Under the pieces are notes generated by a model that saw only the letters and a list, made by a program, of their open reading frames with translations, was not told the origin of the DNA and made no database searches. From positions 206,491 through 270,490 of the forward strand of contig CACOPB010000001.1 in NCBI GenBank assembly GCA_902628965.1: a DNA stretch of 64,000 nt, given 5' to 3'. Of this stretch, positions 1-64,000 are shown piece after piece. The translations under genes were made by a program, and so were the position numbers. Source of the DNA: an uncultured Pelagibacteraceae bacterium (GTDB lineage Bacteria; Pseudomonadota; Alphaproteobacteria; Pelagibacterales; Pelagibacteraceae). Position 1 is the stretch's first letter; each line of letters starts with the position of its first letter.

Positions 1-424
1 TCCAATCAAAATCTCTTACAAGATTAAATTTATACATTATATTAATTTGTTTAAATGCATAAATATCATTTTTAATATTATTAAAATTTATTGTTTCTAA
101 ATTTGGAATTTCATCTAGATCAGAAATTAAAATAATATCATCATCCATAGCATCGTAGAGGCCATTTAGGATGTAATTTCTTTGAAAATTTTCTCTTTGC
201 CAGGAGCTTAAATTGTTATTAAATTTATCAACATATATATATCGAATTTTGTTTTTAAATTTTTCTAAAATTTTTTCATCTATTTTTTTACCTTTTCTTC
301 CTCCTTGATGATTTTCCCCAAATTCAACTATTATAAAATAATCAATATATTTGTTCATTTCATTTAGTCTTATTTCAAGGATTAAATTTTCATCATTAAA
401 AGTAAAACAATCAAATATTTTCAT
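1..424 (-). CDS. Glycosyltransferase family 17 (MGAT3/GnT-III-like N-acetylglucosaminyltransferase), 3' end truncated by the window edge
   Basis: Not in the ORF track. Translated by hand from ATG at 424: MKIFDCFTFNDENLILEIRLNEMNKYIDYFIIVE...WQRENFQRNYILNGL...DIILISDLDEIP. The DCF..E...L..R, E..QRN and SDxDEIP motifs match GT17. Confidence 0.85.
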   Translation of the reverse strand, partial: MKIFDCFTFNDENLILEIRLNEMNKYIDYFIIVEFGENHQGGRKGKKIDEKILEKFKNKIRYIYVDKFNNNLSSWQRENFQRNYILNGLYDAMDDDIILISDLDEIPNLETINFNNIKNDIYAFKQINIMYKFNLVRDFDW

Positions 425-469
425 TATTCAGTTAAATATCATATAAATTATAATTAGATATTAAAGTTT

Positions 470-559
470 GGAGAGGTGGCCGAGTGGTTGAAGGCGCACG
501 CTTGGAAAGCGTGTAAAGAAGCAATTCTTTCATGGGTTCGAATCCCATTCTCTCCGCCA
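470..559 (+). tRNA. tRNA-Ser(GGA)
   Basis: Cloverleaf with acceptor GGAGAGG/TCTCTCC, anticodon arm CACGC-TTGGAAA-GCGTG, long variable arm, T-loop TTCGAAT, G73 and encoded CCA. Confidence 0.97.
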
Positions 560-670
560 TTAAATAAGCATTATTTATCAACATTAATTTAAGTATTTTC
601 ATGTTGTCTGAGTAAGATAAATCAGCAATTTTTATAAAAAATGTTATAATTTTCTTTTTCCAAAATTTAA

Positions 671-2737
<2,067 letters not shown>

Positions 2738-2738
2738 A

Positions 2739-4019
2739 ATGAAGTTTTTTGAAACTTCAAAATATCATTCTTTTAAAAAATCAACTTATATAACTTTAAG
2801 ATGGATTGGAATTATAGGGCAATTAGCTGCAATAAATTTTGTATATTTTTTTCTAAATTCAAATTTTGACTTTATTACATCAAATATAGTTTTATTTCTT
2901 GGAATATTAAGTAATTTATATTTAATTTTTATTTACAAAAAAACACAACTTTCAGATAGATCTGCTTTTCTATTCTTACTTATTGATATTTTACAGTTAG
3001 GTGTTCTTCTTTATTTATCTGGGGGAATAACCAATCCATTTATAATATTTATATTGATACCAAGTGTTTTTTCTTCGTCAAACTTAAGCCTTAAAACCAA
3101 TACGTTACTAGTACTCTTAACAATAATCATAATTATACTTTTAACTTTTAATTATCAAGATTTACCAATTAATATAAATAGTGATTTTCATAATAATCAT
3201 TATTTTTACTATTCTATTCCAACTTCTTTGATTGTTGCTTTAGTATTTTTAAATTACTTTGCAATGACATTTGGTACACAATCTAGATTAAGAAAAGAAG
3301 CATTGGGAAAAATGGAAGAAGTCATGGCCAAAGAGCATGAACTTTTATCTTTAGGTGGTCAAGCTGCCGCTGCAGCACATTCCTTGGGTACCCCACTTTC
3401 AACAATAACTATAATTGCTCATGATTTAATGAAACAATTTAAGGGTCATAAGGATATCGAAAAGGACATAGAATTGTTAAATAGTCAGGTTGATCGTTGT
3501 AACAAAATTTTAAAACGTTTGACTTTAAACCCTGTGGAAGAAGATGAATTTATTGATAAAGATATAAATATTAGAGATTATTTAAATGAAATTATTTCAT
3601 CTTTTAAAGAAATTAGTAAAAAGAAGTTTGTGTTTAATTTTGACCAAGACTCAAACCCAAAAAAAATAAGTAAATCTATAGAAATTGTCTATGGATTAAG
3701 AAATTTTATTGGAAATGCAAACAAATTTTCAAAAAATACAATTTTTATTAATTTAAAAAGTGATAGTGAAATAACAGAGATTACCGTAGAGGATGATGGT
3801 AATGGTTATCCTAGAGATATCATATCAAAAATTGGAGAACCTTATTTAAAATCAAATTATACTAACGACAAGTCAAAGGAGGGCTTGGGTTTAGGATTAT
3901 TTATTGGAAAAACTTTGTTAGAGAAAAATTTTGCTTCAGTAAATTGTAGAAATTCAAAAACTCGAAGTGGTGCCGAAGTTAATATTAAATGGAAAAATAG
4001 AGAATTATTTAATATCTAG
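2739..4019 (+). CDS. regB: RegB/PrrB/ActS-family redox sensor histidine kinase
   Basis: Multiple N-terminal TM helices with the GGITNPF quinone-binding motif, H-box [10 protein letters not shown], conserved DRC Cys, and N/G1/G2 boxes. Start placed at ATG 2739, just after the gyrB stop. Confidence 0.9.
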
Positions 4020-5815
4020 TGATATTTTTTTTTTGTTTCAAACAATGAGCTTAATTGAGATATCATAACATCGCCTAATTCATTAACATCGGTAATTTTA
4101 ATTGCTTTATCATAATATCTCGAAACATCGTGACCTATTCCAATCGCTAGAACCTCAATATTAGATTTATTTTCAATAAATTTTACAATTTTTTTCAAAT
4201 GCTTTTCTAAGAAGTCTCCAGAATTCACAGAAAGAGTTGAGTCATCAACAGGTGCCCCATCAGAAATTACCATCAAAATTTTTCTTTCTTCTTTCCTTTT
4301 TTTAATTCTATTGTATGCCCATGATATTGCTTCTCCGTCAATATTTTCTTTAAGTAAGCCTTCTTTAAGCATTAACCCTAAATTATTTTTTGCTTGTCTC
4401 CAATGAGTATCTGCACCTTTGTATATGATATGCCTTAAGTCATTTAATCTACCTGGTGTTTTAGGTTTTGAGTTTTTTGTCCAAAGTTCTCTACTTTGTC
4501 CTCCTTTCCAGTTTTTAGTTGTGAAACCTAAAATTTCTACTTTTACTGAGCATCTTTCTAGAGTTCTTGACAAGATATCTGCACATATAGCAGCTATAGT
4601 AATTGGTCTTCCTCTCATAGATCCAGAATTATCTATTAATAAAGTTACTACCGTATCTTTAAAATCTAAGTCCTTTTCTTTTTTAAAAGATAAAGAATTA
4701 TAAGGATCCATTATAATTCTTGGAAGTTTAGAACTATCTAATAACCCCTCTTCTAAATCAAATTCCCAAGCTCTGTTTTGCTTAGCAAGTAATTGTCTTT
4801 GAAGTTTATTTGCTAATTTTGTAATAATATCTTGGAAACCAATTAGCTGTTGATCTAAACTTTTTCTAAGTTTAGTTGCTTCATCAGCATTTTCTAAATT
4901 TTCAGCTTTTACTATTTCATCATACTGTGTTGTAAATATTTTGTAATCAAGATCTATATTATCTATATTTTTTTTAACTATTTGTTCTGAACTTTTTTCG
5001 TCTGACTCAACTTCGTTGAGTTGTTCATCTAAGTTTAATTCATCAATATTATAATCAGCATCTAGAGAGGCTTGGGTTTCCTGATCATTGTTTTCGTCTT
5101 TATTATCTTCATTATCACTGTTCTGTTCATCATTTGATGGATTGTCTTTGCCTTGGTCCTGGTTTTCTTCCTCTTTCTCGTTATCTTCATCGTTTTGAAA
5201 AATATCCATTTCTTCCAATATCTGAGAAAACTTTGAAGAGTAAGTGTCCTGATTCTCTAGATTATTCATTAAAAATTCCCTATGTTTTTCAATAGTATTT
5301 TCAAAATCTTTCTCCCAAAAATTTAACATTCTAGAAGTCAGAGCATTTAACTTTATTTTGTGAAAGTTTTTAAGCATATACAGCTCAAAAGCCTCTGCTA
5401 CAGGCACATCCTCTTTTGTTTTTAATTGATCTTTTCTTTTACGATTAATTATTTGTGAATAGTTTTCATGAAAGTTTTTTTCTATACCCTTAAGCATTTG
5501 ACCACCAAGGGCTTCGTATCTAATCTTTTCAGCAATATTATAAAGTGCTCTATATGAGCTATTGCTAGGTAAGTTTTTTTTATAAATCAATTCATTAGAA
5601 AATTTTTTTTTAAGAGCACTTGAATCAGTCTCTGCACGTAGTCTAATAAAGTCACTAGGATTAGTAAGATTATTAATTTCTAATGAAACAACATCTTTAG
5701 TTTTTTTGTCTTCAAAGTTTTTTTTATTTGAGTCAAAATCATCCGAAATTACTTTTGCTGTTGAGTTTAGTGCAATTCTGAACTTTTCTTTTAAATTAAT
5801 TTCTTTAGAACTCAT
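4016..5815 (-). CDS. cobT: CobT-like protein (acidic linker plus C-terminal VWA domain)
   Basis: MIDAS DNSGS...GFTT...SDGAP, acidic D/E/N linker, [11 protein letters not shown] motif; adjacent to cobS. Confidence 0.9.
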
Positions 5816-6790
5816 TTAAATTTGAATATTAATCAAAGACTCCGGTAATTCTTCTCCAAAACATCTCTGATAATATTCTGCGATAGTATTTTTTTCAATA
5901 TCATCGCATTTATTTAGAAAAGTTACTCTAAAGGCGTAACCAGTGTCCTTAAAAATTTCTGAATTTTCAGCCCAGTGTAATACAGTTCTTGGACTCATTA
6001 CTGTTGATATATCTCCTGCTATAAATCCTTTACGTGTAAGAGATGCCACTTTTATCATATTGGCAACTTTTTCTTTTCCTTTTGCATTATTTAAATTTTT
6101 ATTTTTAGATAACACAATATCCATTTCTTTGTCTAAGTTAAGATAGTTTAGTGTTGTAACAATATTCCACCTATCCATCTGACCTTGGTTAATTTGCTGC
6201 GTACCATGATAAAGACCTGTAGTATCACCAAGTCCAACAGTATTTGAGGTAGCAAATAATCTAAAAAATTTATTTTGTTTAATTACTTTGTTTTTATCTA
6301 ATAATGTGAAATTTCCTTCAGCTTCTAAAACTCTTTGAATTACAAACATTACATCAGGCCTACCAGCATCATATTCATCAAAAACAAGTGCAACTGGATT
6401 TTGGATTGACCATGGCAAAATACCTTCATTGAATTGAGTTACTTGTTTACCATCCTGAAGAACAATCGCATCTTTTCCAATCAAGTCTATTCTGCTTACA
6501 TGACTATCTAAATTTACTCGGATACAAGGCCAATTTAATCTTGCAGCTATTTGCTCGATGTGAGTAGATTTACCAGTACCGTGATATCCCTGAACTAAAA
6601 CTCTTTTGTTGAAAGCAAATCCTGAGATAATGGCTAAAGTAGTATCTCTATCAAACTTATAGTTTTTATCGATTTCAGGAACATATTCATTTTTTTTAGA
6701 AAATGCATCTACTTCCATTTCTGAATCAATTCCAAAAGTTTGTTTTAGTGAAACTTTAATATCTGGTTCGGTGTTAAGATTTGGTGTCAA
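5816..6790 (-). CDS. cobS: CobS-like MoxR-type AAA+ ATPase
   Basis: Walker [10 protein letters not shown], Walker [35 protein letters not shown]. Confidence 0.93.
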
Positions 6791-7307
6791 TTTTTTCTCT
6801 ATAGGTATTTTTTAATTGTGTATAAGCTAATGTTATAAGTTTAAGTTTTTCCTCGTATTTTTTATTTCCAGAATTCATATCAGGGTGAAATTTTTTCACA
6901 AGTGATTTGAATTTATCCTGTATTTTCTTCCACTTTAAACCCACAGAAACTCCCAATATTCCAAAAGCTTTTATATCTTTATGATCAAATTTAAATTGAC
7001 GCATATGATTATAATCTCCATTTATTTTTTCTTTATCAAGCTCATCTCTTAAAGTTGTATTCCACAATACTTTAAAAAAATTATCTGAGGAGCTAAAGCT
7101 TTGTGTGGGTTTGTGCCAAGTCATATCAGATTTCAAGAAATCCATTACTTGGTCGTCATTCATTCCTGAAAAATAGTTCCAATTTTTATTAAATTCTTTG
7201 ACATGTTCCAGGCAAAGCATTCTAAATTTTCTACTATTATCTTTTTCAACTGGTGCCTTATATTCACCTATTTCATTACAATTATTCCAGTCGCAAATAT
7301 TTTTCAT
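6774..7307 (-). CDS. J-domain (DnaJ-like) protein with an N-terminal Cys/His motif
   Basis: C-terminal J-domain with HPD (KKFHPDMN); N-terminal CDW..C...APV...[15 protein letters not shown] typical of the protein upstream of alphaproteobacterial cobS. Confidence 0.88.
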
Positions 7308-7324
7308 GATATATAATAATATAT

Positions 7325-7585
7325 ATGAATATAAATGAGTTAATTACAATTGTAAAAAATAAATTATTAAATCAAATAAATATTGAAAGTATAAATATTG
7401 AAGATAAATCTTTTCTTCATAAAAATCATAAAGGAAATCAAGAAGGAAAATATCATTTAAAATTAATTATTGTTTCTCAAGAACTAAAAAAAATGAGTAA
7501 AATTGAAAGTAATAAAAAAATCTACAAGATTTTAGATCGAGAATTAAAAGAATTTATTCACTCAATCCAAATTTTAATTAGTTAA
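7325..7585 (+). CDS. bolA: BolA family protein
   Basis: IEDKSFLHKNH...HLKLIIVS...IHSIQI pattern; conserved position divergent from dnaJ-cobS-cobT. Confidence 0.82.
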   Translation: MNINELITIVKNKLLNQINIESINIEDKSFLHKNHKGNQEGKYHLKLIIVSQELKKMSKIESNKKIYKILDRELKEFIHSIQILIS

Positions 7586-8680
7586 AAATTTTTTTAGAAA
7601 CAAACTTAATTTTTTTTTTGAGTATTGTTTGTTGAAAATTGGCTTGCCTATTTTTTTTAATAAAACTAAATTAATCTTCTCAGAGTTATTTTTTTTATCT
7701 TTAATCATAAAATTTAAAATTTTATTTAAATCTTTTATAGAAAAATATTTTTTAATAGAAGAGGGTAAATCATAGTTATCAATATGATTTATAATTGAAT
7801 TATATTCTCTTTTACCAAGTATGTTTTCTTTAAAACTAAAACTAAGTGCTGATTTCATCCCAAGTATCACAGCTTCACCATGATTCAGTTTATGGCTGTA
7901 CCCTAAGCCTGCCTCATAAGCATGGGCAAATGTATGGCCAAAATTTAACACCTTTCTTAATGCTGTTTCTTTTTCATCTTTTTCAACTATTTTTTTTTTG
8001 ATTTTACAACTTTCATAAATTGCTTTTTCAATAAATGGAGATGAAAGACTTAAAATCTTTTTAAGATTTTTATTTAAAAAATTAAAAAATTTTTTATTAT
8101 CAATTAAAGAATGCTTCAATATCTCTCCATATCCACAAATTATTTCTTTTTTTGACAAAGATTTAAGAAATTGAATATCCGAGAGAACTAATGATGGTTG
8201 ATAAAAACTCCCTATTAAATTTTTACCATGTTTAGAATTAACTCCAGTTTTGCCACCAATTGATGAATCAACCTGAGCTAAAAGAGTTGTTGGAATATTT
8301 ACAAATTTTAGGCCTCTTTTAAAGAGACTAGCCACAAAACCACTTACATCGCCTGTAATTCCTCCCCCTAAAGAAATTAAAACATCATTTCTTGAAAAGT
8401 TTTTATTTAACAAAACTTCTAGAATTTTATTAACGCTATTAATATTTTTATTTTTCTCACTGGCATTAAAAAATAACACATAAATATTTTTATTTTTTAA
8501 AGACTTTTTAATATTTGAGATAAATTTTTTTGGAACATTTTTATCAACAACAATTAAACATTTATCAAAATTTATTGAATTTAATTTAAAAATTTTTGAT
8601 ACGCTTGAAGTTAAATTTGATCCAATAATTATTGGATATTTTTCAGTTTTAGTTACTATGTTTAATCTAGTTTGTTTCAT
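7574..8680 (-). CDS. aroB: 3-dehydroquinate synthase
   Basis: LGGGITGDVSGF, PTTLLAQVDSSIGGKTG, LNFGHTFAHAYE, HGEAV. Confidence 0.97.
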   Translation of the reverse strand: MKQTRLNIVTKTEKYPIIIGSNLTSSVSKIFKLNSINFDKCLIVVDKNVPKKFISNIKKSLKNKNIYVLFFNASEKNKNINSVNKILEVLLNKNFSRNDVLISLGGGITGDVSGFVASLFKRGLKFVNIPTTLLAQVDSSIGGKTGVNSKHGKNLIGSFYQPSLVLSDIQFLKSLSKKEIICGYGEILKHSLIDNKKFFNFLNKNLKKILSLSSPFIEKAIYESCKIKKKIVEKDEKETALRKVLNFGHTFAHAYEAGLGYSHKLNHGEAVILGMKSALSFSFKENILGKREYNSIINHIDNYDLPSSIKKYFSIKDLNKILNFMIKDKKNNSEKINLVLLKKIGKPIFNKQYSKKKLSLFLKKFLTN

Positions 8681-9179
8681 AAATTTCTACAACTTTATTT
8701 ACTATTTCACTTTTAGTAAGATTATCACACTTTATTTCATATAATGCTTTAGAATAAATGTTGGACCTTTTCTTGATTAAATTAATCAACTCAGTTTCTG
8801 TTGCATTAATAGCTATTGGTCTTTTTCTACTATTTTTAATTCTATTTAACAATATTTTATCATCCCAATTTAGCCAAAAAGACAAATGATTTTTTAAAAT
8901 TTCTTTCCTAATATTATTATTTGTAAAAGCTCCACCACCAATTGAAATCACAGTAGAGTTTAATTTAAGCTTTTTTAAAGTTGTCTGTTCCTCAATTTTT
9001 CTAAAATAATCCTCACCCTTAACTTCAAAAATTTTTTTTATTGTAATGTTTAAATTTTTCTCAATTTCTTTGTCGATATCAACAAAATTTAATTTTAATT
9101 TTTTAGCTACTAAGGACCCAATAGAGCTCTTGCCCGAACCCATCATCCCTAAAAAAACAAGATTTTCTTTTGATTCCAT
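8667..9179 (-). CDS. aroK: Shikimate kinase
   Basis: GMMGSGKSSIG P-loop, GEDYFRKIE, SIGGG, RP; start moved to ATG 9179 (MESKENL). Confidence 0.95.
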   Translation of the reverse strand: MESKENLVFLGMMGSGKSSIGSLVAKKLKLNFVDIDKEIEKNLNITIKKIFEVKGEDYFRKIEEQTTLKKLKLNSTVISIGGGAFTNNNIRKEILKNHLSFWLNWDDKILLNRIKNSRKRPIAINATETELINLIKKRSNIYSKALYEIKCDNLTKSEIVNKVVEIYETN

Positions 9180-9236
9180 AAGTTTCTTTATTGAAAAAAC
9201 ATAAATATGTCTTAATTTGAAATTAACTAAAAGTAT

Positions 9237-9419
9237 ATGCAATTCATTAAAAACACAAGTTCAGGTAAAGCAAGTATCATAGGACTTGTGATTAAATCTA
9301 TAATTGGATTAGGGGTTATTTTAGGGATTATTTTTTTTCTTAGTACAATTGATTTTCCTGCACCTAAAAAAGAAATTGAAAAAATTATTCCAAATGAAAA
9401 TTTTAAAATCGTTAAATAA
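9237..9419 (+). CDS. Small single-pass membrane protein (60 aa), unknown function
   Basis: One hydrophobic helix followed by DFPAPKKEIEKII; divergent from aroK and overlapping the next ORF start. Confidence 0.7.
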   Translation: MQFIKNTSSGKASIIGLVIKSIIGLGVILGIIFFLSTIDFPAPKKEIEKIIPNENFKIVK

Positions 9420-11157
9420 GAAAATTCTTTCATTTGAATTAGTTTGTCTTATTTTTTTTATACCTGTGCTTGCTGAAGAAAAACCAATTGATATTTGGAA
9501 TATAGAAAAAAAAGATAATCAAGTTATTTCAGAAACAAATATTTCAAGTGAAAATACTTCAGGAAATAACCAGAATAGTGTTTACGAGCTACAAACAAAT
9601 AAACAAACAGATATAGTTAAACTTGATAAAGAATTTTCATCAAAAGAAATTAAAATTGTTGGATTATACGATCCCAGCGAATACGGCCTGAGTATGGATA
9701 TGTGGTCAAATTCTGATGGAACTAAATTAAAAAATTTATTTCAGAATATTAATAAGTTAAATCTCTCAGAGGATGCATCTGACATAATGCATGTATCTTT
9801 ATTAACCAATGCTTATTCCCCAACCAAAAACATTACTGAGCAAGAATTTATGAGCTTTAAATCTGACTGGTTAATAAAAGATGCAAACTTAGAATTAATA
9901 GAAGAATATTTAATTAAAAATCAAATAATAAATATGCATCCAAATTTAACAAGATATTTAGTTGATAGTTATTTATCAGAATCAAATGTAAAAAAATCTT
10001 GTGAGATTTTTTCTAAAAATAAGGAACCTATCCAAGATGAATATCTATCTAAATTTAATTTATATTGTTTAATCAATTATGGAAAAAATGAAGAGGCACA
10101 ACTAATCTTAGATTTAAAAAAAGAGTTAGGTTTTGAGGATAATTATTATGAAAATAAAATAAATTATTTATTTGGATATCTAGATGAGGTAGATAAAGAA
10201 ATATCAGTAAACTCAATTTTAGATTTTCATTTAGCACACAGAACTAACCCTGAGTTTTCTTACGAACCAAGTCAAGATACACCTAAAATAATTTGGAAAT
10301 ATCTTTCAGCTGCTAATTTGCTCTATAAAATTCAAGATATAGAAATTACTGATATAGAAAAAATTTATACAATTGAAAAGGCTGTTAATGATAAAAATTA
10401 TTCTGAGGAAGAGTTGTTCGATTTTTATAAAAAATTTCAATTTAATATAAATCAGTTTTTAAACGCAAAAGAGGCATATAAATCTCTATCTCCAATCGAG
10501 GGAAGAGCTCTTTTATATCAACGGACCCTCTTAGTAGAAGAACCAAAAATTAAACTAGAATTTATTAAGCTGTTAAAAGATCTATTTATATCTGATGATA
10601 TTGGAGATGCCTTTGATTTAGAATTAAAAAAATTTTTAAGTGAAATTAATGTTACGGAAGTACCCTCAAATTTTACAACATTTTATAATAGTAATTTAAA
10701 TAAGAAAGAGACAGCAGATAAAAAGATTAAATATAATAGTAAAATTTTACATCAATCAAAACTTATAAATTATTTTAATGGGGACTATGCAAAATCTAAA
10801 ATTGAAGAGGACCTAGATAAATTTTTAAAGAAAATTAAAAAAGATAAAAAATATTTTTTATCAAAAAAAGATATAATTTTTTTAGAGGCGCTTAAATCTG
10901 ATGGAATTGAAATTTCAAAAAAATATGACCGTCTATATGAGGTAAAGCAATCAGAAATGCCTGCCGATATTCAAACAATGATAGATAATAATGAGATTGG
11001 TGCTGCATTGCTGAGAATAATTGAGGTGATTGGACCTGACAAAATTGAAAATATTGATGAAGATACTGTTTATTTTATTATTAATACTTTAAACCAATTA
11101 AATGTTGATCTAATTAGAAATAAACTATTGCTAAAAGTTCTTCCTTTAAAAGTTTAA
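9394..11157 (+). CDS. Conserved hypothetical exported, mostly helical protein
   Basis: Long ORF with a signal-peptide-like N-terminus from MKILKS (9394) and a GLYDP..YGLSMDMW motif; no catalytic motif recognised. Confidence 0.75.
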   Translation: MKILKSLNKKILSFELVCLIFFIPVLAEEKPIDIWNIEKKDNQVISETNISSENTSGNNQNSVYELQTNKQTDIVKLDKEFSSKEIKIVGLYDPSEYGLSMDMWSNSDGTKLKNLFQNINKLNLSEDASDIMHVSLLTNAYSPTKNITEQEFMSFKSDWLIKDANLELIEEYLIKNQIINMHPNLTRYLVDSYLSESNVKKSCEIFSKNKEPIQDEYLSKFNLYCLINYGKNEEAQLILDLKKELGFEDNYYENKINYLFGYLDEVDKEISVNSILDFHLAHRTNPEFSYEPSQDTPKIIWKYLSAANLLYKIQDIEITDIEKIYTIEKAVNDKNYSEEELFDFYKKFQFNINQFLNAKEAYKSLSPIEGRALLYQRTLLVEEPKIKLEFIKLLKDLFISDDIGDAFDLELKKFLSEINVTEVPSNFTTFYNSNLNKKETADKKIKYNSKILHQSKLINYFNGDYAKSKIEEDLDKFLKKIKKDKKYFLSKKDIIFLEALKSDGIEISKKYDRLYEVKQSEMPADIQTMIDNNEIGAALLRIIEVIGPDKIENIDEDTVYFIINTLNQLNVDLIRNKLLLKVLPLKV

Positions 11158-11180
11158 AAATTAGTTTATCTATCTCTTAC

Positions 11181-11705
11181 ATGACTATTAAACCAATTAT
11201 TACTGTTCCAAACGAAGTTTTAAAAAAAATTTCAGATCCTATTGAAAATGTTGGTGAGAGTGAGAAAAAACTAGTAAATGATCTATTTGAAACTATGTAT
11301 AATTCAAACGGTATAGGCCTTGCAGCAGTCCAAGTTGGTATTTTAAAAAGAATTTTAGTCATTGATGTTTCAACAAAAGAAGAAAAAAAAAACCCATTAT
11401 GTTTTATTAATCCTGTTATAAAAAAAATCAGTGATGAAACTTCAGTATATGAGGAAGGGTGTTTATCTATACCAGATACTTTTATTGAAATCGAAAGACC
11501 AAAAATTTGTGAGGTTGAATATATTGATTTAGATGGAAAATTAAAAGATATTAAGTGTGATGGTTTATTATCAACATGCCTTCAACACGAAATTAACCAT
11601 TTAGATGGTAAACTTATTATTGATCATTTAACTAAATTGAAAAGAGATATTATAATAAAAAAAATTTCAAAAAATAAAAAAAATCCTAATAGAGTAATAG
11701 TTTAG
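11181..11705 (+). CDS. def: Peptide deformylase
   Basis: GIGLAAVQVG, EGCLS, QHEINHLDG. Confidence 0.97.
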   Translation: MTIKPIITVPNEVLKKISDPIENVGESEKKLVNDLFETMYNSNGIGLAAVQVGILKRILVIDVSTKEEKKNPLCFINPVIKKISDETSVYEEGCLSIPDTFIEIERPKICEVEYIDLDGKLKDIKCDGLLSTCLQHEINHLDGKLIIDHLTKLKRDIIIKKISKNKKNPNRVIV

Positions 11706-11707
11706 TC

Positions 11708-12631
11708 ATGGCTAGAAAGATTATTTTTATGGGAACTCCAATGTTTTCTGTTCCTATACTAAAATCTTTATATCAAAATGGATATCCAATTGAGTGTGTT
11801 TACACTCAGCCTCCACAAAAATCTCAAAGAGGCCAAAAAATTAATAAATCTCCAGTACAAAAAATTTCTGAAACTTTAAATTTAAAAATTAGATCTCCAA
11901 ATTCTCTTAAAGAAAATAAAGATGAACTAGAACATTTTAAATCACTTGATGTAGATTTAGCAATTGTAGTTGCTTACGGTCAAATTATTCCTAAAGAATT
12001 TTTGAATCTAACAAAAAAAGGTTTTATAAATATACATGCATCTATCCTTCCAAAGTGGAGAGGCGCCGCTCCAATCCAAAGATCAATTATGAATTTAGAC
12101 AAAGAGACAGGAATTAGTATAATGAAAATAGAGGAGCAACTAGACACAGGACCAGTATGTAACAGTTATAAAATTAATATAGAAGATAATTTAAATGCCG
12201 AAGATGTTAGTGAAAAGCTCTCGAGTCTAGCAGCAGAGAAAATCTTAGATAACATAGATGATATATATGAGGATAATGCTAAATTTATAGAACAAGATCA
12301 TTCATTAGCTACATATGCCTCAAAAATTCAAAAGTTAGAGGGAGAAATAAATTGGAAAGAGAATGCAAAAATTATAATTGGTAAAATCAATGGACTTTAT
12401 CCAGCTCCTGGGGCTTATTTTATTTTTAATAGTGAAAGGTATAAAATATTAAAAGCAGAAATTGGACAAACACAAGGAAAACCAGGTGAGGTTTTATCTG
12501 ATTATTTAGAAATTTCATGTGGAGATAAAAAATCAATTAAAATTAAAGAAATACAAAGAGAGGGAAAAAAGGCACAAAGTATTGGCGAATTTGTTTTAGG
12601 AACACAAATTAAAAAAGGTTCATTTTTATAA
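11708..12631 (+). CDS. fmt: Methionyl-tRNA formyltransferase
   Basis: FMGTP, VVAYGQI, NIHASILPKWRGAAPIQ, LDTG. Confidence 0.97.
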   Translation: MARKIIFMGTPMFSVPILKSLYQNGYPIECVYTQPPQKSQRGQKINKSPVQKISETLNLKIRSPNSLKENKDELEHFKSLDVDLAIVVAYGQIIPKEFLNLTKKGFINIHASILPKWRGAAPIQRSIMNLDKETGISIMKIEEQLDTGPVCNSYKINIEDNLNAEDVSEKLSSLAAEKILDNIDDIYEDNAKFIEQDHSLATYASKIQKLEGEINWKENAKIIIGKINGLYPAPGAYFIFNSERYKILKAEIGQTQGKPGEVLSDYLEISCGDKKSIKIKEIQREGKKAQSIGEFVLGTQIKKGSFL

Positions 12632-13371
12632 TGAATAGATACCAAATACTTATTGAGTATGTAGGTACAAATTTTAGAGGATGGCAAATCCAAAAAAAAG
12701 GTCCAACTATTCAAGGATTAATTCAAGAAAAATTATCAAAATTGTTAAAAGAAAAGATTATTTTACACGGTCAAGGAAGAACTGATGCAGGCGTTCATGC
12801 ATTTGAGCAATCTGCACATTTTGATTGTAAAAATAAAATAATTGATAAAATTAAATTTTTAAAATCAATAAATCATTTTTTAAATTTAAAAGACATTGCA
12901 ATCAAAAATGTTAAAAAAAGAAACAATAAATTTCATGCTAGATTTTCAGCAAAACAAAGAATTTACAAATATTTTATTTTTAATCAAATAAGCCAACCAA
13001 TAATTGAAAAAAATAGAGCGTGGCATGTTCGAAAGCAGTTAAATTTAGAATTAATGAAAAAGGGGGCCAAAAAATTATTAGGAACCAATGATTATTCAAC
13101 TTTTAGATCTTCAAGCTGTAATGCTAAAAGTCCAATTAAGACAATTAAATCAATTAAAATAAAATCATCTAAAAATAAGATTGAATTTCAATTTAGATCT
13201 CAATCATTTTTACAACATCAAGTTAGGTCCATGGTTGGTTGTTTAAAATATTTGGGAGAAACTAAATGGGATTTGAAAACTTTTGAAAAGAGATTTAAAT
13301 CAAAAAAAAGGATTTTGTGTGCACCACCAGCTCCGCCAAGTGGCTTATTTTTATTTAGAGTTCTTTACTAA
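12631..13371 (+). CDS. truA: tRNA pseudouridine(38-40) synthase
   Basis: GRTDAGVHA, SFLQHQVRSMVG, APPSGLFL. Confidence 0.96.
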   Translation: MNRYQILIEYVGTNFRGWQIQKKGPTIQGLIQEKLSKLLKEKIILHGQGRTDAGVHAFEQSAHFDCKNKIIDKIKFLKSINHFLNLKDIAIKNVKKRNNKFHARFSAKQRIYKYFIFNQISQPIIEKNRAWHVRKQLNLELMKKGAKKLLGTNDYSTFRSSSCNAKSPIKTIKSIKIKSSKNKIEFQFRSQSFLQHQVRSMVGCLKYLGETKWDLKTFEKRFKSKKRILCAPPAPPSGLFLFRVLY

Positions 13372-13841
13372 ATTTTTCTGTTACTCATAGCAAATTTTTT
13401 ATTTATTCGCCATCTAGACTCAGCTCTTACAATATAGCCACAACAATTTTTTGATTTACATTTACAAGGAAATTGTTTGTAGTTTTCATCATAACCAAAT
13501 CCATAATCACATGTAAACTCTTCACCTTTTTTAATATCCCTGATTGCTTTCACCCAAATTTTTAGTCCTTTACCATCATAATCGCAATTATTATCACAAG
13601 AATGATTAATTAATCCTGCAGTGTTCCAAGGAAAGTCTCCATCAAGGTCATATCTCTTATTTATTGTAAATAAATATATTGGTTTATTATTGTCATATTT
13701 ATCAGAATCTTGAGTTTGTTTTTTTGTTATCAGTTTTCCAATATAGTCAATTATTTTAGTTCCTTCTTTAATGTCACGCGTTGCATAAAGTCCTCTACCT
13801 TTATTATCAATGCCAGATTTTTTTATTTTATATAATTTCAT
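13368..13841 (-). CDS. SET-domain protein-lysine methyltransferase with post-SET Cys cluster
   Basis: GRGLYA, LINHSCDNN, GEEFTCDYG, post-SET CKCKSKNC. Confidence 0.92.
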   Translation of the reverse strand: MKLYKIKKSGIDNKGRGLYATRDIKEGTKIIDYIGKLITKKQTQDSDKYDNNKPIYLFTINKRYDLDGDFPWNTAGLINHSCDNNCDYDGKGLKIWVKAIRDIKKGEEFTCDYGFGYDENYKQFPCKCKSKNCCGYIVRAESRWRINKKFAMSNRKI

Positions 13842-13875
13842 GAAGATTTTTTATTTAGAGTTTTCTAAAGAATTA

Positions 13876-14805
13876 TCAATTAAATTCTAAAAGAGCATCA
13901 ACATGTCTTTTACTACTATCTCGAAGTGCATTGAGGTCATAACCGCCTTCTAAAATTGATACAACTTTCCCATTACAAAATTTTTTAGAAGCCTCTAATA
14001 TTCTTTTGGTAATAGTGAAATAATCCTCTGTTTTTAAATTAAATTGAGCAAGGGGATCATCCTCATGTGCATCAAATCCAGCACTGATTAATATAAATTC
14101 TGGATTAAACTCCTCTAATTTTTTTAGTACACGGTCAAATACGTTTAAATATTCTTCTGAACTTATGCCAGCTGGCAAAGGTATATTAAAGATATTGTTA
14201 AATTTGCCTTTTTCTTGTTCAGATCCTGTTCCTGGGTAATAAGGATATTGGTGAGTTGATATAAAAAGAACATTTTCATTTTCATAAAAAATATCCTGTG
14301 TTCCATTACCATGATGAACATCAAAATCCACTATAGCAACTTTTTTATATTTATATTTTTTTAATAAATAATTAGCACCAATACTTACAGAATTTAAAAT
14401 ACAAAAACCAGCAGCTTTGCTTTGTGAACTATGATGTCCAGGAGGTCGAACACCACAAAATGCATTTCTAAATTCTTTTTTTTCTACTCCATCAATTGCA
14501 GTAATTATTGATCCCACTGCATCAAAAGTTGCCTCTTCACTTCCAGGCGAAATGATTGTGTCACCATCAAGTGAAGAAAAACCTTTCTTTGGAAAAGAAT
14601 TTTTTACTAAATTTAAATAATCTTTTTTGTGAGTGGTTAAAATAATATCATCTGAAACTTTAGATGGTTTCTTCCATATAAGATTTTTATTATTAAGTTT
14701 TTTAAAATTATCCACTATCACAGATACTCTTGCTATTTGTTCTGGATGACCAGGACCTGTATCATGATTTTGAGATGTATCTGATGTGATTAATCCAGTT
14801 TTCAC
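13876..14805 (-). CDS. Zn-dependent histone deacetylase-family (AcuC/HdaH-like) deacylase
   Basis: GHPE, RPPGHH, GFC, DFDVHHGNGTQ, SAGFDAH, LEGGY. Confidence 0.94.
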   Translation of the reverse strand: MKTGLITSDTSQNHDTGPGHPEQIARVSVIVDNFKKLNNKNLIWKKPSKVSDDIILTTHKKDYLNLVKNSFPKKGFSSLDGDTIISPGSEEATFDAVGSIITAIDGVEKKEFRNAFCGVRPPGHHSSQSKAAGFCILNSVSIGANYLLKKYKYKKVAIVDFDVHHGNGTQDIFYENENVLFISTHQYPYYPGTGSEQEKGKFNNIFNIPLPAGISSEEYLNVFDRVLKKLEEFNPEFILISAGFDAHEDDPLAQFNLKTEDYFTITKRILEASKKFCNGKVVSILEGGYDLNALRDSSKRHVDALLEFN

Positions 14806-15944
14806 TTAAAGTAATTCTTTAAAATATTAGAATAAATTAAGGTTAATTTTTTTAAATCTGAAATTGATGATCTTTCATTGACCTGGTGAATACTGTTGTT
14901 TCTTAAACCAAGTTCTAGTCTCGGTATTGATCCTAAAAATCTACTATCACTTGTTCCACCTCTACAGTTTAATTTAGCTGAAAGTCTTGTTACCTTTTTG
15001 ATAACATTTTTAACCATAAGAATATCTTTATTTGGCTCTGTATAAAAAGCCTCACCACTTACCCTGTACTCTATTTTAGCCGTACATTTTTGTTTTTTTG
15101 CAACTGAATTAATTATTTTATTTAGTTTTTTCTTTAAATCAGTTGATTTGTATTTAGTATTAAATCTCACATTAAACTTTGCACTTGCAGTTTGAGGTAC
15201 TACATTTTCAGATAAATTTTCAACATCCATTTTAGTAAATTCTAGATTAGATGGTGGCATGTATTTAGTTCCATTATCTAAAGGAGCACTTTTTAATTTT
15301 GCTATTATTTTAGCTAAAGCTGTACAAGGATTTATATAAGAGCCATAAAATGCAGAGTGACCACTTTTACCATATACAGTTATAACTCCATTCATAGAAC
15401 CTCGTCTTCCAATTCTTATTTCATCTCCAACCGATTTATTTGAAGATGGTTCTCCGACTATAGAAAAGTCAATTTTTTCACCTTTTTTTCTTAAGTATTT
15501 CATAACTGCTGGACATCCATAACCGGTAGTTTCTTCATCTGCAGATATAATGATTGAAATAGATCCTTTAAATTTATTATTTTTTATAAAATTACTTACT
15601 GCACTTATCCAGCAAGCTACACCTCCCTTCATATCTTGAGCACCTCTTCCGTTTAGATACCCTTTGCTTATGACAGCTTTAAAAGGTGGAAATTTCCAAT
15701 TATCTAGATTTGCAACAACATCTGTATGACCTAAATACATAATGTGAGGTTTTGACTTGCCATATCTGGCATATAAATTAAGAGCAGGATTTGTTCCAGT
15801 TCCTTTTGATTTTATTATTGTGCATTTAAACCCAATAGCAGTTAATTTTTTTGATAAGAATTTCATTATCCCCTTATCTTCAGTTTTAACTGTTGGAAAT
15901 CTTATTAGCTCTTTAGCTAATTGTAATTCATTTATTGTTGGCAT
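14802..15944 (-). CDS. dapE: Succinyl-diaminopimelate desuccinylase
   Basis: M20 motifs GHTDVV, GRGAQDMKGG, DEE, GEPS, GRRGS, GGTSD, HQVNE; next to dapD. Confidence 0.93.
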   Translation of the reverse strand: MPTINELQLAKELIRFPTVKTEDKGIMKFLSKKLTAIGFKCTIIKSKGTGTNPALNLYARYGKSKPHIMYLGHTDVVANLDNWKFPPFKAVISKGYLNGRGAQDMKGGVACWISAVSNFIKNNKFKGSISIIISADEETTGYGCPAVMKYLRKKGEKIDFSIVGEPSSNKSVGDEIRIGRRGSMNGVITVYGKSGHSAFYGSYINPCTALAKIIAKLKSAPLDNGTKYMPPSNLEFTKMDVENLSENVVPQTASAKFNVRFNTKYKSTDLKKKLNKIINSVAKKQKCTAKIEYRVSGEAFYTEPNKDILMVKNVIKKVTRLSAKLNCRGGTSDSRFLGSIPRLELGLRNNSIHQVNERSSISDLKKLTLIYSNILKNYFK

Positions 15945-15946
15945 AT

Positions 15947-16774
15947 TTAATCTCTTAAAAGATCGTTAACTGATGTTTTTGATCTTGTTTTTTCGTCAAC
16001 TTGTTTAATAATCACTGCACAGCTTAAAGATGGCGCAGATGGATTTTTTTTATCAGGTAAAGAACCTGGTACAACAACTGAGTATGGAGGAATTTTTCCA
16101 TAAGTAATTTCGCCTGTCGCCCGATTTACTATTTTAGTACTTTGTGTAATTAGCATACCCATACTTAATACAGAGCCTTCTCCAACTATCACACCTTCGA
16201 CTACCTCTGACATCGCCCCAACAAAAACATTATCTTCAATAATTGTTGGTAATGCTTGAGCGGGTTCCAAAACGCCCCCAATCCCAGAGCCTGCAGAGAT
16301 ATGACAATTTTTTCCAATCTGACAACAGCTTCCTGCACGACTGAAAGTATCCATCATAGTGCCCTCATCAATATACGCTCCAATATTTACATAACAAGGC
16401 ATCAAAACTGCATTCTTTCCAACAAATGATCCTTTTCTTACTGGTGAGTTAGGTACCATTCTAAAACCAGCTTTTTCATGATCTTCTTTTGTCCACCCAG
16501 CTGTTTTTCCTTTCAGTAAGTGTGCTTTATCATACCAACTACTATATGGACCATTTAAATTTTCCATTGGATACATTCTAAAACTTAACATGATAGCTTT
16601 TTTAAGATGCTGATGAGTAACCCATTCTCCATTGATTTTTTCAGCAACCCTTGCTTTTCCACTATCTAAATCGTCAATAATTTGATTCACAGCATCTTTT
16701 AAGGACTTATCTGAATTTTGATTTACTTGGTCTTTGTTTTCCCAAGATTCATTAATAATTTTTTCAATACTCAT
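15947..16774 (-). CDS. dapD: Tetrahydrodipicolinate N-succinyltransferase
   Basis: WYDK, hexapeptide repeats, GGVLEP, CAVIIKQVDEKTRSKTSVNDLLRD. Confidence 0.96.
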   Translation of the reverse strand: MSIEKIINESWENKDQVNQNSDKSLKDAVNQIIDDLDSGKARVAEKINGEWVTHQHLKKAIMLSFRMYPMENLNGPYSSWYDKAHLLKGKTAGWTKEDHEKAGFRMVPNSPVRKGSFVGKNAVLMPCYVNIGAYIDEGTMMDTFSRAGSCCQIGKNCHISAGSGIGGVLEPAQALPTIIEDNVFVGAMSEVVEGVIVGEGSVLSMGMLITQSTKIVNRATGEITYGKIPPYSVVVPGSLPDKKNPSAPSLSCAVIIKQVDEKTRSKTSVNDLLRD

Positions 16775-16778
16775 AATT

Positions 16779-17450
16779 TTATGAGTTTTTTAATAACCTT
16801 ATTTCTTTTAAAAATAAAGAAAGATTTTCTATTTTGTAATCAATATATCTCTTATTGGATTCTTTTTTACCCCAATATTCGTTATTGATTAACCAAACTG
16901 TTTTTGCTCCTCTTTCTTTTCCTATAGACAAGTTTTTTGCAATATCCTCAATGTAGAGGGTTTCGCATGGATCAATTTTAAACTTCTCAACCATTAGATC
17001 AAATGCCTTTGCTGCAGGTTTTGGACTATATTCAGCATCAACAATATCAAATACACCATCAAATTGGTCATCAATGCCTAATTGAGTTGTGATATTTTTA
17101 ACATGCTCTTTACTTCCGTTTGTAAATACATACTTTTTTAGATTAATATTTTCTAACTCTTCCCTTAAAACTGTATCTTTTTCTAAAAAATCTAAGTCAA
17201 TGTCATGAACATAATCTAAAAATTCTCTTGGTGGAATGTCATGATGTATCATCAAACCATTAAGACTTGTATTATATTTATGAAAATAATTTGTTTGTAG
17301 CTCCTTAGCTTCCTTCAAATCCACATTTAACTTATTAGATATATATTGAGTCATTTTTTTACTGACCTGTCCAAATACACCTTCAAGATCAGCATATAAC
17401 ACACCGTCACAATCAAATAAAATATTCTTAATATTTTTTAATTCTTTCAT
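16779..17450 (-). CDS. HAD-family pyrimidine 5'-nucleotidase
   Basis: FDCDGVLY, FTNG, KP, IEDIAKNL; usual neighbour of argB and dapD. Confidence 0.85.
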   Translation of the reverse strand: MKELKNIKNILFDCDGVLYADLEGVFGQVSKKMTQYISNKLNVDLKEAKELQTNYFHKYNTSLNGLMIHHDIPPREFLDYVHDIDLDFLEKDTVLREELENINLKKYVFTNGSKEHVKNITTQLGIDDQFDGVFDIVDAEYSPKPAAKAFDLMVEKFKIDPCETLYIEDIAKNLSIGKERGAKTVWLINNEYWGKKESNKRYIDYKIENLSLFLKEIRLLKNS

Positions 17451-18295
17451 CTTCTTATTAACGTTCCTGATCCTTTGTCAGAGAAGATTTCCCATAAACA
17501 TGAATGCGGTTTCGTACCATTAATTATACCCACCGCAGTAACACCATTATTAACTGCATCTAAACAAGCATTAATTTTAGGTATCATACCTTCTGTAATA
17601 GTTTCATCTTTAATCATTTCTAAAACTTCTGATGAAGAAATTTCTTCTATTAATTTTTTATTTTTGTCTAGAACACCATCTACATTAGTCATTAACAGTA
17701 GTCTTCTAGATTTTAAAGATTTTGCTATTGCCATAGCAGCCGTATCTCCATTAATATTATAAGTTTGGTTCTCTATACCTAATCCTAATGGTGAAATTAT
17801 AGGAATTTTATTTTGATTAATTATATTTAGTATTTCCTCATTATTAATCTCATTTGGTATTCCTACAAATCCTAGTTCTTCTGCTTCTGGAATAGTTTTT
17901 ATAATATTATTATTTTTTGTGTGAATAGAAATCGCCTCTGTTCCTTTGTCTTTTAAAGAATTAACAATGTCATCATTAAAATCAATCAGAACAGATTCAA
18001 CAATATTAATAATATTTTTATCAGTTACCCTTAGTCCCCTTATAAATTTTGATTGAATATTTGATTTGTCTAGCTCTCTTTTAATTCTAGGCCCACCACC
18101 ATGAATTACAATAGTTGCAAGGCCTAATTTATTTAAAACACTAAGATCAGTTATAAAATTATTAAAAACGTTTCTATCAATTAAAACGTTTCCACCATAT
18201 TTAATTACTATTAAATCGTTTTTGTACTTTTCAATATATTTAGTTACTTCATTAATTGGTGGCCCATCTTTAGGCAATATTTGTTCTAGATCCAT
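17447..18295 (-). CDS. argB: Acetylglutamate kinase
   Basis: VIKYGGN, HGGGP, GLRVTD, NINGD, GMIPK. Confidence 0.96.
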   Translation of the reverse strand: MDLEQILPKDGPPINEVTKYIEKYKNDLIVIKYGGNVLIDRNVFNNFITDLSVLNKLGLATIVIHGGGPRIKRELDKSNIQSKFIRGLRVTDKNIINIVESVLIDFNDDIVNSLKDKGTEAISIHTKNNNIIKTIPEAEELGFVGIPNEINNEEILNIINQNKIPIISPLGLGIENQTYNINGDTAAMAIAKSLKSRRLLLMTNVDGVLDKNKKLIEEISSSEVLEMIKDETITEGMIPKINACLDAVNNGVTAVGIINGTKPHSCLWEIFSDKGSGTLIRR

Positions 18296-18309
18296 TTATT
18301 ATTTTTTTA

Positions 18310-19989
18310 TTAGGTTGCAGTTTTAACCGTTGTGCGTTTCATTATCACAACCTGTTGACCCATAGTCAATATATTGTTAATCGTCCAATAAATAACTAAT
18401 CCACTTGGGAAGGGAGCAAGTATTACAGTTAAGAATAATGGGAAAAACATAAATATCTTTGCTTGCATTGGATCTGTCGGAGCCGGGTTTAACTTCTGTT
18501 GTAACCACATGCTGGCCCCCATAGCGACGGGCCATACTCCAATAACTAGAAATGATGGAACATCGTATGGAAGCAATCCAAATAAATTGAATATGGAAGT
18601 GGGATCCTTGGCACTGAGATCTTTGATCCAACCATAAAAAGGCATGTGACGCATTTCTATTGTTACAAATAAAACCTTATATAAAGCAAAGAATACAGGG
18701 ATCTGGACGAGGATGGGCAAGCAACCACTCATAGGATTTACTTTTTCTTTTTTATAAAGAGCCATCATTGCTTGTTGCAATTTCATTTTATCATCCTTGT
18801 GCACTTCTTTAAGTCTTACCATCTCAGGCTGTAACTGCTTCATCTTCGCCATACTTCTAAAAGAAAAATTAGCTAAAGGAAAAAACGCCAGTCGAATACA
18901 AACAGTAACAGCAATGATTGCTAGTCCGTAGTTACCAAATATTTTAAAGAAATACTCTAGTGCAGTGAACAAGGGGCGAGTTAAAAAGTATAGAAAACCC
19001 CAGTCAATTGTTAAATCAAATTTATCAATTTTTAAAGACTCTGCGTATCCATCAATCACATCAACTCGTTTTGCTGCTACAATTACTTGTAAATTTTCTT
19101 CTATAGAAGAATTTCCAGTTAACTCTAATGGTTCTGTTGTAACAAAGTTTATTCTATACTTGTTCTTATAATCCATTGTAGTTTTGAATTCTTTTTCTCT
19201 TGGTGGAATAAGTGTTGATATGTAATATTTATCTCCAATTCCTAACCATCCTTTTTGAGCAATTCTTGAGAATTTCTTCTCTTCAATATCGTCATAGTCT
19301 TCCTCAATTAATTCTTCATCTAATGTAGCGATTGGACCTTCATGAAGAATGTAAAAATCAGTTATACCTTCTGGGATCTGATTTCTTATAATCTGTCCAT
19401 AAGAATAGAAATCATAGTTTTTATCAGTAGAATTTATAACTCTTTGTTTTATTGTGAATAAAAACTTATCATCTAATGCAATTTCTTTTTCAAAAGTGAT
19501 CCCTTGATCATTTGTCCAACTTAGTTTTATAGGAGATTGATCAGTTAATTTATTATTTCCAGAAACTGACCAAATTGAATCTGCATTTGGAATATCGATA
19601 TTTTTATCAGTAGTTATAAAACCACTTTCAATTATATAGCCTTCTTTAGAACTTCGTGGTGCAAGAAATTTTACTTTTTCATCGCTTTCCAAACTAACAT
19701 TATATTCTTTGAAAGTTAGATCATCTATTGCAGCCCCCTTTAACGAAATAGATCCAACAATACTTTGATTCTCAAATTGAATTCTTTCACTTTGTTGTAA
19801 TGCTTCTTCTCGTGAAATTTCGCTTACATTTTCTTTTTGATCAAGACTAGGTGCATCTGAATTCTGTTCAGTCTTAGTTTTTTCAGTTAAATTTTCTTTC
19901 GTTACTGGAGGTGGTGCAAAAAATAGCGAGTATAATATAATTACAGCAGCTGATAGACTTATGGCAGCAATTATATTTCTTGTTTCCAT
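18310..19989 (-). CDS. yidC: Membrane protein insertase YidC
   Basis: DWGFLYFLTRP, GNYGLAII, VNPMSGCLP, GLVIYWTINN. Confidence 0.97.
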   Translation of the reverse strand: METRNIIAAISLSAAVIILYSLFFAPPPVTKENLTEKTKTEQNSDAPSLDQKENVSEISREEALQQSERIQFENQSIVGSISLKGAAIDDLTFKEYNVSLESDEKVKFLAPRSSKEGYIIESGFITTDKNIDIPNADSIWSVSGNNKLTDQSPIKLSWTNDQGITFEKEIALDDKFLFTIKQRVINSTDKNYDFYSYGQIIRNQIPEGITDFYILHEGPIATLDEELIEEDYDDIEEKKFSRIAQKGWLGIGDKYYISTLIPPREKEFKTTMDYKNKYRINFVTTEPLELTGNSSIEENLQVIVAAKRVDVIDGYAESLKIDKFDLTIDWGFLYFLTRPLFTALEYFFKIFGNYGLAIIAVTVCIRLAFFPLANFSFRSMAKMKQLQPEMVRLKEVHKDDKMKLQQAMMALYKKEKVNPMSGCLPILVQIPVFFALYKVLFVTIEMRHMPFYGWIKDLSAKDPTSIFNLFGLLPYDVPSFLVIGVWPVAMGASMWLQQKLNPAPTDPMQAKIFMFFPLFLTVILAPFPSGLVIYWTINNILTMGQQVVIMKRTTVKTAT

Positions 19990-20240
19990 TATTTATTATC
20001 CTTCATTTCTTTTTTAACTGGATCAAACCCTTCTCCACCCCCTAAAAATTTTATTGGGTGGCAGGATAAAATTCTTTTTATACTAATTAATAAGCCTTTA
20101 AAAAAACCGTATTCTTTTAAAGCATCTATGCTGTATTCTGAACATGTTGGCAAATATCTACAAGAATGTCCAAATAATGGACTAATTAAATATTTATAAG
20201 CTTTTATAAATTTAATTAAAATTAAAGTAAATATGTTCAT
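19989..20240 (-). CDS. yidD: Membrane protein insertion efficiency factor
   Basis: [10 protein letters not shown]...RILSCHP...GFDPV. Confidence 0.95.
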
Positions 20241-20578
20241 TTTATTTTCTCAAAATCTTTAAATAAGGTTTCTTTTATATTTTTGTATTCGTTATTTAGC
20301 ATGGCCGGATGAGCAATAACAAGAACAGATTTTTCAAGTTTTATTAAATTTTTTTTAATTCCATCATTAAATATTTGTCTAAGCCTTCGTTTAATTTTAT
20401 TTCGTTTCACAGCTATTGCTATCTTTTTTTTTACCGAAAAAGAAATATTTAATTTTTTTTTATCCTTGTTAGGTAAGTTTCCAAAAAAAATTGATACATA
20501 TTTGTTTGAAATCTTTTTTTGTCTTAAAAGGATTTTGAATTCCTCATTTTTTGAAAGAGCAATAATTTTGCTTTTCAT
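20237..20578 (-). CDS. rnpA: Ribonuclease P protein component
   Basis: [17 protein letters not shown] (RNR-like motif); lies between rpmH and yidD. Confidence 0.9.
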
Positions 20579-20582
20579 TATT

Positions 20583-20723
20583 TTAAACTGAAACAGTTAG
20601 TGATTTTCTTCCTCTTGCTCTTCTTCTAGCTAAAAGTTTCTTTCCACCTTTAGTTTTCATCTTTGAACGAAAACCGTGTTTTCGAGCTCTTTTTTTATTT
20701 GAGGGCTGGTAAGTTCTTTTCAT
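20583..20723 (-). CDS. rpmH: 50S ribosomal protein L34
   Basis: Not in the ORF track. Read by hand: [46 protein letters not shown]. Confidence 0.97.
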
Positions 20724-20820
20724 AATTAGATTTGATATTGTTTTTTAATAATTTCGCACCTTTATATTAGTAATAATTAAAATAGCAAATAGAAGATTAA
20801 GCATTAAAATAAGAAGAATC

Positions 20821-21543
20821 ATGGAAAATACAAAAAAAATTAAATTATTTATTGGCTTATCTTATTTGTTAATTATTTGCTTATTTTTGTATTTCTTTTT
20901 TTCAAAATTTAGTCTTGAAGAGATTACATCCTATGATTTTATAAAAAATAACAGTGCTTATTTTGCTGAACTTAAAAATTCAAACTTATTTTTAATTTCT
21001 ATAATTTTTTTAGTGCTGACAATTGTTTGGTGTTTTCCACTGCTTGGCTTTGGTAGCCCTGCCGCTTTGATAGGTGGGTTTATATTTGGAAAATGGATCG
21101 GCACTTTGCTTGTTGTTATAGGATTAAGTATTGGTGCAACATTATTATATATATTTGGTAATTATTTTTTAAAAGAATTAATTAGAGAAAAATTTTTAAA
21201 TAAATTTCAAAACCTAGAAATTAAATTTAAAAAATCAGAATTTATTTACTTATTGATTTATCGTTTTATAGGTGGGATACCTTGGCAGCTAAGTTGTCTT
21301 TTGCCAACTCTATTTAATGTTAGTGCTGTAAACTTTTTTTTTGCTACGATAATCGGAATTATTCCACAAATTTTTTTAGTAGTTTCCATTGGTAGTGGTT
21401 TAGAAAAAGTTATAGATCAAAACATAGCAGCCCCTGGTATAATCGATATTATTTTTTCTTCTGATATTTATATTCCTATCATAGCTTTCTTTATTTTAAT
21501 TCTGATTACGATATTTTTGAGAAAGTTTTTTTATAGAAATTAG
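20821..21543 (+). CDS. TVP38/TMEM64 (DedA/VTT-domain) membrane protein
   Basis: Hydrophobic; GGFIFGKWIGT, SIGATLLY, LIYRFIGGIP, FFFATIIGIIP. Confidence 0.88.
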   Translation: MENTKKIKLFIGLSYLLIICLFLYFFFSKFSLEEITSYDFIKNNSAYFAELKNSNLFLISIIFLVLTIVWCFPLLGFGSPAALIGGFIFGKWIGTLLVVIGLSIGATLLYIFGNYFLKELIREKFLNKFQNLEIKFKKSEFIYLLIYRFIGGIPWQLSCLLPTLFNVSAVNFFFATIIGIIPQIFLVVSIGSGLEKVIDQNIAAPGIIDIIFSSDIYIPIIAFFILILITIFLRKFFYRN

Positions 21544-21617
21544 TGGTGCTCCCACCCTGTACTGACCAGGGAACTAGTCATTACCAATGACTTGTTATAC
21601 CATTTAACTACAGGAGC
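21544..21617 (-). tRNA. tRNA-Thr(GGT) with atypical T-loop
   Basis: GCTCCTG/TGGGAGC acceptor, GTTA/TAAC D-stem, AGTCA-TTGGTAA-TGACT anticodon arm, CCCTG-GTCAGTA-CAGGG T-arm, ACCA end. Confidence 0.9.
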
Positions 21618-21717
21618 TTAGAGACAAATTGTATTTTATTGATAATAAAGCATTTTTTTCAAATTATTGCCTTAATTTTTTGATTAATATGATTTATATC
21701 TATTTTAGGAAAATGTT

Positions 21718-21918
21718 ATGGGAATTCATTACGATTATAAATCAACTAAAGGTAACAAGCTTATGGAAAAGCAAGCTAAAAGAGAGAAAAAGCTTGCAGA
21801 AAAAAAAGCTAAACGTTTAGCTAAAGAAGGCCCAAAAAAAGAAGAGGAAAAAACACCTGCATTGGATCCTAACAAACCGATTTCTTTAGATTTCCTGACT
21901 AACCCAAATAAAGAATGA
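21718..21918 (+). CDS. Small basic protein (66 aa), unknown function
   Basis: ATG preceded by AGGA; K/E/A-rich helical segment; stop overlaps the next ATG (ATGA). Confidence 0.7.
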   Translation: MGIHYDYKSTKGNKLMEKQAKREKKLAEKKAKRLAKEGPKKEEEKTPALDPNKPISLDFLTNPNKE

Positions 21919-22016
21919 GTTCAAAAGAAAAAAATGAGCGTTTAAGTTTGGCGCTTAGAAAAAATTTGAAGAAAAGAAAAATTTTCCAAAAAAAAAATAA
22001 AAAGAAAAATAAATAA
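21915..22016 (+). CDS. Small basic protein (33 aa): [33 protein letters not shown]
   Basis: Below the ORF-track cutoff. Translationally coupled at both ends (ATGA with the upstream ORF, TAATG with dcd). RLxxALRxNLKxRK resembles the small protein seen near murA in alphaproteobacteria. Confidence 0.72.
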
Positions 22017-22576
22017 TGTCGATTCAACCTGATTCCTGGATTAAAAAAATGTGCAAAGAGCACAATATGATAGAACCGTTCTTAGATCATCAAGTTTCTG
22101 AAGGAAAAATTTCTTATGGATTAAGTAGTATGGGATATGATGTAAGAATCTCCAATGAATATAGAATTTTTACTAATGTAAATAGTTCTTTGGTTGATCC
22201 AAAGAATTTTTCTGATGATAACTTTATAGAAAGAAAAGGACCACACTGTATTATCCCACCAAATTCATTCGTTTTAGCTAAAACAGTTGAATATTTTAGA
22301 ATACCAAAAGACGTTTTATGTATTTGTGTTGGAAAAAGTACTTATGCAAGAATAGGAATTATTTGTAATGTTACTCCAATTGAAAATGAATTTGAGGGCA
22401 ATATAGTAATTGAGCTAAGTAATACAACACCTAATCCTGCAAAAATTTATTCAAACGAGGGGATAGCACAATTTTTATTTTTCAAATCAGATACTCAACC
22501 AGAAACAACTTATAAATCAAAGAACGGTAAATATCAGGGCCAAACTACAATTCAAGTTGCTAAGATTAAAAAGTAA
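22016..22576 (+). CDS. dcd: dCTP deaminase
   Basis: [40 protein letters not shown]. Confidence 0.96.
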
Positions 22577-22579
22577 TTT

Positions 22580-23839
22580 ATGGATAAATTTCTGATTAAT
22601 GGCCCTTGTAAAATCAAGGGTAATGTTTCAATTTCAGGTTCAAAGAATGCATCCCTACCGATATTAGCTGCAACATTATTGTTTGATAAACCTGTAGTTA
22701 TCAAAAATTTACCAAGAGTTAGAGACATTAATACAATGTTAAATTTATTAAAGTCTCTTGGTTCTAAAATAATTTTATCAAGAGATAAAAAAACAGCAAA
22801 AATTATAAATAAAAAAAATATGAAAACTTTTGCTAGTTATTCTTTAGTTAAAACAATGCGTGGTTCTATTTTAGTTTTAGGTCCACTTATTTCAAAATAC
22901 CATAAATCTAAAATTTCTTTACCTGGTGGATGTTTAATTGGTGCTAGACCGGTTGATTATCATCTAACTGCATTAAAAAAACTTGGTATGAAATATGAAT
23001 TAAAAGATGGATATATTCTTGCAAAATCAAAAGAAAAACTTAGCGGAACAACTATAAATTTTCCAGATATAAGTGTTGGGGCGACTGAAAATTCTATAAT
23101 AGCAGCATGTTTGGCCAAAGGAAAAACAGTTTTAAAAAATTGCGCAATAGAACCTGAAATTAAAGATCTTACAAATTTTTTAAATAAAGCTGGAGCGAAA
23201 ATAAAATGGACAGGAAGAGTTTGTAAAATCACAGGTGTAAATACTTTAAATGAAACTGAATATTCTGTAATGGCTGATAGAATAGAAGCAGGTACATTTT
23301 GTGTAGCAGCAACACTTGCAAAAGGTAATTTACAGATTAAAAATTTAAATCCTAAAATTATTAATACAGAAATAAAATTACTAAAAAAAGTTGGTGCCAA
23401 AATTAAAATTAGTGAAAATAAAATCTTAATTAAAGGACCTGAAAAAATAAAATCAGTAAAAAGCATCAAAACTAAAGAGTTTCCAGGCATTCCTACAGAC
23501 CTTCAAGCACAATTGATGGTTTTAATGTGTAAAGCAGTTGGCAATAGCTCAATAACTGAAAGTATTTTTGAAAATAGATTTATGCATGTTGCAGAATTAC
23601 AAAGATTAGGAGCAAAAATAAATATTAAAAATAATACTGCTACAATAGAAGGAAATACTAAATTCATTGGTGCCGAATTAATGTCTAGTGATTTAAGAGC
23701 TTCTGTTGCTTTGGTTCTAGCAGCGATAGTTTCTACAGGCAAATCATTTATTAACAGAATTTATCACCTAGATAGAGGTTATGAAAAAATAGAAAATAAA
23801 TTAAAAAAAATAGGCGTTAAAATCAAAAGATTAAAATAG
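22580..23839 (+). CDS. murA: UDP-N-acetylglucosamine 1-carboxyvinyltransferase
   Basis: SGSKNA, LPGGCLIGARP (catalytic Cys present), PTDLQ, FENRFMH, DLRA. Confidence 0.98.
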   Translation: MDKFLINGPCKIKGNVSISGSKNASLPILAATLLFDKPVVIKNLPRVRDINTMLNLLKSLGSKIILSRDKKTAKIINKKNMKTFASYSLVKTMRGSILVLGPLISKYHKSKISLPGGCLIGARPVDYHLTALKKLGMKYELKDGYILAKSKEKLSGTTINFPDISVGATENSIIAACLAKGKTVLKNCAIEPEIKDLTNFLNKAGAKIKWTGRVCKITGVNTLNETEYSVMADRIEAGTFCVAATLAKGNLQIKNLNPKIINTEIKLLKKVGAKIKISENKILIKGPEKIKSVKSIKTKEFPGIPTDLQAQLMVLMCKAVGNSSITESIFENRFMHVAELQRLGAKINIKNNTATIEGNTKFIGAELMSSDLRASVALVLAAIVSTGKSFINRIYHLDRGYEKIENKLKKIGVKIKRLK

Positions 23840-24231
23840 TGAATAAATATTTAGCAAAAATAATAGCAAGTGACCAAGAAGGGCTACAAATGATTTCAGC
23901 TTGTAGTTCAGGTGCTAAGGTTAAAATTGCTGATATAAAATATCTTGCATCAAATAAGGTTTTTTTATTATCAATTGAAAGAACCAAGTTGGAAAGTGAT
24001 CAGGAAGATAAAAAAATCAATAGTATTTGTAGGTTTGATTTTGTTGATAAAGTAAGATCAAAGAACATTGATCAATCAAATCAAGAGACTGTTTTAGAAC
24101 TAATAGGTATAGATTATTTGAAAAATAACGATGTTTATGAAATAAATCTTATTTTTAATAACAATGCCCATATTGCTTTAACTACAGAAACTATTGAGGC
24201 AAGACTAGAGGATCAAAGTGAAATTAAATAG
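23839..24231 (+). CDS. DUF2948 family protein
   Basis: GTG start; D...L..ISAC pattern; conserved position between murA and hisD in alphaproteobacteria. Confidence 0.8.
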   Translation: MNKYLAKIIASDQEGLQMISACSSGAKVKIADIKYLASNKVFLLSIERTKLESDQEDKKINSICRFDFVDKVRSKNIDQSNQETVLELIGIDYLKNNDVYEINLIFNNNAHIALTTETIEARLEDQSEIK

Positions 24232-24233
24232 TT

Positions 24234-25517
24234 ATGAAGATATTAAATAGTAAAAGAAAAAATTTTGATAAATTATTAGAGAATTTGCTTTTACAGAGAA
24301 AAAAAAAAATTCAATTAGACTCTGTTTCTGTAATAAATATAATTAAAGATGTAAAAAAAAATGGCGATAAAGCATTATTAAAATACGAGAAAAGATTTAA
24401 TAAAAACAATATAATTATTCCAAGCTCAAAACAAATAAAAAAATCTATAAATTCACTTGATAAAAAAGTAAAGAAAGCAATCGATATAGCTTATAATAGA
24501 ATTTATAAATTTCATTCACTTCAAAAATTTAAAAATATTTCTTACACAGATAAATTAAAAAACAAACTTGAATATAAATATGTCCCTTTAGAGTCCGTTG
24601 CAATTTATGTTCCTGGTTCTACTGCTTCATACCCATCAAGTGTATTGATGAATGCTATTCCAGCAATTGTTGCAGGCGTTAAGAGAATAGTTATGATTAA
24701 TCCAGGCCATAAAGGAAAACAAAATCCAGCCGTATTATACGCCGCAAAAAAATGCAAAATAAAAGAAATTTATTCTATCGGAGGGCCTTCTGCTATTGCA
24801 GCAGTATCTTATGGGACTAAAAAAATTAAAAAGGTTCATAAAATAGTTGGTCCAGGAAACGCATATGTTGCGGCAGCAAAAAAAGAAGTTTTTGGTGTTG
24901 TTGGAATTGAAGGTATGACTGCAGGTCCTTCAGAAGTGACTGTCGTTTGTGACAAATTCTCAAATCCTGAGTGGGTTGCAAGTGATTTAATTGGACAAGC
25001 TGAACATGATATTCTTGCACAATGTATTTTGATTTCAAAAGATAAAGATTTATTAGATAAAGTAAAAATTGAAATTACTAAACAATTAAAAGAAATTCCA
25101 AGAGCTTCTGTTGCAAGAAAAAGTTTAATTAATAATGGAATTCTTATGTATGTTTCTTCAGAAGCTAAAATAACAAGTGTAATAAATAAAATTGCACCAG
25201 AACATTTAGAATTAAATATTAAAAATTATAAATCGTTAGTTCCAAAAATAAAAAATTCAGGATCAATATGTTTAGGAAAATATGCAGTGATGGCAATGAC
25301 AGATTATAATGTTGGATCAAACCATGTGTTGCCAACTAATGGTTCTGCAAAATACTCAAGCGGTATAAGTGTAAATGAATTTTATAAAAGGATTTCATAC
25401 ATAAACTTATCAAAAAAGGGTATTGAAAGTCTTGGACCATCAGTTATAACACTTGCAAATTATGAAGGGTTGGTTGGACACGCTCAATCTGTAGTAAAAC
25501 GAATAAGGAGAAAATAA
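24234..25517 (+). CDS. hisD: Histidinol dehydrogenase
   Basis: [34 protein letters not shown]. Confidence 0.96.
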
Positions 25518-25519
25518 AT

Positions 25520-25735
25520 TTGTCAAAACAAGACTTACTGGAATTTAAAGGTACAGTGATAGACCTACTTCCGAACGCTATGTTTAGAGTAAAATTAGAA
25601 AATGGACATACTGTTACTGCCCATACAGCTGGTAAGTTAAGAAAAAACAGAATTAGAGTTCTCCAAGGTGATAATGTGACAGTTGAAATGACACCTTACG
25701 ATCTTACTAAAGGAAGAATTATCTTTAGGGGATAA
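25520..25735 (+). CDS. infA: Translation initiation factor IF-1
   Basis: TTG start; [14 protein letters not shown]...[22 protein letters not shown]. Confidence 0.97.
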
Positions 25736-25739
25736 ATAA

Positions 25740-25814
25740 GGCTGAGTAGCTCAGGAGTAGAGCAGAGCCCTGAAAAGGCTTGTGTCGGAGGTGCGAATCC
25801 TTCCTCAGCCACCA
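25740..25814 (+). tRNA. tRNA-Phe(GAA) with atypical D- and T-loops
   Basis: GGCTGAG/CTCAGCC acceptor, GAGCC-CTGAAAA-GGCTT anticodon arm, T-loop TGCGAAT, ACCA. Confidence 0.92.
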
Positions 25815-25894
25815 CCATAAAGTTTCATCTTGAAATAATTGTAAAAGAAATTACCTTTAAAAGATAATAAATAACAAAAGGACTAAGAAATAAG

Positions 25895-26107
25895 ATGAGT
25901 ACACTACAAGGAAAAATTAAATGGTATAATGGTAAAAAGGGATATGGCTTCATTGAAAGAGATGATAAAGAAAAAGATGCCTTTGTTCACGCTTCAGCGG
26001 TAAAAGCTGCTGGTATGAGATATCTCAATGAAGGTGATAAACTTGAATTCACATTAGAAGATGGTCCCAAAGGTCCTTCTGCAGTTAATTTAAAAAAAAT
26101 AGACTAA
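25895..26107 (+). CDS. cspA: Cold-shock domain protein
   Basis: GKIKWYNGKKGYGFI (RNP1), AFVH (RNP2), GPKGPSAVN. Confidence 0.93.
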   Translation: MSTLQGKIKWYNGKKGYGFIERDDKEKDAFVHASAVKAAGMRYLNEGDKLEFTLEDGPKGPSAVNLKKID

Positions 26108-26124
26108 TTTAGAAATTATTTAAA

Positions 26125-26170
26125 AGGACGTTTTATCTATCAAATAGATAAACGTCCTCTTTCTATTTAG
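26125..26170 (+). terminator. Intrinsic terminator after the csp gene
   Basis: Long hairpin AGGACGTT(T)TATCTAT-CAA-ATAGATA-AACGTCCT followed by a T-rich tail. Confidence 0.75.
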
Positions 26171-26338
26171 ACCTTGAATATTAATTTTTTTTGTCTAAAA
26201 GACTGCTCATGAATATAAATATTACATACAGAAAGACTTTTAGAAGTACTCACAGAAACTGTTTTCATAGCCAGTAGGCTATTTATTTATATTATAATTT
26301 TAAATCCACATAAAATAAGATAAAAACAAAGAGGATAA

Positions 26339-26413
26339 GCCCGGGTGGTGTAATGGTTAGCACGGAAGTTTGTGGAACTTTAAGTTTGAGTTCGACTCTC
26401 AGCCCGGGTACCA
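26339..26413 (+). tRNA. tRNA-His(GTG), alphaproteobacterial type (no G-1, A73)
   Basis: GCCCGGG/CCCGGGT acceptor (G1:U72), GAAGT-TTGTGGA-ACTTT anticodon arm, A73-CCA; position -1 is A. Confidence 0.95.
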
Positions 26414-26417
26414 AAAA

Positions 26418-27812
26418 ATGAATAAAGAAAAAAAATTAATTCCTGGATTACCTTCAGGATTTGAAGATCGTTGGGATAAAAAACTTCTTCTCAAAAAAAA
26501 GCTTTTAAAAGCTATTGAGAATAATTTTATTAAATTTGGAGCAGAGGCTTTAGAAACCCCTTCGTTTGAGATTAGTGAAAATATAGGATCTTTCTTGGCA
26601 GAAGATGATGCTAATCCTATGTCTGATGTATTCTCGTTTCAGGATGGAGAAAAAAGCATTACTCTTAGGTATGATCTTTCAAGCCCACTGGCTAGATTTG
26701 TTGCACAAAATAATCAAGAGCTTCCATCAATCTTTAAAAGGTATGCTATTCAAAATGTCTTTAGAAATGAAAAGGCTGGTAATGGAAGATACAGAGAATT
26801 TATGCAAGCAGATTTTGATATTGTGGGAAATGTTAATCCTGCGCAAGCAAATGCGGAGCTTTGTAATTTAATATCAAGCACTTTGTTAGATTGTGGTCTA
26901 AAAAAAGATCAATTTACAATCAACGTTAGTAACAGAAAAATAGTTCAAGGATTAATTGATGATTTAAAAATATCAGAAGAAAAACAAGTAAAAGTAATTA
27001 GGGCAATTGATAAATTAGATAAACCAGGGTTTGGTTTAAAAGGTGTTGAAGATCTGCTTAAAAAAGAGAGAAAAGATATAAGTGGTGCAATCACTAAGGG
27101 TGCAGATTTAAACGATGAACAAGCGTCTGAAATACTTAATTTTCTAAAAATTAAAGATTTAAAAGAATTAAAAGAAAAATTAAAAAATCCATTGTCTCAA
27201 GAAGGTATAAAGGAATTAGAACAAGTATTTGAAGTATTGGGTTACAGTTCAAATTTAAATCAGATCAAAACAAATTTTACAATTGTTAGGGGATTGGCTT
27301 ATTATTCAGATTTCATTGTTGAAACAAATCTAAATTTTAAAGTTACAAATAACAAAGGTAAAGAGGTTGATATAGGTAGTATTTGTTCTGGAGGAGCCTA
27401 TGCAAAATTAATCTCAAGATTTAAAGGTGTAGATATTCCAGGCACCGGAATTAGTTTTGGAGTGGATCGATTGTTGTTTGCTTTGATGCAATTGGATCAA
27501 ATAAAAGTAGATAGTCAAAAACCAGTTTTAGTTTGTGTAATGGATGAAAAATATCTTAAAAATTATTATGAAATTTTAGATCTATTAAGAGATAATAATA
27601 TCAATGCTGAAATTTTTTTAGATACAAAGAAAAATTTAGGCAGGCAATTAACCCTAGCAAATAAACGTGAGTTGGATGTTGCAATTATATGTGGTGAAAA
27701 TGAATTTAATGAAAATACAGTCACTATAAAAAGTCTTAAAGGTGTTAAGGGTGAAAATAATAAAACATTTCCAAAAGAAAATTTAATCGATGAAGTCAAA
27801 AAACTTATCTGA
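26418..27812 (+). CDS. hisS: Histidyl-tRNA synthetase
   Basis: LRYDLSSPLARF, FRNEK..NGRYREFMQADFD, VRGLAYY, GISFGVDR; start moved to ATG 26418, 4 nt after the tRNA. Confidence 0.96.
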   Translation: MNKEKKLIPGLPSGFEDRWDKKLLLKKKLLKAIENNFIKFGAEALETPSFEISENIGSFLAEDDANPMSDVFSFQDGEKSITLRYDLSSPLARFVAQNNQELPSIFKRYAIQNVFRNEKAGNGRYREFMQADFDIVGNVNPAQANAELCNLISSTLLDCGLKKDQFTINVSNRKIVQGLIDDLKISEEKQVKVIRAIDKLDKPGFGLKGVEDLLKKERKDISGAITKGADLNDEQASEILNFLKIKDLKELKEKLKNPLSQEGIKELEQVFEVLGYSSNLNQIKTNFTIVRGLAYYSDFIVETNLNFKVTNNKGKEVDIGSICSGGAYAKLISRFKGVDIPGTGISFGVDRLLFALMQLDQIKVDSQKPVLVCVMDEKYLKNYYEILDLLRDNNINAEIFLDTKKNLGRQLTLANKRELDVAIICGENEFNENTVTIKSLKGVKGENNKTFPKENLIDEVKKLI

Positions 27813-28842
27813 AAATATCCTTAGATCGGTAAAATCTAAGGGTTTTAAATATATTGATTTACCCTCAGTAATTGAGGCTAATCACATTGTTCAAAGATCA
27901 GGAGAAAATTTTAGAAAGTTTATCTTCTCTTTTACCGATCAAAATGGAAGTGAGTTATGTCTAAGACCAGATTTAACAATTGCATCTTGTTTAAGATATT
28001 TAGAAAATAATTTAAAAGGTAAGGAAAAAATTTTTTATAGCGGTCAAGCTTATCGAAAATCGCAAAACAAAAAAGACTCAATCATTAGAAATCAAATTGG
28101 ATTTGAAATTTTAGGGTCAAAGGATGAAAAAAATGACGATAAAGAAATTATAAATACATCTCTTAAATCACTTCAAAATATAAAATATTCTTCAGGTACA
28201 CTCACTATTGGAAATGTTGAAATATTTAATTTGTTAATATCAAAATTAGACATCCCAAAGAGATGGAAGCTAAGATTATCTAGGCATTTCTGGAGAGAGG
28301 AATATTTTAATGATTTATTAAAAAGATTAGAAACTAATTCAGATGTTGATCCAACAATTGTAGAAATAGATAAAAAGCGTTATGTGAAAATGCTTAAAGA
28401 AGATTTGTCAAATGTTGTCGCAGGACGAACAATTAGTGAAATATTAAAAAGATTTGATCAGAAAATAAAAGATCCTAGAAGAGCAAGTAAAGGAAAAAAT
28501 GTATCAAAAATAATAAAAGATTTCCTAAAAATTAAATGTCCGATAAATAAAGCAGCAATTGAGTTAAATAAATTTTTTAAAAAAAACAGAATAAATTTAG
28601 CTGTAGATCAAAAATATTTTCCAATTTCTAATAACAAGGTTTCAAAATTAAATGTAGTATTTTCAGCATCCTTTGGAAGACAATTAGAATATTACACTGG
28701 GATGGTTTTTAAAATTGATATTAAATCTAAAAACTCATTAAAAAATATTATTAATGGTGGTCGTTATGATGGTCTAATTTCAGACTTAGGATCAAAAAAA
28801 CAAACTCCAGCAGTAGGTGCTGCTTTAAATTTAAATTACTAA
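27790..28842 (+). CDS. hisZ: ATP phosphoribosyltransferase regulatory subunit
   Basis: HisRS-like fold (LRPDLT, QIGFE, EYYTGMVF, GGRYD, AVGAA) between hisS and the short hisG. Confidence 0.92.
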   Translation: MKSKNLSENILRSVKSKGFKYIDLPSVIEANHIVQRSGENFRKFIFSFTDQNGSELCLRPDLTIASCLRYLENNLKGKEKIFYSGQAYRKSQNKKDSIIRNQIGFEILGSKDEKNDDKEIINTSLKSLQNIKYSSGTLTIGNVEIFNLLISKLDIPKRWKLRLSRHFWREEYFNDLLKRLETNSDVDPTIVEIDKKRYVKMLKEDLSNVVAGRTISEILKRFDQKIKDPRRASKGKNVSKIIKDFLKIKCPINKAAIELNKFFKKNRINLAVDQKYFPISNNKVSKLNVVFSASFGRQLEYYTGMVFKIDIKSKNSLKNIINGGRYDGLISDLGSKKQTPAVGAALNLNY

Positions 28843-29534
28843 TGACAAAAAATATTTTAAATATTGGAGTTCCAAGCAAAGGTAGACTTAGAAAAGATGT
28901 TTTAAATATTTTTAAAAAAAATAAATTAAATCTCATCTCTGAAAGAGGAGAAAGAGATCTTTTAGGATCTATAAAACAATTTAAAAATATTAAGATTTTA
29001 TATCTTCATGCAAGAGAGATCATCGAAAGACTTGGAGACGGATCTTTGGACATAGGTTTTTCTGGCTTTGATTTATTAAAGGAAAGTGAAATTAACACTC
29101 AAAAAAAAATTAATGTTTTAAAAAGATATGATTTTGGTAAGGCTACATTAGTAGTCGCAATTCCTGATCCGTGGATAGATGTACAAACAGTTGCAGATTT
29201 AGAAGAAATTGCATTTGAATTTAAAGATAAGAAAAAGAAAAGATTAAGAGTAGCAACAAAATATCCAAATTTAACAAGGGAATTTTTGTTTTCAAAGGGC
29301 GTTACCCAATTCAAATTAATTGATAGTTTAGGTGCAACTGAAGCTTATCCTTTTACAGGCTCATCTGAAATAATTACAGATATCACTTCTACCGGAGAAA
29401 CGTTAAAAGCAAACAATCTACGTATATTAAAGGATGGAGAAATATTAAGATCAGAGGCCTGTATGATGATTTCTAAGTCATCCAATAATAAAATGGGTCT
29501 TAAAAAAATTGTAAAATTACTTTCTAAAAATTAA
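28842..29534 (+). CDS. hisG: ATP phosphoribosyltransferase, short form
   Basis: PSKGRL, VATKY, GATE, DITSTGETLKANNL; no C-terminal regulatory domain. Confidence 0.95.
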   Translation: MTKNILNIGVPSKGRLRKDVLNIFKKNKLNLISERGERDLLGSIKQFKNIKILYLHAREIIERLGDGSLDIGFSGFDLLKESEINTQKKINVLKRYDFGKATLVVAIPDPWIDVQTVADLEEIAFEFKDKKKKRLRVATKYPNLTREFLFSKGVTQFKLIDSLGATEAYPFTGSSEIITDITSTGETLKANNLRILKDGEILRSEACMMISKSSNNKMGLKKIVKLLSKN

Positions 29535-29712
29535 ATCTTTCCAATAAATTAGTATAATTTTGATAATATCTAGATTTCTAATAATTGCATAAAGTGCAAC
29601 AATAACACAAATAATAAAGAATGTTTTTAATACTAAAATTAGTTCTATAAAGTATTTTTAAATATTTAAATACATTAATCAAATATTTACGATAAAATAA
29701 AAAATTAGAATC

Positions 29713-30810
29713 ATGGATAATATATTGTTAATTTTACTAGTTTTGTTATTAGGCGGCGTTTTAGCTATTCTTTATCTAAATTTAAAAACTAAGCCAAAAG
29801 ATGAAAATGAAAACAAAGAAGCTGAGGAAATAACTAATTTAAAATCAGAAATATCAAGTTTAAAAGATACCTTAAACACTACAATCAATAGCTCACTTGG
29901 TGCAATGTCGACTTCATTTAATAATCTATCAACTGGGGTTACTAAAGAAATGACTGAAACTTTAACTAAGGTAGAGGAAAAGGTCGGTAATTTTAATCAA
30001 CAAGTTCAACTATTAAATCAAAGCCAAGAGGGGATAACTAAAATTTTAGCTGGAGTTAAGAAATATGGAACTCTTGCAGAATTTAGCTTAGATGCTCTAA
30101 TTAAAGATTTACTACCAGCCTCTCAATTTATGACGAATGTTAAAATGAAAGAGGACACCAGTGAAAATGTTGAATTTGCAATAAAGCTTCAAGGAGATGT
30201 TTTGGTTCCTGTTGATAGTCATTTTCCAGTAGAAAAATTCAAAGCAATTACCGATGGTCATGACGTGGAAGACAAAAGGGCTGTAGCAGATGCTAGAGCA
30301 AAATTAGCCTCAGCGTTTAAAGCGAAAGCTAAAAGTGTTAATGAAAAATATATTGTTCCACCAAAAACTACTGATTTTGCAATCGTATATGCTCCTACAG
30401 AAAGTTTATACAAAGAGTTAACTGAATACCAAGATCCAAGTACAAAAGAATTATTAACTCAAGAGTTAATGAAAAAATATAAAGTTGTAATATGTGGACC
30501 TAATACTCTTTCTGCTTACTTACAGTCTTTACATATGGGATTTCAATCATTGAAGGTACAAAAAGGTGCAACGGAAATTTATAATCATTTAAAAACTATC
30601 AGTACAAGATTTTCTAAACATTTTGACAACATTATAGTTCTTAGAAAAAAATTAGAAGATGCTATGGGAGTTGTTGATAAATTTGGAACGGATGCAAGAT
30701 CAATTTCAAGAACCTTAGAAAATATTAAAGATCCCGAGCAGGTTGAGAAAGCTGTACAAACTGAAAACGTGGAAAAATTTGTTGAACCAAATAGGCAACT
30801 TAAAAATTAA
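29713..30810 (+). CDS. rmuC: DNA recombination protein RmuC family
   Basis: N-terminal TM anchor, coiled coil, GTLAEFSL..L, PVDSHFP, PPKTTDFAIVYAPTESLY, GPNTLSAYLQSL.MGF. Confidence 0.9.
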   Translation: MDNILLILLVLLLGGVLAILYLNLKTKPKDENENKEAEEITNLKSEISSLKDTLNTTINSSLGAMSTSFNNLSTGVTKEMTETLTKVEEKVGNFNQQVQLLNQSQEGITKILAGVKKYGTLAEFSLDALIKDLLPASQFMTNVKMKEDTSENVEFAIKLQGDVLVPVDSHFPVEKFKAITDGHDVEDKRAVADARAKLASAFKAKAKSVNEKYIVPPKTTDFAIVYAPTESLYKELTEYQDPSTKELLTQELMKKYKVVICGPNTLSAYLQSLHMGFQSLKVQKGATEIYNHLKTISTRFSKHFDNIIVLRKKLEDAMGVVDKFGTDARSISRTLENIKDPEQVEKAVQTENVEKFVEPNRQLKN

Positions 30811-30847
30811 TTTCTTTTTTTCCTTAATAACGTCTATAAGAAATCTC

Positions 30848-31534
30848 ATGCAGTGGAATCAAAAATATGATTATCCAAAATCATCAAGAGCAACAGTTGA
30901 TGGCATTAGAAGATACTTATTAGGGGAAACAAAATTACCAAGTGTCACTTCAATTTTAGATGCAACTCGATCTGAAGAAGATAAAGCAGCATTAGCAAAT
31001 TGGAGAGAAAGAACTGGGCAAAAAGAGGCTGAGGCAATTACAAAAGCAGCAAGTAGTAGAGGTTCTCAAATGCACAACTATTTAGAGTCCTATTTACTTG
31101 GAAGAGAAAATTTAAGTTTTTTTGAAGATAATGAACAATACAAATTAATGGCTAAAGAAATTATAGAAAAAGGTTTGAAAAATAGATTGGATGAAATTTG
31201 GGGTGTTGAATGCACTCTTTATTACCCAGAGAAGTATGCAGGTACTGCTGATTGTGTTGGGGTTTATGAAGGAAAAGAAACAATAATAGATTTTAAACAA
31301 AGTAATAAACCTAAAAAGGCTGAATATATAGACTCATGGCTTCTTCAAACAAGTGCATATTCATTAGCACATAACATTGTGTATAACTCCAATATCACTT
31401 CTTGTGTAATTTTGGTTTGCACAGTAGATAAATTATTCCAAGAGTTTAAAATTCAAGGGCATGATTTAATTGTTTATCAAAATTTGTTTTTGGGAAGATT
31501 AAAAAAATTTAATGAGCTATCGGATTTAACTTAA
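30848..31534 (+). CDS. Stand-alone PD-(D/E)XK exonuclease (phage exonuclease / MGME1-like)
   Basis: LPSVTSIL, RGSQMH, E, YAGTAD, IIDFKQS, Q..AY..A; start moved to ATG 30848. Confidence 0.88.
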   Translation: MQWNQKYDYPKSSRATVDGIRRYLLGETKLPSVTSILDATRSEEDKAALANWRERTGQKEAEAITKAASSRGSQMHNYLESYLLGRENLSFFEDNEQYKLMAKEIIEKGLKNRLDEIWGVECTLYYPEKYAGTADCVGVYEGKETIIDFKQSNKPKKAEYIDSWLLQTSAYSLAHNIVYNSNITSCVILVCTVDKLFQEFKIQGHDLIVYQNLFLGRLKKFNELSDLT

Positions 31535-31540
31535 GATTTT

Positions 31541-32977
31541 ATGGATAAAATAGTAATTTACGATACAGAAACAACAAATAGTACAATTTGGGGCTCAATA
31601 ATTGAAGTAGGTGCTGTAGTTGTTGATAAAAACTTAAAAGAAATTGGTAAGCTAAATATTCGTGGCAGAATGCCCGAGGGCGAGGTTCCAAGTGCAAAGG
31701 CCTTATTAGTTAATTCAACAAGTATTGATTTACTTACTAAAGGCAATTACTCGCATTACGATTTTTTAGGCGCAGTAGAAAATTTTTTCTCTAAAGCTGG
31801 TCCAGCATTGTTTATGGGTTGGAGTAACTTAAATTTTGATAGACGAATGTTTCATTTTAATTTTTTTAAAGGGAATAGATATCCTTACATTACACATTCA
31901 TCACCCAATAAAGAACATGACGGTTTACATGTTGCAAGAGTAGCACAAACCTTGAATCCTGAAACATTAAAGACTGAATTAACAGAAGCTGGAAATGAAA
32001 GTCTAGCTTTAGAAGGTCTAGCTAGACAACAAGGATTTGATACATCCCAACAACACACTGCTTATCATGATGCATTCACAAGCTTAAAAATTCTAAGAAT
32101 TATAAAAGACAAACATAAAGACAATTGGGAAAATTTTTTAAGCACATCTACAAAAAATAGCGTTGAAACTATCTTAAAAAGTGAGGGGATTTATTCAATT
32201 TTCGAAAATGTTAAAGGAAAAAATATGATGTATCTTGTCTCTACATTACATCCAGATCATTGTTTTCATCCATCATATGCATCTTGGGGATATTTATTTG
32301 ATTTAAGAAGAGATCCTGAACCTTTGTTAAATTTATCAATAAATGATCTTAAAGTTTATTTAAAAAAGTTTAGTCCAAAAGCACTTAGAGTAATCAAAAC
32401 CAACAAAGCTCCTGTAGTTTTAGATAAAAAGTTTGCATTAAAAGAGAAGGCATATGCTGACTTAGATTTAGAAACAATCCAGAAAAGAGCAAAAATGGTT
32501 AGAAATAGTGAAAATTTTTGTAAAAATATTCAAATCATTAATAGGGAGGCCGCTGAAGAAAAAGCTCAAACTCAAACCCAGGAAGATATGTTGCCTGAAG
32601 AAACTTTATATGAAAAATTCATTCCCAATAAAGACACCCAATTATTTAAAACTTGGCATAGTTCTTCTTGGGAAGATAAATTAAGAATGTTGGATAAGTT
32701 TCAAGATAAAAGATGTAGTTGGTTTGGGCAAAAAATTATTTATCAAGAAGCACCGCATATTTTGCCACCAGATTTATATAAAAATATAAAAAGTGAAATT
32801 GCTAGACGAATTTTAAGCAAAAATAGAGAAAAGTGGCAAACTATAGGAATGGCCTATCAAGAAATTGATACCTTAAGAGATCAAGCATCAAATCGAGATG
32901 ATGAAGAGGAACTAAAAAAATTAGATGAAATAAATGAATTTATTATGTCTATAGAAAAAAAATATGAAATTGCCTAG
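31541..32977 (+). CDS. sbcB: Exodeoxyribonuclease I (DEDDh 3'-5' ssDNA exonuclease)
   Basis: YDTETT (ExoI), NLNFD (ExoII), HTAYHD (ExoIII), IKTNKAP, and the C-terminal ExoI region (ETLYEKFIPNKD). Confidence 0.87.
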   Translation: MDKIVIYDTETTNSTIWGSIIEVGAVVVDKNLKEIGKLNIRGRMPEGEVPSAKALLVNSTSIDLLTKGNYSHYDFLGAVENFFSKAGPALFMGWSNLNFDRRMFHFNFFKGNRYPYITHSSPNKEHDGLHVARVAQTLNPETLKTELTEAGNESLALEGLARQQGFDTSQQHTAYHDAFTSLKILRIIKDKHKDNWENFLSTSTKNSVETILKSEGIYSIFENVKGKNMMYLVSTLHPDHCFHPSYASWGYLFDLRRDPEPLLNLSINDLKVYLKKFSPKALRVIKTNKAPVVLDKKFALKEKAYADLDLETIQKRAKMVRNSENFCKNIQIINREAAEEKAQTQTQEDMLPEETLYEKFIPNKDTQLFKTWHSSSWEDKLRMLDKFQDKRCSWFGQKIIYQEAPHILPPDLYKNIKSEIARRILSKNREKWQTIGMAYQEIDTLRDQASNRDDEEELKKLDEINEFIMSIEKKYEIA

Positions 32978-33011
32978 TTGACTTTAATGCTCTAATTAAT
33001 AGAAAGGAATT

Positions 33012-33329
33012 ATGCTTACAAATTTTAAAGACGAAGATTTTGATACTAAAATTAAAAATGAAGATGTTTCAGTCATCCAGTTTTCAGCTGAGTGGTGTGG
33101 TCCATGTAAGGCACTAAAACCAGTAATGGATAAGTTATCTGATGAATATAAAGATAAGGCTGGTTTCTATTATGCTGATGTTGAAGATGGTGGAATAAAT
33201 ACTGGAAGTGCAGCAGGTATCAGAGGTGTTCCAACAGTTATTATCTATAAAAAAGGTGTTGAAGTAGATAGAAAAGTTGGTGGAGTTCCCGAAAGTCACA
33301 TGAAGGAATTTTTAGATAAAAATATCTAA
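33012..33329 (+). CDS. trxA: Thioredoxin
   Basis: WCGPC, IRGVPT. Confidence 0.96.
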   Translation: MLTNFKDEDFDTKIKNEDVSVIQFSAEWCGPCKALKPVMDKLSDEYKDKAGFYYADVEDGGINTGSAAGIRGVPTVIIYKKGVEVDRKVGGVPESHMKEFLDKNI

Positions 33330-34594
33330 TTTAAATTTAAAACTTCACCGGCAAGATATAACGATCCAGTAATCAGGATTATATCGTTTTCTTTTACTGG
33401 GATTGACTTTATAGCATTTTCTATACTTTCCTTATAATTTATATTTGAAAAGCTGTTTAGCTTATCTTTAAGCTCTTCTCCTTTAATTGAATTAGGTTGA
33501 TTAGGTATATCTATTGTAGTCAATGTAGAGATATCCTTAAAGAAACTCATATATTCATTATGATCTTTATTAGCCATCATTCCAAGAATGATGTGTTTAT
33601 TGCAATCTAAACTTTCCAAGTATTCATTCAAAACTTTTGCTCCCAATGGGTTATGAGATCCATCAACATAAAGTTTGTTATCTTTTACAAGCTCTTTAAG
33701 TTTTCCAGATTTAATTTCTTGTAATCTTGCAATACAATTTATTTTTAAAATACCTTTTTTAATGTGGTCATCTTTAATTTTTAAGTCTTTCAAAATTCTT
33801 AGGGTTGCAATTGCTGTTGAGACATTTTCTAATTGAAATTGACCTTTAACATTTGGCATAGGTAATTTTATTCCCCCAAATTGATCTTCATAATAAAAGA
33901 AGTCATTTTCTTGCATTGTAAAACTATAATTTTCATTATGGAAAAACTTATTTGATCTATTATTTGAAATTGTTTTTTTAATATTTTCTTTAATTTTATT
34001 AGTACTTTGTTTTGCAACTATAATATTTGAGTTTAATAAGCTTGATGTTTTCTCAAAAATAATTTTTTCAACAGTTTGTTCATTTTCAGGTAGCCAATCT
34101 AAATGATCAAGGCCAATAGATGTTACAACGCTAGCAAGGTTATTTTTTAAGATATTAGTAGCGTCAAATCTAAAGAATAATCCACTTTCAATTAAATTGA
34201 TATTATCTGGGTATTGAGATGCTTTTAAAAAATAGGCTGCAGTCAGTATTTCAAAAAAAGTAATTGGTTCACCATTGTTAGCTTCCTCAACTTCTCCAAG
34301 TAAATTTGCCAAATCTGCATCATTCAATTCTTCATTATTAAAAATAAACCTTTCATTGATACTTTTAATATGAGGACTAGTGTAGATATTACAATTGAAA
34401 TTTGCTTCCTTTAAAATAGAAAACATTGCTTGGATAGTTGAGTACTTTCCATTAGTACCAACAATTGAAATTGCTTTGATTTTATCTTGAGGGTTGCCTA
34501 TTTTTTTGCAGAGACTTTGAATACGATCTAGACTTAAATCTATTTCTTTAGGATGCAGCTCTTGTAAGCGACTGACTATCTTCTGAAGTTTCAT
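33326..34594 (-). CDS. folC: Folylpolyglutamate synthase / dihydrofolate synthase
   Basis: GTNGK, YTSPH, TFFEILT, IESGL..DATN, DGSHN, ITGSLYLAGE. Confidence 0.95.
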   Translation of the reverse strand: MKLQKIVSRLQELHPKEIDLSLDRIQSLCKKIGNPQDKIKAISIVGTNGKYSTIQAMFSILKEANFNCNIYTSPHIKSINERFIFNNEELNDADLANLLGEVEEANNGEPITFFEILTAAYFLKASQYPDNINLIESGLFFRFDATNILKNNLASVVTSIGLDHLDWLPENEQTVEKIIFEKTSSLLNSNIIVAKQSTNKIKENIKKTISNNRSNKFFHNENYSFTMQENDFFYYEDQFGGIKLPMPNVKGQFQLENVSTAIATLRILKDLKIKDDHIKKGILKINCIARLQEIKSGKLKELVKDNKLYVDGSHNPLGAKVLNEYLESLDCNKHIILGMMANKDHNEYMSFFKDISTLTTIDIPNQPNSIKGEELKDKLNSFSNINYKESIENAIKSIPVKENDIILITGSLYLAGEVLNLN

Positions 34595-35477
34595 TTTGTT
34601 CAGCACTTATATCAGAATTTTTCTTTAACAATATTGCTAATAAAGTTCCAATTTTAGATGCGAGATCTTTACGTTCAACGATTAAATCTACAAAACCAGT
34701 TTTTTCAACATATTCACTTTTTTGAAAACCTTCAGGAAGTTCTTCTTTAACAGTTCCTTGAATTACTCTTGCACCTGCAAATGCAATTAAAGCTCCTGGT
34801 TCTGCAATATGAATATCACCTAACATAGCGTATGATGCGGTTATACCTCCTGCTGTTGGATCAGTGATACAAACCAAATACGGAAGTCCATTTTTTTTTA
34901 ATTCATTAATTGCAAGCGTTGTTCTCGTCATTTGAGATAATGATATTAAACTTTCCATCATTCTCATTCCTCCACCAGCGCTAATACATAAAAAAGGTGT
35001 TTGATTTTCTATCGCATGCTGTATTCCATATAAAAAAGCTTCACCTTCTGCTGCTGCCATTGAAGCACCTAAAAAATCAAAATCAGATGCTACAGCTGTA
35101 ATTTTAATATTATTTATAGTTCCAGAAGCAACCATCATTCCACATTCTAATCCTGTTTTTTTTCTGGCGTTTTTTAATCTTTCCTTGTAGGACTTCGAAT
35201 CTGTCCAATTTAGTGGGTCATCTTTAGGGATTGGGGTTTTAAAAATTTCGTAATTATTTTTTCCAAACAATATATCAAATCTTTGATGTGGTTTTAATCT
35301 ATGATGACGCTTACAATCTGGACAAACCCATAAGTTTTCTTCTAACTCCTTTTTTAAAATTGGACCCTTACAACATGACGTCCAATCACTTTTTGCAATA
35401 TCCTCTTTTGTAGCTCTTTCACGTATAGCAGTTTTAATTTTTTCACCTGCTTTGATAATTTTAGTTATCCAGTTCAT
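34548..35477 (-). CDS. accD: Acetyl-CoA carboxylase carboxyltransferase beta subunit
   Basis: GGGMRMMES, DPTAGGITAS, FAGARVI, FQKSE. Confidence 0.96.
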   Translation of the reverse strand: MNWITKIIKAGEKIKTAIRERATKEDIAKSDWTSCCKGPILKKELEENLWVCPDCKRHHRLKPHQRFDILFGKNNYEIFKTPIPKDDPLNWTDSKSYKERLKNARKKTGLECGMMVASGTINNIKITAVASDFDFLGASMAAAEGEAFLYGIQHAIENQTPFLCISAGGGMRMMESLISLSQMTRTTLAINELKKNGLPYLVCITDPTAGGITASYAMLGDIHIAEPGALIAFAGARVIQGTVKEELPEGFQKSEYVEKTGFVDLIVERKDLASKIGTLLAILLKKNSDISAEQNETSEDSQSLTRAAS

Positions 35478-36274
35478 TTAATTTTATTTTTTAGTTTTTT
35501 AACTATATTAGTAACATTTGTGACCGCATTTTGTCTCTTTTCAATTGATTTAGAAATTTCCTTACAAATTGCACTACCAACCACCAAACCATCAGCTTTT
35601 TTAAGAGATCGGATGGTTTTTTCCGTAATTCCAAAACCAATAACTACATTTTTGGATTTATTTTGTTTTTTTATTTTGTTGTATTTTTCTAATATTTTTT
35701 TTGGGGATACTTTAAGCTTTCCACCAGTTGTAGATAACATACTTATATAATAAAGCATGTCATGCGAATCTTTTATAATCTTTTTTAATCTTATATGGGA
35801 AGTAGTTGGTGAAACCAATTGAATGAAATTAATTTTTTTTTTTTTGCATTTAGAAGCAAAATTTTTATTTTCTGGATAAGGTAAATCAACAACTATTAAA
35901 CCATCCACTTTAGATTTTTTGCATTTTTCTAAAAATTTATTTTCATTATATTGATAGATCATATTGTAATAACCCATTAGTATAATAGGCTTATTTTTCT
36001 TAATTTTTTTAAAATTTTTTACGATCGAGAATACATCTTTAATTTTAATTCCATTTTTGATTGCTCGATAAGCGCTGGTTTGTATTTGCCCTCCGTCAGC
36101 TATTGGAGTGTTGTGTGGAAAACCTAACTCACAGATATCTGCATAATTTGAAATCGATTTCAGTATTTCTAAAGATTTTTTTTTGTTATAATCTCCAGCA
36201 ACAGTATAAGTCAGTAAGGCTGGTCTATTTTCGCTCTTAGCATTTGAGAAAGCCTTGTTGATTAATGAGATCAT
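35474..36274 (-). CDS. trpA: Tryptophan synthase alpha chain
   Basis: ELGFP...ADGGQIQ, LMGYYN, DGLIVVDLP, GFGI, DGLVVGSA. Confidence 0.95.
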   Translation of the reverse strand: MISLINKAFSNAKSENRPALLTYTVAGDYNKKKSLEILKSISNYADICELGFPHNTPIADGGQIQTSAYRAIKNGIKIKDVFSIVKNFKKIKKNKPIILMGYYNMIYQYNENKFLEKCKKSKVDGLIVVDLPYPENKNFASKCKKKKINFIQLVSPTTSHIRLKKIIKDSHDMLYYISMLSTTGGKLKVSPKKILEKYNKIKKQNKSKNVVIGFGITEKTIRSLKKADGLVVGSAICKEISKSIEKRQNAVTNVTNIVKKLKNKIK

Positions 36275-36279
36275 TAATT

Positions 36280-37503
36280 TTAACCCAATCTTTCTCTTAA
36301 AATATCTCTATCTTTTTTAGCATCACCACAAGAGTTAACGATTATGATTGTGTCTTTGTTTAATTTTGGGGCAATTTTAATTGCTTCTGCAAATGCATGA
36401 CTAGGTTCTAAACTTGGATTAAGCTTTTCAAATTTAGTTACCATGACGTGTGCTTTTAGCGCTTCTTCATCAGTTGCGTAAGTGTATCTAGCTCGTTGTG
36501 TATCTTTTAAAAAACAATGTATTGGACTTACACCAGGGTAATCCAATCCAGCACTAATTGATTCAGTGTCATTTATTTGACCTTCATTATCTTGACAAAC
36601 ATAAGAAGCTGCACCATGTAAAATTCCAATTTTAGCATTTCTACTTAAAGGAGCAGCATGAAGTTTGGATTTTTTTGGACCGCCAGCCTCTACACCAACT
36701 AACTCTATTTGAGATTTATTAAAATCTATAAATTCACTCCAAAACCCATATGCTGAACTTCCACCACCAACACAGTTAATTAATTTAATTTTTTTTGGAA
36801 TTTTTTTGAACTCTTGTATGATTTGTATTTTTAATTCTCTAGAAATTTGTGCTGTACTCCATCCACAAATTTTTACAAATATATTTGGACCAACTGTGCT
36901 TCCAACACACATGTGTGTAGTATCACAATTTGATACCCAATATCTCATACACTCACTGACTGCATCAACCAAGGTTTGACTGCCTGAATATACAGGAACG
37001 ATTTCAGCACCATTTTTTCTCATAGCATCACAATTTGGTTTTTGTCTCTTGATATCTTTTGCACCCATAAAAATTTTACATTTGAGACCAAATTTCTTTG
37101 CAGCCATACTTAACATTTTACCAGCATAACCGGCACCAGTGTCACCAACTATATATTTTTTACCCATGGCCTTGCAAATTAAGGCATGAACAGTCGCATT
37201 ATATATTTTATGGGCACCACCATTAGCCTCCGATACAATTTTAGCCCATATTTGAGCACCACCCAAATGATTAGATAAGTTTTCCAATTTTACAAATGAT
37301 GTGGGTGACCCTATATAATTCTTAAAATAATAATCTCTTTTTTTTAAAAATTTCTTATTATTTCTTAATTTTGAAAACTCCCGTGTCAGATCTTCCACAG
37401 GCTTTTTTAAAGTTTCAGGAATAAAACTTCCTCCAAATTTACCCCCCCAAAAACCGTAACCATCATGTTGGTCAATTAATGGAATTTTTTTTTTAAGTTT
37501 CAT
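36280..37503 (-). CDS. trpB: Tryptophan synthase beta chain (divergent active site)
   Basis: PLP Lys in GAHKIYN, CVGGGS, SISAGLDYPG; lies between trpF and trpA. Confidence 0.9.
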   Translation of the reverse strand: MKLKKKIPLIDQHDGYGFWGGKFGGSFIPETLKKPVEDLTREFSKLRNNKKFLKKRDYYFKNYIGSPTSFVKLENLSNHLGGAQIWAKIVSEANGGAHKIYNATVHALICKAMGKKYIVGDTGAGYAGKMLSMAAKKFGLKCKIFMGAKDIKRQKPNCDAMRKNGAEIVPVYSGSQTLVDAVSECMRYWVSNCDTTHMCVGSTVGPNIFVKICGWSTAQISRELKIQIIQEFKKIPKKIKLINCVGGGSSAYGFWSEFIDFNKSQIELVGVEAGGPKKSKLHAAPLSRNAKIGILHGAASYVCQDNEGQINDTESISAGLDYPGVSPIHCFLKDTQRARYTYATDEEALKAHVMVTKFEKLNPSLEPSHAFAEAIKIAPKLNKDTIIIVNSCGDAKKDRDILRERLG

Positions 37504-38122
37504 TTTGAATTTTATTTATATTATTTAAAAAAATTTCTATTTTGGATTTATCTTTTAATCCAGAAGTTTCTAGGCCTCCAGATAAATCTAAAAAATCAAC
37601 ATTTTTTTCATAATTCTTAAGATTATTATCGAATTTAATATTGCCGGCTAACATCAATTCTTTGTTGAGCTTGATATTTTTAATTAATTTATGGTTAAAT
37701 CCTTGACTTTTTTCATAACCTTTGCTGTCAAATAAATAAATATCTGTTACATCAGTAAATAATTTATATTTAATAACATCAGCTTCATCTTTAATTGTTA
37801 ATGCTGTAATAATCTTTTTATTATATTTTTGTTTAATAATTTTAATTTCATCTGCAGAGCAATCGTAAAGTTGATAATAATCAAAAGGTAAATTTTTTAT
37901 TTGCTCTAAAATTTCTTCGGTAGGTTTTACCAAAACAGCAACAAATTTAATTTTATTTTTTTCAACATTTAACAATTTTTTTAGATCTTTAAGAGCAACA
38001 TATCTGGGACTCTTTGGATAATTACAGATAAAACCGACAAATTTTGGAGGATATGTATGATTAATTATAAAGTTTAGAGTATCTGGATCTTTTATTCCAC
38101 AAATTTTACATCCTTTAATCAT
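37493..38122 (-). CDS. trpF: Phosphoribosylanthranilate isomerase
   Basis: KICGI, GFI...SPRYV, QL, LFDS, LAG, DLSGGLE. Confidence 0.92.
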   Translation of the reverse strand: MIKGCKICGIKDPDTLNFIINHTYPPKFVGFICNYPKSPRYVALKDLKKLLNVEKNKIKFVAVLVKPTEEILEQIKNLPFDYYQLYDCSADEIKIIKQKYNKKIITALTIKDEADVIKYKLFTDVTDIYLFDSKGYEKSQGFNHKLIKNIKLNKELMLAGNIKFDNNLKNYEKNVDFLDLSGGLETSGLKDKSKIEIFLNNINKIQNET

Positions 38123-38811
38123 TTGCTGAGATTATCAAGGAGTCTTATTGTATTATTTTTTATATTACCTTTTGTAAGAGATCTTCCTATAACAATAGCT
38201 GAAACCTTATTATTAAAAGCGTCTTTTGGTGTCATGACTCTCATTTGGTCATTAGAACTATCTCCTGGTAATCTTATTCCTGGAGTTATTATTAATAAAT
38301 TTTTGTACTTTTTTCGAACCATCATAGCTTCTTGGGCAGAACATACTATTCCATCACAACCTGATTTTTTTATAAGATTGGCTTGTTTCATAACTAATTG
38401 TTTAATTTTTTTAGAATAACCTATTTGTCTAAGTGATTTACTATTAAGGCTTGTTAAGATTGTTACTCCCAGTATTTTTAAATTTTTATTTATTTTTTTT
38501 GCTTTTATCTTCACTGCTTTAAGCATTTCTAAACCTCCATTTGCATGAACAGTGATGTATTTACATTTTTTTAAATCTTTTAAGCTATCAATTGCAGATA
38601 AGGCTGTTTGTGGAATATCATTTATTTTCAAATCTAGCCAGAAGTCTATTTTTATTTCTTCTAAGAATTTTCTACCCTTCTTAGAGTAAAAAAATTGGAG
38701 ACCAAACTTTGGAATAATACTAATTTTATTTGTTCTTGTTTGTTTAATTATTTTTTTAATTTTATTTAGATTTGAAGTATCACAAGCAACAAAAATAGTT
38801 CTATTCTTCAT
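38119..38811 (-). CDS. pyrF: Orotidine-5'-phosphate decarboxylase
   Basis: DLKINDIPQT, GVTILTS, CS, TPGIR, VIGRS. Confidence 0.95.
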   Translation of the reverse strand: MKNRTIFVACDTSNLNKIKKIIKQTRTNKISIIPKFGLQFFYSKKGRKFLEEIKIDFWLDLKINDIPQTALSAIDSLKDLKKCKYITVHANGGLEMLKAVKIKAKKINKNLKILGVTILTSLNSKSLRQIGYSKKIKQLVMKQANLIKKSGCDGIVCSAQEAMMVRKKYKNLLIITPGIRLPGDSSNDQMRVMTPKDAFNNKVSAIVIGRSLTKGNIKNNTIRLLDNLSK

Positions 38812-39094
38812 TATTATTCAATTTTTTAAACAAGTCTTTAGACATTTTAAAGTGAATTGTTTTTTTTTCTGGGGTATTAACTTTTTCACCGGTTTTTGGA
38901 TTCCTCGAAATTCTGGCTTTTTGAATTTTTGTGGAGAAAATACCAAAATCCCTAAGCTCCACTCTATCACCTCTTTTCAGAGCCCTTTTTATTTCCTCTA
39001 AAATGATATTAGTGAACTTTTCTAGATCTTTCTTTAAGAAATTGGGATAATTATTGGAGAGTTGTTTTAAAAGCTTTGATTTTACAATAGCCAA
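38801..39094 (-). CDS. ihfB: Integration host factor beta subunit
   Basis: TTG start; RVELRDFGIF, RNPKTGE; follows rpsA. Confidence 0.9.
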   Translation of the reverse strand: MAIVKSKLLKQLSNNYPNFLKKDLEKFTNIILEEIKRALKRGDRVELRDFGIFSTKIQKARISRNPKTGEKVNTPEKKTIHFKMSKDLFKKLNNNEE

Positions 39095-39110
39095 TTTATT
39101 TATTCTCTAA

Positions 39111-40835
39111 TTATTTTTCTTCTTCTTTTTTTTTTAGATCATCAGATAAGGATGAAAAAGGCAGATTTTTACCAGAACCCTCAGATCCATATTTTTCTAA
39201 AGCTTCTTTTTTTTCAATTTCTTCTAAAAGTTTTATGCTTAATGTTACTTTTCTCTTATTCAAATCTATATCTGCAATTGCACAGTCTAGCTTTTCACCA
39301 CCAGTCCATCTGCTAGGTCTTGCATCAGCTGGATTTATCGCTATAGCAGATTTTTTGATTAAAAAATCCAATTCGCAACCTTCAGGTCTAACTGTTAAAC
39401 CCTTGTTATCAGTAGAAATAACTTTAACAGTTATAATTTGATTTTTAGACTTATCATTAAACCAGTCAAATGGATCTGGTTGTGTTTGTCTTAAACCCAC
39501 TCTTATTTTTTGTTCAGATGATTTGATTTCTAAAACTTTTACTTTAATTTTGTCACCTTTTTTATAATTTGCTAACTCTTCCTCACCATTATTTTGATAG
39601 GTTAGATCATTACAATGTAAAAATGCATCAATATCCAGATTTTCAATTTTTACAAATAAAGAATATTCATTTTTATTAACTACTTCACCTTCTACAACTG
39701 TTCCAATTGGATATTTGTTCTCGAAAACTTCAAATGGATTTTCTTGAGTAAGTCTGTGTGAGATTGCTACTCTTCTTTTATCTTTGTCAATTTCAGTGAT
39801 CACACAATCTATTTCATCACCCAGCTTAAACATTTTTTTTGTAGAAAGATTTTTTTTTGTCCAGCTAATCTCGCTTGAATGAAGTAATGTTGTTAAACCT
39901 GGTTCTAATTCACAAAATGCGCCAAAGTCCATCAACTTAACAACTTTTACTTTATAGATTTTGTTTAATTCATAATTTTCAATATGTTCAAACGGATCTG
40001 GAGATAATTGTTTCACAGAACAACCCACCTGCAGTTTATCTTTATCAACACTTATAACTTTTAGGTCATGTTTTTCACCAATTGTGAAAACCTCGTCTGG
40101 ATGGTTAACTCTAGAGTAAGATATTTCTTGAAGGTGAACCAACACATCAAGTTCGCCATTTACATGAAAAAAACATCCAAAAGAACTGTACCCTTTAACC
40201 TCTGCATTTTTAATAATGTCTCCAACTTTGTATTTTTCAATAATTTTTGCTTTATCCTCTTTTTTAAATGATGAAATAATCTCTCTTCTAGAAACACATG
40301 CATTACCTCTTACTTTATCCAGTTTAATTAGAGCAAATTTTTGAGGTTCATTCATAAGATGACTTATATCCTTTAAAGGTTTATCACTTATTTGAGATCC
40401 AGGGAGAAACATTAATGAACCAGTATCTATATGCTCAACAATACATCCACCCTTACATTTTGAAGTAATCTTTCCCATTATGGGTTCATTTTTTTCGTAA
40501 GCCTCAACTAATTTATCCCACCCTTTAATTTTTTGTGCTTTGCTAGCTGAAACTAAAACTTCACCATGTTTATCTTCGATTTTTTCTAAAAGTACTGGAA
40601 TAATTTCTCCAATTTTGATTTTTTCAGATAAACCCATGCTTTTTAATTCGTTTATATCTAAAACAGGCTCTGATTTTAAACCTTCTACAAAAAGAAAAAC
40701 AAATTTTTCAGTAATTTTATTAATTTTACCTTCTATTATTTTTCCTTCTTCTATTTGAACTTTTGAAAGTTGACTATTTAGGAGTTTCTCAAATTCTTGT
40801 GACGCTGGGTTTGAAAGATCTTTGTAAATTTCCAT
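39111..40835 (-). CDS. rpsA: 30S ribosomal protein S1
   Basis: Repeated S1 domains (FLPGSQI, LVHLQEIS, LLHSSEISW); cmk-rpsA-ihfB order. Confidence 0.96.
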   Translation of the reverse strand: MEIYKDLSNPASQEFEKLLNSQLSKVQIEEGKIIEGKINKITEKFVFLFVEGLKSEPVLDINELKSMGLSEKIKIGEIIPVLLEKIEDKHGEVLVSASKAQKIKGWDKLVEAYEKNEPIMGKITSKCKGGCIVEHIDTGSLMFLPGSQISDKPLKDISHLMNEPQKFALIKLDKVRGNACVSRREIISSFKKEDKAKIIEKYKVGDIIKNAEVKGYSSFGCFFHVNGELDVLVHLQEISYSRVNHPDEVFTIGEKHDLKVISVDKDKLQVGCSVKQLSPDPFEHIENYELNKIYKVKVVKLMDFGAFCELEPGLTTLLHSSEISWTKKNLSTKKMFKLGDEIDCVITEIDKDKRRVAISHRLTQENPFEVFENKYPIGTVVEGEVVNKNEYSLFVKIENLDIDAFLHCNDLTYQNNGEEELANYKKGDKIKVKVLEIKSSEQKIRVGLRQTQPDPFDWFNDKSKNQIITVKVISTDNKGLTVRPEGCELDFLIKKSAIAINPADARPSRWTGGEKLDCAIADIDLNKRKVTLSIKLLEEIEKKEALEKYGSEGSGKNLPFSSLSDDLKKKEEEK

Positions 40836-41491
40836 TAATTAATAATTTTCCTATCTATTATTTTTTTTATTTTTAAAAAACATGCCCTTTTAGTAAGGTT
40901 TGTCGTATTAATCAATAGTGAATCTTTTGTTTTTCTCAGTGGTGATATTTTTCTATTAAAGTCACTTTTATCGCGTTTTTTAATACTTTTAAGGACTTCC
41001 TGATATTTTATTTTTTTATTTAATAAATTTAATTCCTTATATCTCCTTAATGCGCGTGTTTTTAAATTAGCTGTGATGTAAAATTTAAAATCAGCGTCGG
41101 GAATTATTTTATAAGTAATATCCCTTCCATCTAAACACGAGCCTCGATATTTTCTTGGAGGATTGTAAGCAAAGTTTATTTGGAAGGAATGTACTAATTT
41201 TCTAATGCCTTTGACTTTAGAAATAATTGATGCTTCAATACCCACTTCATCAGATAATAACCTCTTATCTGAGAGATCTCGCATTGAAAGTAATTTAATT
41301 TTAGACTTAATAAACTTTTGATTAAATTTTTTTGGGTATTTTAATTTTAAATATGCAATAAATCTATAAATTTTTCCCGTATCTAAATAAAATAGATTAT
41401 AATGAATAGATATTGATTTTGCTATGGTACCTGCACCAGCTGCTGCAGGAGAGTCAATCGCTATTTTTAATATATTTTTTCTTTTAATCAT
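40835..41491 (-). CDS. cmk: Cytidylate kinase (P-loop Lys replaced by Ala)
   Basis: IAID.PA, LDTG..YR, DGRDI, RD..D..R.ISPL; aroA-cmk-rpsA order. Confidence 0.9.
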   Translation of the reverse strand: MIKRKNILKIAIDSPAAAGAGTIAKSISIHYNLFYLDTGKIYRFIAYLKLKYPKKFNQKFIKSKIKLLSMRDLSDKRLLSDEVGIEASIISKVKGIRKLVHSFQINFAYNPPRKYRGSCLDGRDITYKIIPDADFKFYITANLKTRALRRYKELNLLNKKIKYQEVLKSIKKRDKSDFNRKISPLRKTKDSLLINTTNLTKRACFLKIKKIIDRKIIN

Positions 41492-42807
41492 TTTTTTAAT
41501 TTTTGAATTATATTTAAAAATTCTGGAAAAGAAGTTCTTATTGAATCTTTATCATAAATTTTCCACTCACCTCCGAATGATAATGCAGCAATTACGCAAG
41601 TCATAAAAACTCTATGGTCTTTTAAATAATTTTTAATAGTAATTTTCTTTTTTAAATTTAATTTAGGATTGCCAAATATTTTAATAGAATTTTTAGTTGA
41701 AATTGTCTTAATACCCATTTGGTTTAAAATATATTCACCCCATTTTAATCTAGGACTTTCTTTCTGATTTAACTCATCTAAATTTTTAAAATATGAAACA
41801 CCATTTGCTTTTGCTGCAACTAAAAATATTACTAAAAATTCATCTATAGCTCCACTATTCAAACTAGGATGACAATTTATCGGTTTTATAATCTTAGGAC
41901 TCTTAATTTTTATATCAGCTATTTTTTCACCCTTATAAATTTTTTGATTATTAAAAGAAATTTTTATTCCCATTTTTTTTAAAATAGTAATTATGCCTAT
42001 TCTAGAAGGATTTACGTTTACATTTTTTATAACTAGAATTGAATTATTTAGTAAAGAAACAAGAACCAAGAAGAATGCGCTTGAACTAATATCAGATGGA
42101 ATATTATAATTAAGTTTTTTTATTTTGTTAACTTTACTTACTTTAATTTCGTCGTAATTTTTTTTAGTTTCTATTGAAATAGGTAAATTAAGATATTTAC
42201 ATAATAATTCTGTGTGATTCCTTGATTTTTTAGCTTTAATAATAGAGGTTCCATCAGTTTTCATCCCTCCAAAGATGACTGAACTTTTACATTGTGCTGA
42301 TCCTTTCTCTTCTTTAAAATTTACTGGCTTCAATACTTTAGATCCAAAAATTGTGAGTGGTAAATTTTTATTCTTTTTAAGTTTAAATTTTACACCAAAT
42401 TTACTCAAAGGGTCTGTCACCCTTTTAAAATCTCTTTTTGATAAACTTTTATCACCAATTAATTTAATTGGGTAAGGTGTATCTATTAAAAAACCTAACA
42501 AAAGTCTTCCCAAAGTACCTGAGTTCATAGCGTTAATTGTAATTTTTTTTTTATATTGGTATCCATTCATACCTTTTCCATAAATTTTACATTCATTTTT
42601 CTTTAAACTGACTTTTATTCCAAATTTTCTTACTGCCTTGACAGCTGCCAAAACATCTTCTGACATTAATAAATTTTTTGCTTTAGAGACACCTTCGGAA
42701 AGAGAGGAGAATAAAACCCATCTTATGCTAATACTTTTATCACCGCTAACAGTAATTTTTTTATTAAAATTTTTAATTTTTTCTTTTAATACTATCAAGC
42801 CTGACAT
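41488..42807 (-). CDS. aroA: EPSP synthase
   Basis: GDKSIS, NSGT, SAQ.KS, DISS, DE, KES.R, DHR. Confidence 0.94.
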   Translation of the reverse strand: MSGLIVLKEKIKNFNKKITVSGDKSISIRWVLFSSLSEGVSKAKNLLMSEDVLAAVKAVRKFGIKVSLKKNECKIYGKGMNGYQYKKKITINAMNSGTLGRLLLGFLIDTPYPIKLIGDKSLSKRDFKRVTDPLSKFGVKFKLKKNKNLPLTIFGSKVLKPVNFKEEKGSAQCKSSVIFGGMKTDGTSIIKAKKSRNHTELLCKYLNLPISIETKKNYDEIKVSKVNKIKKLNYNIPSDISSSAFFLVLVSLLNNSILVIKNVNVNPSRIGIITILKKMGIKISFNNQKIYKGEKIADIKIKSPKIIKPINCHPSLNSGAIDEFLVIFLVAAKANGVSYFKNLDELNQKESPRLKWGEYILNQMGIKTISTKNSIKIFGNPKLNLKKKITIKNYLKDHRVFMTCVIAALSFGGEWKIYDKDSIRTSFPEFLNIIQKLKK

Positions 42808-42813
42808 TGAAAA

Positions 42814-43590
42814 TTAGTTAAACTTAAAATTCTCACCAAAGTAAGCATTTTTTGCATTAATATTATTTACTAGGTTTGAAGGTGAGTCTTGTGCAATTAT
42901 TTTACCATTATTTAAAATCATCGCAACATCTACACAAGCCAATAAATCTCTAGCCTGGTGATCACAAATACAAATGGTAATATTATTCTCATTTTGTAAA
43001 TTTACTATTATTTCTTGCAACATTTTTATAGTTAAAACATCTAATGCTGCAAAACATTCATCTAATAAAAGAACTTTTGGTTCGCTAAGAAGTGATAAGG
43101 CAATAACTAATTTTTTTTTTTGTCCACCAGATAAAAATTTAGCCTTTATATCTTTCAAATTGTCCAGTTCAAACTTTGAAATTAAATAATTAATTCTTTC
43201 AATTCTGTAGTTTTTCTTTTCAATTACTATTTCACTAATTGCTTTTAAATTGTCATATAACGAAAGATCATTAAAGTATCCACCATATTGAGGAACGTAT
43301 CCAACATTAAATTTTTTTGTTCTTAAATAAATAGGATATTCTGTTGCATCATTACCATTAATTAAAATTTTTCCACTTCTAGGATTAACTAAGCCTGTAA
43401 TTAAGTTAAATATAGTAGATTTCCCGACTCCATTTGGTCCAAGCATTCCAAAAATTTGGCCTTCATTAATTTTAAAACTTATATTTTCTAAGATCATTCT
43501 TTCACCGTAAGCTAATGAAACATTCTGAAACTCAATAATTGAATTAACTTTTTTAAATGATTTAATTCGAAATTTTTTAATTATTCCCAT
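42814..43590 (-). CDS. lptB: LPS export ABC transporter ATPase
   Basis: GPNGVGKST, LSGGQ, LLLDE, DH, YFGENF end. Confidence 0.92.
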   Translation of the reverse strand: MGIIKKFRIKSFKKVNSIIEFQNVSLAYGERMILENISFKINEGQIFGMLGPNGVGKSTIFNLITGLVNPRSGKILINGNDATEYPIYLRTKKFNVGYVPQYGGYFNDLSLYDNLKAISEIVIEKKNYRIERINYLISKFELDNLKDIKAKFLSGGQKKKLVIALSLLSEPKVLLLDECFAALDVLTIKMLQEIIVNLQNENNITICICDHQARDLLACVDVAMILNNGKIIAQDSPSNLVNNINAKNAYFGENFKFN

Positions 43591-44164
43591 TTTTATTTTT
43601 TATATTCACTTTTTTTGTGTCTTCATACATAAATATTTTCGTATCTTTTGTCTCTAAATCAATTTCAATAACATCTGATTTTAGAATATTATTTTCATTA
43701 GTGTAAATTACCTTTTTTGAAATTACCATTGAATTTCTGTTTAAAGAAAAATCTAAATATTCTCCAGTAATTTTATTATTTAAATAATTTATAATCACAT
43801 TTTTTGTGAAAATTGTATCGTAGTTATTTGAATCATACTTACCATAATTAGATGAGATAGTAATATTTTTTGAGTTATTTAATTTTATTATAGCTCTAAC
43901 ATTATCAAGAAAAATTATGTCAGGATTTGAGTAATCTATTTCTCCTTTTGAGGCTTCAATTATATACTCATTTCCTTTTGCATCTTTTGAAACATATTTT
44001 ATATTATTTATTATATTTGAATTATATTGCTCCTCATTAACCTGAGTGTCCTGATTTATTTTTGTTTCCTGCACTTTAATTGAATTGTTTTTAAAAAACA
44101 GAATTAGAGAAGCAGAAATAAAAAATATTATTAAAAAAAAAATTACAATCTTTTTTTTTGACAT
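43577..44164 (-). CDS. lptC: LPS export protein LptC-like
   Basis: N-terminal TM anchor and beta-rich periplasmic domain; between kdsD and lptB. Confidence 0.72.
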   Translation of the reverse strand: MSKKKIVIFFLIIFFISASLILFFKNNSIKVQETKINQDTQVNEEQYNSNIINNIKYVSKDAKGNEYIIEASKGEIDYSNPDIIFLDNVRAIIKLNNSKNITISSNYGKYDSNNYDTIFTKNVIINYLNNKITGEYLDFSLNRNSMVISKKVIYTNENNILKSDVIEIDLETKDTKIFMYEDTKKVNIKNKNGNN

Positions 44165-45133
44165 TTAAGAAATATTTGATTTCAAAATTGTATGAACATG
44201 AATCACACCTATAGTTTTTAATGGTTTTTTTTTATCATTAACAACTAAGGATGTAATTTTTTTACTATTCATTAAAGATAATGCTTTTGCTGCTAATTCA
44301 TTTTTATCAATTGAGTAAGGTTCTTTTGTCATGATTTTCTTTACTAATAGTGATTGAAAATTTAAATTTTTTTGACTAAATCTTCTAATTTGACCATCGG
44401 TAATTATACCTATCGTATTTCTATTTTTATTTGTAACTATTAGAATTCCTAATTTTTTGTCACTTAGTATCTTTAGTGCTTTACTCATTAAAATATTTTC
44501 ATTTACAAAAGGTATCTTCTTGCCAGTTATCATTAAATCTTCAACTGTTTTTAGTTGTGCTCCAAGGCTACCTGCAGGATGTAATTTTTTAAAATCTAGT
44601 TTATCAAATTTTTTATATTTCATCGCAGCTATTGCTAAAGCATCACCAAGAGCAAGTTGTACTGTTGTACTTGAGGTGGGGACTATCCCACCTGCTTCAG
44701 TTACTTCTGGAATTAGAAGCTTGATGTCTGATGCTTTGTATAAAATAGAATCTTTTTTAGAGACTATTCCTATTAATAGAATTTTATTTCTGTTAGCATA
44801 TTGAATTATATTTTTTAATTCAGAAGTTTTGCCAGAATTACTAATTAAAATTAGAATATCTTTTTTTGAAATCATACCAAGATCTCCATGCGATGCTTCA
44901 CTCGCAGCTAAAGTAAATGAGGGAGTGCCAACTGATGATAATGTTGCCGAGATTTTGGATGCTATAATTCCACTTTTACCCACACCACATAAAATTATTT
45001 TGGAGTTACATTTTGCTATTTGAGTTACCGCTTTATTAAATGAGCTGTTGATACTTTTTTTTAGTTTTTGAAGGGCTGAAATTTGTAAATTAATTACGTT
45101 TTTTGCTTCACTTATATATTTATTTTTTTTCAT
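44165..45133 (-). CDS. kdsD: Arabinose-5-phosphate isomerase (SIS + CBS)
   Basis: GVGKSG, HGDLG, SNSGKT, PTSST, HPAGSLG, CBS pair; start at ATG 45133 overlapping the rnd stop (TAATG). Confidence 0.94.
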   Translation of the reverse strand: MKKNKYISEAKNVINLQISALQKLKKSINSSFNKAVTQIAKCNSKIILCGVGKSGIIASKISATLSSVGTPSFTLAASEASHGDLGMISKKDILILISNSGKTSELKNIIQYANRNKILLIGIVSKKDSILYKASDIKLLIPEVTEAGGIVPTSSTTVQLALGDALAIAAMKYKKFDKLDFKKLHPAGSLGAQLKTVEDLMITGKKIPFVNENILMSKALKILSDKKLGILIVTNKNRNTIGIITDGQIRRFSQKNLNFQSLLVKKIMTKEPYSIDKNELAAKALSLMNSKKITSLVVNDKKKPLKTIGVIHVHTILKSNIS

Positions 45134-45744
45134 TAATGGGACCAAATATCATCCCTAAATAAAGCCAAGTCAAGGTCAACTCTAGTTTTTAAAAATTTTA
45201 AGCAATTTTTATAAAGTTTTATTCTATTTTCTCTCTCAAGTATTTTTTCAAGCTCCTCATGAATTTTATGAAGGTATATTACATCGTTTGCACAATATTT
45301 GAGTTGAGCAGGAGTAAGCTCTCCACCAAAGTCTGAATTTTGAAATTGTTTACTTATATCTATATTAATAAATTCTTTAATTAAGGTTTTTAAAGAGTGA
45401 TTATCAGAATAGGATCTTGCTAATTTTGATGCGATTTTTGTATCTAGAATATTTTTTGTCTCTGTTTTTAAATAATATTTGATATGAGCCATGTCTGCTC
45501 TGCCAAAATGAAAAATTTTTGTTATTTTTTCATCACTTAATAAATTTACTAGATTTGGTGCATTATAATTGTCTCTATCAAATTGAATTATATGAGCATC
45601 TGAATTTCCTGAAGATATCTGAATTAAACATAATGGATCGCGCCTAACATTTAAACCCATAAATTCTCCATCTACAGCTATTATATTGCCTAATTTCAAA
45701 TCATCTGGTAGATCATTTTTGTGTAATTGAATATTATTAGTCAT
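45133..45744 (-). CDS. rnd: Ribonuclease D (short DEDDy form)
   Basis: AVDGEFMGL...LCLIQI, FHFGRAD, DTKIASKL, Q..YCANDV. Confidence 0.9.
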   Translation of the reverse strand: MTNNIQLHKNDLPDDLKLGNIIAVDGEFMGLNVRRDPLCLIQISSGNSDAHIIQFDRDNYNAPNLVNLLSDEKITKIFHFGRADMAHIKYYLKTETKNILDTKIASKLARSYSDNHSLKTLIKEFINIDISKQFQNSDFGGELTPAQLKYCANDVIYLHKIHEELEKILERENRIKLYKNCLKFLKTRVDLDLALFRDDIWSH

Positions 45745-45760
45745 TTTAAATTATATATAT

Positions 45761-46747
45761 ATGAAAGCAAAAAATTGTCTAATTTTTGGTGGTAGTGGTC
45801 AAATTGGTAGAAACTTAATAAGAAAGCTTACTAAGAACAATTATAAAGTCACGGTAGTTACAAGAAATTTACATCAAAAAAGCTATATAATAAAAACCCA
45901 AGCAAACGCTGGCTATATGGATATAGTAGAAGCCAATATATTTGATGAAAAAAAAATAAGAGAGTTATTTAAAAAATCAGATATTTGTGTAAATTTAATT
46001 GGAATTTTATTTGAGAAGAAAAAAGGAAATTCTTTTAAAAACATTCACTCTATATTTCCCTCAATATTAGCGAAACTTTCTAAAGAATATAATCTAAAAC
46101 ATTTCATACATTTATCAGCTCTAGGCATAAATGAAGCTGAGGATTCAAATTATGCGACCAGTAAGCTTGAAGGTGAAAATAATATTTTTAAGAATTTTCC
46201 TTTAGCAACTGTTCTTAGACCATCTGTAGTCTATTCATCGGATGATAACTTTACTACAAACTTTATGACTTTGTTAAATAGACTTCCATTTTTTCCGCTT
46301 TACTACAACGGGAATACAAAATTTTCTCCAATCCACTGCTCTGATTTAACTGATATTATTTATGATGTAATTTCAAAAAATATTTATTCAAAAATAATTG
46401 AATGTGTGGGACCAGAAACAATTACTTTTAAGCAAATTATAGAAAAATTATTGAGATCGATTGGAAAAAAAAGAATTTTGATACCTTTTCCATTAAAAAT
46501 TGCTGAATTTTCTGCTAGATTTTTTGAAATAATGCCAAAACCCCTTCTTACGAGAGATCAACTAAGACTTTTAAAATATGACAATATTGCTTCAGGAAAA
46601 TACAAAACTAATTTTGAAATTGGAACACCAAGTTTAAAATATTTTGACGAAGAGGTTAAAAAATATTCCTACATGTGGAGAGAAGGAGGGCAATTCTCTA
46701 CAGAAAAATACTCATCAATAAATAAATTAGACAGTAAGTCTAATTAA
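45761..46747 (+). CDS. Complex I NDUFA9-like NAD(P)-binding SDR
   Basis: GGSGQIG, VNLIGIL, YATSK..GE, RPSVVY. Confidence 0.88.
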   Translation: MKAKNCLIFGGSGQIGRNLIRKLTKNNYKVTVVTRNLHQKSYIIKTQANAGYMDIVEANIFDEKKIRELFKKSDICVNLIGILFEKKKGNSFKNIHSIFPSILAKLSKEYNLKHFIHLSALGINEAEDSNYATSKLEGENNIFKNFPLATVLRPSVVYSSDDNFTTNFMTLLNRLPFFPLYYNGNTKFSPIHCSDLTDIIYDVISKNIYSKIIECVGPETITFKQIIEKLLRSIGKKRILIPFPLKIAEFSARFFEIMPKPLLTRDQLRLLKYDNIASGKYKTNFEIGTPSLKYFDEEVKKYSYMWREGGQFSTEKYSSINKLDSKSN

Positions 46748-46748
46748 G

Positions 46749-47246
46749 TTAAGCAGATTGTATTTTTTTTTCAATAAATTCTGGAACTTCTTCTTTTTCT
46801 ATAGCTTCATCCTTTTTACCTTTAGGTTGGTAAGCATATAATAGATGTAATTTACAATAAGAAAAATCTTTTAAAGAGGATCTTCCACAAAAATAGAATG
46901 ATTTTTCGTCAGGATGACCAATGGGCCATTTACAAGAGTTTTCATCAAGCTCCTCTAATTGCTTTGGATTTTCTGGTTCAAAGTTTTTCTCAATTATTAA
47001 AGATTTGAATTTACTTCTACGACCTCTCTTTGTTATTGGAGTGTTTTTTTCACTAATTGAATTATCGTAATCTTGATTTGACGTAGCTGTTCTAGTTTTT
47101 ATCTTAGCTGACAAGTTTAGACGATGAGCTTTACCTATAACTGCATTTCGACTAATACCTCCAATTATTTCAGCAATTTGGCTTGCAGTATTACCTTTAC
47201 CCCAAAGTTCTTTTAATTTTTCTACTTTTTCCTCAGTCCAACTCAT
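46749..47246 (-). CDS. gcrA: GcrA cell-cycle regulator
   Basis: MSWTEE.VE.LK.LW..G.TASQIA..IGGISRNAVIGKAHRL; CKWPIGHP...FYFCG...YC..H. Confidence 0.95.
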   Translation of the reverse strand: MSWTEEKVEKLKELWGKGNTASQIAEIIGGISRNAVIGKAHRLNLSAKIKTRTATSNQDYDNSISEKNTPITKRGRRSKFKSLIIEKNFEPENPKQLEELDENSCKWPIGHPDEKSFYFCGRSSLKDFSYCKLHLLYAYQPKGKKDEAIEKEEVPEFIEKKIQSA

Positions 47247-47415
47247 AATCAATATCTTGTATCTTATTTATTTAAAACAACAATATACTGATATAGAATT
47301 AAGTTAAACAATCAAAAAATGAGACTTATCAACAATAAATTTAATTAGTAAGTATGTATATATTTTCAATCCCAACTTGTATTAATAATTAAACTTTATA
47401 AAACAAATTAAATTT

Positions 47416-48594
47416 ATGAGTTATTTAGCAAAAAATTATAATAGAAAGAAAATTGCCTTCAAATATGGAAAGGGAAGTTTTCTATATTCAACTGACAACA
47501 AAAAATACTTAGATTTTGTCCAAGGTATAGCTGTAAATTCTTTGGGACACGCTCATCCTAAATTAGTAAAAACTATAAAAGATCAATCAAAAAAACTTTG
47601 GCATGTATCTAATGCATTTCAAATTCCTGAGGGAGAAAAATTAGCTAAGAATTTGTGTAAAAAAACATTTGCTGACTATGTAATGTTTCAAAATAGTGGT
47701 GCAGAGGCCACAGAAGCGGCAATAAAAGTAGCAAGAAAATATTTTTATTCTATTGGCAAAACTAATAAAAACAGAATTTTATGTATAAAAAATTCATTTC
47801 ATGGCAGAACTATTGCCGCAATTTATGCAAGTGGATCGAAAAAAATGACAGATGGTTTTGGACCGAAAGTACCTGGTTTTGATCATATTGAGTTTAGAGA
47901 TTCAAAACCTAGATTTCCAAACATAAGAAATAAAATAAAAAAGACTACAGCAGCAATAATGGTCGAGACTATACTCGGTGAGGGAGGTATAAAACCTATT
48001 CCTGACAAATGTCTTAAATATTTAAAAAAGATTTGTAATGAAAAAAAAATATTATTAATTTTAGATGAAGTTCAATGTGGCATAGGTCGGAGTGGAGACT
48101 TCTTTGCGTTTGAACAATCAAAGGTAAAGCCAGATATAGTTCCTATCGCCAAAGGTATTGGAGGAGGATTTCCAATAGGTGCAGTTCTTATGAATAAAAA
48201 AGTTGCCTCAGGAATGGTCCCAGGAAGTCACGGATCAACTTTTGGAGGAAATCCTTTAGCCATGTCTGTTGGAAATACAGTGATGGATATTATATCAAAT
48301 AAGAAATTTTTAAATAATGTAAAAAAGTTATCAAAATATTTTTTGCTTAAACTAAATAAAATTCAAAAAAAATACCCAAATGTAATCAAGCAAATAAGAG
48401 GAAGGGGTTTTCTGATTGGGATACAGTTATATAAAGATCAAACTGAATTTATAAAAAAATTGATAGATAATCAGTTATTGACTATTAGAGCAGCAGAAAA
48501 TGTTGTTCGTATTTTACCTCCATTAAATGTTAAAAAAAATGAAATAGATTTAGCAACTAAAATTATTGATAAAGTCTGTTCACAGATAAAATAA
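47416..48594 (+). CDS. argD: Acetylornithine aminotransferase
   Basis: NSGAEATE, FHGRT, DEVQCG, AKGIGGGFP, HGSTFGGNP. Confidence 0.94.
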   Translation: MSYLAKNYNRKKIAFKYGKGSFLYSTDNKKYLDFVQGIAVNSLGHAHPKLVKTIKDQSKKLWHVSNAFQIPEGEKLAKNLCKKTFADYVMFQNSGAEATEAAIKVARKYFYSIGKTNKNRILCIKNSFHGRTIAAIYASGSKKMTDGFGPKVPGFDHIEFRDSKPRFPNIRNKIKKTTAAIMVETILGEGGIKPIPDKCLKYLKKICNEKKILLILDEVQCGIGRSGDFFAFEQSKVKPDIVPIAKGIGGGFPIGAVLMNKKVASGMVPGSHGSTFGGNPLAMSVGNTVMDIISNKKFLNNVKKLSKYFLLKLNKIQKKYPNVIKQIRGRGFLIGIQLYKDQTEFIKKLIDNQLLTIRAAENVVRILPPLNVKKNEIDLATKIIDKVCSQIK

Positions 48595-48595
48595 T

Positions 48596-49522
48596 ATGAA
48601 AAATTTCATTAATTTAAAAGATATACCAGCAAAAGACCTTAGAAAGATTATTACTGATGCCAAGAAAAGAAAAAATTTAAGAAAAAAACTTAACATATTA
48701 GAGGTAGATAAGGGCGCACCTTTAAAAGGAAAATTATTAATTCAAATGTTTGAAAAATCTAGTTTACGGACTAGATTAAGCTTTTATTTAGCTATAAAAC
48801 AACTGGGTGGTGGTACTCTGACCTTAAGATCTAATGAACTTCATTTGGGTCAAGGTGGAGAAAGTGTTGCTGATACTGCTAAAATTCTTTCAACCTACGG
48901 TGATGGATTTATGCTTAGAACTGATAACGATAAAAAGGTTGAAAATTTTGCAAAATATTTATCAATACCTGTAATTAATGGTTTAAGTCCTTCATCTCAT
49001 CCTACTCAAGTTTTATCTGACGTTTTTACAGTTGAGGAAATAAAGGAGAAACCTATTTCAAAATTAAATATTTGCTGGATAGGTGACTCCAATAATGTTT
49101 TGAATAGTTTAATTGCAGCTTCAGTAAAATTTTCTTTCAAACTAAGTATTGGCTGTCCTAAAAAATTTGAACCAGGAAAAGAAGTTAGAGCATGGGTAAA
49201 AAAAAATAATAAAAAAATTTATATTTATAATGATGTCAAAAAAGCAGTGTCTGGTGCAGATGTAATTTTTTCAGATAAAGTTATTTCTTTAAATGATAAA
49301 GTTAATAAGAAAAAAAAAATAAAAGCATTCAAAAATTTTAAAATTAATAAAAAATTAATGAAATTATCTAATAATGCTATTTTCTTACATTGCTTACCTC
49401 GTGGTGATGAGGTAAGTGAAGATGTTTTTTTAGGTAAAAAATCTCATGTTTGGCAACAAGCACTTAACAGAGTTCACGTGCAAAAAAGTATTCTATTATA
49501 TTGTTTTAGAAAATTAAGGTAG
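48596..49522 (+). CDS. argF: Ornithine carbamoyltransferase
   Basis: FEKSSLRTRLSF, HPTQ, GD.NNV, HCLP; follows argD. Confidence 0.9.
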   Translation: MKNFINLKDIPAKDLRKIITDAKKRKNLRKKLNILEVDKGAPLKGKLLIQMFEKSSLRTRLSFYLAIKQLGGGTLTLRSNELHLGQGGESVADTAKILSTYGDGFMLRTDNDKKVENFAKYLSIPVINGLSPSSHPTQVLSDVFTVEEIKEKPISKLNICWIGDSNNVLNSLIAASVKFSFKLSIGCPKKFEPGKEVRAWVKKNNKKIYIYNDVKKAVSGADVIFSDKVISLNDKVNKKKKIKAFKNFKINKKLMKLSNNAIFLHCLPRGDEVSEDVFLGKKSHVWQQALNRVHVQKSILLYCFRKLR

Positions 49523-50053
49523 TGTCAAAGGGCTATCTGAATTTTCATTTAGATATTTTATTACAGAAGCTCTATCTTTTTCTTTCCTAAGACCTGCATA
49601 AGCCATTTTTGTTCCCTTAATCCATTTAGCAGGTTTAATTAAAAACCCATTTAATTCCTCAAAGGTCCAATTTTTATCATATGCTACTAACGCTTTCGAA
49701 TATTTATAATCTTCAATTACTCCAACCTTTCTTCCCACAACATTATATAACGCAGGACCTATAGCATTCTTTCCACCTTTAACAATTGAATGACAAGCTG
49801 CGCATTTTTTAAAAACTTTTTCACCATGCGCAACATCTCCCATTGCCATTAAAGCTGCTATATCAATTATATCTTTTTCTTTAGTCGTACCAGATGTAGA
49901 TGTGGTAGTAACGGTTTCCACCTCAACTGAATAACCAGGTGTCTCAGGTTTTTCCACATGAAATATAACATCGGATAATTTTCCTATACCTATTACAAGT
50001 AAGGCAACCATTAGAACTGCAGCAACTATTTTGTTTATTTCAAATGAATCCAT
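49514..50053 (-). CDS. cycM: Membrane-anchored class I cytochrome c (CycM/c2-like)
   Basis: N-terminal TM, CAACH, GPAL, GTKMAYAG. Confidence 0.9.
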   Translation of the reverse strand: MDSFEINKIVAAVLMVALLVIGIGKLSDVIFHVEKPETPGYSVEVETVTTTSTSGTTKEKDIIDIAALMAMGDVAHGEKVFKKCAACHSIVKGGKNAIGPALYNVVGRKVGVIEDYKYSKALVAYDKNWTFEELNGFLIKPAKWIKGTKMAYAGLRKEKDRASVIKYLNENSDSPLTLP

Positions 50054-50164
50054 TTTTTTAAATTATTTAAGGAACGTATAACATGATAAAACAAAAAATA
50101 GCTAAAATTTAGTGTATAAATTTGCCTCTATAGTTATTTAATGAGTATAATAATTTAAAATATA

Positions 50165-50896
50165 ATGAAAACTTTAATAATTATACCTTCTAGAATGTCC
50201 GCAACTAGGCTGCCAGGTAAACCTTTGTTAAAAATAAATGGTTTATCAATTATCTCACACGTGTCTAAAAAAGCGGAAAATGCTAACATTGGAGATGTGA
50301 TTGTAGCTACAGAAGATCAAGAAATTATTGACGATGTTAACAGAAATGGTTTCAATGCTATTTTAACTAGCAATAAACACAAGACAGGAACTGATAGAAT
50401 TCATGAGGCACTTAAAAAATCAAATATCAGAGATGTTGATTTCATCATGAATTTACAAGGTGATGAACCAGCAATTGAAGTTCAAGATATAGTAAGCTTG
50501 AATGATAAAATGTTACAAAATTCAGCTGATATAGGAACCCTTGCTGCAACAATAAAAGATAATAAATACTTAAGAAATGAAAATATTGTAAAGGTTATTA
50601 CTGAAAATACTCTGGGGGATAACAATTTTCCAAAGGGTATATCTTTTTTGAGAAAATCTGAGCAGATAGATAATCTTTATCATCATATTGGAGTTTATTG
50701 TTATTCAAAAGATACACTCGAAAAATTTGTTCAACTAAGACAATCCAAAAATGAAATAGAAAATCGGTTAGAGCAATTAAGAGCATTAGATAATAATATT
50801 GATATCAATGTTTCACTTGCAAAATCATCTTCAATAGGAATAGATACAGAGGAAGATTACCTAGCCTTGAAAAAAATAATGGAATATAAGAATTGA
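50165..50896 (+). CDS. kdsB: 3-deoxy-manno-octulosonate cytidylyltransferase
   Basis: IPSRMSATRLPGKPL, GTDR, NLQGDEP, LEQLRAL, IDT. Confidence 0.96.
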   Translation: MKTLIIIPSRMSATRLPGKPLLKINGLSIISHVSKKAENANIGDVIVATEDQEIIDDVNRNGFNAILTSNKHKTGTDRIHEALKKSNIRDVDFIMNLQGDEPAIEVQDIVSLNDKMLQNSADIGTLAATIKDNKYLRNENIVKVITENTLGDNNFPKGISFLRKSEQIDNLYHHIGVYCYSKDTLEKFVQLRQSKNEIENRLEQLRALDNNIDINVSLAKSSSIGIDTEEDYLALKKIMEYKN

Positions 50897-51729
50897 TGAG
50901 TAAAATTTATTTTCAAGGAACGTTTGGTGCATATTCTCATTTAGCAGCTCTTTCAATTTATCCTCAAGCAGAAATCTTGCCTTGTAAAACTTTTGATGAT
51001 TGTTTTAACAAAGCATCTGAAGAGCCAGATAGCAGAATTATAATTCCAGAGTCAAATAGAATTACTGGTAACATTGGAATTGAATATTTAATATTTAAAC
51101 ATAGGCTAAATATTTATAAAGAGCATTTTCAAAAAATTGAGCATAATTTATTAGGACAGCCTGGAGCAAAATTAAAAGATATTAAAGAGGTGTATTCTCA
51201 TGCTCAAGGATTATCTCAATGTTCAAAGTTTATAAAAGAAAATAATTTAGCAGAACATATTAGAGCAGATACTGCAGGATCTGCTGAAATGATTTCTAAA
51301 ATGAAAGATGTTAAGCAATCAGCTATAGCATCTTCATTAAGTGCTAAAATTTATGGCTTAGAAGTAATTAAAAAAAATATAGAGAACGAAAGTGGAAATT
51401 TGACAAGATTTTTGGTTATGGGAAAAAATATTTCTCAACCAGAATTTAAAAATAAAACTTACATAACCTCTTTTTTATTTAAATTGAAAAGCAAACCAGC
51501 TGCCCTCTATCAATCACTAGGAGGTTTTGCTATTAATGGTGTAAATTTAACTAAACTACAAAGTTATCCAGAAAAAAATAGTTTCGATTCTTATTTTTTC
51601 TTATGTGATTTGGATGGACACATCGAAGATCCAAAAGTTCAGAAATCTCTTGAAGAGCTAGGTCTACATTGTGAGGATTTTCACGTTTTAGGTGTTTTCG
51701 AAGCAGATAACTTGAGACAAAAAAAATAA
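50893..51729 (+). CDS. pheA: Prephenate dehydratase
   Basis: QG..GAYS, SHAQGLSQC, TRF, ACT domain with NLTKLQSYP. Confidence 0.93.
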   Translation: MMSKIYFQGTFGAYSHLAALSIYPQAEILPCKTFDDCFNKASEEPDSRIIIPESNRITGNIGIEYLIFKHRLNIYKEHFQKIEHNLLGQPGAKLKDIKEVYSHAQGLSQCSKFIKENNLAEHIRADTAGSAEMISKMKDVKQSAIASSLSAKIYGLEVIKKNIENESGNLTRFLVMGKNISQPEFKNKTYITSFLFKLKSKPAALYQSLGGFAINGVNLTKLQSYPEKNSFDSYFFLCDLDGHIEDPKVQKSLEELGLHCEDFHVLGVFEADNLRQKK

Positions 51730-51739
51730 GAATCTTTTC

Positions 51740-51769
51740 TTGTAGATTAGAAATTTTAACTGCTATAAT
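51740..51769 (+). promoter_or_regulatory. Sigma70-type promoter for ffs(-dnaX)
   Basis: TTGTAG-N18-TATAAT; the -10 element ends 6 nt before the SRP RNA 5' end. Confidence 0.6.
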
Positions 51770-51775
51770 AGTTTC

Positions 51776-51859
51776 GGAGGCTAGAGGTGGATGCTGCTTG
51801 AACCCGACCAGATCTTAACGGAAGCAGTCGTAGAGACAGTTATTCAGGTTCTAGTCTCC
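51776..51859 (+). ncRNA. ffs: SRP RNA (4.5S)
   Basis: Terminal helix GGAGGCTAGA/TCTAGTCTCC; domain IV GAC-CAGA-TCT-TAAC-GGA-AGCA-GTC; directly upstream of dnaX. Confidence 0.92.
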
Positions 51860-51869
51860 TTATAGATAT

Positions 51870-53525
51870 ATGAATAATAACTCAAAAGTATTAGCTTTAA
51901 AATATAGACCACAAACTTTTGATGATCTTATTGGTCAAGAGGTTGTTGCAGAAACTATTACCAATTCGATTAAAGCTGACAAAATTCCTAATGCATATTT
52001 GTTCACTGGAATAAGGGGAATAGGAAAAACAACAACAGCACGTATTGTTGCAAAAGCACTTAATTGTTCAAATGGTATAGATAATTTATGCAAAGAAAAC
52101 TTTTGTGAAAGCTGTAAATCTATAAGTGAGTCTAGTCATATAGATGTGCTTGAAATGGATGCGGCAAGCAAAACAGGTGTAGATGATGTGAGAGATTTAA
52201 TCGAATTTTCAAGATATGGGCCTACCTCGGCTAAATATAAAATCTTCATTATTGATGAAGTTCATATGTTAAGCAAACAAGCATTTAATGCTTTATTAAA
52301 AACTTTGGAGGAACCACCAGAATATCTAAAATTTATTTTTGCAACTACAGAAATTAAAAAAATTCCAATTACAGTAGTATCTAGATGTCAAAGATTTGAT
52401 CTATCTAGAATTAAATCCTCAGAATTATTGGAGTTTATTAAAAAAATTAAGAACAAGGAAAATGGAAAAATAAGCGACGATGCTTTAAAGCTTATAGTCA
52501 AAATTTCTGAGGGTTCTGTTAGAGATTCTTTGTCTTTGCTTGATAGAGCATTATTAAGCTTGGATGAAGGAAAAGAATTAGACTTAAATTCAGCTCAGAA
52601 AATTTTTGGATATTTTGATAAATCTCAATTAATTGATTTGTTTGAGTTAATTTTAAAAGGTGAAGAAACAAAAGTAATAAGTATTTACCGAAAAATTTAT
52701 GACCAAGGTGTTGAACCAAAGGTTTTTATTAATGATTTCTTAGAGTTACTTTACTACTTTAAAAATATTAATTCTTTAACTTTAGAAAGTACAAACTTTT
52801 CATTAAATGATGAAGAATTTTCTAAAATTAAAAATTTATCAAATCAAATAGATACAGAGGTACTAATATTGTTTTGGCAATTTGCTATCTCTTCTCTCGA
52901 GGAGATAGACATAGTTTCTAATCAGCACCTTTCAATTGAGATGTTCTTAGTAAGACTAATGCATTTAAGTTCTGTAAAACTTGAAAATAAAATTGAAAAT
53001 GTTGAGGCTCAGTTGAAGAGTGAAAATTTAGTAAAGAATACAGAAAGTGAATTAATTTCTAAAGCAATAAATCAAATTAAAAATGTTGCACAGGAAGAAA
53101 AAACCAAACCAGAAGTCCAGACAGAAATTAAAGCAGAACATAAAATTAATATAAATGCATTTGAGGATTTAATTGAAATTTGCTCAAAAAAAAAAGAGAT
53201 CAAACTTAAATACGAGTTAGAAAAAAATGTAAACCTTGTAAAATTTGAAAAAAATAGAATTGAAATATCTTTTAATGAAAGTTTAGATAAAGACTTTGTA
53301 AGAGATTTATCATCAAAGCTTTTTGAATGGACTGACGAAAGATGGATTATTACGTTTAGTAAATTAAAAGGGCAAATTTCAGTAAAAGATAAAGAAAAAA
53401 ACATAAAAAAACAGTTAATGGATGAAATGAAAAATTCAGAAATATTTAAAAGTGTGATGGATAAATTTCCTGATGCTGAATTAATAGATATAAATTCAAA
53501 CAAAGATGGGGTTGATAATGACTGA
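51870..53525 (+). CDS. dnaX: DNA polymerase III subunit gamma/tau
   Basis: KYRPQTF, GIGKTT, Zn Cys cluster, DAAS, DEVHML, SRC. Confidence 0.97.
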   Translation: MNNNSKVLALKYRPQTFDDLIGQEVVAETITNSIKADKIPNAYLFTGIRGIGKTTTARIVAKALNCSNGIDNLCKENFCESCKSISESSHIDVLEMDAASKTGVDDVRDLIEFSRYGPTSAKYKIFIIDEVHMLSKQAFNALLKTLEEPPEYLKFIFATTEIKKIPITVVSRCQRFDLSRIKSSELLEFIKKIKNKENGKISDDALKLIVKISEGSVRDSLSLLDRALLSLDEGKELDLNSAQKIFGYFDKSQLIDLFELILKGEETKVISIYRKIYDQGVEPKVFINDFLELLYYFKNINSLTLESTNFSLNDEEFSKIKNLSNQIDTEVLILFWQFAISSLEEIDIVSNQHLSIEMFLVRLMHLSSVKLENKIENVEAQLKSENLVKNTESELISKAINQIKNVAQEEKTKPEVQTEIKAEHKININAFEDLIEICSKKKEIKLKYELEKNVNLVKFEKNRIEISFNESLDKDFVRDLSSKLFEWTDERWIITFSKLKGQISVKDKEKNIKKQLMDEMKNSEIFKSVMDKFPDAELIDINSNKDGVDND

Positions 53526-53835
53526 TTTTAGTAAAATTTTAGATAAAGCAAAAGAACTTGAGGCCAAAATGAAAGAAAGCCAACAAAAGATTAAGGAAAT
53601 TAGAGTTGAAGGAGTTTCGGGCTCAAATTCTGTAAAGATAACATTGGATGGAGAGGGAGAGATGCAAACAATAAAGTTATCTGATGAAATTATGAAAGAG
53701 GACAAAACTATAATTGAAGATTTAATTGTTGCAGCACATAATAGTGCTAAATCTCAACTTAAATCAAAAACAACTGAGGAAATTTCAAAAGCAACTGGAG
53801 GTTTTGGAATTCCTGGTTTTAAATGGCCTTTATAA
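53518..53835 (+). CDS. ybaB: YbaB/EbfC nucleoid-associated protein
   Basis: dnaX-ybaB-recR order; V.ITLDG.G, EDLIVAAHN. Confidence 0.92.
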   Translation: MTDFSKILDKAKELEAKMKESQQKIKEIRVEGVSGSNSVKITLDGEGEMQTIKLSDEIMKEDKTIIEDLIVAAHNSAKSQLKSKTTEEISKATGGFGIPGFKWPL

Positions 53836-53838
53836 TAG

Positions 53839-54447
53839 ATGCAAAACATCAGTGAGATAGAAGAATTAATTAAATTAATTTCGAAACTTCCAGGGTTAGG
53901 TCCCAAATCTGCAAAAAGAATTGTTTTAAAATTAATAAATAATCGTGACGAACTTATAAAACCTATGGCAAATATATTGGCACAGGTTTATAAAAATGTA
54001 GTTAGATGCAATTCATGTGGTGCATTAAAGTCAAATTCAAATGGGTGCCTAAATTGTGAAAATACAAAAGAAAAGTATGATAAAATTTGTGTTGTAGAGG
54101 ATATTGCAGATCAATGGTCAATTGAAAACTCAAATATTTTTCAGGGTTATTTTCATATTTTAGGTGGAACAATTTCATCAGTTGGCCAAAGAAAAGAAGA
54201 TTTATTAATTAATTCATTAGTAGAAAGAGTTAATAGAGATAAAATTCAAGAGGTGATCTTAGCAACCAGTGCAACTGTTGAGGGTCAAACAACAGCTTAT
54301 TATATTCAAGATAGTTTAAAAGATTTGAATGTTAAAGTTACTAAGTTAGCACAAGGATTACCTGTCGGTGGAGAAATTGAAAGTTTAGATGATGGGACTT
54401 TATTTTCTGCCTTCAAAAATAGATCTAATTTGGTTTCGAACTCATAG
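53839..54447 (+). CDS. recR: Recombination mediator RecR
   Basis: LPGLGPKSAKR, C4 Zn finger, TOPRIM VVED, ATVEGQTTA, GLPVGGE. Confidence 0.96.
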   Translation: MQNISEIEELIKLISKLPGLGPKSAKRIVLKLINNRDELIKPMANILAQVYKNVVRCNSCGALKSNSNGCLNCENTKEKYDKICVVEDIADQWSIENSNIFQGYFHILGGTISSVGQRKEDLLINSLVERVNRDKIQEVILATSATVEGQTTAYYIQDSLKDLNVKVTKLAQGLPVGGEIESLDDGTLFSAFKNRSNLVSNS

Positions 54448-56599
54448 TAGATTTTTTTTTCAACCTATTTAAATGAAGTAACGGCTCAGTGTAACCTGAA
54501 GGTTGCTCTTTACCTTTAAATACTAAATCACATGCAGTTTGAAATGCCACAGAGTTTTGGTAATCATCACTCATCTTAATATATTGTGGGTCACTTTTGT
54601 TTTGTTCGTCTACTATTTTAGCCATGTCTTTCATTATTTCAGTTACTTGTATTTTTGTTGTAATACCATGATGAATCCAGTTGGCTATATGTTGAGATGA
54701 AATTCTAAGAGTTGCTCTGTCTTCCATCAAACCAATATTGTTAATATCAGGTACTTTAGAGCAACCTACACCTTGGTCTACCCATCTCACCACATAACCC
54801 AATAAAGTTTGTGCAGAATTGGAAATTTCTTTGTTTATATCTTCTATAGACCAATTAGGTCTATTCGCAATTGGGATTGTTAATAGATCATCAAGCTTAG
54901 CTGGCTCTCTATCTTTTAACTTTTCCTGTTCATTGAAAATATTTATTTCATGATAATGAAGAGCATGTAAAGCAGCGGCTGTTGGTGATGGAACCCACGC
55001 GCAGTTTGCGCCTGCTTTTAAATGTCCTGTTTTTTGTTCCATCATATCTTTCATTTTATCTGGCATTGCCCACATTCCTTTTCCTATTTGAGCTTTACCT
55101 GAAAAACCACAGCTTAAACCAATATCAACATTATTATTTTCGTAAGCAGTAATCCATTTAGATGATTTCATTTCACCTTTTTTAATCATAGGACCAGCTT
55201 CCATCGATGTATGCATTTCGTCACCAGTTCTATCCAAGAAACCAGTATTTATGAAAAAAACTCGATTTTTAAGACTTCTAATACATTCTTTTAAATTTGC
55301 TGATGTTCTTCTTTCTTCATCCATAATACCAATTTTACAAGTGTACCTAGGTAAATTAAGAACTTCCTCAACTTTAGAAAAAAGTAAATCTGTGAATGCC
55401 GTTTCCTCTGGACCATGCATTTTAGGCTTCACGATATAAATAGATCCAGTTCTCGAATTATTTTTGTTTTTAATATCATGTAATGCAGCTGCTGTAGTTA
55501 TAAATGCATCCATAATACCTTCAGGTATTTCAGTTCCGTCTCTTAGCAAAATTGAGGGGTTAGTCATTAGATGACCAACATTTCTTACAAGCAAAAGACT
55601 TCTACCATGCAACTTTAAACCCTTACCATCTTTTGAGATATAGCTTCTGTGTGGATTTAATTTTCTCTCAAATAATTTACCTTCTTTTTCAAATTTTGAT
55701 TTGAGGTCTCCTTTCATTAGTCCTAACCAATTTCGATAACAAATAATTTTATCTTCTGAGTCGACTGCTGCTACACTATCTTCATTATCACAAATTGTAG
55801 ACACTGCAGATTCTAGTATAATGTCACTAATACCCGCGTGATCTTGTTGAGCAGCAAAAGCTCTGGAGTCTTTTAGAATTTCTATATGTAAATTATTATT
55901 CTTTAGAATAATTGCTGATGGATTATCGCTTTCACCTCTGTGCCCAACAAATTTATTTTCGTCTTTCAAATCAAAAATATCAGCACCTTTTAAAACTTTT
56001 AATTTCCCATATTTTACAGCAAAACTTGTAATTTTATTCCAACTTAATCCCGCTAACGGAAAGTACTTATCTAAAAAATTTCTTCCATATCTTATAACCA
56101 TTTCACCTCTCAAAGGGTCATACCTTTCGGATACGCTATCTTCAGACTGTTCAATTACATCTGTACCATAAAGACTATCGTATAAACTCATCCATCTTGC
56201 ATTTGCTGCATTTAGCGCATATCTCGCATTAATGACGGGCACAACTAACTGAGGTCCAGCTATACTTGAAATTTCTTCATCAACATTTTTAGTTTCAATT
56301 TTAAAATTAGGTCCCTCTTCTTTTAGATAATTAATTTCTAATAAAAATTTTTTATAAACATCTGGCTTAAATTCTTTACTTTTATTTTTTATATGCCAAT
56401 CATCTATCTTTTTTTGTAATTCTTCTCTAAATATAATCAATTCTTTATTTTTTGGTGCGAGCTCATCAAGAGTTTTATCAAGACCTAACCAAAAATTTTC
56501 TGCTGATACATTTGTGTCTTTTAATAATTCATCATTAACAAAGTTTGATAGTTTCTCAGATACTTTTAAATTATTAATTTTAATGTATTTTTCTTGCAT
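54425..56599 (-). CDS. glcB: Malate synthase G
   Basis: GPQLVVP...ARYALNAANARW.SLYD, VRNVGHLM, KPKMHGP, NTGFLDRTGD, WVPSPTAA, MEDRATLRIS. Confidence 0.97.
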   Translation of the reverse strand: MQEKYIKINNLKVSEKLSNFVNDELLKDTNVSAENFWLGLDKTLDELAPKNKELIIFREELQKKIDDWHIKNKSKEFKPDVYKKFLLEINYLKEEGPNFKIETKNVDEEISSIAGPQLVVPVINARYALNAANARWMSLYDSLYGTDVIEQSEDSVSERYDPLRGEMVIRYGRNFLDKYFPLAGLSWNKITSFAVKYGKLKVLKGADIFDLKDENKFVGHRGESDNPSAIILKNNNLHIEILKDSRAFAAQQDHAGISDIILESAVSTICDNEDSVAAVDSEDKIICYRNWLGLMKGDLKSKFEKEGKLFERKLNPHRSYISKDGKGLKLHGRSLLLVRNVGHLMTNPSILLRDGTEIPEGIMDAFITTAAALHDIKNKNNSRTGSIYIVKPKMHGPEETAFTDLLFSKVEEVLNLPRYTCKIGIMDEERRTSANLKECIRSLKNRVFFINTGFLDRTGDEMHTSMEAGPMIKKGEMKSSKWITAYENNNVDIGLSCGFSGKAQIGKGMWAMPDKMKDMMEQKTGHLKAGANCAWVPSPTAAALHALHYHEINIFNEQEKLKDREPAKLDDLLTIPIANRPNWSIEDINKEISNSAQTLLGYVVRWVDQGVGCSKVPDINNIGLMEDRATLRISSQHIANWIHHGITTKIQVTEIMKDMAKIVDEQNKSDPQYIKMSDDYQNSVAFQTACDLVFKGKEQPSGYTEPLLHLNRLKKKSTMSSKPN

Positions 56600-56618
56600 A
56601 GCACCTTAATTCGTACCC

Positions 56619-56760
56619 CATCTGTATTTTTGCCTGAGAGCTTTACTCCTTCGGCGGAATTTATTCTCTTTCCAGAGTGTTATGCTTTAATCGGTCCTTT
56701 TGCCTGAGAGTTTCCGGGGTGGTTGCTCCTTCGGCGCTAAAAATAGTCTCTCCCGATCAT
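56619..56760 (-). promoter_or_regulatory. Tandem glycine riboswitch upstream of glcB
   Basis: Two aptamers on the minus strand: GGGAGAG...CGCCGAAGGAGCAA...CTCTCAGGCAAAAGGAC and CTGGAAAG...CGCCGAAGGAG...CTCTCAGGCAAAAATACAG. Confidence 0.95.
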
Positions 56761-56866
56761 TGATTTGTATCTGTTAAGAAAATTAAGTCAATTAATAAGA
56801 ATTACACGTTTTTTAATATCATTTTATTGCCTTTTTTGTATTTTAACCATTCACTATAAATAAAAT

Positions 56867-57964
56867 ATGAAAAGTTACCTAAATTTTGAAACAGAAATTA
56901 AAGATCTAGAAAACGAACTAGAAAAATTAAAAGATCCCTTTAATCAAGAGGGATTATCAGAAGTGGATACACAAAAAATTTCAAGTACCCAAAATGAAAT
57001 AGATGAAAAATTAAAAAAGATTTATTCCAATCTAGATCCTTGGCAGACTACTATGGTTGCCCGTCACGAAGATAGACCTAAAGCAAAATTCTTTATTGAT
57101 AATTTGTTTGATGATTTCATTTCCCTATCTGGAGATAGATACTATGGAGAGGATAAATCAGTTTTAACTGGATTTGCAAAATTTAATGGAAAATCTGTTT
57201 TAGTGATAGGCCAAGAAAAAGGAGAAGATTTAGACAGTAGGATTGAGAGAAATTTTGGAATGATGAGGCCTGAAGGTTATAGAAAAACAATAAGATTAAT
57301 GAATTTAGCAAATAAATTTAATATTCCAATAATTTCCTTTGTAGATACTCCAGGAGCATACCCAGGTGTAGGAGCTGAAGAACGGGGACAGGCAGAGGCT
57401 ATTGCAAAATCAATTGAGTGCTGCATGGAACTTAAGGTTCCAACAATTGCGATAATTATTGGTGAGGGTGGTTCTGGTGGGGCAATAGCATTAGCCTCAT
57501 CAAATAAAGTTCTTATGTTAGAAAATGCAATTTACTCGGTAATATCCCCAGAAGGATGCGCAACTATTCTTTGGAGAGACCCAAAAAAAATGCTCGATGC
57601 CGCAAAAGCAATGAAGCTTTCAGCTAAAGATTTACTAAATTTAAAAGTAATTGACGAAATAATTGAGGAACCTATAGGTGGCGCACATAGAGATAGAGAT
57701 ATAATATTAAGCAATGTCAGACTAGCTTTGACAAAAAATTTGAATTATTTTTATGAATCATCTCCAGAAGAAATAATAAATGAGAGAAAAAATAAATTTC
57801 TTAAAATTGGAAGAAGCGACGGTTTTATGACTAGCACAGAAGATTTTAGCACATTAACTATTAGGAAAAATAATTTTGATAAAATTTTAAAATCAAAAAA
57901 AGTGTTATCAGCAATTGTTGGTGGATTAATTTTAATTTCTTTTATTCTTTTTATGTTAATTTAA
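56867..57964 (+). CDS. accA: Acetyl-CoA carboxylase carboxyltransferase alpha subunit
   Basis: ARHEDRP, NFGMMRPEGYRK, DTPGAYPG, GEGGSGGA, YSVISPEGCA. Confidence 0.97.
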   Translation: MKSYLNFETEIKDLENELEKLKDPFNQEGLSEVDTQKISSTQNEIDEKLKKIYSNLDPWQTTMVARHEDRPKAKFFIDNLFDDFISLSGDRYYGEDKSVLTGFAKFNGKSVLVIGQEKGEDLDSRIERNFGMMRPEGYRKTIRLMNLANKFNIPIISFVDTPGAYPGVGAEERGQAEAIAKSIECCMELKVPTIAIIIGEGGSGGAIALASSNKVLMLENAIYSVISPEGCATILWRDPKKMLDAAKAMKLSAKDLLNLKVIDEIIEEPIGGAHRDRDIILSNVRLALTKNLNYFYESSPEEIINERKNKFLKIGRSDGFMTSTEDFSTLTIRKNNFDKILKSKKVLSAIVGGLILISFILFMLI

Positions 57965-57966
57965 AT

Positions 57967-60513
57967 TTATCTAGTACCGTGACAGTGCTTAAATTTTTTA
58001 CCAGATCCACAGAAACATGGTTCATTTCTTCCCATTTTTTTATTATTTGAAATTTGTTTTGATGTTTCATTTTTTTTATCTTCTTTGTCCTGGCTTGACT
58101 CAAGTACAACCTTTAAGTTTATTAAAATAGTTACATAATCTAATTTTAATTTTTCTAGAAGATTTGAAAATAACTCAAATGCCTCTTTTTTATATTCAAT
58201 TAATGGATCTCTTCCACCATAAGATCTAAGACCAATTACTTGTCGAAGTTGTTCTAAATATTGAATATGTGATTTCCAATTTAAATCAATTGATTGAAGA
58301 AAAATTCTTTTTTCGATTTCTTTTGCATTATCTTCACCTAGAAGTTTAATTCGATCGTTTCTAGTTTCTTTAAATTTATTAGCAATCTTTTCTTTAAAAT
58401 CTTTATCGTTCGCCTCAATTAAATCCCTAAACTCATTCTCTTCAAAACTTTTTCCAACTATCTGCTTAGTTTTGTTATTAAATTCATTGCTTACAGGGTT
58501 GGATAAATTTGAAATTTTTAACTTTATTAAATCGTCAGATATTTCTTTCAAAAAACTGTCTGAATAATCAAAAATATTTTGACTCTTCATCACATCTTTT
58601 CTTTGAGAAAAAATAACATGCCTTTGATCATTAAGAACATTATCAAATTTTATAAGTGTTTTTCTTATATCAAAATTTCTAGCTTCTACTTTTTGCTGGG
58701 CTCTCTCTAACGCTTTATTAATCCATGGATGGTCTATACTTTCGCCGTCTTTAAGTCCAAGTTTTTCCAACATATTATTCATAGACTCTGATCCAAAAAT
58801 TCTCATCAAATCATCCTCTAAACTAACATAAAATACAGAACTGCCTTCATCTCCTTGTCTTCCTGACCTTCCTCTAGCTTGGTTATCTACTCTTCTAGAT
58901 TCCATTCTTTCTGTGCCAATTACAAATAAACCACCTAAGGATTTAATTTTATTTTTATTTTTTTGAAGTTGGTCTTCTGGAATTGAACCTTTCTTTCCAC
59001 CAAGTTGAATATCAACACCTCTTCCAGAAATACTTGTTGTGATTATCAATGAATTTTCTGTTCCTGCATTTGCAATTATTTCAGCCTCATTTGCATGATT
59101 TTTTGCATTTAAAACCTCATGTTTAATTTTTTTTTGATTTAATAAATTTGAATAAATTTCAGACTTATTAATGCTTGAGGTAAATACTAAAATAGGCTGA
59201 CCTAATTTGTTTTTTTCAATTATTTTTTCTATAATTGCATTATTCTTCTCTTTTTCTGTTCTAAAAATTAAATCGTTAAAATCCTTTCGGATCATTTCTT
59301 TATTAGTTGGAATAACAACAACAGGTAGATCGTAAATTTCAAAAAACTCTTCAGATTCTGTAACAGCTGTACCAGTGCAACCAGATATTTTTTTATAAAG
59401 TTTAAAATAATTTTGATAAGTTATTGAAGCTAAAGTTTGATTTTCAGCCTGTACTTGAATTTTTTCTTTAGCTTCTAATGCCTGATGCAAGCCATCACCA
59501 AATCGTCTACCTTCTAAAATTCTTCCAGTAAGTTCGTCTATAATTTTAAGACTTCCATCTTTAACAATATAATCTCTCCCCTTTTCAAATAAATGATTTG
59601 CTCTTAAAGCTTGATTGACATGGTGCACCAAATGTAAATTTTCTGGATCATAAAAGTTATCATTTTTTAAAATACCAGCGTTAGAAAAAAGTTTTTCAAC
59701 ATTATTAATTCCATCATTTGTTAATAATATGTTCTTTTCTTTTTCATCTATTTCAAAGTCTTTATTATTTAAGATTCTAATTAGTTTATCAATTGCTAGA
59801 TATTGAGCGGTTTTATCTTCTGCTGCCCCAGAAATTACTAAAGGTGTTCTTGCCTCATCAATCAAACATGAGTCTATCTCATCTACTATTGCGAAATTAT
59901 GATCTCTCTGAACCATTTGATCTTCAGAAAATTTCATATTATCTCTTAAGTAGTCAAAACCTAATTCACTATTAGTTGCATAAGTAATATCGCAATTATA
60001 ATTTTTCTTACGCTCAACATCATCTTGATTGTTGTTAATAAATCCAGATGAAAGACCTAGAAAATTATAAATTTCTCCCATTTCTATAGAGTCTCTTTTT
60101 GCAAGATAATCGTTTACAGTTACTATATGAACACCTTTGCCACTTAATGAATTTAAATAAGCAGCAAGTGTTATGGTCAAAGTTTTACCTTCTCCAGTTC
60201 TCATTTCAGAAATTTTGCCCTGATGTAAAGCCACACCCCCAATTAACTGAACATTAAAGTGTCTTTCTTTTCGTGTTCTTTTGGACGCTTCTCTGACTAA
60301 AGCAAAAGCTTCAGGAAGCAACTCATCTAAAGATTTTCCATCCTTTACCTGGTTTTTAAATTCATTTGTTTTATTAGGGAAATCTGCGTTATTTAAATTT
60401 TTAAAACTTTCTTCTAGTGAGTTTATTTTTTCAACAATTTTACCAATTTTATCTAGCTCTTTTTGATTACTAGATTTAATAAATTTTGTTACTAAATTTA
60501 ATGGGTTAAACAT
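57967..60513 (-). CDS. secA: Preprotein translocase ATPase SecA
   Basis: MRTGEGKT, DEIDS, GRRF.DGLHQ, QARGRSGRQGD, GRNEPCFCGSGKKFKHCHG. Confidence 0.98.
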   Translation of the reverse strand: MFNPLNLVTKFIKSSNQKELDKIGKIVEKINSLEESFKNLNNADFPNKTNEFKNQVKDGKSLDELLPEAFALVREASKRTRKERHFNVQLIGGVALHQGKISEMRTGEGKTLTITLAAYLNSLSGKGVHIVTVNDYLAKRDSIEMGEIYNFLGLSSGFINNNQDDVERKKNYNCDITYATNSELGFDYLRDNMKFSEDQMVQRDHNFAIVDEIDSCLIDEARTPLVISGAAEDKTAQYLAIDKLIRILNNKDFEIDEKEKNILLTNDGINNVEKLFSNAGILKNDNFYDPENLHLVHHVNQALRANHLFEKGRDYIVKDGSLKIIDELTGRILEGRRFGDGLHQALEAKEKIQVQAENQTLASITYQNYFKLYKKISGCTGTAVTESEEFFEIYDLPVVVIPTNKEMIRKDFNDLIFRTEKEKNNAIIEKIIEKNKLGQPILVFTSSINKSEIYSNLLNQKKIKHEVLNAKNHANEAEIIANAGTENSLIITTSISGRGVDIQLGGKKGSIPEDQLQKNKNKIKSLGGLFVIGTERMESRRVDNQARGRSGRQGDEGSSVFYVSLEDDLMRIFGSESMNNMLEKLGLKDGESIDHPWINKALERAQQKVEARNFDIRKTLIKFDNVLNDQRHVIFSQRKDVMKSQNIFDYSDSFLKEISDDLIKLKISNLSNPVSNEFNNKTKQIVGKSFEENEFRDLIEANDKDFKEKIANKFKETRNDRIKLLGEDNAKEIEKRIFLQSIDLNWKSHIQYLEQLRQVIGLRSYGGRDPLIEYKKEAFELFSNLLEKLKLDYVTILINLKVVLESSQDKEDKKNETSKQISNNKKMGRNEPCFCGSGKKFKHCHGTR

Positions 60514-60578
60514 TACTATTTGATTTATTCTTTACTTATATTGTTTAATATATGTATTAAATAAATAATTTAAACAAT

Positions 60579-61880
60579 ATGGGAATTAATTTAACTAATT
60601 TTTTATCATCTCAATCAAAAAATACTAAAATGATTGATTTTCAAGACCTAGATCATCTAGATGGTCTTGCAATTTCAGTTTTATCTGCAAATTTATATAA
60701 AGATATCAGAGATGATTTAACAATGTTCTATTTTAGAGAAGGTGCTAATTACGCTTCTGTTTATACCCAGTCAAAAATAGTATCTGAAAACATAAAGTGG
60801 AATATTAACCAAAGACCAAAAAAAATATATTCTCTTATTGTAAATACAAGAAATGCCAATGCTTTCACTGGAAAGCAAGGTTATGAAAGTTTAAAAAAAA
60901 TAGCAGATTTCACTGCAAAACAATTAAATAAAAAACAAGAAGAAGACGAGCACAATCCAAAGAAAATTTCTTCAAAAAACATTATTTTTGGTTGTACTGG
61001 TACTATTGGAGAAATTTTTCCATATGAAAAAATTTTAAATAATATTCCAAATTTAATAAATAAAATTCGTTATACCCAAAATAAATTTATTTGGATGAAG
61101 GCAGCGCTTGCGATGATGACTACAGATACGAAACCAAAATTAGCTATGGAGGAATGTCATATTGGAACTGAAAAAGTAAAAATTTATGGAATAGCTAAAG
61201 GATCAGGAATGATATACCCAAATATGGCTACAACACTAGCATATATATTTACTGATGCAACTTTATCCAATGAGATTTTAGGAAAGTTGTTAAAAAAAAA
61301 TATTTCTAATACATTTAACGCTATTTCTTGTGATGGAGATACTAGTACCAATGATATGGCAACTATTTTTGCGACTAATGAAGTAAAAAATTCTCAAGTA
61401 AAAAGTGCCAGTGAAAATAAAATTAAACATTTTGATAAAGCTTTAAATAATGTTCTTTTGAATTTAGCCAAAAGAGTTGTTTCAGATGGTGAAGGAGCAT
61501 CAAAATTGATTACAATAAATGTTAATAAATGTAAAAATGAGATAGATGCAAAAAAAATTGCCATGTCCGTTGCAAATTCTCCATTAGTAAAAACAGCGAT
61601 TGCTGGAGAAGATCCAAATTGGGGGCGAGTTATAATGGCAATCGGTAAAGCAGGTCCTAAAATTAATTTAAATAAATTATCAATTAAGTTTGGGAATATT
61701 ATAATAATAGAAGGTGGAAAATTAAATCAAAGTTATGATGAAAAACAAATAGCAAATTACATGAAATCTGAAAATATAGAGATAAATATTGAAAATTTTA
61801 CGGGAAAGAAAAACTTCACAGTTTATACAATGGATTTAACAAAAAAATATATTGAAATTAATGCAGATTACAGAAGTTAA
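60579..61880 (+). CDS. argJ: Bifunctional ornithine acetyltransferase / N-acetylglutamate synthase
   Basis: NANAFTG, MMTTDT, AKGSGMIYPNMATTL, DGDTSTND, DGEGASK, DPNWGR. Confidence 0.95.
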   Translation: MGINLTNFLSSQSKNTKMIDFQDLDHLDGLAISVLSANLYKDIRDDLTMFYFREGANYASVYTQSKIVSENIKWNINQRPKKIYSLIVNTRNANAFTGKQGYESLKKIADFTAKQLNKKQEEDEHNPKKISSKNIIFGCTGTIGEIFPYEKILNNIPNLINKIRYTQNKFIWMKAALAMMTTDTKPKLAMEECHIGTEKVKIYGIAKGSGMIYPNMATTLAYIFTDATLSNEILGKLLKKNISNTFNAISCDGDTSTNDMATIFATNEVKNSQVKSASENKIKHFDKALNNVLLNLAKRVVSDGEGASKLITINVNKCKNEIDAKKIAMSVANSPLVKTAIAGEDPNWGRVIMAIGKAGPKINLNKLSIKFGNIIIIEGGKLNQSYDEKQIANYMKSENIEINIENFTGKKNFTVYTMDLTKKYIEINADYRS

Positions 61881-61919
61881 AGTGTTGAAAAATAAAATTT
61901 TATAACCATTTTAAAAATT

Positions 61920-62348
61920 ATGATTAAATATAAACTTTTTTGTAAAGACTGTGATTTAAAGTTTGATAGCTGGTTTGCATCTTCACGGGATTATGAAAAA
62001 TTGAAAAAGAAAAAACTTCTAAATTGCCATAAATGTAATTCATTTAAAGTTGAAAAAACAATTATGGCCCCTCAATTAATTAGTAGTAAATCAAAATTAG
62101 ATAAAAAAATAGATTTTGAAAAATATAATGAAGTAAAAAAAACTATAATTGGTTATCAAAAATTTATTAAAGAAAATTTTAAATATGTTGGTGATAATTT
62201 TGCTTATGAGGCTAGATCTATTCATTATGATAATAAAAAAAAATCAAAGGGTATTTATGGAAATACATCTCAGAAAGATTTAAAAGAACTAAAAGAAGAG
62301 GGTATAGATGCCCAAATTATTCCTTGGATAGATGAAAATGAAAATTAG
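61920..62348 (+). CDS. DUF1178 family protein
   Basis: MIKY.L.C...F..WF....C..C...VEK.IMAP; YVGDNFA.EAR.IHY. Confidence 0.88.
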   Translation: MIKYKLFCKDCDLKFDSWFASSRDYEKLKKKKLLNCHKCNSFKVEKTIMAPQLISSKSKLDKKIDFEKYNEVKKTIIGYQKFIKENFKYVGDNFAYEARSIHYDNKKKSKGIYGNTSQKDLKELKEEGIDAQIIPWIDENEN

Positions 62349-63067
62349 TTTTTAATAAACTTTCCTATATAGTTTACTGATAAATCTCTGGAAAGACTCC
62401 ATTCATCCTTAATAATATTAAAATTCATACCATCTATTTTTTTGAGAGATATATCGTACTTCATTAAAATTTTTTCAAGATCTTCAGGTTTAACAAATTT
62501 TTCCCATTCGTGTGTACCTATAGGTAGCCATCTTAAAACATACTCTGCTCCAACAATTGCAAAAACATAAGATTTAAATGTTCTGTTTATTGTTGCAACA
62601 AACATCAGCCCATTTTTTTTTAAAAGTTTTGAGCAGGATTTAAGAAAAAAATCTACATCTTCTACATGTTCAACAATTTCCATATTTAAAATAACATCAA
62701 ATTTTTTTGTAATTTTAAGTTTTTCAGGTGATGAACATAAATATTTAATTTTTAGTTTATTTTTTTTTGAATGAAGTTTTGCAATTTTTATATTTTTTTC
62801 AGATGCATCAATGCCTGTTACATTAGCACCCATTCTTGACATTGGCTCTGATAATAATCCTCCACCACATCCAATATCTAAAATATTTATTCCTGATAAA
62901 GATTTGAATTTATTTCTTATTTTGAAATTATTGATAATACTTTCTTTAATATATTTAATTCTTGTTGGATTGAACTTATGAAGTGGTTTAAATTTACCCT
63001 CTGGATCCCACCATTCATCAGCCATTTTAGAAAATTTTTCTATTTCTTTTTTATTTACACTAGTCAT
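62345..63067 (-). CDS. ubiG: Ubiquinone biosynthesis O-methyltransferase
   Basis: WWD..G.FKPLH..NP.R, LDIGCGGGLL, EIVEHV, GTHEWEKF. Confidence 0.96.
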   Translation of the reverse strand: MTSVNKKEIEKFSKMADEWWDPEGKFKPLHKFNPTRIKYIKESIINNFKIRNKFKSLSGINILDIGCGGGLLSEPMSRMGANVTGIDASEKNIKIAKLHSKKNKLKIKYLCSSPEKLKITKKFDVILNMEIVEHVEDVDFFLKSCSKLLKKNGLMFVATINRTFKSYVFAIVGAEYVLRWLPIGTHEWEKFVKPEDLEKILMKYDISLKKIDGMNFNIIKDEWSLSRDLSVNYIGKFIKN

Positions 63068-63142
63068 ATAGATAAATAGTTGACATAATAATTTAGATGT
63101 ATTTTATCCATTATTTATTAAATATTAATAATTAAAGCTAGC

Positions 63143-64000
63143 ATGAAAACAGTCGTATTAAAATTCGGGGGAACATCTGTAGGAAATATAGATAGAATTA
63201 AAAAGGTATGTAAAATAATTGCTTTTTATAAAAAGAAAAAAAATAGAGTAGTAGTTGTTTCATCGGCAATGAGTGGTGTGACAAATGAATTAGTGAATAA
63301 ATCTAAACTGATTAGTAACAATTTTGATAGAGCAGAATATGATGTGCTAGTTTCTACTGGAGAACAAGTATCGTGTGCGCTTATTGCAGGTAGATTGAAA
63401 CATAATGGTTTTAAATCAAGATCTTGGACCTCTTGGCAATTACCTATTTTAACAGATGGTCCTCATTCAAGTTCAAGAATCTATTCTGTAGGCATTAAAG
63501 AATTAAATAAATATGTTAAGTCTGGAGGCATACCTATAATCACAGGTTTTCAGGGTGTAAGCAAAAATTTAAGAATTACAACAATTGGAAGAAGTGGATC
63601 AGATGCAACGGCAATTATGCTTGCAAAGTTTATTAAAGCTGATGAATGCATAATATATACAGATGTAGAAGGCGTTTATACTACTGATCCTAGATATTAT
63701 AAAAAAGCAAAAAAAATTAAAAAAATTTTTTATGATGAGATGTTAGAAATGGCATCTCTTGGTTCAAAAGTAATGCAGCCTACGTCTGTTCAGGATGCAA
63801 AGTTAAATAAGATTGATATTAAGGTAAGATCTTCATTCGTATTAAAATCTGGAACCTTAATAACAGACTCTAAAAAAGCATTTGGTGACCAAATTATCAC
63901 TGGAATTTCATCAACAAAAAATGATGCTAAAATTACAATTATAGGAGTAAAAGACAGACCTGGTGTTGCTGCCTCTATTTTTAAACCGCTATCTAAAAAT
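63143..64000 (+). CDS. lysC: Aspartokinase, 3' end truncated by the window edge
   Basis: Not in the ORF track. ATG at 63143: MKTVVLKFGGTSV...VVVSSAM...TGEQ...TGFQG...TTIGRSGSDATA...YTDVEGVYTTDP. Confidence 0.95.
   Translation, partial: MKTVVLKFGGTSVGNIDRIKKVCKIIAFYKKKKNRVVVVSSAMSGVTNELVNKSKLISNNFDRAEYDVLVSTGEQVSCALIAGRLKHNGFKSRSWTSWQLPILTDGPHSSSRIYSVGIKELNKYVKSGGIPIITGFQGVSKNLRITTIGRSGSDATAIMLAKFIKADECIIYTDVEGVYTTDPRYYKKAKKIKKIFYDEMLEMASLGSKVMQPTSVQDAKLNKIDIKVRSSFVLKSGTLITDSKKAFGDQIITGISSTKNDAKITIIGVKDRPGVAASIFKPLSKN

What the first reader, a model, noticed from the sequence alone, without database searches (positions are those of the whole stretch)
29713..33329. rmuC / PD-(D/E)XK exonuclease / ExoI / trxA unit in the slot normally held by addB-addA: a possible alternative DNA end-processing system
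Seen: four co-oriented genes with gaps under 40 nt encode a membrane-anchored RmuC, a stand-alone phage/MGME1-like PD-(D/E)XK nuclease with intact motifs, a DEDDh exonuclease I and thioredoxin. They run head-on into folC-accD-trpA-trpB-trpF-pyrF. Recalled: in many alphaproteobacteria trxA facing folC-accD-trp is preceded by the addB-addA helicase-nuclease. Here three DNA-processing genes sit in that place instead. Inference: a streamlined, highly recombining lineage may have replaced AddAB with a compact helicase-free set (a 5'-3' type nuclease, a 3'-5' ExoI and a membrane tether) for break resection or for handling incoming DNA, feeding RecFOR (recR is at 53839). An alternative use would be nucleotide scavenging.
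Basis: partly seen in the sequence, partly recalled or inferred. Interest (0 to 1): 0.72.

Follow-up and report, generated by a model that had tools for sequence, protein, structure and literature searches.

The report
Conserved three-nuclease gene cluster in SAR11
The ocean bacterium SAR11 keeps three DNA-cutting enzymes side by side, one of them a relative of a human mitochondrial and phage exonuclease, at the chromosomal position where some related bacteria keep their main DNA-break repair machine; whether the cluster replaces that machine was not tested.

Summary
Window 29713-33329 holds rmuC, a stand-alone PD-(D/E)XK nuclease, exonuclease I and trxA, co-oriented and convergent with folC-accD-trpA-trpB-trpF-pyrF.

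The PD-(D/E)XK protein belongs to the MGME1 family by profile, motifs and predicted fold. It is not an AddA/AddB fragment. ExoI has all five DEDDh residues.

The order is kept in 81 of 81 Pelagibacteraceae loci and in a divergent lineage. Metatranscriptome contigs cross all three gene junctions.

Several points qualify the interpretation:
- Gaps under 40 nt are the norm in this window.
- Only the MGME1-like/ExoI pair is tightly coupled.
- RmuC carries His in place of the catalytic Lys in every co-oriented copy, and 6 genomes have a canonical RmuC on the opposite strand instead.
- The cluster has no helicase.
- ExoI removes the 3' tails that RecA loading needs.
- I could not test whether AddAB is absent from the whole genome.

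My best reading is a helicase-less module that trims and disposes of linear or single-stranded DNA ends. That covers the nuclease half of AddAB function, not a proven replacement.

The parts
29535..29712 (.). hisG-rmuC spacer (178 nt). One of the few long spacers in the window, the likely promoter region of the cluster, and the site where 6.5-8.4 kb variable islands are inserted in other SAR11 genomes.
   Evidence: A promoter-like match lies at 29538-29567. Metatranscriptome depth dips at 29604-29804. Six relatives carry islands between hisG and rmuC with DruA/MzaB-like genes or genes whose N-termini look like a C5-methyltransferase and a Vsr endonuclease (by eye).
29713..30810 (+). rmuC, 'form A'. 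Membrane-anchored, coiled-coil RmuC-family protein whose PD-(D/E)XK motif reads E...D-S-H, with His in place of the catalytic Lys.
   Evidence: Pfam RmuC 1.5e-48. The E..VDSH motif is present in 74 of 74 SAR11 form-A copies, while the nearest non-SAR11 relatives have D-A-K. It is closer (30-35% identity) to plasmid-borne RmuCs than to the chromosomal Sinorhizobium RmuC (about 20%).
30848..31534 (+). MGME1-family (RecB-type) PD-(D/E)XK exonuclease, 228 aa, stand-alone.
   Evidence: The family profile hits only human MGME1 in PDB, at 7e-29. The AlphaFold model has pLDDT 94.6. Foldseek gives MGME1 TM 0.70-0.84, against RecE 0.54 and AddA 0.35. All five motifs are invariant. Homologues occur in 928 phage records.
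31541..32977 (+). Exonuclease I (sbcB-like), a DEDDh 3'-5' ssDNA exonuclease with the ExoI C-terminal domains.
   Evidence: Pfam and NCBIfam hits. PDB ExoI 4rg8 at 8e-14. DEDDh residues are intact. The best model is PADLOC RTasSbcB at 1.4e-57. It lies 6 nt after the MGME1-like gene here and overlaps it by 4 nt in L096, L108 and L109.
33012..33329 (+). trxA (thioredoxin, CGPC). A syntenic anchor shared with other Alphaproteobacteria. It probably also has its own promoter.
   Evidence: PF00085 1e-22. A transcript contig spans exoI|trxA, but trxA depth is about 30 times that of exoI in run X9. The same trxA|folC convergence is seen in Sinorhizobium and Shinella.
33326..34606 (-). folC, the first gene of the convergent folC-accD-trpA-trpB-trpF-pyrF block. 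Context and anchor only.
   Evidence: ORFs. Pfam labels on the orthologous locus L001.

Best explanation
This is a conserved SAR11 core gene cluster encoding three DNA nucleases, probably transcribed from a promoter in the hisG-rmuC spacer.

Its functional core is the tightly coupled pair of an MGME1-type exonuclease and exonuclease I. The MGME1-type enzyme acts on 5' ends and flaps of single-stranded DNA and is of phage ancestry. Exonuclease I removes single-stranded DNA from the 3' end.

Together, and with a helicase encoded elsewhere, they would trim or destroy linear or unwound DNA from both ends. This mirrors the role reported for MGME1 in clearing linear mitochondrial DNA.

The RmuC-family protein would place this activity at the membrane. 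It may act more as a DNA-binding or tethering partner than as a nuclease, because its catalytic Lys is replaced by His.

The cluster therefore supplies the nuclease (ExoV-like) half of what AddAB or RecBCD do: disposal of broken or incoming linear DNA, control of recombination intermediates and nucleotide recycling. It is not a Chi-regulated recombination initiator. It lies next to trxA, where Rhizobiaceae carry addB-addA.

Shown: gene identities, intact active sites, conserved order, transcript contigs across junctions, and synteny with the addBA position.
Inferred: joint action, substrates, and any link to loss of AddAB.
For: - Identities and intact catalytic motifs.
- Order rmuC-MGME1-like-exoI-trxA|folC is kept in 81 of 81 Pelagibacteraceae species-representative loci.
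- The order is also kept in a lineage where ExoI is only 43% and the MGME1-like protein 54-61% identical, while RmuC (86-91%) and TrxA (91%) are nearly unchanged. The pair therefore varies together.
- The MGME1-like stop and exoI start are 6 nt apart here and overlap by 4 nt in L096, L108 and L109.
- Metatranscriptome contigs from four runs span rmuC|MGME1-like, three span MGME1-like|exoI and one spans exoI|trxA. Depth dips in the upstream spacer.
- MGME1 biochemistry: it cuts ssDNA, flaps and overhangs (PMC6237815), and linear mtDNA fragments accumulate when MGME1 is lost (PMC4222359 abstract).
- A membrane-bound RmuC-domain protein degrades DNA in vitro and lowers transformation efficiency (PMC10270631).
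- Sinorhizobium and Shinella have trxA<addA<addB at the equivalent place.
- SAR11 is reported to lack RecBCD and RecF (PMC12374537).
Against: - Co-orientation and short gaps are the genome default.
- Metatranscriptome contigs can contain contaminating DNA (stated in the output).
- trxA is expressed far above the nucleases in one run, so it is at least partly a separate unit.
- The MGME1-like gene is a stand-alone chromosomal gene between ftsH and folP in another marine lineage, with no rmuC or exoI nearby.
- Six SAR11 genomes have a different RmuC on the opposite strand.
- The His-for-Lys change makes RmuC nuclease activity uncertain.
- No helicase partner was identified.
- No experiment bears on function.
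Confidence: 0.4

Rival explanations
1. The cluster is a functional replacement of AddAB that resects double-strand ends and feeds RecOR/RecA to start recombination in a lineage that lost AddAB.
For: It occupies the same position relative to trxA|folC as addB-addA in two Rhizobiaceae. The MGME1 family shares the RecB-type nuclease motifs with AddA and RecB. SAR11 is reported to lack RecBCD and RecF. No AddA/AddB similarity was found in the window or any fetched SAR11 locus.
Against: No helicase domain is present in any of the three proteins. ExoI destroys the 3' tails needed for RecA loading, and in E. coli it must be inactivated (sbcB) for the RecF pathway to substitute for RecBCD (established knowledge). 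MGME1-type enzymes prefer ssDNA. The flank upstream of the cluster (hisS-hisZ-hisG) is not syntenic with the flank upstream of rhizobial addB (tsaE, nucleotidyltransferase). The Ruegeria accD-folC copy, on a chromid, has no trxA or addAB next to it, so the slot did not extend beyond Rhizobiaceae in the records I could reach. AddAB absence from the whole genome is untested.
Confidence: 0.2
2. An innate anti-phage or anti-foreign-DNA module. A membrane-sited RmuC protein and two exonucleases destroy incoming linear DNA, as a fixed core next to a defence-island hotspot.
For: The hisG-rmuC spacer holds variable islands with DruA and MzaB-like genes (PADLOC) and with genes resembling a methyltransferase and Vsr (by eye) in 6 genomes. 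ExoI fits PADLOC RTasSbcB best (1.4e-57), and form-B RmuC fits RTasRmuC (1.7e-35). Form-A relatives sit on plasmids, one next to an RloB family protein and an ATP-binding protein. The RmuC-domain protein ShdA is a membrane-bound defence nuclease. The MGME1-like/ExoI pair exists as very divergent alleles in otherwise similar genomes. There are two alternative RmuC forms.
Against: The cluster itself is present in every locus examined and is 94-100% identical across 80 species representatives. That is core-gene behaviour, not defence-gene turnover. No reverse transcriptase or other sensor is present. Divergent alleles also affect neighbouring housekeeping genes (folC about 70%, trpA/trpB 30-37%), so mosaicism is not specific to the nucleases. 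The form-A RmuC active site is altered.
Confidence: 0.15
3. There is no joint function. These are three independently acting housekeeping nucleases and trxA that happen to be neighbours in a genome where almost all genes are packed head to tail.
For: 83% of co-oriented neighbours have gaps under 40 nt. The run of 11 co-oriented genes continues upstream through hisS-hisZ-hisG, which are unrelated in function. The MGME1-like gene stands alone in another lineage. RmuC orientation flips in 6 genomes. trxA shows independent high expression.
Against: MGME1-like/exoI adjacency is invariant, with a 4-nt overlap, and the two genes diverge together. RmuC stays at the same position in either orientation and either form. 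Three DNA nucleases in a row is an unusual concentration of one activity.
Confidence: 0.2

Closest known systems
MGME1 / Ddk1 (mitochondrial genome maintenance exonuclease 1) and its phage relatives (PHROG 298 'exonuclease')
   Same: Same family by profile (7e-29), by the five RecB-type motifs and by predicted fold (TM 0.70-0.84). Also a single-domain protein of similar size. The kinship between phage exonucleases and MGME1 is already published (PMC3597694), and JGI already labels marine homologues 'genome maintenance exonuclease 1'.
   Different: Here it is a conserved chromosomal gene of a free-living bacterium, coupled to exoI and rmuC. It is not a mitochondrial or phage replication accessory. 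NCBI records call the SAR11 copies hypothetical. Polarity and substrate are untested.
AddAB (alphaproteobacterial type) / RecBCD helicase-nucleases
   Same: RecB-type nuclease motifs. Together the cluster encodes nucleases acting on both strand polarities. It has the same position next to trxA facing folC as addB-addA in Sinorhizobium and Shinella.
   Different: No SF1 helicase domain and no large two-subunit architecture. There is no sequence similarity to AddA or AddB, and the fold match to the AddA nuclease domain is weak (TM 0.35). Nothing suggests Chi recognition.
E. coli exonuclease I (SbcB)
   Same: DEDDh residues and the ExoI C-terminal domains are present, and the alignment is full length.
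   Different: Only 21% identical. It scores below the NCBIfam ExoI cutoff (108.6 against 260) and fits the PADLOC 'RT-associated SbcB' model better (193.7 bits). sbcB is reported absent from Caulobacter and other Alphaproteobacteria (PMC1839093), so it is unusual for the class.
RmuC (E. coli YigN) and the Shield defence protein ShdA
   Same: N-terminal membrane anchor, coiled coil and RmuC domain.
   Different: Form A belongs to a subfamily with Glu as the first acidic residue. In SAR11 alone among the sequences compared, it has His in place of the catalytic Lys. It is a core gene rather than an island gene. The chromosomal RmuC of Sinorhizobium lies next to def-fmt and is only about 20% identical.

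Membership tests
MGME1 / RecB-type PD-(D/E)XK exonuclease | Motifs Ia (His), I (Glu), II (Asp), III (D-x-K) and IV (Q-h-x-x-Y) | tested here: met
   H76, E121, D135, D148/K150 and Q167/Y171 are invariant in 30 family members. The full motif set is present in 82 of 83 sequences scanned. The motif definition is from PMC6237815.
MGME1 / RecB-type PD-(D/E)XK exonuclease | MGME1-like fold | tested here: met
   AlphaFold pLDDT 94.6, pTM 0.91. The top nine Foldseek hits are all human MGME1, with E 8e-13 to 8e-11 and TM 0.70-0.84. The next best hits have TM 0.54 or lower.
MGME1 / RecB-type PD-(D/E)XK exonuclease | Metal-dependent ssDNA and flap exonuclease activity acting from free ends | not testable with these tools
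   Needs purified protein.
Exonuclease I (SbcB) | DEDDh catalytic residues | tested here: met
   D8, E10, D100, H172 and D177 align with E. coli D15, E17, D108, H181 and D186 (E. coli numbering from memory; alignment).
Exonuclease I (SbcB) | ExoI-specific C-terminal (SH3-like and helical) domains | tested here: met
   PF08411, E 8.7e-17, covering residues 243-468.
Exonuclease I (SbcB) | Score above the NCBIfam equivalog cutoff (NF008746) | tested here: not met
   108.6 bits against a cutoff of 260. This is a divergent clade.
RmuC family | RmuC domain with N-terminal membrane anchor and coiled coil | tested here: met
   PF02646 at 1.5e-48, covering residues 66-343. The hydrophobic N-terminus is read from the sequence. 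The alignment with E. coli RmuC is.
RmuC family | Complete PD-(D/E)XK catalytic motif (acidic, acidic, Lys) | tested here: not met
   The motif reads E...D-S-H in 74 of 74 SAR11 form-A copies. Plasmid relatives and E. coli have D-A-K. The effect on activity is unknown.
AddAB / RecBCD helicase-nuclease | SF1 (UvrD-like) helicase motor | tested here: not met
   No helicase domain in any of the three proteins. S. meliloti AddA and AddB gave no tblastn hit against the window or loci at E up to 10.
AddAB / RecBCD helicase-nuclease | RecB-type nuclease domain | tested here: met
   The motifs are shared. However, the protein is a separate family: the profile finds no AddA or RecB chain at E up to 10, and TM to AddA is 0.35.
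AddAB / RecBCD helicase-nuclease | Absence of a canonical AddAB or RecBCD elsewhere in the genome, which is required for a 'replacement' claim | not testable with these tools
   Only 64 kb of the genome and +/-10 kb loci were available. The literature states that RecBCD and RecF are absent but is silent on AddAB.
Anti-phage defence system (Shield-like or DRT accessory) | Variable presence within defence islands | tested here: not met
   The cluster is present in 81 of 81 loci and is highly conserved. It borders a variable island site but is not part of the variable content.
Anti-phage defence system (Shield-like or DRT accessory) | Associated reverse transcriptase or other sensor or effector | tested here: not met
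   There is no RT in the locus. Only the accessory-protein models match: RTasSbcB 1.4e-57, and RTasRmuC 5e-4 for form A or 1.7e-35 for form B.

The most novel reading that the evidence does not exclude
SAR11 domesticated a phage MGME1-type exonuclease, as a second streamlined marine lineage did independently. SAR11 coupled it to ExoI and to an RmuC-like membrane protein with an altered active site. The result would be a helicase-independent substitute for AddAB: a bacterial counterpart of the mitochondrial machinery that clears linear DNA. Its loose end-processing, together with the lack of MutSL and RecF, would help explain SAR11's unusually promiscuous recombination.
Probability: 0.15. Interest if true: 0.8.

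Novelty: new variant of a known kind. Interest (0 to 1): 0.52.

Why it matters
SAR11 is the most abundant heterotrophic bacterial group in the surface ocean. It recombines at very high rates, yet it is reported to lack RecBCD, RecF and MutSL (PMC12374537). How it processes DNA ends is an open question.

A conserved, expressed cluster of three nucleases at the ancestral addBA position is a concrete candidate for that role. It can be tested by heterologous complementation and by biochemistry.

It would also be a case of a phage or mitochondrial-type MGME1 nuclease serving as a core gene of a free-living bacterium. The full-text searches I ran on related terms turned up no paper describing such a case.

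If the cluster is only a set of neighbouring housekeeping nucleases, the finding is an annotation improvement: the NCBI-named SAR11 copy seen here is labelled 'hypothetical protein'.

Tried and rejected
1. The PD-(D/E)XK gene as a leftover of the AddA or AddB nuclease domain. Rejected. The family profile hits only MGME1, the fold match to AddA is weak, and there is no tblastn similarity.

2. The cluster as a prophage remnant. Rejected. The flanks are housekeeping genes, the position is fixed in all genomes, and ExoI has no phage homologues in 50,697 phage records.

3. Spacing as evidence of an operon. Rejected.

4. Literature on AddAB in SAR11. Three searches found nothing. Cromie 2009 and Zuniga-Castillo 2004 are not held. 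The supplements of two SAR11 papers gave nothing.

5. The single genome-contig scan returned only close Pelagibacteraceae. It gave breadth within SAR11 but no other alphaproteobacterial orders. I recovered rhizobial context instead from chromosomes mislabelled as plasmids in PLSDB.

6. The first alignment (A1) was too diverse for a locus scan.

7. The Microvirga accD hit was a plasmid copy and uninformative. The Ruegeria accD-folC copy, on a chromid, has no trxA or addAB next to it.

8. L096 and L097 are chimeric or truncated metagenome contigs and were used only for the parts that align.


Full report
**1. Observation**

The window has about 29% G+C. All close matches are Pelagibacteraceae, that is SAR11.

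- rmuC, 29713-30810
- a 228-aa PD-(D/E)XK protein, 30848-31534
- exonuclease I, 31541-32977
- trxA, 33012-33329

All four are on the + strand, with gaps of 37, 6 and 34 nt. trxA ends 4 nt inside the end of the convergent folC. folC is followed by accD, trpA, trpB, trpF, pyrF, ihfB, rpsA and cmk. Upstream lie hisS, hisZ and hisG, and then a 178-nt spacer.

The spacing itself carries no information. 83% of co-oriented neighbours in this window are closer than 40 nt, with a median of 1 nt.

**2. What the genes are**

*RmuC.* It matches Pfam RmuC at 1.5e-48. It has a hydrophobic N-terminus and a coiled-coil region like E. coli RmuC.

*The PD-(D/E)XK protein.* It has no Pfam hit. It matches PHROG 298 'exonuclease' at 1.8e-48 and human MGME1 at 1e-10.
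- A profile of 30 diverse family members hits only MGME1 in the PDB, at 7e-29 and nearly full length. It hits no AddA, RecB or Cas4 chain at E up to 10.
- The five RecB-type motifs defined for MGME1 (PMC6237815) are invariant.
- An AlphaFold model (pLDDT 94.6) matches the MGME1 crystal structures with TM 0.70-0.84. RecE reaches 0.54 and the AddA nuclease domain 0.35.
- It is therefore a member of the MGME1 family, not a fragment of AddA or AddB.

*The MGME1 family at large.* It is large, with 3,486 representative clusters, and mostly viral.
- 928 phage records hold a homologue. These include T4-like cyanophages, Vi1-like phages and pelagiphages HTVC023P (44% identity) and HTVC008M.
- The kinship between phage exonucleases and MGME1 is published (PMC3597694).
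- JGI already labels marine homologues 'genome maintenance exonuclease 1'.

*ExoI.* It is divergent: 21% identical to E. coli SbcB and below the NCBIfam cutoff.
- It is full length, has the ExoI C-terminal domains and has all five DEDDh residues.
- It has no phage homologues.
- Its best model is PADLOC 'RT-associated SbcB' at 1.4e-57.
- sbcB is reported absent from Caulobacter and other Alphaproteobacteria (PMC1839093).

*TrxA.* It is an ordinary CGPC thioredoxin.

**3. Conservation**

A scan of one genome per GTDB species gave more than 590 matching stretches. The best 80 were all Pelagibacteraceae.

In these 80 loci plus one more:
- The MGME1-like gene is followed by exoI in 81 of 81.
- trxA and the convergent folC follow wherever the contig allows.

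The order also holds in a second Pelagibacter lineage assembled from long reads (L108, L109). There, RmuC (86-91%) and TrxA (91%) are nearly unchanged. The MGME1-like protein is only 54-61% identical and ExoI 43% identical, and the two genes overlap by 4 nt. The two exonuclease genes thus form a tightly coupled pair that varies together.

This mosaicism is not unique to the pair. folC exists as a roughly 70% allele, and trpA/trpB as 30-37% alleles, in otherwise near-identical genomes.

**4. RmuC is the loose member**

73 loci have the co-oriented 'form A'. Six have a different, 389-aa RmuC on the opposite strand at the same place, which I call 'form B'.
- Form B has the canonical PD...IDAK motif and matches PADLOC 'RT-associated RmuC' at 1.7e-35.
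- Form A belongs to another subfamily. Its nearest relatives outside SAR11 are plasmid-borne RmuCs (30-35% identity). The chromosomal Sinorhizobium RmuC, next to def-fmt, is only about 20% identical.
- Those plasmid relatives read E...D-A-K. All 74 SAR11 form-A copies read E...D-S-H.
- The catalytic Lys is therefore consistently replaced by His. Form A may be a weak or altered nuclease, or mainly a membrane tether.

**5. Expression**

Contigs assembled from four marine metatranscriptomes cover the region.
- Contigs cross rmuC|MGME1-like in four runs, MGME1-like|exoI in three, and exoI|trxA in one.
- Depth dips in the hisG-rmuC spacer.
- In one run trxA is about 30 times deeper than exoI, so trxA probably also has its own promoter.
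- Such contigs can contain DNA, so this supports a shared transcript but does not prove one.

**6. Surroundings**

The hisG-rmuC spacer is an insertion hotspot. Six genomes carry islands of 6.5-8.4 kb there.
- Some islands hold DruA-like and MzaB-like genes.
- Others hold genes whose N-termini look like a C5-methyltransferase and a Vsr endonuclease. This was judged by eye and not scanned.

The nuclease cluster itself is outside the variable part.

**7. The addBA slot**

PLSDB holds whole chromosomes mislabelled as plasmids, and these gave the rhizobial context.
- In Sinorhizobium meliloti Ak57 the order is trpF-trpB-trpA-accD-folC, then facing it trxA, addA, an unannotated addB, a nucleotidyltransferase and tsaE.
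- Shinella has the same order by tblastn.
- In Caulobacter, addB and addA are CC3537 and CC3538 (PMC1839093). That trxA is CC3539 is my recollection only.
- The Ruegeria accD-folC copy, on a chromid, has no trxA or addAB next to it.

In SAR11 the three nuclease genes do occupy that position relative to trxA, but the flank further upstream is not syntenic.

S. meliloti AddA and AddB find nothing in the window or in any fetched SAR11 locus.

I could not test whether AddAB is absent from the rest of the genome. One published analysis reports that SAR11 lacks RecBCD and RecF (PMC12374537). None of the papers my searches returned mentions AddAB in SAR11.

**8. Mechanism**

The MGME1-like gene is also a conserved stand-alone chromosomal gene between ftsH and folP. 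This is seen in two divergent genomes of another low-G+C marine proteobacterium, with no rmuC or exoI nearby. It therefore does not need those partners.

None of the cluster's proteins has a helicase. In E. coli, ExoI removes the 3' tails needed for RecA loading, which is why sbcB mutations let the RecF pathway replace RecBCD (established knowledge). A cluster containing ExoI is therefore a poor candidate for feeding RecOR.

The better-supported reading is a module that trims or destroys single-stranded or linear DNA from both ends, with a helicase encoded elsewhere. MGME1 is implicated in the same kind of clearance of linear mitochondrial DNA (abstracts of PMC4222359 and PMC6584726).

RmuC would place this activity at the membrane. 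A membrane-bound RmuC-domain protein degrades DNA in vitro and lowers transformation in Pseudomonas (PMC10270631).

On this reading the module supplies the degradative half of AddAB function. I give it 0.4.

The rivals are:
- a fixed innate anti-phage module, 0.15
- neighbours that are functionally unrelated, 0.2

**9. Novelty and verdict**

All components belong to known families, and the MGME1-phage link is published.

The following were not mentioned in any paper returned by my searches:
- the conserved three-nuclease arrangement in SAR11
- its position at the addBA slot
- the coupled and co-diverging MGME1-like/ExoI pair
- the His-for-Lys RmuC variant and its alternative inverted form
- the independent chromosomal capture of the MGME1-like gene in a second marine lineage

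I classify this as a new variant of a known kind. It is of moderate interest because it gives a testable candidate for DNA-end processing in SAR11.

Noticed in passing
window 29535-29712; L001, L035, L050, L056, L058, L073 between hisG and rmuC; L085 upstream of rmuC (no hisG on the locus): The hisG-rmuC spacer is an insertion hotspot. Six genomes carry 6.5-8.4 kb islands there. Three hold a large DruA-type protein and an MzaB-like HATPase (PADLOC-scanned in L001; matched by size and order in L035 and L056). Three hold genes whose N-termini look like a C5 DNA methyltransferase, two of them also a Vsr-like endonuclease (by eye). L085 has a further set of ATPase-like genes upstream of rmuC.
   Followed up: partly
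L069:8756-9925 (- strand); also L070, L071, L072, L075, L082: In 6 of 81 genomes the co-oriented RmuC is replaced at the same site by a different, canonical RmuC (PD...IDAK) on the opposite strand. It matches the PADLOC 'RT-associated RmuC' model at 1.7e-35.
   Followed up: partly
L089-L091 and L103, around position 10001 / 6001: A 43-44% identical MGME1-like gene sits between ftsH and folP, in a ftsJ-ftsH-X-folP-glmM-tpiA-secG-nuo block. This is seen in two divergent genomes of another low-G+C marine proteobacterium (the gene order looks gammaproteobacterial). It would be a second, independent chromosomal capture of this phage-type nuclease.
   Followed up: partly
folC, trpA, trpB in L014, L022, L044, L047-L049, L058, L072, L108: Genomes that are otherwise 95-100% identical carry very divergent alleles of single housekeeping genes: folC at about 70%, and trpA/trpB at 28-37%. 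This indicates gene-sized replacements from distant donors.
   Followed up: no
L008, L034, L053, L054, L065, L067, L070, L071 between hisZ and hisG: About 850 nt of extra sequence separates hisZ from hisG in several genomes, but not in the window.
   Followed up: no
window 33326-33329: The stop regions of the convergent genes trxA and folC overlap by 4 nt. No terminator-like hairpin lies between them. The only terminator-like site in the region is inside folC, at 33575-33593.
   Followed up: no
L100 (CP090106.1) 19914-22175: The PLSDB record labelled 'S. meliloti Ak57 plasmid pSymB' is 3.72 Mb and carries chromosomal genes (trp, accD, folC, trxA, addA, def-fmt). Its addB is not in the gene table, and the longest open frame there is 784 aa. 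This could reflect the incomplete table or a disrupted gene.
   Followed up: no
window 9349-11157 (+): A 602-aa ORF with no Pfam match at E up to 1e-5.
   Followed up: no
L106 (Rhizobium jaguaris pRCCGE525b) 4248-8185: A plasmid RmuC of the form-A subfamily lies next to an RloB family protein and an ATP-binding protein. This looks like a defence-type neighbourhood.
   Followed up: no
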